This document shows positions 1 to 64,000 of a stretch of 64,000 bases of DNA, piece by piece; position 1 is the stretch's first letter; every line of letters begins with the position of its first letter. The translations under genes were made by a program, and so were the position numbers. This stretch comes from Octopus bimaculoides (Eukaryota). Location of the stretch: positions 25,157,060 to 25,221,059 of the forward strand of contig NC_068990.1 of the NCBI RefSeq assembly GCF_001194135.2, written 5' to 3'. Below the pieces are notes generated by a model that worked only from the letters and a program-made list of their open reading frames with translations, was not told the DNA's origin and ran no database searches.

Positions 1-31
<31 letters not shown>

Positions 32-59
32 CACCCACCCCAAATGCTGGGTCTTGCTA

Positions 60-660
60 TTACTGAGGGTCTCTCTTGGTGAAAGCCTGTCTTCAACATA
101 CGTAAGACCACATCCCAAAGACTTATCCTTCTTTTTAGAACCAGAAAATATTTCAATCCCCAACAGCAGCTGACACTTCACAAGACTCAAATGAGGCCCA
201 CAAAGGAGCGTTGTTCTCACATCTGGAACAGGGATGCTATTAAGGACACTGACATCCTAGATCACATCCAGGGAAGAGCAACTCTTCAATTGATTGGAAC
301 CCCATCATTAACAGCCACACTCCAGCCTGTGTCTCACAGGTGTGCTGTATCCCCTCTCTCTGCCTTTTCTACCACTACTTTAATGGCCTCAGAGCTGGCT
401 GGCCTCACACCTCCACCACCCAGGCCCTCCCTGTCCCACTCATCTCTCCTCCTATTAACACTTTGTGTATCCAACCCCACCATGCTCCCTTTCTCAGCAC
501 TAACCACTACATCCAAATCCTTACTCCCCCATAGCAACATCCCTCTGGAATATCCTCCCTGCTCATGTCTTTCCTGCACCAACCTAATCTTGCTAGCCTT
601 GGCGAGACTTGCAAAGATCATGGGCCCTGCCCTATTCTCCAAAGTCAGCATTTGATAAAA
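60..660 (+). mobile_element. Decayed LINE ORF2 C-terminal fragment (CR1/Jockey group)
   Basis: Frameshifted peptide 'LIGTPSLTATLQPVSHRCAVS / SLCLFYHYFNGL / SELAGLTPPP / TNHY' matches the post-RT C-terminus typical of these LINEs. Confidence 0.7.
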
Positions 661-1005
661 AATGGGAAAGAATAAAAGACTAGAGATTAGCAAAGAGACA
701 ACAAAACAGAGACCAGCAAGGGGATTTTTTTTATTTGTTTTACATCCAAAGATAGGGAAACCAAGGTGTAGTGATAACCAAAAGCTAACAAGAGATAAAA
801 GGAACCAGATACTAGTAAAGAGAAAGGGGGGGGAGAAGAAGATAGACTACTAGAGACTAACAAAGAGACAAAGGAAAGAGAGACCAGCAAAAGGACAAGA
901 AACTAGAAGCGATTAGGAGATAAAAGGATAAACAGTTAATTATTATATAAGAGATACAATGGTATGAGAGATAAGACTTTGCCTTTGTGAAAGAAAGGTT
1001 CTTAC

Positions 1006-1165
1006 CATTGTTGGATCCAACAAATTCTTCACTTCTTCAATATTAGATGTTAATGGTGGTTGGGCATTTGTTTTGGCAACCATTTGTTGTACCCATTGTT
1101 TTTCAGCTTTCACACCATTGTGGTATAAAGACAACAGTTGCAGAGCTGAGTCAACGCTGCGGAGT
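1006..1165 (-). CDS. Plakin exon: [53 protein letters not shown] (gene continues off the left edge)
   Basis: TAG acceptor, GTAAGA donor, 160 nt, phase 2 to 0. Confidence 0.92.
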
Positions 1166-3098
1166 CTAAGAGAAAAAAGAAAATCGAATCCAAATAAACA
1201 AACATTAATTGAACAGTTTTAATGAAAGCAACGAGTTTTAGGATGAATTTATTAATGTGTGTGTAAGGGACATAGAACAACTGTGGATATGTATCGATAT
1301 ATTTTCATTACTATTTTAATGTTCACTTTTCTATGCTTGCATGGGTCAAACAACACATTTTTAGGTAAATTATCTACGGCTGAATGCCTTTCCTGCACCA
1401 AACCTTCACTTGTTTTCAAACAGGGTAATATTTCTCCATGGCCAGAGATGTTCTCACAGAATACAGGAAATGCATGACACTGCTTGTATGACAGTGACAC
1501 TCATTTACAACTATCATGCGATGCCAAGACAAGGAAACATAAACATACACAAACAGGCTTCTTTCAGTTTCTATTTACCAAGTCCACTCACAAGACATTG
1601 ATTGGCCTAGGACTAAAGAAGAAGACACTTGCACGAGGTGCCACACAGAGGAACTGAACCCAAAACCATGTCAGTGGAAAGCAAACATCTTAACCACATA
1701 GCAATACCTGCAGCTGAATAACTTCTCTAATGCTGGTGGCACAATAAAATGTACCCAGGACATGATGTAATGTGGTTAATGAAAGGAAGATCATGGAGCC
1801 ATTGATACAGTTTCTAAAATATGGAATAAACAAGACATGGATGTTGCTGGCCACATCACAGGCTACTCAATAGGGTGGGTAGCTGTATTCAGGAACTAAT
1901 ATTGGATGTAGAGGTTTCTTTAGACCTATTACAGAACAAAGACGGAAAGGCCTTTGGCATTAGATGGTCACCCTGCAGTGTAGATCACAAGGTCTATGGA
2001 TTTGTAATATATGCGCACATTTATGTATGCAAAAATTGACTGCATCATCAGCAGCAGCAGTTAATGTCTGCCTTTCATAAAAGCATGGGTTGGATGGTTC
2101 GACAAGATTGAACAAGTCAGAGGACTGCGTCAAACTTCAATATCTATGTGCATGTGTGAAATAACTGTGAAATCTAAACCACTAACCTTTCAATAATTTG
2201 TATGCATATTGCATCCCACTGCGTCTGCAGCACTTTCATTTCCTTCTCTTGGTCTTCAATGTCAGCTTGTTGTGAACTGCCTGGACCATGCTGCTGAGAT
2301 AAAGATTTTCTCACATCCTGGATATCTTTCTTCAAATTATCAATTAGGGGTTGTTTCTGTTGAACTCTTGATTGGATTTCCTGCAACACAAACAAGACAT
2401 TTATCTTGTGTATAACTGAGTGCAACATCCTATAGCCATAGAGTGAAAGGACTGAATTGGTAGAGAGTCTGGCTAAATCCTTTAAAGTTATATATTTCAT
2501 TGACCCCCTTAGGATTTAAACCAGCCACATTCGGCCCAAATTTTCTGCCTGTTCTACACTCAAACAAGCAAGATTAGGTCTCTCTCACTTACTCTACAAA
2601 ATTATTATAAAAATAATCATGTGATCAAAATATTGTGGTGACGATATAAAGTATGAATATTTTAAAACTATGAGCATAAATAAGCATTTCATTAAACAGA
2701 GTAATCTGAAAGTTGAAGGATTAAACTGGCCATCTCTGGCCCAGATATTCTACCTATTTTGTGTTCAGACTGACCAGATCCTGCAATGCGATTCTAAAAA
2801 TAAACAATCACATCATCAAAACCTCAAAGCTACAACATAATGCATGATTAATTCAAAACAATATGAATCAAAATGCATCACATTTAACAAAGTTGTCTGA
2901 ATGCGAAAGGGTTAAAATGATAACAATCAATTCTTGTGGTCTAAATCAGTGCTACTCAAAATGGTGGTCCACAGACTGGTGCCGGTCTGTGGCAAGTTTC
3001 TAGAAAAGAAACATTATAAAATGCTTATGTAATATTGTATTATTTGTTTATAAAATAAATATAAAATAAAAAAAAAATTGTCAACTTTTATTTTATTC

Positions 3099-3137
<39 letters not shown>

Positions 3138-4309
3138 TCCGGTATAAATTAATATTACTAAGAAATATTACTGGTCCCTGGCAAATTGGAAAAAAAAAAA
3201 CTGCTGGTATGCCACATCAGATAGTTTGAGAAGCACTGGTCTAAGCCATCTGTCACACTGTGGAAAGGGGATGGTAAAAGAGTGTGTGTGTGTATGCATA
3301 TATGCAACAGAGAGATTTAAATGAACATTACTAGCACACACACACACACTTGCACACAATAACTGGCTGTGCATATGTATGTATGTAAGGGGGGTATGTA
3401 TATACATACACCTAATGTTAGTGTTTGCACATATGGTAACTAAAAGAGGACTTTTAGGAAAACTTGGTAGTTTTAGTCAGTCGTTAAATAATTTATTCAA
3501 CTCATTTGTGTGTGTGCGTGTGTGTGTGTGTGTGGAGGGGCACAGCTTAGTGGTTAGGATGTTGCACTCATGATCATAAGATTATGGTTTCAATTCCTAG
3601 ATCAGCGATGCATTGTGTTCTTGAGCAAAACACTTCACTCCAGTCACTCAGATGGCAAAAATAAGTAATCTTGTAACAGACCAGTTTCCTATACAAGGTG
3701 ATGAATAAGATACCCAAGAGAATCCAGGAAGCTGGCCTTATGAAGCTGCAACTTGGGAAGGATCAAAAACACTTTTTTTTTTTTTTTTTTGAGATATAAA
3801 CTTAAAGATAAAACATTTAAAATGTTACATTAATCTTTAATGCTTGGTGGTGGTGGATTATCCAATGTGTCAGCTAGTCTATTTTACAGTTTATTCCTCC
3901 ACAAGGTTGACTCAGAATTTCATCCCAATGTGTAAAGTTGTTACTAAGGTTATAATCTTTTGGGGGCCATAATTTTCATCTTTAGAGATGAAGAATTTCT
4001 TTCCAGTATTTCCATCAATTTTTTCACTTGCTTTAGCCATAGAACCAAGGCCATGCTGGGGCACCTGCTTGAAGTGTTTCATCAAACAAATCAACTCCTG
4101 TACTTATTTATTCTACCAGCTTCTTTTGCTGAACTGCTAAGTCATAACTGGTTGTTACATGGCAGGACAAACACAAACACACACACACGATAAGCTTCCA
4201 CATAGTTTCTGTCTCACAAGACATTAAGGCTTTGGTCAGTCCAAAGCCATGGAAGAAGACACTTGACCAGATGCAACTAGCACTGGAACTACACGGCTGG
4301 GAAGCGATT

Positions 4310-4348
<39 letters not shown>

Positions 4349-7300
4349 TGCAATAATATAAAAAGAAAACATGTACATACATCTTAATTGATGTTTTGGG
4401 TATAAAGCTATGTATTACTTGTGGTTGGCACCAGACCAATTCTGTAAGCAACAAATTTGTTAACGTATACCCTACCCACATTTTTATCAACTGCTATTTA
4501 CCAGATGGTGAAATGTTGCATTAGAGCTTATCTCAGTTTTCATCCTCATTGTTTTAACATCTGTTTGTACATGTTTACAAGGGTTGGAGAAGTTTGCAAC
4601 ACAACACCTTTCATCCATTACGCAATAAAGGGAGGTAAACCCCGACACCAAAAAATAAAGCATCCAGAACACACTGTAAGTGACTGGTAGATCAATTTTA
4701 GCAGTGACAGTGTAAGACTTGATAGTGGTCTTTAGTCTTGTTGGTGACAAGGCAGCCTCTAGAGTGCTAGTTCCATGGAAACTGCACCCAGTACTCTCTG
4801 TAAAGGTTGGTGTTAAGAAGGACAACCAACAGTAGATAGAAACTATGCCAAAAATGAGATGCTGAAGCAACATTAGTCCTTCAATCTGTTGAATGACCCT
4901 ATCCATAACAGCAGGGAATGAATGTAAAAAAAAAATTATGATGGTGGCAGTGGTGATGATGATGATGATCTATCTGGAGAGAATGCTACTGTGTTTTATC
5001 CATAGCAAGATTTGAGGACAACATTCACTGAACTATTGACCCAATGCCACAATTCTGTGGGTTACATCATTTGGAGTGAAGTGTTTAACCAGGAACATAA
5101 TGTAATGTACAAGTTAGATTATAAAACTAAAAGATCATTCATTATTCTAGCAGCTTAGTCATTATTTTAACAACATTAGTCATCTGTTTCATTACAGGTT
5201 CAAGCATTCCCCTACATTACAGTTGCATTGAATTTCTGAAAATGTTGCCAAATTTCATTTAACTATTGATTTCCACATTTCCTTGGTTCATAACATAGAA
5301 ATCAACATGAAAATAGGTTTCATATTATAGAAGTCCATGATGTAATAAGATTTTCAGGAATGTAACACTTTTGTAACATGAGGGAGTTGCCTGTACTTGG
5401 ATATCAAAAGCAGAAAGATGAGAGGAAAAGTAAAAATAAATGCAGAAATACCAGACTAAAAACAAATTATAAAGTAACTAACTCATCACACAATTCTCAT
5501 AGAGTCATCTTTAACCTTAAACTGAAAGGTTTTAACTTTATACACAAAAACACAGAATTTTGGTGGGAAGTGTAGGTGACTTAATGAAAGATTAAAATCT
5601 GAAGTAACCTGAAGTTCTTCGCGGAGGGCATATAAGGCATCAAGATCTGAAGACATATTGCCAGAGGAAGCCAAATGGTCTTCAATTTCTTTGATGAACT
5701 GTTCTATTTCATCAGTTCGGGACACAAAGACTTCAATTGTTTTCATTCTGTAAATAAAGCAAAATTAGTCAATCACTTAACTGCAAATAATTTGAAAAAT
5801 AATTGCAACAACTAATAAGCTAAACAGACAAGATTTTAAATAAATTACCCTTTATTGTTTTAAGAGCTAAGAATTATAGCCATCAAAGCACATTACCAAG
5901 TGTAATACAAGTGAATGAGAGAAAATCAATGTTAGCTTTGTCAGCTCATTATTTTATCCTTTTGATCCTAACCTGCCTGATCCCATCAGCAAGTCCTATG
6001 ATACCGGTCGCCTCTTGTAAAGTGATCCAAATTAAAACCTTCCATCAAAATTTTGTGTTAATTTATGTTCCAAACACTAGATTAATGATGACAAAGTAAT
6101 TTTAGTAAATTCTTCATTATTTTCAAAATTAATTGAAACAATTGAAGTGTATCTCATCAGAAATTTGGTAACAAAAGAGTTAAGCAGACCAATATTCAAA
6201 GGCATCCCAACCATGACCATCCAGTCATTTCTATTTGATCACCATAAATCTCAGACTGCAGCACTCATTGATGACAAGATGTGATTTAACCCTTTTGATA
6301 CCAAAACCCATCTGAAATCAACCAAGGTTTTCTGATATAAATTCCCAACTTTAAAGTCATCTGCAATTCTTTTGGAGTCTCCTTCCTGTCTAAATTTTTC
6401 TCCTACAGAAATTAAACTTGAACTACATCAAACATTACCATTCTGAGAGGCTCTGCAAAAACCAAAAGATGCTGCTACCCATCCATGCTGTATAATATTA
6501 CACTGATTCTTCATGCAAATTACACGAAGAGTACCAGTGTCTGTGGAGTACGTAGATTATAATTCAATGAATAAATAATTGATTTTGACAGATGAGTGAT
6601 CCAATTGTTTAATCAATAGAAGAATTCATTATATTCTTGTAATTACCATACTTGACAGAATAAAGACAGTTTATTTGTTTTCCTTCCCAACACCAAATAT
6701 CCCTAGGAATTGCTATGTAATCTAAAATCTAAATATAATTTGCAATACCTTTAATCTAGATACAGAGTCTATGAGGGACTGATAATGGCATAAAGGATAA
6801 TCCTTCTTGAGTCAAACAAACTCATAGGACTGGTTTCCTAGTCTCTGTTGCATATATATTCCCGCCTGGATGGGATGCCTGTTCATCACAGGAAATACTC
6901 ATTTTTACCAGCTGAGTGGACTGGAGTAATATAAAATGAAGTGTTTTGCTCAAGAACATTACACATTACCCAGACCAGGAATTGAAAACACAATCTTACA
7001 ATTACAAGTCCAACATCCTAACCAAGGCACATGCCCCTCCACACCTGGTAACAGCATGGATTCTATAATTTTGAATATGGTACCAACACCACAAAGTTAT
7101 CACAGAAAATCTTAAGGAAGATGAAAGTAAAAAACAAAAACAAAAAAAAGGGCAACGCTGTTTAAGGATTCTCAATAAATTACCTCTCCATATAAATCTG
7201 TGATAGTGATAATAAAGAATTCCATTTCTGGACAATTAAGTTGAGTTTTGTGCCAACTGGTGCTGCCCAGTGTTGGGATTTGGCAGATTTCTTAATGTCT

Positions 7301-10300
7301 TCTAATTCTTTTTCATATTTCTTGAAAGTACTGTCAAGTTCCTGTGGAATATTGGAAAATAAGAAAAAAAAAATTGAGGAGAATAGAAAGGAAGAGGGAA
7401 GAGAAAACAGAGACATGAGGGAAAGAGAAAGACAGGAAGAATCAGAGAGAGAAAAATTGTCATTGTTGTCATCATTTAATGTCCATTTTCCATGCTGGTA
7501 TAGATTAGATTGTTTGACAAGAATTAATGAGCCAGAGGATTACAGCAGACTCCAATGATTGCTTTGACATGGTTTCTATGGCTAAACCCCCTTCGTAATG
7601 CCAACCACTTTACAGAGTGTATGGGCTGCTTTTTATGTAGCACCGGCACAAGTGAGGTCACCAAGTAACTCACAAGATAAGAAGCCCCTCAACTGAAAGA
7701 GGAGTGGAGAGGGAGGAAATATAGTACCGGGACATATAGACATAAAATTCATATTTAATTATACTTATTCTGTCACTATATAACATTTAGAGAGTGTCTG
7801 CCATATGACTGGAGATGTGTGCAGTTACAAGTTAAAATAATTCTGATTAAAAACAAAATAAATTCTACTTGTAAACATATCAAAGTGCAGGGTCTTCCCT
7901 TTCTGTATTACTAGAAAGATATTTGATTTTTAACCCTTTAGCATTCAGATTCCTGTCAAATGCAATGCTCTTTTATTGATATTGTTTTAAATTAAGCATA
8001 CATTATCTTGTAGCTTCAAGATTTCAATATGATTGTTTATTTTTAGAAACAACATTGGTAGGTGTGAGAGGATATATCTGACAGTTAGAACATTAAACAG
8101 GTTGAATATTTGGGCCGGATATGGCTAGTTTAAATGCTAAAGGGTCAATGTCAGCATATCTAAATGCTGAAATATTTTGGTAAAACTGGACATGATTGAA
8201 TATCTCAACATCATCAACAGCAATTAATTTATGCCTGATTTGCCATCTCTTTTCCAAGGAGGATGGTTCTGCATGGCTAAATAATTCATCACATTAAATG
8301 TGTGATTATATCATTATTATGTGAACTAAAGTATTTTGTTGTTTTTAGCTCCAGGTCTTCTCTGATTGAGAAGACATATTCAAAAGGTAGTCTAGCCATG
8401 AGCTTCCCGTTTTCCTTCCAGAAATAAGGAACCAAGGACTACATTATTCAGAACATCCTTTTATCAACACAATAAGGGCTGTCATTTGAGGTATATTTGT
8501 TTGCTATTTCTAGCAGGTAGAGTGATGTCGCTACACTGGTTCATAGCTGAATGGATTAGCAGAATCATTAGAGAATCAAACTAATGCAGCAAACTAATGC
8601 AGAATGGTGTGTTCAAATTCTGCGAAGGTCAACTCTGACTTTCATCCTATTGGAAGTTGTTAAAATGTAGTACCAGCCAAATACTGAGGTCAATATAATC
8701 AATTCTACATACATTTCTCTCAAATTTGAGGCTTTGTACTTCTAAGGTAAGAAAATATATAGGTGATTATATTTGCTGATACCAAAACAATGACAACGAA
8801 CCAATCTAAAAAGCTTAATACAAAGACAAAACTTAGATACCTGATGTTTCTCCAAAACCATTTGTAGTGAGGACACATCTTTAGGAACTGCTTCATCAAG
8901 CTGACCTTTCACACACTGTTCCCAGTTGACAAGGTTTCGGCTGAAGTTATCAAGTTGTTGAACTAAAACTTGTTTTGGTGTTTTCATTTCTTTTGATTCT
9001 GTTTAGAAGAAAAATAAAAAAACAACAATATTTGAAAACTTTTAAATCGTGTCTTATATAGTATTAAGAAGACATGACTCCTAAAGCCATAGAGAAGACG
9101 ACTTGTCTAAGAGCCTGTATCATCTCAAACTGGTATAAACCAGTCCTAGAAAAGAGAGAGGGTCACAGACCCTTACATCAACCTCTCTTGTACCATTATG
9201 AAACAACACTGCACTTTACAGTCACATGGCTTTGAGTTAAGTTCCACTGTGGCCAAATGTCTTCTATTATAGCCCTAGGCCAACCAAAGCCTCATGAGTA
9301 AATTTAGTAGATGGAAACTATGGAAGCTCATCACATATGGGCGACTGCTGGTCTTCCATAAACAACCTTGTCTGGACTTGTACCTCAGAGGGTAACTTTC
9401 TAGGTGCAATCCCATGGTCATTCATTACTGAAGGGGATTTTACCCTTTTACATATATAAATATAGATGTGTATGTGACTATATGTACTTCCTTATGTGTG
9501 TCTCCTTCTTGTCCACTGCTTGACAACCAGTGTTGGTTTGTTTACATCCCTACAACTTGGCAGTTTAGCAAAAAGAGACTGAAAGAGTAAGAACTAGACT
9601 TTTAAGAAAAAGTGTCCTAAGGGTTGATGATTTTGACTAAACCCTTAATGGTTGTGCCCCAGCATAGCCACAGCTCAATGACTGAAATCAAGGAAAAGAA
9701 TCCTATTCTTAGCCCATAAATAAACTGAAAATTGCCAAGGCATAAATTTTGTAGCATATGGATAAGATATAAGATTGTTTAATAAAAAATAAAATAATAA
9801 AAGATGCTTATTTAATCTGAATAAGGATATTATCTAACCTGCTTTGGTAGATTGTGTGGACAATTTTTGGTAATGCTCTTGGCATCGAGCCATTCCTTGT
9901 TGCAGTGCAGAAATATCTTGACGTCCGGGTGCAGATTCTGTCAATAAGATATTCATGTCATCATTGAGAGCTTTCCAAATGGCTTCTCTTTGACTGGGTT
10001 CAAGACCAGAGAACTGAAAGACAAAAACGTACAAAATGTTCCACTCAAAGACAGAATAACGGAATATTTGATTATTCAATAACTATGCATTTATGAATGG
10101 ATGGATGGACAGAAAGATGGAAGGCTGGGTGAATGCATGGATAGATGGATGGATAGGAGGACTGGTTAGACAAAAAAAGGCTGGAAGGCCAAATGGCTGG
10201 CCAAGTGGACAAATGGATGCACGTTCTGTAAATTGCAAATGCTTATATGTCTATGCTACAAAATGTAATAACTTGATTCTGCGTCAAAGCTGAAACAATG

Positions 10301-13136
10301 CATTTTTTTTCACCAGTTTCATACTGTACACAAGACATGTTGTTGAACCCTAGGTCAGCTTAGACCAATCAAGGAGAGCTGCGATGGTTTTCCAGTTCTG
10401 CTAGAAAAAAAAAGCTTAAATGGTCAGTGTGAATCCACGACTAGCTATATCATCTAATATCTCCTTCCTCTTTCATTTTAAACAGTTAGGTATAATTTAA
10501 GGGAGATTTGGCTGGTATTTCTTGCAGATGAGTGACTAGGCACCGCTGTATGGATACAGAGTGTATGTATATACGATGTGGTTTTGAATTAAATCTAAGG
10601 CCATCTGACTGGAACCAGCAAAAGAAAGGATAACAACAAAACTCAGTTTCTGTCTACCAAACTGGGACAACTGTCTTTGAGATGGTGACAGAACATAAAT
10701 TAGTTGACTCATTAATCAATACACTAATGATTCAGCCAGTCAGTAATTTCACATTTGTGAACAGATAGGAAGAAATCAATATTCTAAACAGAAAATACAT
10801 ACGGTTTTCTGGTTCCATTTTTGAACTGCTTGCATAGTTGCCAGTACCATATTTTTCCTGAATTTGATGTTTGATGCTTTCCAAAGTTGGCGTAGATTAA
10901 GCAGATCGTCTTTTAATCTAAAAGTAAAACATAATTGAAATAATTAAAATGAAAACCACAACTAGCCTTTGTAAAAACCCAACAAATTACTGTTAAGTAC
11001 TTTTTTTCTTTTTTTTACAATTGTAAAACAAACAAAATTAATTAGCAGTAACAACATCATCTACTTTTTCATGTTTGGATGTATTTGATGAGAGTATGTT
11101 CAGGCAGAGGTTTCTATGACCCGAAGCCCTTCCTACTATCAGCTCCTACTTATTTCCAAGCAAGGTAATAAGCTCCTGGTCCTGTGAAAAACAAACAGCT
11201 CAGTTATCTTCATTCAGAGAACTGGAAACAAACAACAACAACAACAACATTCAATGAATAAGCTTTTTGTTTACAAAGATTTACGTAAGATGTCAAGAAG
11301 CCCAGACATGTTTTCATAATTGACTGTGAGTAAATGATCCCATCGGCAAAACCATTGTTTATAAATCAGCAACTGAACAAATGTGAAGATGCAGGAGGCA
11401 CAAACATACACACACATGAAAGCTTCTAATCCACTCACAAGGCTTTAATCAGCCTAGGGCTAAAGTAGAAGATACTTTCCCCGAGGTGTAACTCAAACCT
11501 GCAACTACAAAGTCGGGAAGTAATTATGTATGTATGTCTGTACGTATGTCAAACTTCTTTCAATTTCTGTCTACCAAATCCACAAAAGAAGCTGTGCAGT
11601 GGGACTGAACTCAAAATTACATGGTCGGGAAGTGAACTTCTCAACCACACAGCCATTAAAAAAAATAAAAAAAACTTTTGCTCCTGTAGATAATACTCAC
11701 TAGAAAAGTTTTTTGTTGTCTTCTACAGACACATTTAAGTAAGATGTAGCAATTATTCTTGGTGGATAGATGTGTGTGTGACACGTTTGATTTCATATTG
11801 CTGCTCATAAACTGGAATACATTAAGTTGGCTAGTAGAACCAGATATTAAGAATCAGTCAAGTACAAGTGAATTAGTCAAAACAGCTTGAAAACAATAAT
11901 CATAACAATTAAATTAATTACAACACCAACCTTCTTGCATATAAAATGGCCTCTTCATCAGGTGGTGGCAGCATAAAACATATGGATGGGAGGAGAGTAA
12001 CAACTCCTTTGTTTGTCTGAACCTGTTTTGGATACAAAGAGAAACAAATTGAAATTAATTAAATACACTGATTGGAAAAAATTGTAACATTTAATTAAAA
12101 GTAACCGATTGTAATTTAACCGTTATGTTTTAAAAGTTAATATAATCGTCATTGTTTTAACATCCACTGTTTCGTGCTTGAACGGGCCGGAAAGAGTTTA
12201 ATGAGGCAAATGCCCACCCTGTAGTCAACCCTCACTTGTTTCTAGGCAAGGTAAGGTTTTTCTATGACCAGAAATGTTTTCAGAGAACACCAGAAATGAA
12301 CGACACTGCTTGTAGGACAGTGACACTCATTTACAATTATCATTCAACACCAAGATAAGGAAACACAAACATACATGCACTCTCTCAAACAGGCTTCTTT
12401 CAGTTTCTATCTACCAAATCCACTCAGAAGGCATTGGTTGTGTAAGACCTATAGAAGGAAATGTTTGCCCAAGGTGCCATGCAATGAGATTGAACCCACC
12501 ACCAAGCAGTTGGAAAGCAAACTTCTTTACAACACAATCACACTAGTGTGTGCATATGTGGTTTACTTATTAACAGCTGAAATTTCACAGTCGATACTCT
12601 GAGGTACTTGTTGACATGACTGAGTGATGCTTCCGTTTCCAGTAAATGAATAAATGAACTCCGTAACATGTACTGAAGACTAATCTACTTGTGTTCATAC
12701 GTGCGTGTGCACACACACACAATTGTCATCAACGTTTAACATCCACTTTCTAAGCTGGCATGGGTTGGACGGTTTGACTGAGGACTGGCAAGCCAGAAGG
12801 CCGTACCAGGCTCTAATATTAATGTTCACAAGATTTTCTTACCTTCCATCTTGTCACATCGCTGCTGTCAAGTATGACACAGATATCTCCTTTCCGAGTT
12901 GTATGCTGAAAAACAGAAAATAATTTTTTTAAATAATTTCATTTTTTAATTGGAATATGCATTTTAAGTAATGTTTTCCATACATTTTTTATATCTAAGA
13001 ATATTTTTAAGAAGTAAACAAGTATAACACACAACCTTAAAGATAACATTTTGGCAGTGAAATGGATCTTTATCTAAAGATTATTTAGTGTATATTTTTA
13101 TGAAGGATTAAAGGTGGGGTAAATGGTGAAATTCAT

Positions 13137-13172
<36 letters not shown>

Positions 13173-16100
13173 AAGAGAGAGATAGAGAGAGAGAGACAGA
13201 GAGAGAGACAGAGAGAGAGACAGAGAGAGAGACAGAGAGAGAGAGTGCATTGCAAACAATGAATGGGGTAAACATGGAGTGAAAAAATCGTATAAATAAA
13301 AGCAGGTTAGAAACTAAACTATCTCATTCCGAATATTTAAATTTGTGAACTTCATAAATATCTATTTCAGTAATTTATTGTAGTTGTTTACAATTTGTGA
13401 ACATTAAAACAGAGAGTGAGAGACTTTGCTGTTTTTACGTCAACACCGGAAGTTGACATTGAGAAACCTTTTCAAAGAAGTGAATCATAAATATAAAGTA
13501 ATACTTTTTATTTAAAAATTTAAAATGATTTGTGAGGATTAAATTTATTTTCTAATAGAATATAGAAAAATTAGACAAAGCAAAGAGTGATTAAACTTAC
13601 CGTTGGTTGCTGAATGCTGCAGAGTGCTCGCACTTTTTTGGAATGCAGATTTTTTAGGCATCGAGATTTGAGTGGGATGATATGATGGCTGTCTTCAAGG
13701 AGAGAATCAACTTTTTGTTCACAGCTGTCAAGCATTTTGTGCATTTCCTGGTGTGGAGTAAAGAAGAAAAACAAAACTGAAATACATAAACTGAGTTCAC
13801 ACATCTATTTGATGTTTGGCAATGTTAAAATTAAATTCAAAATTTTATACATTAAAGGGAATTTTCAACTTCTAATATAACTTTTAGTCTTAGGTCCTCC
13901 AGCTATAAGCTAGCAAAAGAGCAAGAAGTGTTTCTACTAGCTGTCACTAAGGGTTCATACTCTTGCAAACTGCATGGTGGTGACCTCACTTTTGCTGGTG
14001 GAATTAAAAAAGCACCTGGTACATGTTGTAAGGTGAATGGCATAAGGAACAGCATCCAGTCCAAGAAACCATATCAAAGGAGTCAGTGGAACATGATGTA
14101 GTACTTAGGCCTATTGGCACCTGTCAAACTGTCAAACCAAAGCCAGAACAGAACATGTTTTACTAAAGAGGATTAGATCATACTGAGGTTATAACAGAAG
14201 ACACCGAGTGCAGGCAATGGCTGTGTTGTTAAATTTGCTTCTCAACCACATGCTCCTGGTGTGTGTGTAGAGAGAGATAGAGAGAGAGAGGGAGAGAGAG
14301 CCACCACATGAAACTACAAATTTTCTCAAATACGTTTATCAAAATTTTAAAAAATAAGCAATCAAGAACCTGAAGTTCTTTAAGGAATTGTTCTGTTGGT
14401 TCCACACCAAGATTGTCTTGAGGAAAACGACTGTTCAGTAAGGATGTCTGCTGAGATATCCAGTTTCTACAATCTTCAGCTTCATTATAAAACTGAAAAG
14501 AAGAAAGTATTTAATGACAAGACTTACAGGAATATCAAAATCTTCAAACTGTAAAGGAGATTTTCAACAAAGAAGGTTTAACAGTGTTTTAAAAAAATAG
14601 TTATTCTTTCTACATGTGTGACTAAATATTCTTTTAATTTCTCCGAAACATATTATATACAATTTAATGGCTGGCTTAGGAGTGGTATTTATTCTATTTG
14701 AGAAGACTGAATTGAATAGCACGTTCTAATGGCTGTACCTGTTATCAATTCAAGAATTTGTGAACAGAATTCACCTCGCCTCATAGTAAACTAATTTACT
14801 TCATAAAGTTTAAAATTTTTTGTCTTTTTGCTGATATAAGAAACCTGCTTTTGTCCCTCGTTTCATATTTTAAACCTTCATCTCCTAGCATAAAACTACC
14901 TTTCTCTCAACTGTAACCCAACTCCTTTGGAGTTGGGGGGGGGGGCCTTAATCTTGCAAGTTACAATGTGATTTTCACTGTTGCTGGTGTCATTGAAAAA
15001 GAAAAAAAAACAACATCCAGTATACTCTTTGAAATGGCTGGCTTTAGCCATAGAAACCATGTCAAAGAAGACATTGGTGCTTGATGCAGCCCTCAAACTC
15101 ATCAGATACTGTCAAAGTGTCCAACTCATGTCAACATGGGACACAAATGTTAAAAGATGTTGATGACGATGTAGGCCATCAATTGTTACTTCAGTTTTCT
15201 TTCCATTATCATCAATATCTTGATAAATTAGATATTATCATGAGAATTCAAGGATATTAGAATAGTGGTGTGTGAAGGCAGGTGCTGGTACAATTCACAA
15301 CCAAAAAAATATGGCATCTGAAAAATATCAATTATTTCAGAGACTTTTTATTGGAGGGGTGGATGTATACATTAATCTCATAGCAACTGTTACTGAGGAA
15401 AGTATAAGGGTTAGTAAAACAAATAAAATTCCTTAATGTGTGTAACCCTTAATGATACATGTCACAACCCTTCTAGACAGTAAAGGAATCCTTTGCGTGA
15501 ATGTTTGATCTGCTAGAAATACCAGCTACATCTAACTGAAATTATACCCCCATCATAAAAAAAAAGAGTTACATTGGACAATGTGGTCCTAGATAGACTA
15601 TAGCTGAGTAAATTGGAATGCCTAATAATTTTTCCCACATCAGGGTTGACCCAGACTAAACGCTGTCTCTTCAAAATAATCATATCATTTTTCAATTTCA
15701 AGGGAATTTTTACTGGGCTATGGGCTCACACAACTGTATAAACAACCCTGCACACTTTCCTTAACCTTTTTGATACCAACCTTCCTGAAACTGCCCTTAG
15801 TTTTATGATGCTTTAAAGTGATCTAAATCAAAACCTCCCATCAAATTTTCATGTTAATTTATGTTCTAAACACCAGCTTATTAACAAAATTATTTTAATA
15901 AATTTTTCATCATTTTCAAAATTAATTAGAGCAAAAGCATGGTATTTCAACAGAAATATTGGTTAAAAAAAAAAAAGAAAAAAGGGTTTGACATATAGAG
16001 AGCAAGGTTTGAGAACAAACACCTTACCTTTTGATATTGGTCTGTGCTGTCAATCAAAGCTTGCTGGCAAGATGTTAGTTGGATCAACCAACTCCAGTAT

Positions 16101-18654
16101 GTGTGTAATGAGGTCATGGAGGACTTTGTAAGGAAAACAAAGAGAGAAGTTTAGCATCAAACAACAACAACAACAACAATAATAATACACCTTTCTATTA
16201 TAGGCATAAGGCCTGAAATTTTGAGGGAGGGGACTAGGTAATTACATTCACCCCAGTGTGAAACTGGTATATTATTTTATTGACTCTGGAAAGATTAAAG
16301 TCAAAGTTGATCTTGGCAGGATTTGAACTCAGAACTGTAAAGAGCAGAAACAAATACTGCAAAACATGTTGTCTAACACTCTACCAATTCAGCCAGCTTG
16401 GCAATAACTGAATGAAAAGAAAATTCCAGAAAAGCCTACAGAAATTTGCCTGAATTTTGTTGATATTTCTTAGTTTGAAGATGTCTAATGGTTCAAATTT
16501 ATTTAGAAAAAGAAAAAAAGCACTTTCTTCACTCTACTCTAGAATGACACATTATTACTATGCAAGCTACAAAACTAGAAATGGACACAATCTGATCATA
16601 TAATATCTGATACAATTAATATGATTCTAAAAGGTAGTCAATAGTTGATCTGTTATGACACATGTGAGATGGAGAGAGAGAGTCTTCTACCACTTTCCGC
16701 CTACCAAATCCTCTCAGCAGCCAGGTGAGAAGACATACCAACAACTGAATCCACAACCACATGGTTTGGAAGCAATTTTCATCATCATTATTTAACGTCT
16801 GTGTTCCATGCTAGCATGGGTGGTATGGTACCACAAGAGCTGGCCAGGTCGAAGCTTGCATCAGACTTCTGTTACTGTTTTGGCAGGATTTTTACAGCTG
16901 GGTGCCCTTCCTAACACCAACCACTCAGCAGAGTGGACTTAGCGCTTTTTATGTGGCACAAGCACAGACGAGGTAAGTTTTGGCAACGTTTTTACAGCTT
17001 GATGCCCTTCCGAACACCAACCACGTTACAGTGTGGACTGGGTGCTTTCAAGTGGCACCTGCACTCACAGGGTCACCAAGTACTTACAGGACAAAAACTC
17101 TTAAGAGGGGAGGAGGCATTGGAGGAGGTGATGATGAAAAGGCTATAGTGAGACAGATACAGGTGTTTTGCTGAAGAGGAAGTACAAGATTACCCAGCCG
17201 GAGAGAGAAAGATCAGGAATGAAGACAGAAAACAGGTGTGCTACCACGAAGAAAATACACNNNNNNNNNNNNNNNNNNNNNNNNNNNNNNNNNNNNNNNN
17301 NNNNNNNNNNNNNNNNNNNNNNNNNNNNNNAGAAAGAGAGAGAGAGAAAGAGAGAGAGAGAAAGAGAGAGAGAGAAAGAGAGAGAGAGAAAGAGAGAGAG
17401 AAAGAGAGGACTGCAAGATGGAGATGGTGGCAAAATGCCGGGCATACTCACAAAGAATGGGGATCAGAGTATAAATGAGATGGTTGAGTAAAGGAAGAGA
17501 GAGAATCCTTGAGGGTCAAATGCCATAATTTAAGTGACAGGATATTGCAAAGGGAGTGCGAGTAAATGGTGAAAGACCTGGGTATATATAGAGTTGGAGG
17601 GGCTACTGGATAGCAATGATACAGAGGAACAGGGGTGTGAGGACAGGATTGGGGAGTGAGAACTAGGCATAGTGTATGAAGGAGGAAATGTGAGAAAGAG
17701 ATGTAGATTGGTTTATTGGGGTAGGATGAGGGAAAAGTTTCCTTGTTACATGTGGGTGGAACACCCAGGTTGGGGGCTAGCAGATGGCAATAATAGAGTG
17801 AGACAAGGCCTGTGGGTAGCACGCACAGGTCAGGGGCAAGCAGAGAGTGATTTCTTAATCATAAATCCTATGCCTGTGTCTCTCAAGTGTAACCTGTTAA
17901 TTCATTAGTTTATTCTAATCACCATAATGAAGGCCATACTGGAGCAGTGCCTTCTAAGAACTCTAGCTCACCAAAGTCAAGTTATGTGAGGCCAGGAGGA
18001 TTAATCTATATGAAAGTGGAAGGTATATAGGAATATCTATTCAAGCATACAAGAGTTTGACAACTAATTTACCTCAATGGTTTTTGCAGCTGGGTGCCGA
18101 TTCCGCACAAGAGATTCTCCTTTGTCTTGTACAACATTGAATTGGGCTTCTCGTGATCCCATATCACTAAGGAGACCCTGCTGTAATACAATTTTAAACA
18201 CAAAATTAACAATGATCTAAAGATCATTTAGAAAAAAACAAAAAGAAAAAATGCCAAATTTACTAAAATACTTAAAAGATATAACAATGACATGACAGGG
18301 TCATAGAATTGATTAAATTTGGCCCATTTTTTATTAACCCCCCCACCCCGCAAAAAACCTAATATCCTCCATCTCTATATGCATACACACACACATCCCT
18401 TTATAACTGTTTTCCATGCTGGCACAGTTTGGACTGTTTGCCATGATCTGGCAAGCACATCAATTGCCATTCCCTGATTTTGTATGGTTTCTAAAGCTTC
18501 ATGTCCTTACAAACACCAATCACTTTATAGAGTGTGTCAAGTGTCTTTTTTTCATGCCACAACCACTAATGAGGTTGCCATGTAAACTTGCAAGACAGAA
18601 AAAGAACAGGAAAATACGAGTATGTACAAATGTGTGTGTGTGTTGTGTGTATAA

Positions 18655-18706
<52 letters not shown>

Positions 18707-21700
18707 TTATCTACACAAACACCTACATACATGAAGAGCTTCTTTCAAATTAGTTTTAATTGAAGATGTCAAAGTTATTTTACTAAATATTTCATTACTT
18801 GCAAAATTAATTGAAATGTATTTTAACAGAAATATGGTAACAAAAGGGTTAAATAGTCCACAATCAATGAAGTGCTGTTCTGCTATTGTCTTTATCTAGC
18901 CTGACCCTTAAGTGGCCTCTAATGACTGCTGCTAGCAGGATATGTGTGTTGGGGTTCATATAGATTATTGTATTAGTGAGCTGATGTCATGTCAGCACTG
19001 ACACATACATGTGCACACATGCAGACACACACACACAAATATATGGAGTTACCAGAAAATTCTCAAATGAAAAGGTTTATAAATCAAAAATTCTTATATA
19101 AAAATGGTTTCCATTAAAACTTGTGTAGTTAAAGTTCAAAATGCAATAAATTTGAAACAAACAAATAAACAAAATAAAATAAAATAAACAAAAATATAAA
19201 ATAAAAAGAAATATTTAAAAAATGATCCTTCATTATAAATCATTTAAAATTAGTTTGAAGAAACTTTAATTCCAACAATCTGTTAAAATGACATTTTGAT
19301 AATCATACTAGGATTAGGCATCATTCAAGCATGAAAGCAGTCTGTTCAGCAACACAATGCCAAAATTGCTTATCTAAATTCCCTTTTCTTTTGCAGCTAA
19401 TATTTCCAGTCTTTGTGATGACTATTAGTTTCATTGACACACAGAACAATGAAAAGGAAGAGGTCTTGTGTTAAATTTGAGTATCAGAATAACAGGCTTA
19501 GAACATGTAGCTGTAATAGAACTGAAATCAAGATCTGCCAATATCTGTTGTACCAGCAACTCACTATATTATTATGGATTGACAACTCACTATATTATTA
19601 CAGATCAAGAAATTATAACAATGTAGAATCAAGTTTTTCAAAGTGCTAGATGAAAATAGCTGAAGGCTGAAAATAAACTGCTTAAAAGTGAATGAATATT
19701 CAAATAGAGGTCGCCAATTAAACTGACAAAAGATAATGAGCCATATTGAGTTGGTCAATGTTGCACTTTACTCTAATGGAGGTTCTCAGCTACCATTTCT
19801 TCCATTTTTTTATCCTTTTTCTTCTGGAAGCAATCCTTTCCAACTGATAATAATCTGTTGATTTCAATATTTCAAAATATCAAAAATTATTGAAAGAAAA
19901 ATTAACAGTTTATGATTGATTGGGACTTTATTTACATGAAATGATTTCAAAATTTTTTTATGAATCTAGTTTAGACTACATAGAGCTTCCAACTTTGTTA
20001 CTATGCAAGAGGCTCTACTGAATGTAAATCATATCAGAATGAGGATGTGATAAGCATGACTAAACAAAGTTGCAGATCAGGATGAAACAGGCTCAACAGG
20101 ATCATCAAAAGAACTGAAGGAGAATGTAGCCCATGATGGACTAGTTACAAGGTCAGTATAATACAGGATCCAATTACATCAACTAAAAACTCTCCCTCTA
20201 ACAAGGCCTTGTGCCTGATAAACAAAATATTGCTAAAAGTCATTAATTAAATGGAGTCAATGCTGTAAAAAGAGAAAAAGGAAATATCAATCTTAAATTT
20301 AGCCAATATTCAAATTATAGCACCAAGAACCCAAGGCTTAAGCTTCATCTTGCAATTGTGGGGAAAATGAATAATGAATATGAATGCACTTGTACCAAAG
20401 CAAATCCCTAACAACTACAGTCGATAATATGTTTGTATATATATTCATATATATAGTGCATGTGCAAGCTTTATTCAAGATGTCAAATCTTTTTAGAGCA
20501 AAAAAAAGTTTCATAAAAAATAAAAATGACATAAAAAAAATAACAAAAAGCCAACCTTTATCATTTTAAATTAACTTCAATTAACATCGTTTTTAATTTA
20601 GTCACAAGACCACTAATTTCAAGAGGGACAGGGTTAGTCGAATTCATCAAGCCAAGTACTTGACACCAACAATCTTTGAAATCTGAATATAAGCATTTTG
20701 TCCGTCTAAAGCAACACTCTAATGCGTCTGACAATCCATTGGTGCCATAACTTCAAACTTGGTATTAATTATTAGTTGTTTTTGATAATTTTTATTAACT
20801 CACTCAGTTATGTTACCAAGACAATCTCTTCAGTATTATTAATTATAAACACTCAGATTTACAGAACAAGTTCTAAGAAAAATGGTCTATCTCTTTGCTT
20901 TTAAATAATAATATTCAGTCTAGTCTTGTTAGTAAGTCATTAAATCATGCACTAATGAATAGTAATATAACTTCAATTAAAATTTCCAATTTTATTTTAA
21001 TATGACATAACACATAAATCATGTCGAATAAACCAGTTAAGTTTTAAAATACTAAACAGAAATTAGTAAACATTCAGAGATTTAACCCTTTTGATACCAA
21101 CCTGCCTGAAATTATCTCTGGTTTTAATCCAAACTTCCTGTTTTAAAATGATTTATAACTGTGAATTTGAAGTTAATTTATGTTCCAAACAACAGCTTAA
21201 TAATGATAGATATTTTAACTAAATTCTTCATTAGTTTTAAAATTAACTGAAACAAAGGCAATGTATTTCAACAGAAATATCTTAACAAAAGGGTTAAAAA
21301 TCTGTCTGTTTGTTAACTTGAACATTTCAATATTTACTTTTAGAGATTCAGTCAGAAGTGGAAGGAAAGCAGCCATGATCTTCTTCCAGGAATTCAAGAC
21401 TGGTGGAAGGAGAAGGAACTGCAGTTGATGGGTTGATAGGATCAGAAGTAGCACTTTAAATACTGAGCAATGTTTGAAGCCAATAAAATGGTCTAGATAC
21501 TTGCAACAGAGTGGACTACACTTCAGACACCCAAAAGCTAAGCAATGGTGATAAACCAGGTAAAGATTTAAGTCTGTCATCAACTGGGCTCATGCAGTTT
21601 CCAATCTGTTACTTGTTCATTTGCAAAGCTTAGGTCAATCCAAGGCTGTATATGAAAACACTTGCCCAAGATACCATGCATTGGAATTGAATCCAAAACT

Positions 21701-24024
21701 CAGTGTTTACAAAGCAACCATCTTAAGCCCACGACCATTAATTCCTCTCACAGAAGGCATGGAACCATGAAATTTACACATTTTGGACATTATTATTTAC
21801 TTTCGATACTAGTCCACATTCTGATAATTAACTCATAAACCCAACACTTAACTAATTACATAACAGTTATTATACAGCATTTATCATTGATTACATTCCC
21901 ACTGGAGAACACAGCATCCACTCAAGACATACATTAAGGATAGAGCGAGTGAGAGTTGAGTGTCTGCCAAGGATAGAACAATAAACTTCAAACTTTTAGC
22001 ATGCTTTCAAATTCGTTAGCTGTGACTCTCTTGTAAGCAATTAAACCAGCCAAACAGGGTATGTAGCAAAATTCATCTCAAAACATTCGTTGTTGAATAA
22101 TTACACAATATCAAGCCACTGGTCATTGTTAGAAACCCCTGTTATCTCCTCCAGAAAGCAGGTTTCAATCCAGAGGCCACACAAAGTAAAACAGCTTACA
22201 GAACAGTGTAGGGATTCTCAGAAAACTTCAGGTGACTGAATTAAATCTGCTTAGTGATACCATCCAAAAACAGAAAGCAACAAGCCATGGTTGCAGATAT
22301 TTCATGACGATGCATGCAATTAAAAAAATAATAATAATTTCTAATTTTGATACAAGGCCAGTAATTTTGAGGGAAGGGGTCAAGTTAATTGTATCAACCC
22401 CAGTACCTGACTGGCACTTTATCATATCAACTCTGAAAGGATGTAAGGTTACACTGACCTCAATGGCACTTGTACCCAGAATGTGAAGAGCCAAAAGAAA
22501 TACTGCTCTACATTTTGTCCAATGCACTAACGATTGTGCCAGCTTTTTGCCCTAATAATCATCATCATCATCATTTAACGTCCGTTTTCCATGCTGGCAT
22601 GGGTTGGACGGTTTGACTGAGGGCTGGCAAGCCAGGAGGCCACACCAGGCTCCAATCTGATCTGGCAGTGTTTCTACAGTTGGATGCTCTTCCTAACATC
22701 AACCACTCTGAGTGTAGTGGGTGCTTTTTACGTGCTACTGGCACAGATGCCAGTCAGGGCGATTCTGCCAGCTCACCGCCTTAATAATAATAATAATAAT
22801 AATGATTTCTGATTTAGGCACAAGGTCAGCAACTTTCAGGCTTCGTCAATACCAAGGACCTCAGTATTTGAGGGGTACTTTATTTTACGAACCCCAGAAA
22901 GGATGAAAGGCAAAGTAGATTTGGTAGGATTTGAGCTCAGAACATAAACAGCTGCAAGAAATGCCATTAAGCATTTTGTCTGATGTGCTAATGATTCTGT
23001 CAGCTCACCACCATAACAACAACAACAACTGAATGCATATGAACTCACTAAAAGCAATCCAAATGTAGAAAAACCAGCAAGGCTTTCATTGGAAACTTAA
23101 ACATTGTAAAAAAAAAATTTTAAAAAAAGCATTTCATTTGGGAAAAATTAAAGAAAATGTACATGAAAGTTTTAGTTGATGTCATAAGCTAAAAGAAGCA
23201 GGTTAATTGTTTTTCTAGATCTTTTTCCACTGGAAAAGAATATCTTACTTAAAAAAAAAAAGAAAAAGAAATAAACAGCCAGAAATGACATTCATTATCA
23301 TAAACTGCTGCTGCTGTTCTTAAAGTTTGGTCTTCAAGCGGCCACCGCCAACAAAATTTTGTAAAAACATTGCTATTCCATTAGTATTTACTGAATAAAC
23401 ATGACAACTACACAAGTCTAAACAAGATGTTAGTTGAACAGTGCAATTTTGTAGAATCAACAAACCTTCCTTTTTGGCCAGAAATCCTGAAAGTAAAATC
23501 CAAGCTGCTGTCTTAAAGTGTTTCCCATGAAAATATTGTATTCAGGTTTAAATGTTAACAGGAATTAAATCAAGGAAGAATATTTCTCTGGTTTAGCGTT
23601 TTGAAAGCTATCTATGTAAAATCTGAAGAAATAATGGTTCAGATTTGGAAACTTTGAATTTTTCCATGCTTCACGCATGGAAAGACAAAAATCTAATATA
23701 CTATGCAGAAAGTTATGAATTCAAAGATGTTAATGTAAATAGAATGATATTAGTGATTATTAACATTAAGTAAAGACAGGAAAGAGACATAAGTTTATCT
23801 TACATTGGTATTTCTAATGGCTAACATCAAAATAAAGGAAAAAATTAATAAAAAAAAAGGGAAATATGTTGAAATAAATAAAAAAAGGTCACAGAAATAC
23901 AATTGCTAATATTATTAGGAACATATAACGAACTTAGTAAAAGAGTAGAGATTATGAAGAAAGATTATGTAGAAAGAAGGAAAGTGAAAATGAATCTGGA
24001 AAATAGAAAGAAACGTGTGTGCAT

Positions 24025-24055
<31 letters not shown>

Positions 24056-24625
24056 GTAATTTCCATGAAGTTTACCCTATTAAGCTCAGGCTATCAGACA
24101 GATGGTAACCCAGAGATTGTTATATGAAACACATGCCTGAAAATCCACAACAGAAAGTTACAAAAATGATTTGAGAGTCAAGAGTTTCGTGGATGGAACT
24201 TAGCAAACTCTTAGTCTGCGAGTCACTTTCATGATTTTCTGCCAATTAAAGAATAATATATATTCATGTACTGAATTCTGGCTATCCTATTTGTTCCACC
24301 GCTCAAAATAAGTAGACAGACAGCAGACAACTGATGAAGGGTCCTTTCGTTCTGTTAACTTGTCTTGTCTTCCATTTTTTTCTCATTTATATATTTCACT
24401 CGTTTTTCCCTCATTTGTTTATGTATTTCATGTTATTTGCACCGTTGTTAATGTCCTGCACCCATATATGCATATATATATCATCATCATCATCATTTAA
24501 CGTCCGAATTCCATGCTAGCATGGGTTGGACGACTTGACTGAGGACTGGTGAAACTGGATGGCAACACCAGGCTCCAATCTAAATTTGGCAGAGTTTCTA
24601 CAGCTGGATGCCCTAACGCCAACCA

Positions 24626-24673
<48 letters not shown>

Positions 24674-27600
24674 AGAGGTATTGGTATCCAGAAGACCCAA
24701 AGTGGCAAGTATTTCTACATTCATCCTCCTATTTCCCTTTATACTCCTTATTTGCTTCCTTTTCCAAAATAACTCCTCATATTAAACTCTAATATTAATT
24801 TCACCCCTATTTAACCGTCTCTGATGAAGGGATATCCCTAATATCTCAGAGACAGCTGTAAGCCTAACTTTCTCTTTATAAATGTCCTGAAAACTCCACA
24901 CAGCCTTGGCTTAGTTGTCTCATTTCATTTAACATATATGTATGTATATATAAAAGACTTGTCACAGGTTGACAATCATTTCAACAGCAAACACACAATG
25001 TGCACTCGTTCAAACCAAGATGGTAACTGGAAAGAAACAGTAGAAAACAGTGGAACATTAGCTCCATAAAGACACCACTAACACCTGCTTAACTTCACTA
25101 GAGCCACAGCAACGAGTGTGGAAAACATGGGCTTTTCTGCCACACCTTGCGTAATTTTATAGCATTTCGCAGTGAAACATTTGATATACATCAATAACTA
25201 ACAAAATTTAAAAATTAAAAAAAACAACAACAAATTATTACCTGAAAAATGTCGTCTTTATCTGGAATATTGTGTTCCGGTTTACTCCAGTCACGGCTGA
25301 TTGTTTCGTTTTCCTTGCTACGGAGCCAAAACATTTCAGCAGAAGCCGCTTGTAAGAATTCATATAAAGTTTCCAAGCAATTCATGCGTCTACTTGAAGT
25401 ATTCTAGAGAGAAAAGGAGAAAACAAAAAACATTCCAATATTGATATTAAAATGGCTGACAAAGGTTGGTCTACAATTTAATGCACAGCATATAATAGAA
25501 AGACCAGAAATGCATTAAAAAATAATCAGTCAAGAGAGCTACTACATACTCACTTAACCCGTTAGAAACAATAGCCAAACTACCCTTAAACCACACCCTA
25601 TTGTATTAACAAAAGAGAACACATTAGATAATGTCTTAGATACCCCTAAAACTAAAGTGTGGTCACAGCTACTCAATCAATGTTCATTTGGAGGTGAATC
25701 CTTTAGCATTTAAACTGACCATATCTGACCAAAATACTCTACCTGTTTTAAGAGAGAGACCTACATTTGCATAGCGTGTCAAGGTTTCTCATGTTTTGAC
25801 TAAATGTGCCCCAGTCAAAATATATTGCATGTCTGCTGTTCATCTTTAAGTAGAACTAGTATAGAACCAAGGAGATGAGAGGCAAAGGTTGGTTATAGTA
25901 GTAGTAGTAGTAGTAGTAGAGATAAAGTCAGTAAAGTCAATAAGATAAATTGGTATGCTGTGAGGGGAGATATTAATTCTGACATTTTGAGGAAGGGCAA
26001 CAAATGGAAAAGAAAATAAATCTGACTGATTTATATTCCAGTGTATTTTGAAAGTTGAATTAAAATTAAATCAGTGTTCTGTGGCAGACAACTGAATGAG
26101 TCATTAATAAGCTATTCACACAAAGAAAGCAATATGTAGCCATAAACACAGTGTTTAGAATACTTACAGTGAGTAATGAATAGGCAATCTCCACCTTGGA
26201 CAGCCATTCGTTATAAAGTACTTGTTCATCAGATGATAGTCCTCTCTGCAGAGAGAAATAAGAGATATCACATAAAAATATTATATATCAATGAAAAACT
26301 ACATTTACATAAATATATGTATCATAAAACATCAGGAGGTATGAGAGGTGAATATATTTATTTAACCATTTGATATCCATAGGATGACATTTCACAGCCT
26401 TTATCATGTGATAATTTCAGTGTATAATAAATTATTTCACATGTCTGCACCAATATGTATGCTATACATTGCTCATGACTATTAATGCAGATGTTGAAGG
26501 CTAGCTCTTGTTACACTAATGCTTCAATTCTCTCTATTTATGTACACATATCCACACACAAACATATATTCATACATTAAAACAAAATATATTCACAGAC
26601 ACACACACACACATTCTTGCTTCTCTGGTAATCAACACACTAAAGCTTTGATGTCTAACAACTGGACAAAATGCTTAGCTGCATTTCTTTGCCCTTTACA
26701 TTCTGAGTTCAAACATCCACTTTGCCATTCATTCTTCTGAAGCTGATAGATTGTGCCAAGATTTGAAACCATTATAAGACAATTGACACATCAAGGTATG
26801 TTGATGCCATGTAAAAAAACAAACAGTACACTCTGTAAAGTGGTTGGCATTAGGAAGGACATCCAGTCAAATAAATCATGCTAAAACAGACAATTGGAAC
26901 CTGGTGTAGCTCTCCAACTTAGTAGCTCTTGTCAATTCATCCAATCCATGCCAGCATGGAAAGCAGACATTTAATGATGATCCAAAAGTGGTCTGAAGTA
27001 GGTTTTTATCAAAAGAGTTAAATCAAAGTTTTTGAGAAGACACACAGACTATCAAAATAGTTGCCCTTGAGGCAACTGAGTAGAACAGATGCAAAAGAAA
27101 AGATAAATAAATTCAACTTACTTTATTTAGTTTACATTTCTCAACTTCTGAGCGAAATTCCAAAATATTTTTATGGTCATATTGATGTTGTTCTAATGCT
27201 TTATGGACAGATGTTACATCGGTTCCATAACCGGCAGCTTCAATGGATCGCTGTAAATGAACGAAGGACAAAATAGATTTGCAGCTCAACAAGTTTTAAA
27301 AGGATTATGGGGAACAGTTGAACAATTCATAGAATTTTATTAGGTTTTTTAAAAAATTTTGGCAAGGAGTTATCTCAAACCAATACAAGATTTTTTTTTA
27401 GGCTGAAAGTAGTCACATGACATGAATATAAAGAAAGACAAAGGAACAACCCAAGGGCAAAATACCTGTTTGGCTTCGATCCAATTGAGGCAGTTCTGTA
27501 AATGTTTGAAGGATTCATTTGTTTCTACTAATTGCACTTCCGTGAGAATTTCCTTGCGTTTTGTGACAGTAATGCCTTCCTCAACATAAGATCGAGTCAA

Positions 27601-30600
27601 CAGTTTTTGAATCACGTCTTTGTACAATTTGGTCCTTAATGTAGAAACCCGGGCTTGCAATGTGGAAACTCTGTGGAGAGAAGAAGAGTTGTATTAAGCT
27701 TTGACTACTCTAGTGACTCCATTATTTCATCGTTTGTTAAAAAATGGATATTTCCAAGCTTCCTCAAGATTTTATATTCAAGAGTTTAAACTTCAGTGTT
27801 GGAGCGTGAAAATAGATGAGAGATTAATCTCTCCTGGAATGGGATGCTAGTCTATATTAAACAACACTGGTTCATATTTCTGACAGATAGGTGAAATGAG
27901 ATAATGGTGGTGGTGGTGGTGGTGGTAGTAGTAGTAGTAGTAGCAGCATAGAGGCATGCACTGTAACAGTGCATCACTGCATCTACCATTTGTTGGTGAT
28001 TCCCTGCTCCTAGCAGATGACACCTTTGCACCACTCAGGTGACAACCTTCCAACCCATGGGTCTCTTTTTGGGTAGTCATTGCTGGTGAGGGCTTTACAA
28101 GATCAGAGTGCAAATCCTACCTCACCTTTCTACAACACAAAGAGAAAACATTCAGTCTATTCTTTGACTTGCTGGTCCCCACACAGCACAAGAGCGATGT
28201 GAAATGAAATGAAGTGGTTTGCTCAAGAAGACAACATGCCATCTGATCTGGGAATTAAACCCACAATCTGGCGATCATGAGTGCAACACCCTAACCATTA
28301 GACCACATAAAATTAAATGTACAACTCATAGGCTACGCAGCAAAATATGTAAAGTGAGTTTCAATGCAAAACCTTAGAACTTATTTTTGCTCATATAGGT
28401 GAAGCATTTCCAACTGTACAAACTTTAACCATCATCATCATCATCATCATTTAACATTCACCTTCCATGCTGGAATGAGTTGTACAATTTGACAGGGTTT
28501 GACAGATCCAAGGACTCCATCATGCTTTATAGTTTGCTTTGGTAGAGTTTCTATGGCTTGATGCCTTCCTAACACTTTACAGAGTGTACTGAAGGCTTTT
28601 TTTTTATAGGACCAGAACTAGTGAGGTCACCATGTAGCTCACAACCTAAGATCCTTTTTGACTGAGCGGAGCTACAGTAGGAAGGAGACAGTTTTATGCT
28701 AGGAGATGAGAGATCAAAGTATGAAAGAAGGAGTAAGAACAGAACAACTTTTTTGCAGTAGACGAGCTACATGGCAAGACACATGATAGGAGAGTGAATG
28801 GAAGGAACCAGGGTTGAGCTGGAAAGAGAAACATTATAGTGTTGAAGCAGAGTGAAAGTGGACACTCAAAATATGAGTGTGAGTACAAGTGAATGGGGTC
28901 CAAAGCACTTAGTCTAATGCACTAATGGTTCTGTTAGTTTGCCATAATAGTAATAACAAAAATAATAATAATATTCATGAAGAAAGGAAATAATGTTTCC
29001 ATGTTTGACAAAAAGAGAAGAATGAGTTACCGTTTGTAAAATGAATCCGTTTGAGGGTAAGATCCATCTTTTAATGTTTGTATATCCCGAAACAAACTTC
29101 TTGTGGATTCTTCAATGTTTTGCAGAGATCTGTCTAAGCTATCACAGCAACGCTTTGCTTCAACAGGATGAAGCTTATCAATTCTTCTCTCCTCCTAATG
29201 GCAAAATAAATAAATTAATTAATTAAAAGTTGCTTCTTTTGATTATCCAAAATTACAAACCTGCTTAACCCTTTCGATACCAACCTGGCTGAAACCATCT
29301 CTGGCTCTGTAGTACAAATGTCTTGTTTTCATAAGTTTTGAATTAAAATCTTCCACCAAACCTTAGTCACAATTTATGTTCCTAACACTAGCTTAATGAT
29401 AACTAAGTTATTTTACTAAATTCTTCGTTATATTTAAAATTAATTGAAAGAAACACAGCATCTCAAAATAAATATGGTAACAAAAGGGTTAATACACAAT
29501 CTAACCCTTTAGCATTTAAACAAGCCATATAAGCTCAAATATTCTGTTTTATGTTCAAACTGGCCCTGTCCAGCTTCTCACACCTACCCTACAATGTTAT
29601 TGTAAAAATAATCACTATCCATGAAATAATACATCATTAATTCAAAGCAATGCAAATAAAATTACATTTGATAGAGAAATCTGAATGCTAAAGGATTAAA
29701 TCAAGTTTGAATCTGGAAACTGCTTTTAATATATGGAGTATTGCAAGTTACCATTATCTAACCCTTTCAAGGTCATATTTCTAATGATGTTCTTTTAAAG
29801 GTCATGTTATTTGAAAAACATATATTTTGATTAATTTTGAAAATAATCAAATATTTAGTTTTATTAACTTTATATTTTCGTATAAACTTTTGATAGCAAC
29901 TCACATGAAATTACTCCTAATAATATGAGACTTCCTCTTTTTAAAGTTAGGTAAACCTAAAACGGCCCATCAAAATTTCATGTTGCTTCAAACACCCCAC
30001 TTATTGCTTTCAAATTGTGGCACAAAGCCTGCAATTTTAGGGGAGGGGTAAGTCAATTACATCAACCCCAGTTCTCAACTGTTACTTATTTTATCCACCC
30101 CAAAAGGATTAAAGGCAAAGTCGACCCTGGTGGAATTTGAAATCAGAATGTGAAGTCTGAAGAAATGCCTTTAAGCATTTTGTCCAGCACAGTAACAATT
30201 CTTGCATCTCAGCATCTTAAAAACCCAGTTACTTTGCTAAATCCTTCCTTATTTTTAAAATTAATTGAAATAAAGGTAAAGTAATTCAACAGAAACATGT
30301 TTAAAAAAAGGTTAACGTAACTTAAAGTTTCTTATATAAAATTATCATGGAAGAACTTAATTTATATATGTATGAACAGGTGAAGGTGTGTGGCTCAGTG
30401 GTTAGGCTGAGATTGTAGGTTTGATTTCAGACTGGGCGGTGCATTATGTTCTTGAGCAAAACACTTCATTTCCAGGGGGCATGTTAGCCTGGTCACCTAG
30501 ACAGCAGGGTGGTGTCATTCGAAGGCTAAAATGATGCAAAGCCCATTGTGACCAGCAATGTGTAACAACATCTGATAGTCTAGTCAGTCACATGATGTAT

Positions 30601-33600
30601 GAAAAAGTGTACTTTTTCTTTTTTCAAAGAATCCGAGATGGTGTCAGATGGGTTGAAATCAAAAGGGTTAACTGACAATCAGATAACAGAAATATTTTCA
30701 ATAATCTGTCAGTAAATAAAAACTGAATGATACTGCCTTGAAATAAAAGAAATTTTTTAAAAATTGCTTGAGATATATTTATATATATATTGGTAGAAAG
30801 AGAATCTTACCCCCAATATCCGCCATTCTATGTCACTTAGACTATCTTCACTTATTTTGGCTTCTCTGTGGATTTTTTCGGCCAGACGTTGTAGTCTTTC
30901 TAACCTGTAAAACAGCATTTTCATATTATAATTAAAAAGGAAGGAGGGAAATGTGAAAAAAGAAACAAAAAAAACAAAAAAAAAACACAAAACTAATTTG
31001 GGGAGAGAGAGAAAGAAAAAAAAAAAGAAAATTTAGAAAGAAATAGTGGGTGGGTGGATGGATGGATGGATATGTCCAGTAAAGATATGAGAAGAGACCA
31101 TAATTCAAATGAGAATGTAATACACAAACACTCCATCTTATATTATCTACATCATATAACTAATAATCATTCTTTGTTAACGAAACATGCATCAGATGGT
31201 GTAACTAAATATTATTTAATTTTTCCTATTTTGTTTTCCATATACATAAATCATGTTACCTAACAAGTTCTGATTGGATGGCCATATCTTTTTCTTGTTG
31301 TGCCAATAAAAAGCGGCTGAATAGTCTTTCTACATTTTTGGGGTATAATTCATCTTCTAATCCAAGGGGTAACGTGTCATTGCTAAGAGCCTATATAAGA
31401 AAGAAGAAAATATTTTAATTATAAAATCATTTAAAATTTACTCTTTAAAATAAAATTGAAATAAAACAACAAAAATATTTTACATTATAAGAAACAAAAT
31501 TAGTGTGAAATCCTTTTAGTTTTAAAAGTATTTAACAGTGATGTAAATTAAAAGTGAATATTTTTAACCCTTTTGTTACCATATTTCTGTTAATATATAC
31601 TGTCTTTGTTTCAATTTATTTTGAAAATAATGAAAAATGTAGTAAAATAACTGTCATTAAGTTGATGTTTGGTACATGAAATTTTGATGGGAAGTTTTAA
31701 CTTAGAACAGGTTGTAATTCTGTTGTGTCTGGGGAGAGTCATTCTCTTTTAGTGCCTTATAATTTAACACATTCACCAGTAAAATTTCCACTCATTTACT
31801 TATTTTTCTAAAATTTTTGTTGCATCTGTAACCTTTTCAATATTGAAATAAATAAGTGAGTGGAAATTTTACCGGTGAGTGTGTTAAATTATTAGGCACT
31901 AAAAGAGAATGACTCTCCCCAGACACAACAAAATATGCTTCAACACACGAACTCACATAAAGAATCTTGCAAACTAAATCCAAATATGAAAGGTTTTAAT
32001 TTAGATAACTTTATAACATTTTCATCATAGAACCAGGGATGACTTCAGGTGGATTGGTTTCAAAGGGGTTAAATCACACCCTACCATCATTGAATGATGT
32101 AGTCTGGGATTTATTGTAATTAAATAAAAAATGACTGGATGGTCATGGTTGGGATACCTTTGAACCCCTAACAATATTTCTGCTGAAATACACTGCTTTT
32201 GTTTCAGTTAATTTTGAAAATATTGAAGAATTTATTAGAATAACTTTGCCATTATTAATAGTATTTAGAATATAAATTAAAAGGAAATTTTGACGGAAGG
32301 TTTAAATTTAGATTTCTGGAAAACAAGAAGTTTGTATTATAGAACCAAGGTTTCAGTCAGTTTGGTATCAAAAGGGCTAAAGCAAAAATAAATTAAATAA
32401 ATAAGCAAATTGGACTTGAAACTTACTTGAATTTCATCAAATAATCGAAAGAGTTTTTGTTTCAGTTCAAGTCGAGGAGGAACTTCTTCCAATCTGAATC
32501 TACTAAAATCTGCCAGAAGTGACTATCAAAGAAAGAGAAACATTAAATGTCAGATGGAAACACCTTTTTTTTCTTTCTTTGCTTTATAATTTTCAAACAA
32601 GAGAATATATTTTGACAAACTATATTAGAATGATCTTAGATAATGATTCTAATGATAATGATTCAGGCACAAGGCCTGAAATTTTGAGGAGACGGGCAGT
32701 TGTGGCTGATACCAGTGCCGCCTGACTGGCTCCCATGCTGGTGGCATGCAATAAGCACCATGCATGTGTGGGTCGTTGCCAGTTCCGCCTGACTGGCTCT
32801 CTGTGCGGGTGGCACATAAAAAGCACCATCCGAATGTGTTCAATGCCAGCACCCCCATCCCAACTGGCTTCTGTGCTGGTAGCCCGTAAAAACACTATCC
32901 GAACATGGCCAATGCCAGTGCCACCTGACTGGCTCCTATGCCAGTGGCATGTAAAAAGGACCCACTACACTGTCAGAGTGGTTGGCATTAGGAAGGGCAT
33001 CCAGCTGTAGAAACCTTGCCAAATCAGATTGGAACCTGGTGCGGCCTCCTGGGTTGCCAGTCCCCAGTCAAAGTCTCCAACCCATGCCAGCATGGAAAAC
33101 GGATGTGAAACAATGATGATAATGATGGGTAGTCAATTATATCCACCCACTCCACCCCCAGTATTTGACTGGTGCTGGATTTTTATCATCTCACCCAAGA
33201 GTTGTGTTGAATTTAAACTGAGAATGTAAAGTCTGATCAAATGTCACTAAGTATTTCTTTTGATACACAAGAAAATAATGTAATGAACATTGGAAAATTT
33301 CACTTCCAATCTCCTGGGAAAAAGGAAATGCTTACAATTTTACTTTTGCAGACAGCAAAAAGTACTTGTGTACATGTAACTAACACAAAATGAAGCTTTT
33401 ACAGAACAAACAGGTAACCCATACTCATTCATTTGTTTTCTATATTTGTTTGATTCTTTGTTAGTATGGGTTAGACAAATTATTGAGGCATTGTTTTACA
33501 GCTGGATGCCCTTCCTGATGCTAACCCTTATCTGTTTTTCAAGTACAGGATTTCATATTTCACAGTGTCAAATGCATCGAGTCGATGAAATGACACAAAC

Positions 33601-36390
33601 ATCACTCAACAAAACGAAAACAATTGCACAGACACAGATCCCTCACTCTCTCTCTCTCTCTGCTTTTTCGCAGTTTCTCTCAACCAAATCTACTCATACA
33701 GAAGAAGACATTCTCAAATCCTGGAATTCATAAGGTTAGTTTCCTGGTTTCTATAGCTTATAGGTGACTGAGAGCACAACATTCCCCCTGGATGAGATGC
33801 CAGTCCATTGCAGAGTTACTCATCTACAACTGAGTGGGACTAGAACAATGTGAAAATGAAGTGTTTTGCACAAGAACACAATGCACCAGCCAGTCCAGGA
33901 ATCGAAACCATGATCTTGAGATCATGGGTGCAACACTCTAACCACTAGGCCATGTGCAGCTTCATTTCAAAAGAGGGGTAGACAAGGAAAAGAACAGCAA
34001 AAACATTGGTTGAATGAACAAAATTTTATGCTATTTTATGCACAGCTCCCATGACTTTCAGAAACATTTTTTCACACTCAGAGCTGCTGTAGCATGGAAC
34101 AAACTTCCTGCATCAGTTGTCAGCTGCCAAGACATTGCATCCTTTAAAACCTCCATGCTTCCTGAAATTCGCCAACACTACACCCGATATCCCCACCCTC
34201 CATATGCATGCACACATGTATATCATGACGCAGACACTGTTCACTTTCCTGGCATTTGTACATAATTCTGTGTACTGTACATGTATCTTTGATGAGTTGT
34301 AGTGCACCTGAGCACTGTACACAATAATTTCATCATCATTATTATTATTATTATTATTATTATAAAGAATCAAACATCATGTGGGAGAAACTCTTACTCA
34401 CCCTCATCTCGATCAAAGTGCTGGGAAAGTTCCGATTCAGCAGCATTGCAGTTTTCTCTTTGGTCCAGGCAAGTAAAGAGGTTGTGAGCTCACGGTATTC
34501 CTCAACTTTAATTTGTCGCTCCTACAAAGAAACAGTGTTGTTGTCTGGGTTATTTCAGGAGGATTTCAAGTTATGTATTGTGATTTTGTCTTAGAGTTCA
34601 GAAAACAAAAGAGAGTCAGTATTGATTTAGGTAAACTGCTGTCTGGCCATCAGGGGTCACAAGCTGAAATCTACTACCAAGGGTTTTACTGGGTTCATGA
34701 GAAAAGTTACTCTACATTATATTCATATTTTATACGTGTGTGTGTATGTGTGTGTGTACACACATAAATACATTATGGACATATTTTATATATATTTGTA
34801 TGTATTTATATAAATACACACACAAATGCATTATATACATAATTTATACATGTGTATGTGTTTATGTGTGTACATATGTACACATATGTATATAGTCCAC
34901 AGATGAGAACCAGAGATTCTCAGCATAGGAAACAGTAGTACTCAAAAGATTCTAACTTAGACTTTGATGTCTTTACAGAGGATCAAATCCACAAGGTAAA
35001 GAAAAGCTATAAGAGGGATCAAGTTGAGTGGATATAGAGGCAATCATGCGGATAAACAAATTAGATACATTAGATATATTAAATATAATACTTTGGGTAG
35101 GAAATACAAAATATGTAGATATGTCTACTTGCAAAGCAAGAGAAAGCAAAAGGTGGAGACTTTGTGATGGTGAATTTTTAAGTATAAATATATTTATATT
35201 AATAGATCCAACTTCCACAGAATACAAATGACAGAAAATTAAAGGGGTGGAAAAAAGGTGTTATAAGTCCAACATCTGTGTCTGAGGGCTTGGAGATCCA
35301 TAAATAATGTTGGTAGATGTGGTTCATCACAATATGTGGCCATAATGGATACAATCAACATAGGATGAGACAAGCCTCCATCTTCAGGGTAGAAAAGATC
35401 CTACATTTCAGATCTTAATGCCGAGGAGTTCAAAGATGGAATAATTAAATGTAGAGAACTAGCTGTATTAGAGGGAAGAAATAGGAAGGTCAGTGGGGCT
35501 ATAGGGGGGGTATGAAGACAGGAAATGGTGACAGGAGAGGAGATAGTTCAGGAAAAGTGAAGGGTTAATAATGAAGGTACTAAGGTAGGTGGTAGTAGAG
35601 GTAGAGAGTTGGGAGATGAATAGGAGGAGTAGGATAGATAGTATACACACACACACACATAGGTGTAGGAGCGGCTGTGTGGTAAGGAGCTTGCTTACCA
35701 ACCACATGGTTCCAGGTTCAGTCCCACTGCCTGGCACTTTAGGCAAGTATCGTGTACTATAGCCTTAGGCCAACCAAAGCCTTGAGTGGATTTGGTAGAC
35801 AGAAACTGAGAGAAGCCCATCGTATATATGTATGTGTGTGTATATGTTTGTGTGTCTGTGTTTATCCCCCCAACATCGCTTGACAACTGATGCTGGTGTG
35901 TTTATGTTCTTGTAACTTAGCGGTTCAGCAAAAGGGCCCGATAAATAAGTACTAGGCTTACTAAGAATAAGTCCTGGGGTCGATTTGCTCGACTGAAGGC
36001 AGTGCTCCAGCATGGCCACAGTCAAATGACTAAAACAAGTAAAAGAATAAAAGAAAAAGGTATACAAAAAGTGTGCACAGCACATTACCAAAAGGTTTAG
36101 TTTTGGTGGACCATTCCACATTCCATTCTTGTACACAAATGTGATTTGACAATAATCATCATGCCTCAGGATACGCTAGTGTGTGGAATTTAAACTGCAT
36201 TGTATTGTAATAAGGAATGCTGCAAACATAACTGGTGCTCTTTTTAAGTTTAATACCAAGGAATCACACTAACTGGATTGTGCAACAGGACAACTGGATT
36301 GCAAAAATGCCTGTATGTTATACAAAACTTTAGAATACCATTCATGTTTTCTGCATTTCTTAGTATATGCATGTGTATGTATGTGCGCGC

Positions 36391-36453
<63 letters not shown>

Positions 36454-38777
36454 NNNNNNNNNNNNNNNNNNNNNNNNNNNNNNNNNNNNNNNNNNNNNNN
36501 NNNNNNNNNNNNNNNNNNNNNNNNNNNNNNNNNNNNNNNNNNNNNNNNNNNNNNNNNNNNNNNNNNNNNNNNNNNNNNNNNNNNNNNNNNNNNNNNNNNN
36601 NNNNNNNNNNNNNNNNNNNNNNNNNNNNNNNNNNNNNNNNNNNNNNNNNNNNNNNNNNNNNNNNNNNNNNNNNNNNNNNNNNNNNNNNNNNNNNNNNNNN
36701 NNNNNNNNNNNNNNNNNNNNNNNNNNNNNNNNNNNNNNNNNNNNNNNNNNNNNNNNNNNNNNNNNNNNNNNNNNNNNNNNNNNNNNNNNNNNNNNNNNNN
36801 NNNNNNNNNNNNNNNNNNNNTATATACTATTATTCTAATTAGTAGAAGTTACAAAGTGATTCAAAGGCTTGTATGAAACTCTTGTCCCTTGAGTCACTTT
36901 GTAAATTCTGATTAAATTAATCTTTCCTGCTATAAGCATAAGGCCTGAAATTTTGTGTGTTTGTGTATTTCTAAAAATAATAAAAATAATAATGTAGTTA
37001 GCCTATGGTTTATAATGCTCATGCTATGGAAAGAAAACAAATGTACACCTCTCTTATTTTTTCTCTTTGCACACAGAGTAAAATTAAGTAGATTTCCTTA
37101 ATTATTTAATTATACCACTGACAAATGCAAAATGTGCAAATTTCAGCTAGTCTGTCCTGGCTTGTGTTTGATCTAAATAGCTATATGCATTAAGTTTTCT
37201 CCGTGGGCAAGAGAATGAGGGCCAACCAGCCATGAAACGTACCAGGATAATAGCCTTTATTTTTCAGTGTGCAAAGAGAATAACATCATATATTTATGCT
37301 TGTTTATTTTCAACAGAGCAGCCCTTAAATGACCAATGACTGTCAGTAAGGGTATTGAAAGTCTAGTGTTCCTGTAGAGCTATATTATCCAAAGCATCCT
37401 ATTTTATTTAGGACAGTGGAGTGAAATTTAGGGGTAATTTAGCTACTATTTCTAGCAGGTTGAGTGACAACACAGAGACTCATGCTAATAACAACCAGTA
37501 ATATAATAAATAGGATAAATTCAAATAAGACTGTAACTATTCTCTACAAAAATTGGTTCCATATCCATATCCATATCCATCGACAACTTTCGAAATTAAG
37601 AAATAAATATTTTAAGGAAAATAAGAATTTACCTTCTGCATCCAGCAATTTCGTAACGCCAAATTCAGATTCAGCAATGTTAAAAGCCAAATTTAGATTC
37701 TGTCGTGGAGTATTTCTTCGCACCTGCCTATAATCAACCAAGTCAGGTCTAAAAGAGAAAAAAGAAGGAAAAAGATAAACTTAAGCAAAAAACAAAAAAA
37801 ATGAAATAGATTGTAAATCTCAAAGAAGTTTGTAAATATAAGGAGGCACCCGGTGTTGCCCGGGAATGAAATTTTTCCTTATATATTAGAAGAAAAAAGC
37901 AAAATATGTTGTATAGAAATTTGTTATTCTAAATTCAATTTATTCTTCAATTGGGGTACAATTTATTCTTTAATTGGGAAATCAATTCTGAATTCATAAT
38001 ACAAAATAATAATAAACAAAAATACAAAATTTATCACTTTTATGAGAGGAGATAAATTCTACCACTTATGTTGAAGGAAGCCTGATGCAGCTTTCCGACT
38101 TGCCAGTCCTTAGTCAAACCATCCAACATGAAACCAGCATAAAAAGCAGACATTAAATGACAATGATGATGACCCCCAGAAAGACAAAGTTGACCTCTGT
38201 AATTTGACCTTAGAACAGAGGCGCTGTATCCAAATACAAGACATTTTGTTTGATGCTCTACCAATTCTCCCAATCCCCACCCCTGAATAATAACTGTTCC
38301 AAATATAGGCACAAGCCCTGAATTTTCGGTGGAAAGAGGAGAATAGCTGAGTGCATCAACCCCAGTACTTGACCGGTAATTTATTAACTCCAAAGGAAGG
38401 AAAGACACTGCTGACTTAGGTGGGATTTGAACTCAGAATGTAGAAAATCAGAACAAACACCATAAGGATGTTCTGATTCTGCCAATCTACAATCATTTCA
38501 CTTTCTCATGCTAGAATGAGTTAGTCTAATAAGGAAACAAATAATCAGAAAGGCAGGCATAAAATGGTAAAAGTAAACCTAGATAATCTACAAGATCTTT
38601 CAACCCTTACCTGTGTCTGTGAATTATGGAAAGGAAGGCTTTGCCATCCCGCCAGCTTGTAGAGAAGTCTGTAACTTTAATACCAGGATAGCCCTCTGTT
38701 GTTCGGCGACTCCATAGGAGAAGAGCTTCTTTAGCAGTAAGGTTTTCAGGCTGGCCAGGCACAACAACATCAGATAT
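1006..38777 (-). CDS. Multi-exon plakin/spectraplakin family gene (dystonin/MACF1/Shot/plectin-like), partial: CH2 domain, plakin domain with SH3, and following spectrin-like repeats
   Basis: 24 exons with GT-AG borders and matching phases. Translation shows CH2 motifs ([49 protein letters not shown]) and plakin motifs ([28 protein letters not shown]3 'ICFMLPPP'). Exact orthology cannot be decided by eye, so no symbol is given. Confidence 0.95.
2187..2380 (-). CDS. Plakin exon: [64 protein letters not shown](R)
   Basis: CAG acceptor, GTTAGT donor, 194 nt, phase 0 to 2. Spectrin-like heptad pattern with conserved W. Confidence 0.93.
2947..3238. mobile_element. hAT-Charlie-like MITE
   Basis: TIRs CAGTGCTACTCAAA / TTTGAGAAGCACTG; 8-bp flanks GTCTAAAT / GTCTAAGC (6 of 8 match). 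Confidence 0.8.
5609..5747 (-). CDS. Plakin exon: [46 protein letters not shown]
   Basis: CAG acceptor, GTTACT donor, 139 nt, phase 2 to 0. Confidence 0.9.
7184..7341 (-). CDS. Plakin exon: [52 protein letters not shown](R)
   Basis: CAG acceptor, GTAATT donor, 158 nt, phase 0 to 2. Confidence 0.92.
7930..8148. mobile_element. TTAA-flanked piggyBac-like MITE, family B
   Basis: TTAACCCTTTAGCATT...AATGCTAAAGGG. Related copies at about 29501-29699 (next to a family A copy) and about 2510-2915. Confidence 0.7.
8841..8998 (-). CDS. Plakin exon: (E)[52 protein letters not shown]
   Basis: CAG acceptor, GTATCT donor, 158 nt, phase 1 to 0. Confidence 0.9.
9839..10013 (-). CDS. Plakin exon: [58 protein letters not shown]
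   Basis: CAG acceptor, GTTAGA donor, 175 nt, phase 0 to 1. Confidence 0.9.
10803..10917 (-). CDS. Plakin exon: [38 protein letters not shown]
   Basis: TAG acceptor, GTATGT donor, 115 nt, phase 2 to 0. Confidence 0.9.
11931..12022 (-). CDS. Plakin SH3 exon: [30 protein letters not shown](R)
   Basis: CAG acceptor, GTTGGT donor, 92 nt, phase 0 to 2. 'PS.CF..PPP' motif. Confidence 0.94.
12843..12905 (-). CDS. Plakin SH3 exon: [21 protein letters not shown]
   Basis: CAG acceptor, GTAAGA donor, 63 nt, phase 0 to 0. Confidence 0.92.
13138..13245 (+). repeat. (GA)n/(GACA) microsatellite
   Basis: Direct inspection. Many other (TG)n, (TA)n, (GA)n and (AAT)n tracts occur throughout the window. Confidence 0.95.
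13601..13747 (-). CDS. Plakin exon: [49 protein letters not shown] (start of SH3)
   Basis: CAG acceptor, GTAAGT donor, 147 nt, phase 0 to 0. 'IIPLK.R' and 'ALC' motifs. Confidence 0.93.
14370..14492 (-). CDS. Plakin exon: [41 protein letters not shown]
   Basis: CAG acceptor, weak GTTCTT donor, 123 nt, phase 0 to 0. Confidence 0.88.
16028..16123 (-). CDS. Plakin exon: [32 protein letters not shown]
   Basis: Atypical AAG acceptor after a pyrimidine tract, GTAAGG donor, 96 nt, phase 0 to 0. WSWL.QL motif. Confidence 0.9.
18073..18177 (-). CDS. Plakin exon: (Q)[35 protein letters not shown]; alternative start at 18180 (NAGNAG)
   Basis: CAGCAG tandem acceptor, GTAAAT donor, 105 or 108 nt, phase 0 to 0. 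Confidence 0.95.
24690..24945 (+). mobile_element. Probable Penelope-like element terminal remnant with a degenerate hammerhead motif
   Basis: CTGATGA-[hairpin AGGGATAT/ATATCTCA]-GAGAC-AGCT-GTA at 24821-24860. Confidence 0.5.
25242..25403 (-). CDS. Plakin exon: [54 protein letters not shown]
   Basis: TAG acceptor, GTAATA donor, 162 nt, phase 0 to 0. Conserved 'L..F.QAA..E..WL..KE.E...RDWS'. Confidence 0.95.
26168..26245 (-). CDS. Plakin exon: [26 protein letters not shown]
   Basis: CAG acceptor, GTAAGT donor, 78 nt, phase 0 to 0. Confidence 0.92.
27122..27250 (-). CDS. Plakin exon: [43 protein letters not shown]
   Basis: CAG acceptor, GTAAGT donor, 129 nt, phase 0 to 0. Spectrin-repeat 'YG.D..SV' motif. 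Confidence 0.94.
27466..27670 (-). CDS. Plakin exon: [68 protein letters not shown]
   Basis: CAG acceptor, GTATTT donor, 205 nt, phase 2 to 0. Confidence 0.93.
29031..29194 (-). CDS. Plakin exon: [54 protein letters not shown](R)
   Basis: TAG acceptor, GTAACT donor, 164 nt, phase 0 to 2. Confidence 0.94.
29265..29492. mobile_element. TTAA-flanked piggyBac-like MITE, family A (about 220 bp)
   Basis: TTAA-CCCTTT(C/T)G(A/T)TACC...GGTAACAAAAGGG-TTAA. Other copies at about 21082-21297, 31564-32072, 51240-51448, 56419-56644, 15770-15965, 46700-46905 and 47205-47408. Confidence 0.8.
30811..30904 (-). CDS. Plakin exon: [31 protein letters not shown]
   Basis: CAG acceptor, GTAAGA donor, 94 nt, phase 2 to 0. 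Conserved [11 protein letters not shown] motif. Confidence 0.95.
31260..31390 (-). CDS. Plakin exon: [43 protein letters not shown](R)
   Basis: TAG acceptor, GTAACA donor, 131 nt, phase 0 to 2. Confidence 0.92.
31721..31930. mobile_element. Foldback/hairpin element with about 85-bp inverted arms, nested in a family A MITE
   Basis: TGTTGTGTCTGGGGAGAGTCATTCTCTTTTAGTGCC... is inverted-repeated as ...GGCACTAAAAGAGAATGACTCTCCCCAGACACAACA. Confidence 0.85.
32427..32522 (-). CDS. Plakin exon: [32 protein letters not shown]
   Basis: TAG acceptor, GTAAGT donor, 96 nt, phase 0 to 0. Confidence 0.93.
32690..33125 (+). mobile_element. Retroposon family 4 with (GAT)n tail
   Basis: GTGGTTGGCATTAGGAAGGGCATCCAGCTGTAGAAAC...CCAACCCATGCCAGCATGGAAAACGGA...ATGATGATG. 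Copies at about 41940-42300 (+), 26820-26980 (+), 22560-22760 (-), 24480-24630 (-), 54400-54600 (-), 16790-17100 (-), 50290-50520 (-) and 28430-28690 (-). Confidence 0.85.
33735..33955 (-). mobile_element. tRNA-derived SINE, family 3
   Basis: GTGGTTAGAGTGTTGCAC...GGTTTCGATTCCTGG...GTGTTCTTG(A/T)GCAAAACACTTCAT. Other copies at about 3545-3700 (+), 30380-30600 (+), 6830-7030 (-), 28200-28310 (-) and 42770-43050 (-). Confidence 0.8.
34040..34352 (+). mobile_element. CR1-like LINE 3' end with (CAT)/(ATT)n tail
   Basis: Peptide '[34 protein letters not shown]' is the CR1-type ORF2 terminal motif (FF..R....WN.LP..VV......FK), followed by a 3'UTR and microsatellite tail. Confidence 0.8.
34402..34521 (-). 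CDS. Plakin exon: [40 protein letters not shown]
   Basis: TAG acceptor, GTGAGT donor, 120 nt, phase 0 to 0. Resembles the Shot-type 'EYR...REKT...FPPTLIEMK' motif. Confidence 0.95.
35661..36055 (+). mobile_element. tRNA-derived SINE, family 2 (about 400 bp, internal (TG)n)
   Basis: GGCTGTGTGGTAAG...GGTTCAGTCCCACTG head and CCAAAGCCTTG(T)GAGTGGATTTGGTAG core. Other copies at about 62305-62792 (-), 54750-55150 (-), 9230-9700 (+) and 56705-56870 (+). Confidence 0.85.
36454..36820. other. Assembly gap (367 N), probable location of the missing plakin exon
   Basis: N run flanked by (TG)n and (TA)n. Other gaps: 17261-17330, 40614-41025, 42202-42211, 48170-48179, 62544-62579. Confidence 0.95.
37633..37748 (-). 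CDS. Plakin exon, CH2 C-half: [38 protein letters not shown]
   Basis: TAG acceptor, GTAAAT donor, 116 nt, phase 2 to 1. Confidence 0.97.
38611..38777 (-). CDS. Plakin exon, CH2 N-half: [55 protein letters not shown](R)
   Basis: CAG acceptor, GTAAGG donor, 167 nt, phase 0 to 2, classic CH2 sequence. Confidence 0.97.
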
Positions 38778-40470
38778 CTGGAGAAAAGAAAAAGAAAAAA
38801 TATTGAGATTACTTCATTGATGTAGAATATTAAAGCAATTCTCTGTTTCTGCTATTTTAAAGTCTCCATTGTTTGAAGGAAAACAGTAATGTTACTCTGT
38901 TCCCTCTGCAAACAAGACAACATTTTTATATTGGATTAATTAGTTTCCTTTATGAAATAGAAGATGGGGACAAAAGCCAGAATAAGGGAAATACTGACTT
39001 TTAAGAACATGGCTTAGACTTTATAGAGAACAGAAAAGTTGCTGTAATGTAAATTAATGTTGGATTTAACAAGTTCTAGTGATGAGAGAAATATTAACAA
39101 ATTATTATTCAGTGACAGAAGACTAGCTTCTGTAAGCTTGAAAAGTCCAGTAAAATGAAATGGCCCTAGAAAATTATATTTATTTCAATGATAACAGAGT
39201 GATAAAAGGTAAAGTAAGTCACAACCAGATTTGATTTCATAATTTAAAAGTATAAAACTTATGTGCTATTAAGCACTTGACCCACAAGCCTAAAATAACC
39301 TCGTGCACGCATGTGTATGATTGTGTGCGTGTGAAATTACAAGGAAGTTATATTGGCATTGCAACAAAGATTCTTGTGAAATTACAATTACTCTGGTCAA
39401 ACTGACCAGTAATAAAAACTCATTGTTGTAATAAAACATCTAAACATGCTGGTGGTTAGTAAAAAAAAAAAAAAAAAAACATTATCAAAATTATGACCCC
39501 TGCCTCCTCAGTTCATGAAGATCTTATTTAATCATTTATTAATATTCTCTAGATTCGTCAAATGATTTAAACAACTGGAAAGTTTCCATTGTTGAGAAAC
39601 GGTGTCATAGTCAAGGAACTTAAATCTGAAACACAGGTCTGCTTTACTCTGTGTAGGTGCCATCAATGGTAGAAAATTCACATCAATAAAAAGCACTACA
39701 GAGAATCTTGTCGGTTTGTAATTGGTAAATTCAGCCTCCCCTGAGACAAGAGTTGCCAGCCTTACATATGTATTATTTTTCAGCACCTTTAATGATACAG
39801 AAATTCATGATAAAGACCTGTTCTATGGATCCATGAGTTAACCCAAATGTATTAAAGGCCAATTCAAGTGTGGCAAGATTTGAAACTTAAAACTTTAATG
39901 TTAGCAAACTACATGTTAGTCTTTGAATGCAGTTCCTTTATTTACATTCCGATTCCTTGTGTTATCAACAGCACAAAGAAAGGAGACTACGATAGTGCGT
40001 CAGCCTAAATATATGTCTTGATGCAAACAGACAGTTGTTACGCAAATCAAAACCATCTACATCGTTTACTCAGACATCTCGTATTCATTAACCTTTATAA
40101 AAACCAACTCATCTTCTTATTTCTAGAATTACAAGATTAACTTAAGGCCTTGGACTAAAGAACATGATATAGTTAATCATATTTTTACGTAGAACAGGAG
40201 GAAAAAATATAAATGGAAAACCTTTAAAAATAAAGGAAAAAACAAATGTGACCAGCCACCAATCACCAGATCAAAATTGTGTCTAATTTAGGCAGAAAGG
40301 TCCTCAATTTGAGTGGGAGGTGTCAAGTTGATAATATAAACAACACCCCTTCCAGTATTTGGCTGGTACTTTATTTCATCGATCCTGGAATGCTTTATGC
40401 TGTCTCTTTCTCATGACCTTATACTAAATGGCTTACATCATCTAATACCTTACACACACACACACACACA

Positions 40471-40613
40471 TATATATAACGCTCAATAAACAATGTGTGT
40501 GATTGTGTGTGTGTGTGTATATAAAGCTCAATAAACAATATGTGTGTGATTGTGTGTGTGTGTGTATATAAAGCTCAATAAACAATATGCGCGATTGAGT
40601 GTGTGTGTGTGTG
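40471..40613 (+). repeat. Minisatellite of about 43-45 bp (ATATAAAGCTCAATAAACAATATGTGTGTGATTG(TG)n), three visible units running into the gap
   Basis: Direct inspection. Confidence 0.85.
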
Positions 40614-41025
40614 NNNNNNNNNNNNNNNNNNNNNNNNNNNNNNNNNNNNNNNNNNNNNNNNNNNNNNNNNNNNNNNNNNNNNNNNNNNNNNNNNNNNNNN
40701 NNNNNNNNNNNNNNNNNNNNNNNNNNNNNNNNNNNNNNNNNNNNNNNNNNNNNNNNNNNNNNNNNNNNNNNNNNNNNNNNNNNNNNNNNNNNNNNNNNNN
40801 NNNNNNNNNNNNNNNNNNNNNNNNNNNNNNNNNNNNNNNNNNNNNNNNNNNNNNNNNNNNNNNNNNNNNNNNNNNNNNNNNNNNNNNNNNNNNNNNNNNN
40901 NNNNNNNNNNNNNNNNNNNNNNNNNNNNNNNNNNNNNNNNNNNNNNNNNNNNNNNNNNNNNNNNNNNNNNNNNNNNNNNNNNNNNNNNNNNNNNNNNNNN
41001 NNNNNNNNNNNNNNNNNNNNNNNNN

Positions 41026-41375
41026 GTGGTGGTGGTGGTGGTGATGAAATGGTCAGGACATTTCTGATAGTGCTGATGTTGGGAATGATAACTATGGTGG
41101 TGGTGATGGTGGTAATGATTAATGATGAAATGATAATGATGTTTCTACTAGTGATGTTGATGATAATGAGGATGAAATGGCAATGATGGTTCTGTTAATG
41201 ATGGAGAGTGTGGTGGTGGTGGTGGTGACAATCACAAAGGATGATGATGAAATGCTTATGATGTTTGTTAGTGATGATGCTTGTAGAAGTGGTGGTAATG
41301 ATGTTGGTGGTGGAGTTGGCTTCTCTTTCCTCGCATTGCTGTTAAATGGTGGTGGTGGTGGTGGTGGTGGTGGAC
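41026..41375 (+). repeat. Degenerate (GAT/GGT)n low-complexity tract
   Basis: Direct inspection. A similar (GAT/AAT) tract lies at about 63130-63325. Confidence 0.85.
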
Positions 41376-41622
41376 TATTTACACCCCCACATCAGCCAAC
41401 TTCATGAGAACTTTTAAGTTTCATGCTTAGAGGAACAAACAAAAAATATTTATTTGTTTTGCAAGATTCCTGGTGTGAAATTGTGGGTTGAAAATGGAAT
41501 AAGCAGAACAAGAGGAGGCACAAGGGATGAAGAGTCACAGAAGAGGTCACAGGACGTATGAAGAAAGAGCTTGGATAAAGAAGCAAATATAATAACAATA
41601 AAGCTGAAGTAAAGACTAAATA

Positions 41623-41674
<52 letters not shown>

Positions 41675-43525
41675 AATTGGCAAAATATGACCATCCCCAA
41701 ATATAACAATTGAAAAAAATATAAAGCAAAATAAGAATAAAATAAATAATAAAACACAACCTCCTCACCCCACCCTCACATCCACACAGTAATGTAGTAA
41801 TCCTCTTAAATGTAATATGACAATGGCAAAAACTAAAGAAGTTATTTTGAAACTGAGATGTACTGGGGTGCACAGGGGAAGCAGTGATGTTTATGCCTTT
41901 TCTTGCCTAAAGTGGTAGTCATGATGTTAGATCCTCCATGCTGGTGACACATCAAAAGCACCATCCGAATGTGGGTGATGCCAGCGCTGCCTTGACTGGC
42001 TCTCGTGCCGGTGGCACGTAAAAAGCACCAACCGATCATGGTTGCTACCAGCCCCCTCTGGCCCCTGTGCCGGTGGCATGTAAAAAGCACCCACTACATT
42101 CTTGGATTGGTTGGCGTTAGGAAGGGCATCCAGCTGTAGAAACGCTGCCAGATCAGACTGGAGCCTGGTGCAGCCTCCTGGCTTCCCAGACCCCAGTCGA
42201 ANNNNNNNNNNCTGGTGCAGCCTCCTGGCTTCCCAGACCCCAGTCGAATCCTCCAACCCATGCCAGCATGGAAAACGGACGTTAAACAATGATGATGATA
42301 ATGAAATAAGAACTGCAGCTACATTTGATCTGGGACACACACAAGCACAGATATGCATAAATGCAAACACAACTAAGGTGAAGTCTTCTGATTTTCCAGT
42401 CCCTGCTGAACCGTCCAACCCATACCAGCATGGAAAACAGATGTTGAATAATGATGATTAAATGACGATGACACAACCACACACAAAAACACAATCTCAC
42501 ACACACACACACACACACACACAAATATGCACATGTTACCAGTTGGCTCAGCCAGCTGGAGATTTTCTTTCCTTGTTTTTTTGTAATGGCCCAATAATGC
42601 GAGCGCTTGTGTTTAATCAATGAAAATTGAGAATGAGAGGGGGGGGGGGAGCAAAGAAAGAGAAAGCGAAACGAAATTCCACCGAGGCTAGCTAACTGCT
42701 CAGGTGAAAGTAAATAAGGATTTAATAACATACATACAAGGTTATAAAAAAACTGGTACTGTCAGTTACAACGACGAGTGTTCCAGTTGATCCATTCAGC
42801 AGAACAGCCTGCTTGTGAAATTAACATGCAAATGGCCGAACATTCCACAGACACACATGTACCCTTAACGTAGTTCTCAAGGAGATTCAGCATGACACAG
42901 AATGTGACAAGGCTGGCCCTTTTGAATTACAGGTACAATTCATTTCTACCAGCTGAGTGGACTCTAGCAACGTAGAAGAAAGTATCTTGCTCAAGGACAG
43001 AATGCACCACTGGGTATTGAACTGAATACCCTAACCACTAAGCCATGTGCTTTTGCAGCACAAGGGGTTACATCCACAGCAGCTGGTGGGGGTAAGGGTC
43101 ATTTTGCTTTTTCCATGGCAATTACTAGAGCATGTCAATTGTTAATGCTATTGTTGCATTTCACCCCCAACAACACTACAGTCTGGGAGAATGAAATGTA
43201 GTGTCAACCTTGGTGAAATTTGAACTCAGAACATCTATGGCTATCTAGGGTTATGTGTTGTCAATGTTTGATTAAGTCAGATTATGGGGAGGTTGTGTTG
43301 CCTACAGATGGATGAAGTAGTAGGGAAGAAGGATTAAATAGTGATTAGGATGAAGGATATAAGGAGTGTAGGTGGTAAGACACTGGAAAGATGATGAAAG
43401 ACAGAACAGGTGGTAGGAGGGGGTTAATGTTGTAGTAAAAGTAGAACTGGTAAGTTTGGTGAAGTAGAGGTCTAAGGTAGAGCACCATTTGATGGAGGGA
43501 GAGCCAGTTACTGTGACATAATACT

Positions 43526-43564
<39 letters not shown>

Positions 43565-43750
43565 TGCTAGACAGATAGAGATAGACACAGACATAGAGAC
43601 AGACAGACACAGACAGATAGACAGAGACAGACAGACAGAGACAGACTGACAGACACAGACAAGCAGAAAGACAGAGTGGGGGAGAGAGAAAGTGGGGAGG
43701 GGAAAGAGACAGAATGATAATAATAGAACAGAATGAAATTATTTTCTTAC

Positions 43751-44074
43751 CAAACTCTGGCAGCAACTTTTAAAGGTAACATATGGCTGTAAAGTCTTCC
43801 AGGGGTTGACTTTTATTGTCGGACTAATTTGGCACATTTTATGATCACAATAACTAAGAGATCCACACTCATCACAACGGTGTAAAGGTCCCAGCGTTTG
43901 TGAAGAAGGCAAGAGGTGATGTTGGTCCAAATTGTTGGATCTCCATATCGGAATATAATTAGTAGTGTTATCAGATTCTTTAGTTTCTTCAGTTTTAGAA
44001 GCAGCTTTGGAGATTGGTCTTGGACTAAGAGACCGAGCTTGTTTAAGGACTTTCCAGAAAGATGATCTGGACAT
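43751..44074 (-). CDS. Candidate alternative first coding exon (108 aa, MSRSSFWKVLKQ...KSCCQSL) splicing to the CH2 exon
   Basis: Stop-free ATG ORF in unique non-repeat DNA ending at TTG|GTAAGA, a strong phase-0 donor that matches the phase-0 acceptor at 38777. Confidence 0.7.
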
Positions 44075-44789
44075 TTGTTATTGTTTTCTTTTTTGTTTTA
44101 TTTTGTTTTAAATTGATAATTTGATTAAAAGAAGATTTTAAAAAAAAAATTTGCATGTGTTATGCAAATTAACCAAAATACATTTTCTTATCCCATATGT
44201 GTTTCAAATATATAAATAAATATTCAACTAGGAAAAAATGCATAACTGACAGGTTTTGGAAATGTCGATATTTAACAGACATGGAAAAATATTTTGTGGA
44301 AAAAACTGATGTTAAATGTTGGTAATAACGGAGAGAAAATACATAACATTACCAGTCAATCACTATTATAGAACAGCGATTGGTTTTTTCCAAGAATATT
44401 TTTAAAATCACTTGTAAAGGATAGTTCTGTTTTCATTTCCAAGACAGTTAAAGAAAAGGAAGAAACAATAAATAATATTTCAGAAATTCTAAAATAAATA
44501 TTGAAGATTCACTTTCACTTGAAGAATATAGATATTTCTAGAAGCTATAGGAAAGAAAGAAACATTGACAGACAAAGAAACACTAGATTCATAGATGTGT
44601 GTAATAGCCGAGCAGGCCGGCTGTTGTAAAATAAATATAAATATATGAATATATATATATGTATATATTAGTCTATATTAGTCTACACTGGGTAGATCTT
44701 AACATTGTATTACGTAGTTGATATATTTGTTTTTCTCTCTTCATGCTAAGCAATCACCAGAAATCTATTCACCGGAGATTAACAGAGAT

Positions 44790-44832
<43 letters not shown>

Positions 44833-45180
44833 AGAAACAAGAGAGACATTTAACGTCAATAGCTTAATCAATATGGCAGTGATGCAGCTATCTGGTTATT
44901 TGTGGAGGCCTACCTATGAGGGGTTGGTTACACATTCGTTGTTACAGCTACTCACCAATAATGTAATAAACACAACTCAACAGGCTCAATTAAAGTGGCC
45001 AGTTTGAAATTTCCTGAAGTTTTGACTTATTACACAACAACCAACTCGACAACGAAAACAACCATGCTGATATACTGATTAATAATTATCATCATATTCT
45101 AATTAAAATTTTCATTTCTGTTTCAGGAAGCAAAAAAAAAAAAAAATACATTCCTTCTCCATTCATTCATTCATTCATTC
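44075..45180 (-). promoter_or_regulatory. Putative 5'UTR/internal promoter of the 44074-43751 exon
   Basis: About 1.1 kb with no recognisable SINE or MITE copy directly upstream of the ATG, with a (GA)n/(TC)n tract at about 44790-44830. Inferred from position only. Confidence 0.35.
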
Positions 45181-47902
45181 ACTCGATCATTTGTTCACAA
45201 GTAATGAAAAGGAAAAAAGATCTGAACTGGACAATACAAAGCTATAAATTGGACAACGATAATTGCCAATTATTTTGGTACCCTGCAACCAAATTATTTT
45301 CCTACCAGTCTTACTTGCATTGTTGACAGCTAAAGTTGGTTGCGAGATACAGCTCTGACTGAAGGATATAACATAGAACACTAAACTTCCCAGCCAAAAA
45401 GCTGACGCCATACCAAATTGATCACAATGATTACTGAATATATTATTATTATTATCATTATTATTATTATTAGGGTGTAAACAGGCAGAATCTTTAACAC
45501 ATCGGACAAAATGTTTAGTAGTATTTCTCACTTTTTACATTCAAATGTCACCAGGATTGACTTTGTCTTTCATTCTTTTGGTACTTAATTGCAGCAGTTA
45601 AGCACTAAGGGTGATGCATTTGACTTACCCCTCCCTCCCTCAAAATTGCTGCCCCTGTGTCAAAATTTGAAATTATTATTATGATTATAACAATTATTAT
45701 CTGAGTTGTTGAGCTAGCAGAAATGTTAGTGTATCAGGAAAAATTATTTTCTACTTTCCAAGTTCAAATCTTGCCAAGGTCAACTTTCATCTCTCTGGGG
45801 CTGATAAAATAAATTCAAGTACTGGGGTTAATGGTTTTGCCTACTCCCTCTACACTCAAAATCATTCGCTTTGGGCCTAAATAAAAAAAAAACCATTGTT
45901 GTTGTTATTATTATTATTATTATTATTATGGCAGCAGCAAACTGGCAGAACAGTTAGCATGCTGGACAAAATGCTTAGCAGTATTTCATTTGCCACTACA
46001 TTCTGAGTTCAAATTCTGGTGAAGTTGATAAATTAAGTATCAGCTGAATACGTGTGTGTGTATGGGGGAGGGGTCGATGTAATCGACTCATCTCCTTCTT
46101 CCAGATTGCTGTGAATCATCCAAGAGTTGTCTACAAAGAAGAGAAAAAAAGTCCACCTTGCCCAGCATTAATAACTGATGCCAGGCCAATGACTTGTTGT
46201 TTAGTCCTATGTCAGCTCTTATTGAACAGAATGTGTTGTGGTACTTAGTTATATCGCTTTATAGTCTAAGTTAAATATAATAAAATAATCCCCAGTCACG
46301 AATTAAGGGGTGATTTAGTTGACTTTTACTTTACCGTCTTCCACAAGCTGAATGCAGGAAGCCGGAATAAATACTGCCAGACAATGTAGCTGATGTTCTG
46401 CTGACTCAGCCAATTTGCTACCACATTCCTCACTGGATAATTATTTCTAATTAGAGTTTTGATGCTCAATACCTTCCATTAAAATTCCATATCAATTTAT
46501 GCTTCAAATATCAACTTAATAAGGACAGAGTTATTTTTACTAAATTCTTCATTAATTTCCATATTGAAACAAGGCAATAATGCATTTCAATATAAATATG
46601 ATAGCAAAAGGGTTAAGGAGATTTATGTTCAAAGGTATCCCAGCCATGACCATCCAGTCACTTTTTACTTAACCACACTAAATTCCAGATGACATCATTG
46701 AAATTTTGATACCAACTTCCTGAGACCTTCGTTGGTTCTATGATACAAACTGTTTAAAAGTGATCTAAATTAAAAACTTTCCATCAAGTTTCATATTAAT
46801 TTATGTTCCAAATATCAGCTAAACAGTGACAAAGTTATTTTATTCCAATTCTTCATTATTTTCAAACTTAAATGAAACAAAGGACATGGTAACAAAAGGG
46901 TTAATGATTGAACAACTATCCAAGCCTCACTAATACTAACTAGGACTGACCAAGAAGATTTGAAATTCTAAAGCTAATTCTCTTTCTTCATTGATATAAA
47001 TTATAGAAACAGATGATTTACAGTTGGATGGCTTTTTCTAATTCTATCTGTTCAATCATAAACAAGGTTGAAAAAAATAAGGGAAAATAATGTGCCTTGA
47101 CTAACATATAATAGAGTGAATGGCAACATTCGAACAATGCAATACAGCATCTCATGTATTTCGCCTCCAAATCACCATTTTTTATCATGCTTATAGAAAA
47201 CCTTTGTTACCATATTTCTGCTGAAATATACTGCCTTTGTTTCAATTAACTTTGAAATTAATTTATTAAAACCTCTGTCATTATGTTTCAAACATAAATT
47301 AACAAGAAATTTTGATAATTCTAATTTCAGTAATTTTAAAACAAGAAGTTTGTTTTAAAATTACTGAAATGAAGGACAGTCTTGGGTGGGTTGGTGTCAA
47401 AAGGTTAGTTATTTGTGCAAATACTGTGGGGTTTTTTTTTTTCTATTACATATAGAGAAAGTCATTATATCTGTAAAAGGATAGTAAATGAAACTGCGTG
47501 TTGAAAATTTTCTCAAGATTATTAGTGGGGCAAGTGAATTAAAATGGCCTGGAAGTATTGGTTAAAATAAACCAGTTGGATGAAATCAGGACAAACCTTT
47601 AAACTGGAATTTTATTTGGCAACAACCCTAAACCTTTCATTCTTGATCTGAGACCAGTTTTCTTTTTTCTTCAAGAATTATAAAATTTATCTGTAGCACT
47701 AATTGATATGCCAATTAAATACAAGTGTAATGATGAAGCCTTTTTGTAAGTGTTTGATCTGGTAGAACTAGCAACCGAGTCTTCTCAAATCACATCCTAT
47801 TGGCTTAAAAGAAAAAAAAATGTGGAGGCACAATGATGATCTAATGATGACCATTAAACAATGGTTACAAAAAAGGAAGGATGATCACAGCCGGAACACC
47901 TT

Positions 47903-47959
47903 TGATCACAGGCTTGGTTGATCACAGGCTTGGTTGATCACAGGCTTGGTTGATCACAG
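47903..47959 (+). repeat. 16-bp tandem repeat TGATCACAGGCTTGGT, about 3.5 units
   Basis: Three perfect units plus a partial unit. Confidence 0.9.
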
Positions 47960-50900
47960 CTAACAGGGGACAAAACAACAAGCTTTTTGTTTGTGGTGAC
48001 AATAGTGTTGGGAATAGTTGCAATAACACAAGAAGTAATAGCATTAGTAATAAAAAGTGACAGCAATGATGATGGTGATGTTATAAATTTACCTTTGATA
48101 TCTTCTGCCCTCCCCCACTACCACTACCACTACCACCACCACCACCACCACCACCACCACCACCACCACNNNNNNNNNNTAAGTAGAACACTGGATCACC
48201 TGAAGAAAATTAACAGGTTAAACCTATTTGGAGGTAAATCTGCTTAATATCAGAGAGAGAAAAATACAGAACACACACAAATATATGTGTATTCCCCAGC
48301 ATGGCCGGAGTCAAATGAGTGAAACAAGTAAAAGATTTTATATGTGTGTGTGTGTGTACACACACACACAGAGTAACGTTTGTTTCTAGGTCAAGCTATA
48401 TATATATATATAAAATCAATTTAACATTAAACTGAAGGGTTATTTAATACTTTTTAGTAGTGTCTATATTTACTAAACCATTACAAGGAAAATACTGAGA
48501 GTGACTTTGAAGTTTTGTCAGACTGTGACAAAGGAAAGCAAACTGAAAATTGGAAGTTACTGTCAAACTTTCTCTTGTAAAGGCTTAGTTTTATACATAC
48601 ATAGATACCCATATATGTTTCAGGATTCCTTACAATCTAGGAGCACCAACTCATAGGATGCCAGGACTAGCTAGGTGCCATAACAACACTGAGATCACAG
48701 TAAGGTAAAACAACCATTAGGTGTCACCTGTTGGTAGAGTACTGCAGGTATGTAGATACATAGGTACCAAATCCAATATAGACCATAGATCCGACTTGGG
48801 GTTGGTTCCAGGTGTGGCGTAGGCATGAAAGAAGAACACAATTCTATTTGTGTTCTTTTATATATATAAGGTCATGGTAGGGTATAAAGATAGGTATTCC
48901 AAATGAAGCACTCAATCCAAGTTCTGGGGGGCTACCAACACTATTGGATTCCAGACTAATACTGAAATTTTCAACTGTAGAAGATCCTGGTTTCATGACA
49001 GTATTTTACTCTTCACGAAACTAACACAACAATTTCACGCACACACACGATGGTCTTAAAATGATGATGGTTGGGAAGCAAGCTTTTTAACTGCACAGCC
49101 ATGCTTGAACCCATTGCAGACTGACTTAAAAAGCAGCAAAGGACACTGGCTTAGGTGGACAAGAAGAGTCTTACTAAAAATAAGTTGGGAAGGACAAAGA
49201 TTTTCCTAACATTCTGCAAAAAACATGCCTGGACAAAGGGAAACATTGCCTCATTTGGAAACAGGAGAGAGTTGGGGACAAGAAGGATAACTGGCCATAG
49301 GAAATGTGTTGCAAGAAACCTTGTCTGACCCATGAAAACATGGAAAAGTAGACATGAAATGATGATGAAGTGTTGATATAATATCAGTTTTTTTTAATGG
49401 TTTTTTTGGTGATTATTGAGTGAATTACTGTGAAGTACCTCCTCTACTTCATCATTTCATAATGCAGCAGATTGTCTCTGAGGTTTCATTGTTGGGCATT
49501 AAACAATTGAAAACACTGATAGCAGTTTGAGGTTTTAGGATTAGTAATATCACTGTCCTGAAGTAAACAGTCACATCTATAGCACCTTATGGCTAATGTG
49601 AGGTGAAAATGGGTGATCAATAAAAATTTGGAGTTCAAACTAGGTTGTACAGTATTGAATTTCATTGATCTATCAGATCAACAAAAAAGTTAACTTGTTA
49701 AAGCTAACAACACACATACACAGCTTTATGTATCTCACAATGCAGTAGGACCTGTCTAATTAATCTCTTTGTATCTATTCAATAAGTTTAGAAGAAATCT
49801 AAATAATAATAATAATAATAATGATTTCTTCCTGTTTGTTTCATATTCCAATGCAAATATATGCATCACTGACAGACCACAGAAAATTCTCATTACGCAC
49901 AAACAATATCCTAATATCCAATAATTTTATTTGTTTTTTTCTGGGTTGTATCATTGAACAAAATTTAATCCATATAAAGATTCATGAATATTATCTTCTC
50001 CAACAAGACATCTTTTTTTCTTTCTTGCTCAAAGATTCCTAGGAGATTAAAATATAAAGGATATTTTTCACAAGATTAAACCATATAAAGAGGACTAATC
50101 CCCTATTTCTGTACAGATGAGAGCCACAGGATAGATCACATCAAAAAACCTTCATACATTTTGTCTCTTGATAGAATTTGGTACCATTTTGAATCTTGTA
50201 AAACAGGTTCTGACTTCAGTATAGAAGCTATCATTATTCCAGTCTTGGAGAAACTACAAACGTTATGAGAACTGCCATTCTTCCACTGGCTTATCATCAT
50301 TCAATGTCCATTTTCCAAGGCGGCATGAGATGGATGGTTGACTAGAGCTGGCTAGTCAGAAGATTGCACGAAGCTCTGCTGTCTGTCTGGCATGGTTTCT
50401 ATGGCTGGATGCCCTTCCTAATGTCAACCACTTAAAGTTTACTAGGGGCTTTTACTTGGTACCAGCAGCAGTGAGACCACCAAATAATGTACAAGACAAC
50501 ACCTCTCCAATGAGTGAGGAGGAATGTTGAGGGAAGTTGAGGTTTTGTAGCAGGTGATGAAAGGTTAGAGTATGAACAAGGGGACAGAAATAAGTGTCTT
50601 GCAGTAAAAGAAATACATGGCAACATCAGCAGGAGAGAGGGGGGAGAAAGGGGGAGAGAAGACGGTGAAGATGTGATGGGGGAGGGGGTAACACAAGTTA
50701 CAGGGAGGTTTATATAAGTGAAGCAGAACCAAGGATTGAATAGGGTGAGTGGATGGGTGGACACAAATAGAGAGTAGGGGTGTTGGGGTTAGGAGTTATG
50801 TTGTGGGGAAAAGATTCAACAGGGGGACATTATGTGCAAGTAGGTTTGCAAGGGCATGAAGGGAGAGTGGGAGATAAGGTGGAGGGGAATACAGTGAGTG

Positions 50901-52569
50901 GTGAATTCGGGTGGAGGATGGGGTATTAGGAATTGGGGCATGGACATAAAGGACAAGCCTCCATGTCCTCAATTTTACATAGCTGAACAGGTCTTTGCAA
51001 ACATAGAAAATTGCTAATTATCTCAATCCTTTGTCATCTACTCTGTGAAGCTCAACATCTAAACATAATCTTTCCCTATTTTGTCCCACATCTTCCTGAA
51101 TCTTCATCTTCCATGGCCTCTCTCTGCATTCTTTATGCAGCTGTCTTCATCCATACTCAGCACATTACCATAACAGCATAGTCTTCTCTTTTACATACAT
51201 CTGATGCCTCTTATGCACATTTACACTTTCATACAAATTTTAACCCTTTTGATACCAACCTGCCTAAGATGCCACCCCCAACTTCTATGATATAAATGCC
51301 TAGTTTCAATGAGATTTAAATGAAAACTTTCCATCAAAATTTTATGTTCCAAATGCCAGTTTAATAATGATGAAGCTAATTCTTCATTATTTTGAAAATT
51401 AATTGAAAGCAGTGTATTTAAACAGAAATACAATAACAAAATGGTTAAGATCAGTGATACCTTCCTAATATCCAGCCCTTTTATGTGATATAGCAGACAG
51501 AACCTAAATCACAGCACCACCCTCAGAATATAAATCAAATTTCTCCCTTTTTCAGACATGGCAATGCATGTGCATGTGTGTAGGCAAGTAGTTAGCTAGA
51601 AAGATGATACATGGATACACCATATGATAGCTAGAATGAATGATAGACAGACAGATGGATGGACGGATGATCAGACATAGACGCATGGTTGAGTGGTTAA
51701 AAAATTTACTTAGCAACTAAGTGATTTGAGGTTCAATCTCATTACACAGAACCATAGTCACACATTGACACAAGTCTTGTGATGAAATTTGGTAGATGGA
51801 AACTGCATTGAATTCTACAAGGAAGAACATTGCTATTCTTTGACTAGTACAATTAATCTGTTACCCAGTTTTAACAATACCATCAGGCTGTTGGATGCCT
51901 TGAGTAGAATACACCAAACAATCAGGTGTCTGGTTTAACAATACCTTTCCCACTTCATTCTACAAGTCTTGGCGGCCCCGGAGTTCTTCCTCTGAGAAAG
52001 TCTTAAACAACTGATAAATAAAATAAATCCATTCTTCAGCCACCATTAATAAATCAAACAACGAATTCAGTTTAAAGCTGTTCTGTTATTGTCTTAATCC
52101 ATCAAAAGCTGTTTTGCTGTCATGTTTTCTTAAAAGCTCTTCTGTTGTTAGTCCTGTTTAAAAGCTTGTTGCCTTAAAAGCTTTTAGTCGTTCTAAACTG
52201 ATCAGTAACAACGTAAAACAAAATAAAATAGGTGGGAATGATCAGAACAATCTAAATGTTCATGCCACCCATCAAGTCCTGTCTTTGACAAGTAAAAACA
52301 GATGCTTTCTTTACTTTACATCACCATCTTGCTGCTGTTTATTATCCAGCTCGTTCCAGATTTCATCACAAGGATATCAGGTTAAATCATTCCGTGATGA
52401 AGATACGATGGTACCACTGTAACCCTTAAAATCAACATACTGCATGCAGACACACACACAAAACCTCTCTCTCTCTCTCTCTAACTACTGCTACTACTAT
52501 TAGTACTACGACATTATGAACAACATCCACCCTGTGTATAAACCTTCAATAACAATAATAATAAATAAG

Positions 52570-53448
52570 AAAAAGAAGGGTTTCAAATTTGAGCATATGG
52601 CCAGTAATTTTGAGGGGTGGAGGAGAGTTGATTACATCAACTCCAGTACTTTAATGGTCCTTTATTTTATCAACCCTGAAAGGATGAAAGAGTTGACTAC
52701 AATGGGATTTGAGCTCAGAACATAAAGAACTGGAAGAAATGCTAAGTATTCCGTCCAACATGCTAACAATTCTGCCAGCTTGCTACCTTAATAGTGGTAA
52801 TTCTTTCTACAGTAGGCACAAGGTCTGAAATTGGGTGGGGGGAGGGGATACTTATTAACCCTAAAAGGATGACAGGCGAAGTCAACCTAGGTGGGATCTG
52901 AACTCAGAAAGTGAAGAGGCAGAAGACGTGCCCCTAAGTATTTTGTCTCGCATGCTAATGATTCTGCCAGCTGACCCTTAATAATAACAACAATAATAAT
53001 AATCTTTTCTACTCTAGGTGTAAGGCCTGAAAGTTTTGGGGAGGGGGCCAGTCGATTAGATCGACCCCAGTACTTGAATGGTACTTAATTTATCAACCCC
53101 GAAAGGATGAAAGGTAAAGTCAATCTCAGCAGAATTTGAACTCAGAACATAAAGACAGACAAAATACTGCCAAGCATTTCACCCAGCATGCTAACATTTC
53201 TGCCAGCTCACCGCCTTAATAATAATAATAATAATAATAACAATAGTTTCAAATTTTGGCAGCATTTGTAAGGGAAGGAGTAACTTGATTACATCGACCC
53301 CAATGTTCAATGGGTATTTATTTTATCAACCCCAACAGGATGAAAGGCAAAGTAGACCTTAGCAAAATTTGAACTCAGAATGTAAAGATAGACGAAATGC
53401 TTGGCAACATTACGTCCACTATGCTAATGATTCTGCCAGCTCACTGCC

Positions 53449-53450
<2 letters not shown>
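52570..53450 (-). mobile_element. Head-to-tail array of four family 1 SINEs separated by (AAT)n
   Basis: Four successive copies in the same orientation, heads ending at about 52790, 52980, 53218 and 53450, each abutting an AAT-type tract. Confidence 0.8.
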
Positions 53451-53481
<31 letters not shown>

Positions 53482-56400
53482 GTAGTAGTAGTAGTAGCAG
53501 TGCATTGCACAAGAACACAAGAAACAATAGAAATAAGACACTAACCAAGCTGGAAAAAAAAGAAAAAAGAGAGGGAGATGGCAGAAACCCAACAGACAAG
53601 CAAAAATAACTTGAAGAATGCCAAACACCATATTCTAAACACACCTGAGACACATGGAAGGAAGTTTAGAGTGGAAGAGTGAAGAGAATAGCAAAACGGC
53701 TACAAAAGACAAACAACAGTAATGGTGCGAACACAGTCCACCTTTCTCTGGAACTTTTTTTTTCTCTTTCTTTATATTTAACCATTTTGTATTCTAATGT
53801 ATTTCTTTTTTCTTTGTCTAATGTTAATATGGAAGGGGATGTCAGTTTGACTATTTACATGTGTTGCTGTTGTTGTTGTTTAGCCCCAGGTTAACATTGG
53901 TCTAGTAGAGCTTTGATGAAAAAGGTCTTCCAGCTGTGATCACTCCATTTTTGCTTTCCTTTGCTTTTTTTTTTTTTCTTCTTTTTGCAGACAAAGTATT
54001 ATAGACAGCATTATCTAATGTGTCCCTTTTTTTTTTTTTTTTTAACTCAGTAGCTGTTTGATATGAGAGAGATTTAACTGTTATATCTAGCAAGTTTAGC
54101 AATCACACACACACTCCCCTGTTAGCTTGCTATTTGCTTATGAATTATGGAACTTTTGCTTTTTTTTTTTTTTTTTTTTCAAACAAAAGGATGTTATATG
54201 TCAGTTCCAGCCACTGAAACTGGTAGGAGGGGAGTGGTGCATATGTGTGTCTAAACAGATTGAGGCAAGAAGAGAATGTATTCCACTTTGGGATATAATC
54301 GTGGGAACTTATTAAATGAGAACTAGAGTTGGTCCTTCATCAGTGGCCAATGACTACCATCACTAGCTTGCATTATTTTGATTGAGAACTAGTACTCATC
54401 ATCATCATTAAACATCCGCTTTCCATGCTAGCATGGGTTGGACGATTTGACTACACCAGACTCCAATCTGATCTGGCAGAGTTTCTACAGCTGGATGCCC
54501 TTCCTAACACCAACCACTCCGAGGGTGTAGTGGGTACTTTTTATGTGCCAGTCTAGCGGTACTGGCAATGGCCATGCTCAAATGGTATTTTTTACGTGCC
54601 ACCTGCACTATAAACTGAAAACCACAAAAGTATTAGTTACCATTTCATTGTGGGATAAAAGCTCAGTGAGTTATTACTTCAGCTGGTAACAAAATTCTCT
54701 TTCTTGCAGTAAAGAGTAGATTGTATGATGCTTGAGTATGAAGAGTAATGCTGCAGGGTAGTGAAAATTTGGACCTTGAATATGTTTAGCATGTACTTGT
54801 TTCAGTCATTGGATTGCAGCCATGCTGAAACACTACCTTAAAGGGTTTTAGTTGAACAGATTGACCCCCAAGACTTTTTTATTATTTATTTTCTGGTACT
54901 TATTCTATCTAAGTTATGGCATGTAAAGAGACCAACACTAGTCATCAAGCAGTGATGGAGGGGAGGGGGACAAACAACACACACAAATATATATATGACA
55001 GGCTTCCTTACAGTTTCTACTAACCAAATTCACTCACAAGGCAGAGGTCAGCTGGTTAGGGTTATAGAAGACACCCAAGGGGCTATGCAATAGAACTACG
55101 CCTGAAACAATGTGGTTGGAAAAAGAACTTAACCACACAGCCATGCCTGAGGACAGATACTTTCTAATTCAATCAAGCCCTCATCGACTTTCTTAAGTTC
55201 TACTTGGAAAGATAAGTGAAGGTAGAGAAGAAAGTAAGTGCCCTCTCCTAGGAAATTTGGTGGGTGACTGTGGCAAAAACGGATCTACTCTAAACCTGGG
55301 CTTATAGACTGGAGGACAACAGTTGGGTGAGGACTTGGCCCTTGAAGGTCTGGGTGATCTTGGATCTGTGGGATTCTTTGATTGGTCCTCTACAGCATCA
55401 GGAAGACTACATCATTCATGTATTCCCATATTTTGATTACAATGTATACCTTTTATCACATTTCCTGTTCCTCCCTCTTTCTCCCCATCTTTTATGTAAT
55501 ACTCCCACAATTCGATACCCCTGTGGCAAAGAAAAGAAATTATTATTATTATTATCATCATCATTATTATTATCATTATTACAATAGCCCAAGGCAGCAA
55601 GCAAGACAAAGTGTTTAACAATATTTCATCCGTCTTTATGTTCTGAGTTCAAACTCTGTCAAGATTGACTTTACCTTTCATCCTTTGTGGGGAGGTCGAT
55701 GAAATAAGAACCAGTTGAGTATTGGGGTTGATGTAATCAACCAGCACCCATCCTTGAAATTGCTGGCCTTGTGCCAAAATTTTAAACCATTATTATTATA
55801 GAAAGGTGATGACTTAACTTTCTGATATAATATCCAACTACACACGTAAAGAAGTTATTTACTTAGCGTTAAGTTGCATGCAGCTCGACAAGTACTTAAT
55901 ATTAAATCCTTTATTGCCATTGGCCATAAATAAGCAACACATCAACAACATCCAACTACAAAAGTAACAACAATAACAACATCAACAACTGCTCCAATGT
56001 GCTTCAAATAACCTCAGGTAGCATATAGCAGCCATTATTATAAACAAGCTCCTCACCGAAAGTAATACTTAATGTTAATATGACATTTCAAAGAATTTAT
56101 GAGTCATGTGAAGAATAGCGTTGGTTAACATAGAATGTAATTAGGCATGAAAATAAACTATCACACAGATATATCTCCAAATTGCTTACTTTTAAGCATT
56201 GTTTAACTTATTTTCTAGTAAGTACCAATTCTCACCAGTGAAGCATTTTTCATTGCGATTTATCTTTAACACACACATATCCTCATCAGGGGATTTTCAC
56301 CAAGAAATCAGTTTTAATATAAATTTACATTCAGGAATTCTTTTAAAAAAATTAGTAAATCATTACTTTACAATGTTACATGAACAATGAAGTTGTGTAT

Positions 56401-58031
56401 CAAAGAGCACGGTTCTGCTTAACCATTTGGTTACTATATTTCTGTTGGAATACATTGCTTTTGTTTCAATTAATTTTGAAAATAATGAAGAATTTAGTAA
56501 AATAACTTTATCGTTTTTAAGCTGGTGTTTGGAGCATAAATTAATAGAGAATTTTGATGGGTCTTTATTTGGATCAATTTGAACAGGAAATTTATATCAT
56601 AGAAATAGGAGCGGTCTCATGTAGGTTGGTATCAAAAGGGTCAACACCACCGCCTGGTCGAGGGGGAGGAGGTCAAAATTTTTTTCTTTTACTCCATTGC
56701 AAGCAGGGCCATGTGCTTAAGAAGTTTACTTCCCAACTACATGGTTCCAGGTTCAGTCCCATAGTGTAGCACCTTAGGCAAGTGTCTTCTGCTATAACAC
56801 TGGACCAACCAAAGTGTTGTAAGTGGATTTGGTGGATGGAAACTAAAAGAAACTTGTTGTGCGTGTGTGTGTGTGCACATGTGGGTTTCCTTGTCCTGAC
56901 AGCATGTTACATATCATCATACAAGCAGTGGCAATGTTGATTGTCAAAGTTCCATGAAAAACATGTCTGGGCATGAGGAAATATTACTTTGCCTGGAAAC
57001 AAGTGAAACAATAGTTGCAGGAAGGGCATCTGGCCATAGAAAACCTGCCTCAATAAACTCCATTCAACCCATGCAAGCATGAAAATGGAACACAGACGTA
57101 TGATGATGATGATGATGATGCAATCATTCATACCAGACTGTTGCCCTAAGTTTACTTCTCAGCCTGTGATTTTTTTCCTTACAGATGTTTAGGCCAGGTA
57201 ATCTGCCTCATTAATCTCACCTGTCTGGGAAGAGCCTACACAGGTCATACTGTCACTGACGCCCTAAATTATTTATTGCCAAAAATATAATAAATGACAA
57301 ACAAATGAAAAGAAAAACATGAAAGTGATTAAGCTGCCTTTAAGTGATTCTTTGATGTTGTAAAACATTAGGAAAGAGATAAATTCTTCTTAAAAAAAAA
57401 CCTTGTTTATTTATGAAAAGGTATATTTTAGCATTCATTTCTATGCTGGCTGGTGTTGAATGAGTCTGCAATAAAGCTTGTCTCCATTCATACTCAATTC
57501 TATATCATCATATCATATCATATATCTACAGGGTATAACACACATAAATCTTACATCTAAACAACACTTCATTCAGAAATGGAACCTCCATATAATCATT
57601 TGATCTGTTGTAATAAGCACCCAAATTCCTCTCAAATATTATTCAACTACCTTAAAAAGAAGGTGGGGTGGGGGTCACATTGGATAATATAGTCCAAGTT
57701 GTGTTAAAATAAAAATAGACAGGACATTCATAATTGGAATATCTTTGACCAGCAATGTAACTGGATCAGAGCTGATTCCAGGATAAATAGCAGCTTCCCA
57801 AATCCTTTTTTAGTCTTCTTAAAGATTCTCATAGATGGTGCCTCTGATGCATGGTACCTTCAAAGTACCCTCAATGCATGAAGTCTCTGACACAGTGGCA
57901 CTTTTGACATGTTGGTGTTTGGAACATAAATTAACATGAAATTTTCCTGGAAGGCTTTTAGATAACTTTAACCCTTTTGTAATTTGAATTACAATGCCTT
58001 TTGTCTCAATTCGTTTTGAAATTAGGAATTT

Positions 58032-58035
58032 AATA

Positions 58036-58127
<92 letters not shown>
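58032..58127. repeat. Inverted microsatellite (AAT)n-CA-(ATT)n
   Basis: Direct inspection; self-complementary arms. Confidence 0.9.
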
Positions 58128-58511
58128 GTGTTTAGAACAGAAATAAACATGAAATTTTGCTAAGAAATTTCAATTTACATCACTTTGAAACAGAAAGTTT
58201 GTGTCATAGAACTTGTGTGGGTTGGTATCAAAAGGTTTACCATGACTATTCTGTTGTGGTAACTTTTGAGCAAGACACACATCTTTCCTAGTTCCATGCT
58301 GCTAGACTAAACTGGAAACCCTCCACCCACCAACAAAAAAAAATAAATAAATAGACAGCCTCTCTACCACTAACTACATCACAATTCAGAGATTAGCAAA
58401 AGGAAGGGCATCCAGCTGTAAAAACAAATGCTCCAGCAACCATCTCACCCATGGAAGTAAAAGTAATTCAGTTAATAAAAAAACAATACACACCCATACA
58501 TCATCCATACA

Positions 58512-58542
<31 letters not shown>

Positions 58543-58995
58543 CCACATACACACTTTATATCTCTACCTATCAGATAATTTGATATCTAGCAGCAAATTT
58601 ATCTAATGTGCACGTCTCTGTTTAAGACAGTTGGGTTTGATTTGGGGGAGATTTTTGGTTGCTATTTCTAGCAGACTGAGCAATGCAACCACAGAGGGCC
58701 TCCTGTTGGCATATGTGAGACAGTGTGAGTTCTTGTAGTAGTAGCAGTAGTGCAGGTGGTGGTAGCAGTAACAAGTATTCCTTGGGGTAAGTGATGACAA
58801 ACAGTGAGTAATAAACCTGTTAACACTTGCAAATCAAAACAAAGCAAAAGTCATTAGAGAGAGAAAGTGAGTTACAGTAAAATTATGAGACACTAATAGA
58901 TCTACACACAGAGCTAATGACAGAGCAGCTACCTGCTCACTCCATCTGGTAGAAATAACAATGTCTCCCTCAAAATCATATCCTACTGACTAAAC

Positions 58996-59253
58996 CAGTG
59001 ATTCTCAACTGGGGTCCACATGACCCATGATGGTGGTGTGGGTCCATATAAGATTTTGTTGCTAAGAAGCCAGATCTAGGTGGTTTGGGCATAAAACAAG
59101 GTATTTTAGCCAGATATGGCCTGTTTAGATGTCAAAGTGTTAAAAAGAATATATTAGGGTTTTTTTAAATATTGAATAGCTGGGAGGGGTCCATCCAAGT
59201 AAAATAGGAATTGAAAGAGTCCAAAAGGTTAAAAAAATGGTTGAAATCCATTG
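58996..59253. mobile_element. hAT-Charlie-like MITE (second family)
   Basis: TIRs CAGTGATTCTCAAC / GTTGAAATCCATTG; 8-bp flanks GACTAAAC / GTCTAAGC. Confidence 0.7.
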
Positions 59254-61437
59254 GTCTAAGCAAACAAACAAACAAAATGGATAAAACTAAAGACACACTG
59301 TGTAGTATTGTCAAGGAGTAGGGGGGGGGGGATGATCAGGTTATATGGCTAGAATGCCTTTCATTATAGGTTTGTTCAATAAGAGCTGACAAAGAGCTAA
59401 ACAACAAGACATTGGCCTGGCATCAATTATTAATGCTGGGCAAGGTGGACATTCTTTCTCTTCTTTGTAGACAACTATTGGATGATTCAAACATACACAC
59501 ACACAGCATGCTGGAACTGAAATAAACCTCTCTCTCGTGGGGGATAAGAGTGAGACAACACTCATCATAGCTGGTACATTGGGTATTGTTCAAAAGAGAA
59601 ATAAACAAGAACATCTATACTATAATGATATTAATCCTTTCTACTATAGGCACAAGGACTGAAATTTGGGAGAGAGGGACAGTCGATTACAACAACCCCA
59701 GTGCTCAACTGGTACTTATTTTATCCACCCTGAAAGGATGAAAGGCAAAAATCAACCATGGTGGAATTTGAACTCAGAATGTAACAATAGACGAAATGCT
59801 GCTAAGTTTTGTGCCCAGCATGCTAACAATTCTGCCAGCTCACTACCTCAATAATAATAATAATAATGATAATGATGATGATGATGATGATGATGCACCA
59901 AGATTTGCTACATAGCTTACCTATCTCATCAAAAATACAGCAGCCTACATAACACACATTCTGTACAGAATTCCCTCAATATATCATAATCCAACTTACA
60001 TAATATACACATGAAAAAAAAAAAATGAAAAAAATGCATCAGCCCCCATCCCCGAAAGCAACATAGAAAAAGAAATTAATAATAATAGGTAATAGCAAAC
60101 AAACATACAGAGACAACAATTGCTGCCTCCTCTGCTTCCTCCTCCTCACCATCATCATCTCAGTTGCTAACAATTAAATGAAACCACAATACATGTGAAG
60201 TACACCCAAGATACTTGAAATAAAACATTTGTAGACAGTCGTGATAGAATAAATGAAGAAAATATGTCATTCTTTCTATTTTGGCACAATGCCAGCAATT
60301 TTAGGAGGAGGGGGTGTTAATACCGACCCAAGTATATAACTGGTACTATTTTATCCTGGAGGGAATAATTATGTCTGGAGTAGAATCATCTGATGAAAAT
60401 ATTGTAACCAACAGAATCGATTTGTTGGAAAAGGATAGTTTCCAGAATCAATCAACATAATTCTCACATAAAAATGCTATGACTGTACACAAAGTTCATC
60501 ACAGGTCTGCCTAACAACATAAAATAATCTGTTATACAACACTTGCACAAAAGAGAATAACTCCTATATAACACACAACCCCTTCGTAAGACAATATACA
60601 CACATACACACACATGTATGCATGCACGCAGACAAACTATATAACTATTGTGTAATTCAATATATACAACATATATCATTGCTACCTCACACACAAGCAT
60701 AGTATCATAAAAATCCGTTAGATGAAACATAAATAGCTTTGAATTAAGATAGCCATCTGTGTCATACTTAATGCTAACACATCATGAGAAGGCAAATTAA
60801 CTGTAGTACTTGTCTGGAGAGAATGTCTGTGTCATCATTAACACAGAACATCCGGAGGAGACATTATCTCCAAACAAATGCTGCAGTTAATCGGCTTTAC
60901 ATGATGTTTTTGGCATTGAGTAAATACATAGATGTAATGGGACAGGCATATTACACATGCAACACAATTGCTGTGTAAGAATACACTCGATACTATTGCT
61001 GCCTAACACAAAAATACACTCCACCACTGCTGTGTAATGCAACCACCAGACGTAAGGCTAGGTGACATTTCATCCATTCTTATGTTTTGAGTTCAAATTC
61101 CACCGTGGTCGATTTTTGCCTTTCATCCTTTCAGGGTGGATAAAATAAGTACCAGTTGAGCATTGGAAGTGATGTAATTGACTAGCCCTGCCCCCAAAAT
61201 TTCAAGACTTGTGCCTATAGTGGAAAGGATTATTGTTATCATTCAAGAGGTGAACTGGCAGAATCATTAGCATACCGGACAAAAAGCTTCATGAAATCTC
61301 TCCCAATTTCAGGTTCTGAGTTCAAATTCCACCAAGATCAACTTTGCCTTTCAGCCCTTTTGAGCATCAGTAAAATAAATACCAGTTGAGTACTGGGGAT
61401 AGATGTAATCAACTTACCCATTTCTTCGAAATTGCTG

Positions 61438-61660
61438 AGGTGGAAAGTTGGCAGAATCGTTAGCATGCTGGACGAAATGCTTAGCAGTATTCTGCCCGTC
61501 ACTATGTTCTGAGTTCAAATTCCACCAAGGTCAACTTTACCTTTCATCCTTTCGGGGTCGATAAAATAAGTACCAGTTGAGTACTGGGGTCGATGTAATT
61601 GACTTAACCCCCACTTCCACCACCACCAGCAAATTTCAGGCCTTGTGCCTATAGTAGAAA
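61438..61660 (+). mobile_element. tRNA-derived SINE, family 1 (representative copy)
   Basis: A-box-like TGGCAGAATCGTTAG and B-box-like GAGTTCAAATTC, then a conserved CTTTCATCCTTTCGGGGTCGATAAAATAAGTACCAG body. More than 15 copies on both strands (e.g. 16200-16400, 22350-22550, 22810-23015, 30010-30210, 38300-38490, 45930-46100, 55590-55795, 59640-59850). Confidence 0.85.
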
Positions 61661-62511
61661 ATATATAGCAAAAGAGAGCCACAGCTAATGATTTTGCTGA
61701 AAGACACACAGTATAGTGTGATGCCAAATAAGACTGCAAGACAACAGATGCAGAATGTCTGAAATATATATGTGACTTCTAACCATTCCATGGTTAATTG
61801 CTGTTATAGGTTTGCTACGTCAGAGAGAACTGAGGTTAATTAACAGCATGACAATTTAGCAAAGAGGACAACAGTCGCTCGGCTTGTTTGGCAGCCAAGT
61901 TTTCTCATACCAGTTAAAAATGTCAACAACAGTTCTAAAGGCTGAGCTTAGTCATTCAGCTAACAATCAACATGTTTATAAAACTTAACTTGAAGAGAAA
62001 GAAGACTTCGGGCTCGACAACAGCAATTTCACAAACCACACACATTTGAGTGTGATTAGTGTAACACCAATGTACAGTCACCATCTGGCATAATAAGCAA
62101 CTTTTTTCTAAAAAACAAAGATTTTGTATTGGTTCAGTCTGTCTACCTGACAATATGTACCTGTCTACCTTTCACATTGTGACCAATGGATATTGGTGAT
62201 ATTCAGATATCCACCTTCTATTGCTGACATCAAGTTAAGGCCATGGTATAAATTCAAAAGGTATGTAAAACAACATTATGTGTGTGTGCATGTATAAATA
62301 TATTCTATATTCTTTTACTTGTTTCAGTCATTTGATTGCGGCCATACTGGAGCAGCACCTTTCGTCAAACTGACCCCAGGACTTATTCTTCACCAGCCTA
62401 GTACTTATTCTATCGGTCTCTTATGCTGAACTGCTAAGTTACGAGGACGTACACACACCAGCATCAGTTGTCAAGCGATGGTGGGGGGGACAAACACAGA
62501 TACACAAGTAT

Positions 62512-62543
<32 letters not shown>

Positions 62544-62579
62544 NNNNNNNNNNNNNNNNNNNNNNNNNNNNNNNNNNNN

Positions 62580-62633
<54 letters not shown>

Positions 62634-62934
62634 GACAGGCTTCTTTCAGTTTCCATCTACCAAATCCACTCACAAGGCTTTGGTCGGCCCGAGGCTATAG
62701 TAGGAGACATTTGCCCAAGGTGCCATGCAGTGGGACTGAACCTGGAACCATGTGGTTGGTAAGCAAGCTACTTACCACACAGCCACTCCTGCATACACAC
62801 ACACACACATATATAGAAACAATACACTTATGTATGTGTACACACACATATATATTCAACACACACATCACAAAATAACAGTTGCAATCATATCTTGTTG
62901 CTATTAGACACAGAACATTACAGAGAGAAAGAGT

Positions 62935-62965
<31 letters not shown>

Positions 62966-63592
62966 TCTGGTTAAAACTAAAGGTAAAAGTACCATTTAAG
63001 TGTACTTAAGTGTACACCTTTAGTGGCTGACCATTGGAGTAGTTGGTGGGTGGTGGCAAAGGAGAGGATCTTCAGCAGTGACCAGCTGAGTGATATTGCA
63101 GTGGTTATTAAAAATAAAATAAAAACAAATGTTAATGATTATGATGATAATGAAGGAGATGATAATAATGGAGGTGCTCACAACATAGATGAAGACCAAG
63201 AGGACAATGACAAAAGCGACAATGGAGATAGAGGTGATGATGACAACAAAGCCAATAAAGATGATGGTGATGAATAATGAGGAATGTTAAGATAAAAATA
63301 ATAATGAAGATGATGATGATGACCTGAGAGGAAAATCATAACTATGGTTTGAACAATGAAAGTTTTGATTGAAGAGTTTAAAGTCAGAGGTTAAAGGACA
63401 ACATTTATACTTGTTCCTAGAAGTTCCATTTGCTTTGCCAATAACTTAAAATAGCTTCAAAAGTAGCAGAGACAGAAAGAGAGAAGGAAACAGCAGAGAG
63501 AAAGAGAGAGAGAGCTGTTATTTCTCTGTTACACCGAAATCTAGTGAACTGATAGTGTACAACATGACACAGAGAAAGTAAACTTAGATACA

Positions 63593-63627
<35 letters not shown>

Positions 63628-63787
63628 TCTCTCCCTCTCTCTCAGCAGCCATATCATGTTCTGTGTTTTTCTGGTAAAAAGATACCACTTCAAGAGTGAA
63701 ACACGATATCAACTCAACAGTTCCATTCTTCAAACATCCTCCACACTGAAGATGATGATGTATTAAATCATAATCTCTAGTAATTCC

Positions 63788-63886
63788 AGCCAATGTTGTA
63801 ATCAACTAGATTAGCGGAAGGGGTGGGGTGCGGCATATAAAAACAGAAATTACACCCATCAACAGAGGTGTGGGCTTTGGGTAAAT
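63788..63886 (+). promoter_or_regulatory. Candidate Pol II core promoter, antisense to the plakin gene
   Basis: AGCCAATG (CCAAT at 63790), GGGGTGGGG (63820-63828) and TATAAAAA (63836-63843) in canonical order and spacing, followed by GG|GTAAAT at 63881. Confidence 0.35.
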
Positions 63887-64000
63887 CGCGCGCACGCACA
63901 CACACACACACACTCACTAAGACTTTATTTAGTCTGTTTGGCTTTGTTTTATTATTATTACTATTAGTAGTAGTAATACTACTACTACTAAGATGGTGAG

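What the first reader, a model, noticed from the sequence alone, without database searches (positions are those of the whole stretch)
43751..44074. Internal alternative first exon predicting a CH1-less plakin isoform
Seen in sequence: a 108-codon ATG ORF in unique DNA ends exactly at a strong phase-0 donor (TTG|GTAAGA), about 5 kb upstream of the phase-0 acceptor that starts CH2 (ISDVVV...). Established knowledge: vertebrate dystonin (BPAG1a3/b3) and MACF1a3, and some Drosophila Shot isoforms, use an internal promoter between CH1 and CH2 to put a unique N-terminus on CH2 and so lose normal F-actin binding. Inference: a cephalopod plakin has the same architecture with an apparently unrelated N-terminal peptide, which is either ancestral design with exon turnover or convergence.
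Basis: partly seen in the sequence, partly recalled or inferred. Interest (0 to 1): 0.7.

Follow-up and report, generated by a model that had tools for sequence, protein, structure and literature searches.

The report
CH1-less plakin isoform leader exon
A 108-codon exon inside a cephalopod plakin gene is spliced straight onto the second half of the actin-binding domain, making a minor isoform that lacks the first half; fly and vertebrate relatives of this gene do the same, so it is real but not surprising.

Summary
On the minus strand, an ATG at 44074 opens 108 codons that end at TTG|GTAAGA (donor after 43751). An in-frame TAA lies two codons upstream of the ATG.

The predicted 43751-to-38777 junction is present in assembled RNA contigs from three runs of the window's species and three runs of a second, closely related species. 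A DNA run is colinear across the donor.

The same CH2 acceptor also receives the CH1 end (…GLIWTIILHFQ) at roughly 5-25 times higher depth, so this is a minor isoform.

The peptide, its start context (TAA two codons upstream) and its donor (AGTTTG|GTAAGAA) are kept in a cuttlefish, Acanthosepion esculentum. There, amino-acid identity is 46-48%, the flanks no longer align, and dN/dS is about 0.2. The exon is therefore coding and old.

Not shown:
- The transcription start. No junction into the exon was seen, but RNA contigs run at least 0.7 kb upstream of the ATG in one species.
- Whether the transcript continues into the full-length plakin.
- Translation, and loss of actin binding.

CH2-only "type 3 / C-type" isoforms are already described for Shot, MACF1 and dystonin. 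This is a new member of a known kind, carrying a leader peptide found so far only in cephalopods.

The parts
43751..44074 (-). Coding part of the alternative leader exon: ATG plus 107 codons, giving the 108-aa leader MSRSSFWKVLKQARSLSPRP...KSCCQSL
   Evidence: Sequence and ORF list. Covered by RNA contigs in X1, X2, X3, X5, X9, X10 (organism A) and X4, X6, X7, X8, X11 (organism B). Orthologous ORFs P0001 and P0056.
43745..43750 (-). 5' splice site GTAAGA of the leader exon (phase 0)
   Evidence: Contigs leave the genome exactly after 43751 and continue with the CH2 exon start. The sequence AGTTTG|GTAAGAA is identical in the cuttlefish loci L002-L005.
44075..44118 (-). Minimal 5' untranslated leader. 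It is A-rich, has no ATG, and carries an in-frame TAA at 44078-44080
   Evidence: Organism A contigs reach 44077, 44094, 44112 and 44118 without loose ends. The TAA two codons upstream of the ATG is also present in L001 and L002.
44119..44790 (-). Possible extension of the exon (a long leader with 12 uATGs), or promoter region. The 5' boundary is unresolved
   Evidence: Organism B contig X8 is colinear from the junction to about 44790, and X6 has pieces to 44466 and at 44549-44713. Organism A has only low-depth contigs at 44516-44740. uATG count.
38778..43750 (-). Intron removed in the CH1-less isoform. It is the 3' part of the more than 25-kb CH1-CH2 intron of the major isoform
   Evidence: Junction contigs. 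DNA run X15 is colinear through the donor. Assembly gaps at 40614-41025 and 42202-42211.
38611..38777 (-). First CH2 exon ([56 protein letters not shown]). Its acceptor is shared by the CH1 exon and the leader exon
   Evidence: Sequence. Pfam CH domain PF00307, E=1.7e-20. Two upstream partners at the acceptor.
37633..37748 (-). Second CH2 exon ([38 protein letters not shown])
   Evidence: Its start is verified by the loose end at 38611, which maps to 37719-37748. Its 3' end is inferred from the GTAAAT donor in the sequence.

Best explanation
The stretch is the translation-start exon of a minor mRNA isoform of a cephalopod plakin gene of the plectin / MACF1 / dystonin / Shot type.

Shown:
- The exon's GTAAGA donor is spliced directly, in phase 0, to the acceptor of the first CH2 exon. 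CH1 is bypassed.
- The major isoform joins the CH1 end (...LIWTIILHFQ) to the same acceptor.

Inferred:
- The exon is most likely transcribed from its own start site inside the long CH1-CH2 intron.
- Translation starts at the ATG at 44074 and gives a 108-residue leader fused to CH2 and the plakin domain.
- The leader is largely disordered. It has a conserved basic amphipathic head with a Ser-Pro site (MSxxSFWKxLxxARSLSPRP) and a conserved HxCxxCG...C...C cluster.
- By analogy with Shot-C, MACF1a3 and dystonin type 3, the product has only half an actin-binding domain and so binds F-actin weakly. The leader would supply isoform-specific targeting or regulation. Candidate mechanisms are phosphorylation of the SP site, and Zn binding or acylation of the cysteines.
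For: Splicing:
- Junction contigs occur in six RNA runs of two species. X2 and X3, X9 and X6, X7, X8 each leave the genome at 43751 and continue with the reverse complement of ATATCTGATGT(T/C)GTTGTGCCTGGCCAGCC(T/C).
- Seen from the CH2 side, the acceptor has exactly two partners: the leader exon (depth 5.2 and 5.4) and the CH1 end (67.6 and 25.6; 102.9 in X1).
- These runs are RNA. CH1-CH2 and CH2 exon 1-exon 2 junctions are present, while DNA run X15 is unspliced.

Coding status:
- The open frame has p about 0.0013 by shuffling.
- The ORF is intact with no indels in L001, at 92% amino-acid identity.
- Organism B has only an in-frame 6-nt duplication.
- The cuttlefish loci L002-L005 keep a 111-codon ORF, TAA at -6, and the identical AGTTTG|GTAAGAA donor, while their 1.8-kb flanks do not align.
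- Window versus cuttlefish gives pN 0.32 against pS 0.70, so dN/dS is about 0.2, and about 0.12 for the first 24 codons.
- L005 comes from ERR12945500, which is Acanthosepion esculentum, a decapodiform.

First-exon status:
- No junction into the exon was seen in any of the 12 runs that covered it.
- The in-frame TAA directly upstream rules out a coding continuation from upstream exons.

Host gene:
- CH2 matches Pfam.
- The best PDB matches are the plectin and MACF1 actin-binding domains. Downstream exons match the plakin domains of plectin, BPAG1 and desmoplakin.

Precedent.
Against: - The 5' end is unmapped. In organism B the contig runs colinear with the genome to about 44790, which implies a leader of at least 0.7 kb with 12 uATGs. 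One uORF, starting at 44156, overlaps the main ATG and would hinder scanning initiation.
- Between close species dN/dS is not clearly below 1: 0.46, 0.65 and 1.3, on 6-14 substitutions.
- Some flanking blocks are as conserved as the exon between close species.
- Contigs carry only 20-30 nt of CH2, so the link to the rest of the roughly giant transcript is not phased.
- Two raw-read RNA runs of the same species label showed no reads on the exon. One of them also showed none on CH2.
- There is no protein-level evidence.
- The AlphaFold model of the leader is uninformative (pLDDT 44.7).
Confidence: 0.8

Rival explanations
1. It is a cassette or 'poison' exon rather than a first exon. On this view it is entered from CH1 or from 5' exons through an acceptor further upstream, and the upstream in-frame TAA then terminates the CH1 frame. 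The ORF would be used only by reinitiation, or not at all.
For: RNA contigs in organism B extend at least 1 kb upstream of the donor without a defined end. The exon lies inside the intron of the major isoform. No start-site data exist.
Against: No splice junction into the exon or its upstream extension was seen in any of the 12 runs that covered it. A colinear stretch of at least 1 kb is typical of a first exon, not an internal one. The ATG context, ORF and donor phase are conserved from the window's species to cuttlefish, with dN/dS about 0.2. That conservation is not expected for a mere NMD switch.
Confidence: 0.1
2. It is transcriptional noise. A cryptic intronic promoter, or stray use of a strong donor in pre-mRNA, yields a low-level chimeric RNA with no function, and the ORF is incidental.
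For: Depth is low: 3-12, against 25-100 for the CH1 junction. dN/dS is near 1 between the closest species, on very few changes. Unspliced contigs cross the donor in X4 and X5.
Against: The same junction occurs in two species and six runs. The ORF, start context and donor are retained in a cuttlefish whose flanking DNA is unalignable, with synonymous sites saturated but pN only 0.32. The open frame is improbable by chance.
Confidence: 0.05
3. It is a stand-alone small protein gene. The conserved product would be the roughly 111-136-aa peptide translated from the unspliced transcript, and splicing into CH2 would be a by-product.
For: Unspliced contigs exist (X4, X5). The unspliced frames close soon after the donor: 3 codons in the window, 25 in cuttlefish.
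Against: The residues after the donor are not conserved (VRK* versus VRTKKKLFLFF...). The donor hexamer and phase are strictly conserved. Spliced contigs are at least as deep as unspliced ones. No terminator or polyadenylation evidence was found.
Confidence: 0.05

Closest known systems
Drosophila Short stop (Shot) C-type isoforms, e.g. Shot-PC/LC
   Same: Both are plakin-family genes with alternative 5' ends. In both, a unique lead sequence is joined to CH2 only, alongside major isoforms that carry CH1+CH2. In Shot the N-terminal variants arise from four promoters (10.1101/122010).
   Different: The lead peptide is unrelated, with no hit outside cephalopods. The promoter is not mapped here. 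Neither actin binding nor function was tested here.
Mammalian MACF1a3 (ACF7-3) and dystonin/BPAG1 type 3 isoforms
   Same: These have half an actin-binding domain (CH2 only) behind an isoform-specific N-terminus. They are minor and tissue-restricted compared with types 1 and 2 (PMC4914211; 10.1101/122010).
   Different: The dystonin leads are reported to carry potential myristoylation or palmitoylation sites. The cephalopod leader starts Met-Ser, so it has no Gly2 for myristoylation. It is longer (108 aa) and has a conserved basic helix, an SP motif and a CxxCG Cys cluster. Tissue distribution is unknown here.
Plectin alternative first exons (1, 1a-1j ...)
   Same: The CH2 here is most similar in sequence to the plectin actin-binding domain. 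Plectin also diversifies its N-terminus with alternative first coding exons (my own knowledge, not tested here).
   Different: As far as I recall, plectin first exons splice ahead of CH1 and keep the whole actin-binding domain. Here CH1 is skipped.

Membership tests
CH2-only (type 3 / C-type) N-terminal isoform of a plakin/spectraplakin gene | The host gene is a plakin with a CH1-CH2 actin-binding domain followed by a plakin domain | tested here: met
   CH2 matches Pfam PF00307, E=1.7e-20. The best PDB hits are the plectin and MACF1 actin-binding domains, and downstream exons hit the plakin domains of plectin, BPAG1 and desmoplakin. Transcripts join a CH1 end...GLIWTIILHFQ, to the same CH2 exon.
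CH2-only (type 3 / C-type) N-terminal isoform of a plakin/spectraplakin gene | An exon with its own start codon is spliced in frame directly to the first CH2 exon, omitting CH1 | tested here: met
   The 43751^38777 junction is in X2, X3, X9 (organism A) and X6, X7, X8 (organism B). It is phase 0 on both sides. TAA lies two codons upstream of the ATG.
CH2-only (type 3 / C-type) N-terminal isoform of a plakin/spectraplakin gene | Transcription starts at an internal promoter, making this a true alternative first exon | tested here: inconclusive
   No junction into the exon was seen in the 12 runs that covered it. However, contig ends range from 44077 to about 44790 and are limited by depth and by a microsatellite. 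No CAGE, 5'RACE or long reads were available.
CH2-only (type 3 / C-type) N-terminal isoform of a plakin/spectraplakin gene | The exon lies between the CH1-coding and CH2-coding exons | tested here: inconclusive
   It lies 5 kb upstream of CH2 on the same strand. The last CH1 exon is not within the 25 kb upstream that the window holds, so its position further upstream is inferred from colinearity.
CH2-only (type 3 / C-type) N-terminal isoform of a plakin/spectraplakin gene | The transcript continues into the rest of the plakin (plakin domain, rod, C-terminal modules) | not testable with these tools
   Junction contigs carry only 20-30 nt of CH2, because the assembly graph branches there. No long-read run was listed.
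CH2-only (type 3 / C-type) N-terminal isoform of a plakin/spectraplakin gene | The protein is made and has reduced F-actin binding | not testable with these tools
   Only indirect support exists: purifying selection on the leader ORF, dN/dS about 0.2 against cuttlefish. The weak actin binding of CH2 alone comes from the literature.
Spectraplakin proper (MACF1 / dystonin / Shot orthologue) | C-terminal spectrin-repeat rod, EF hands and a GAR/Gas2 microtubule-binding domain | not tested
   These parts lie outside the window. Within it, only CH2 and plakin-domain exons are seen.
Vertebrate dystonin/MACF1 type-3 lead peptide (homology of the leader itself) | Sequence similarity to a known lead peptide, or an N-terminal Gly2 acylation motif | tested here: not met
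   The leader begins Met-Ser. An exhaustive HMMER search of 1.84 billion representatives, plus two word-indexed searches, found only cephalopod ORFs. There is no Pfam family for residues 1-108.

The most novel reading that the evidence does not exclude
The 108-aa leader may be a targeting module confined to cephalopods and at least as old as the split between the window's lineage and cuttlefish. Its parts would be a basic amphipathic helix, a phospho-regulated RSLSP site and a small CxxCG Cys cluster that binds zinc or is acylated. It would send a CH2-only plakin to a specific compartment.

Together with the fly and vertebrate cases, this would show that the internal CH1/CH2 start site is an ancestral bilaterian design whose leader exon has been replaced in each lineage.
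Probability: 0.25. Interest if true: 0.45.

Novelty: new member of a known kind. Interest (0 to 1): 0.3.

Why it matters
It adds a lophotrochozoan example to the fly and vertebrate cases of CH2-only plakin isoforms. This supports the view that switching off the high-affinity actin-binding half through an internal 5' exon is an old, general feature of these giant cytoskeletal linkers. It also identifies a conserved, previously undescribed leader peptide that could be tested for a localisation role in cephalopod tissues. For genome annotation, it is an isoform that automated pipelines may miss. The biology is expected rather than surprising.

Tried and rejected
Read laying:
So was 44250-45440. 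The junction was therefore proven from loose ends on each side instead.
- Raw-read runs X22 and X23, which carry the same species label, gave no reads on the exon. X22 also gave none on CH2, so no strand or read-count data were obtained.
- No PacBio run was listed.
Splicing to CH2 in cuttlefish therefore could not be tested.

Protein searches:
- Word-indexed searches with the peptide and with a 3-sequence profile found only P0001 and P0056.
- A search with CH2 returned only short arthropod or metagenomic CH fragments and no annotated cephalopod plakin. Whether NCBI already annotates this isoform could not be established.
- P0057 and P0058 from the exhaustive search are repetitive proteins with marginal E-values, and I rejected them as chance hits.

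Other:
- The AlphaFold2 model of the leader has pLDDT 44.7 and was not used for fold search.
- The accession SRR11869391, source of L001, could not be tied to a species in the literature.
- I rejected a retrocopy explanation, because DNA run X15 is colinear across the donor.
- I rejected RNA editing as the source of the 44024 variant, because the change is in the wrong direction for a minus-strand transcript.

Full report
**1. The observation**

On the minus strand, an ATG at 44074 opens 108 codons: MSRSSFWKVLKQARSLSPRPISKAASKTEETKESDNTTNYIPIWRSNNLDQHHLLPSSQTLGPLHRCDECGSLSYCDHKMCQISPTIKVNPWKTLQPYVTFKSCCQSL. The frame ends ...AGT TTG followed by GTAAGA, and the last exon base is 43751. Read through, it closes three codons later. 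Two codons upstream of the ATG there is an in-frame TAA.

At 38777 a pyrimidine-rich acceptor (ttttctccag) precedes ATA TCT GAT GTT..., which encodes [22 protein letters not shown].... This is the start of a calponin-homology domain (Pfam PF00307, E=1.7e-20). Both splice sites are phase 0.

- An open frame of this length is not expected from composition. Only 133 of 100,000 shuffles keep it open.
- Only 2 of 172 GTRAG sites in the window have 108 open codons before them in phase 0.
- The exon is single-copy in the window.

The description is accurate.

**2. Is the junction real?**

Public runs that hold the exon were found, and their assembled contigs were laid on the window.

In organism A (the window's species label):
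- Contigs from X2 (374 nt) and X3 (357 nt) cover 44094/44077 down to 43751. They then continue with 30 nt whose reverse complement is ATATCTGATGTTGTTGTGCCTGGCCAGCCT, the first 30 nt of the CH2 exon.
- X9 shows the same junction.

Seen from the CH2 side, the acceptor at 38777 has exactly two upstream partners in X2 and X3:
- the leader exon, at word depth 5.2 and 5.4;
- a sequence translating to ...GLIWTIILHFQ, the end of CH1, at depth 67.6 and 25.6 (102.9 in X1).

The same contigs also join CH2 exon 1 to the next exon at 37748, so these runs contain spliced RNA. A DNA run of the same organism, X15, is colinear through the donor, so the joined form is not a retrocopy.

In a second, closely related species (organism B), X6, X7 and X8 leave the genome at the same base. 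They continue with ATATCTGATGTCGTTGTGCCTGGCCAGCCC, which is that species' own CH2 start, differing from the window's at two synonymous positions.

The junction is therefore real and shared by two species. The isoform is minor, at roughly 4-17% of the acceptor's usage by contig depth. Contig depth is a crude measure.

**3. Is the exon coding?**

The peptide has no Pfam family. Its only relatives in 5.8 billion clustered proteins and in an exhaustive HMMER scan of 1.84 billion representatives are two ORFs called on genomic contigs.

P0001 / L001:
- It is 92% identical.
- Its exon has 14 substitutions and no indels. The flanks carry many indels, though flank identity is patchy (76-97%).

Organism B:
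- It has six substitutions and an in-frame 6-nt tandem duplication that adds Ser-Asp.

Between these close species the counts are too small to be decisive. NG86 dN/dS values are 0.46, 0.65 and 1.3, on 6-14 changes.

P0056 / L002-L005 is the informative comparison:
- The ORF occurs in four sequencing runs. One of them, ERR12945500, is described in the Sepia officinalis genome paper as short reads of A. esculentum. That species is Acanthosepion esculentum, a cuttlefish (Decapodiformes).
- The ORF is 111 codons to the same donor, at 46-48% amino-acid identity.
- The start context is the same: CAATAAGCAATG against CAATAACAAATG, with the TAA in frame in both.
- The donor AGTTTG|GTAAGAA is identical.
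- The remaining 1.5 kb of flanking DNA shows no alignable similarity to the window.
- Synonymous sites are saturated (pS 0.70) while pN is 0.32. This gives dN/dS of about 0.2, and about 0.12 for the first 24 codons.

This is the signature of a translated exon kept by selection across a deep cephalopod split.

Conserved elements of the peptide:
- the head MSxxSFWKxLxxARSLSPRP. It is basic and amphipathic, with a hydrophobic moment of 0.5-0.7, and a weakly predicted helix at residues 6-16;
- SLDQ;
- LGPxHxCxxCG followed by two more cysteines;
- the terminal Ser-Leu.

The AlphaFold model is low-confidence (pLDDT 44.7). It only suggests a disordered leader.

**4. Is it a first exon?**

This is the weakest point.

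- No contig in the 12 runs that covered the exon shows a junction into the exon.
- The conserved TAA directly upstream of the ATG means the exon cannot continue a reading frame from upstream exons.
- In organism A, contigs end at 44077-44118, just past an A-rich tract. Nothing is assembled at 44120-44515, and low-depth pieces (3.3-4) reappear at 44516-44740.
- In organism B, one contig (X8) is colinear from the junction to about 44790, where a (CT)n microsatellite stops it. X6 has pieces to 44466 and at 44549-44713.

Three readings of this pattern are possible:
- The leader is long, at least 0.7 kb. It would hold 12 uATGs with short uORFs, one of which overlaps the main ATG.
- There are several start sites.
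- The assembler merged pre-mRNA of the major isoform with the spliced form. Intronic contigs at similar depth exist in X1.

I could not resolve this.

A colinear stretch of at least 1 kb with no incoming junction favours a first exon with an internal start site. That remains an inference.

**5. The host gene and the position**

- The CH2 matches the plectin and MACF1 actin-binding domains best.
- Concatenated downstream ORF pieces match the plakin domains of plectin, BPAG1 and desmoplakin.
- Further plakin-like exons run down the minus strand to the window's start.
- CH1 is not in the 25 kb upstream that the window contains. The CH1-CH2 intron is therefore longer than 25 kb.
- The leader exon sits 5 kb before its 3' end, assuming colinearity.
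- The rod, EF-hand and GAR parts that would make this a spectraplakin proper lie outside the window and were not examined.

**6. Comparison with what is known**

Reviews state that all spectraplakins have N-terminal variants from alternative start sites that combine a lead sequence with CH1+CH2, with CH2 only, or with neither. The CH2-only form is called C-type in Shot and type 3 in MACF1 and dystonin.
- In Shot these variants come from four promoters.
- CH2 alone binds actin poorly.
- The dystonin leads carry potential acylation sites (10.1101/122010).
- MACF1a3 is a half-ABD isoform found mainly in brain and spinal cord (PMC4914211).

The cephalopod case has the same architecture. It differs in the leader, which starts Met-Ser (no Gly2) and has no detectable homologue outside cephalopods. 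No paper on cephalopod plakin isoforms was found. Whether genome annotations already list this isoform could not be checked.

**7. Verdict**

The exon exists, it is spliced to CH2 as predicted in two species, and its reading frame, start and donor are conserved as far as a cuttlefish.

It is a new member of a known kind, a CH2-only plakin isoform, carrying a leader found so far only in cephalopods. It is solid and useful for annotation, but only mildly surprising.

Still open: the promoter, the full-length structure, translation, tissue pattern, and any function of the leader.

Noticed in passing
window 44151-44171 (minus strand): ATTTGCATaacacATGCAAAT is an inverted pair of POU-octamer-like motifs about 80-100 nt upstream of the leader ATG. 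A T/A-rich TTTTAAAA stretch lies about 25 nt upstream of the furthest organism-A contig end (44118). In L001 the first octamer is kept and the second is changed.
   Followed up: no
window 44119-44790: RNA contigs lie upstream of the leader ATG. In organism B they are continuous to a (CT)n microsatellite; in organism A they are patchy (44516-44740). The stretch holds 12 uATGs. It could be a long 5'UTR, several start sites, or merged pre-mRNA.
   Followed up: partly
window 43969/43970: Organism B carries an in-frame 6-nt tandem duplication (TCTGAT on the coding strand) that adds Ser-Asp after codon 35 of the leader.
   Followed up: yes
window 44024: The X3 contig reads G for A on the + strand. 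This is a synonymous AGT>AGC change in codon 17. It is a polymorphism, not A-to-I editing, because the direction is wrong for a minus-strand RNA.
   Followed up: yes
window 43679-43750: Unspliced contigs cross the leader exon's donor into the intron in X4 (organism B) and X5 (organism A). This is pre-mRNA or intron retention. The unspliced frame stops after 3 more codons.
   Followed up: partly
window 40614-41025, 42202-42211, 36454-36820, 17261-17330, 48170-48179, 62544-62579: These are assembly gaps (runs of N). Two lie in the intron between the leader exon and CH2, so intron lengths are nominal. The 10-N gaps may be of unknown true size.
   Followed up: no
window 1-38777 (minus strand): A series of plakin-domain-like coding pieces runs down the minus strand. 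Examples are 27370-27660, 27113-27292, 25215-25385, 13571-13804 (which looks to me like the SH3-containing part; not tested), 9834-10079 and 2174-2500. The window holds the 5' third of a large plakin gene with long introns.
   Followed up: partly
window 32620-33010, 41842-42418, 22571-22744, 54543-54689: Recurrent ORF-like motifs (…FTCH.H…/…SQ.G.GT…) appear on both strands at several places. They suggest copies of an interspersed repeat in the introns.
   Followed up: no
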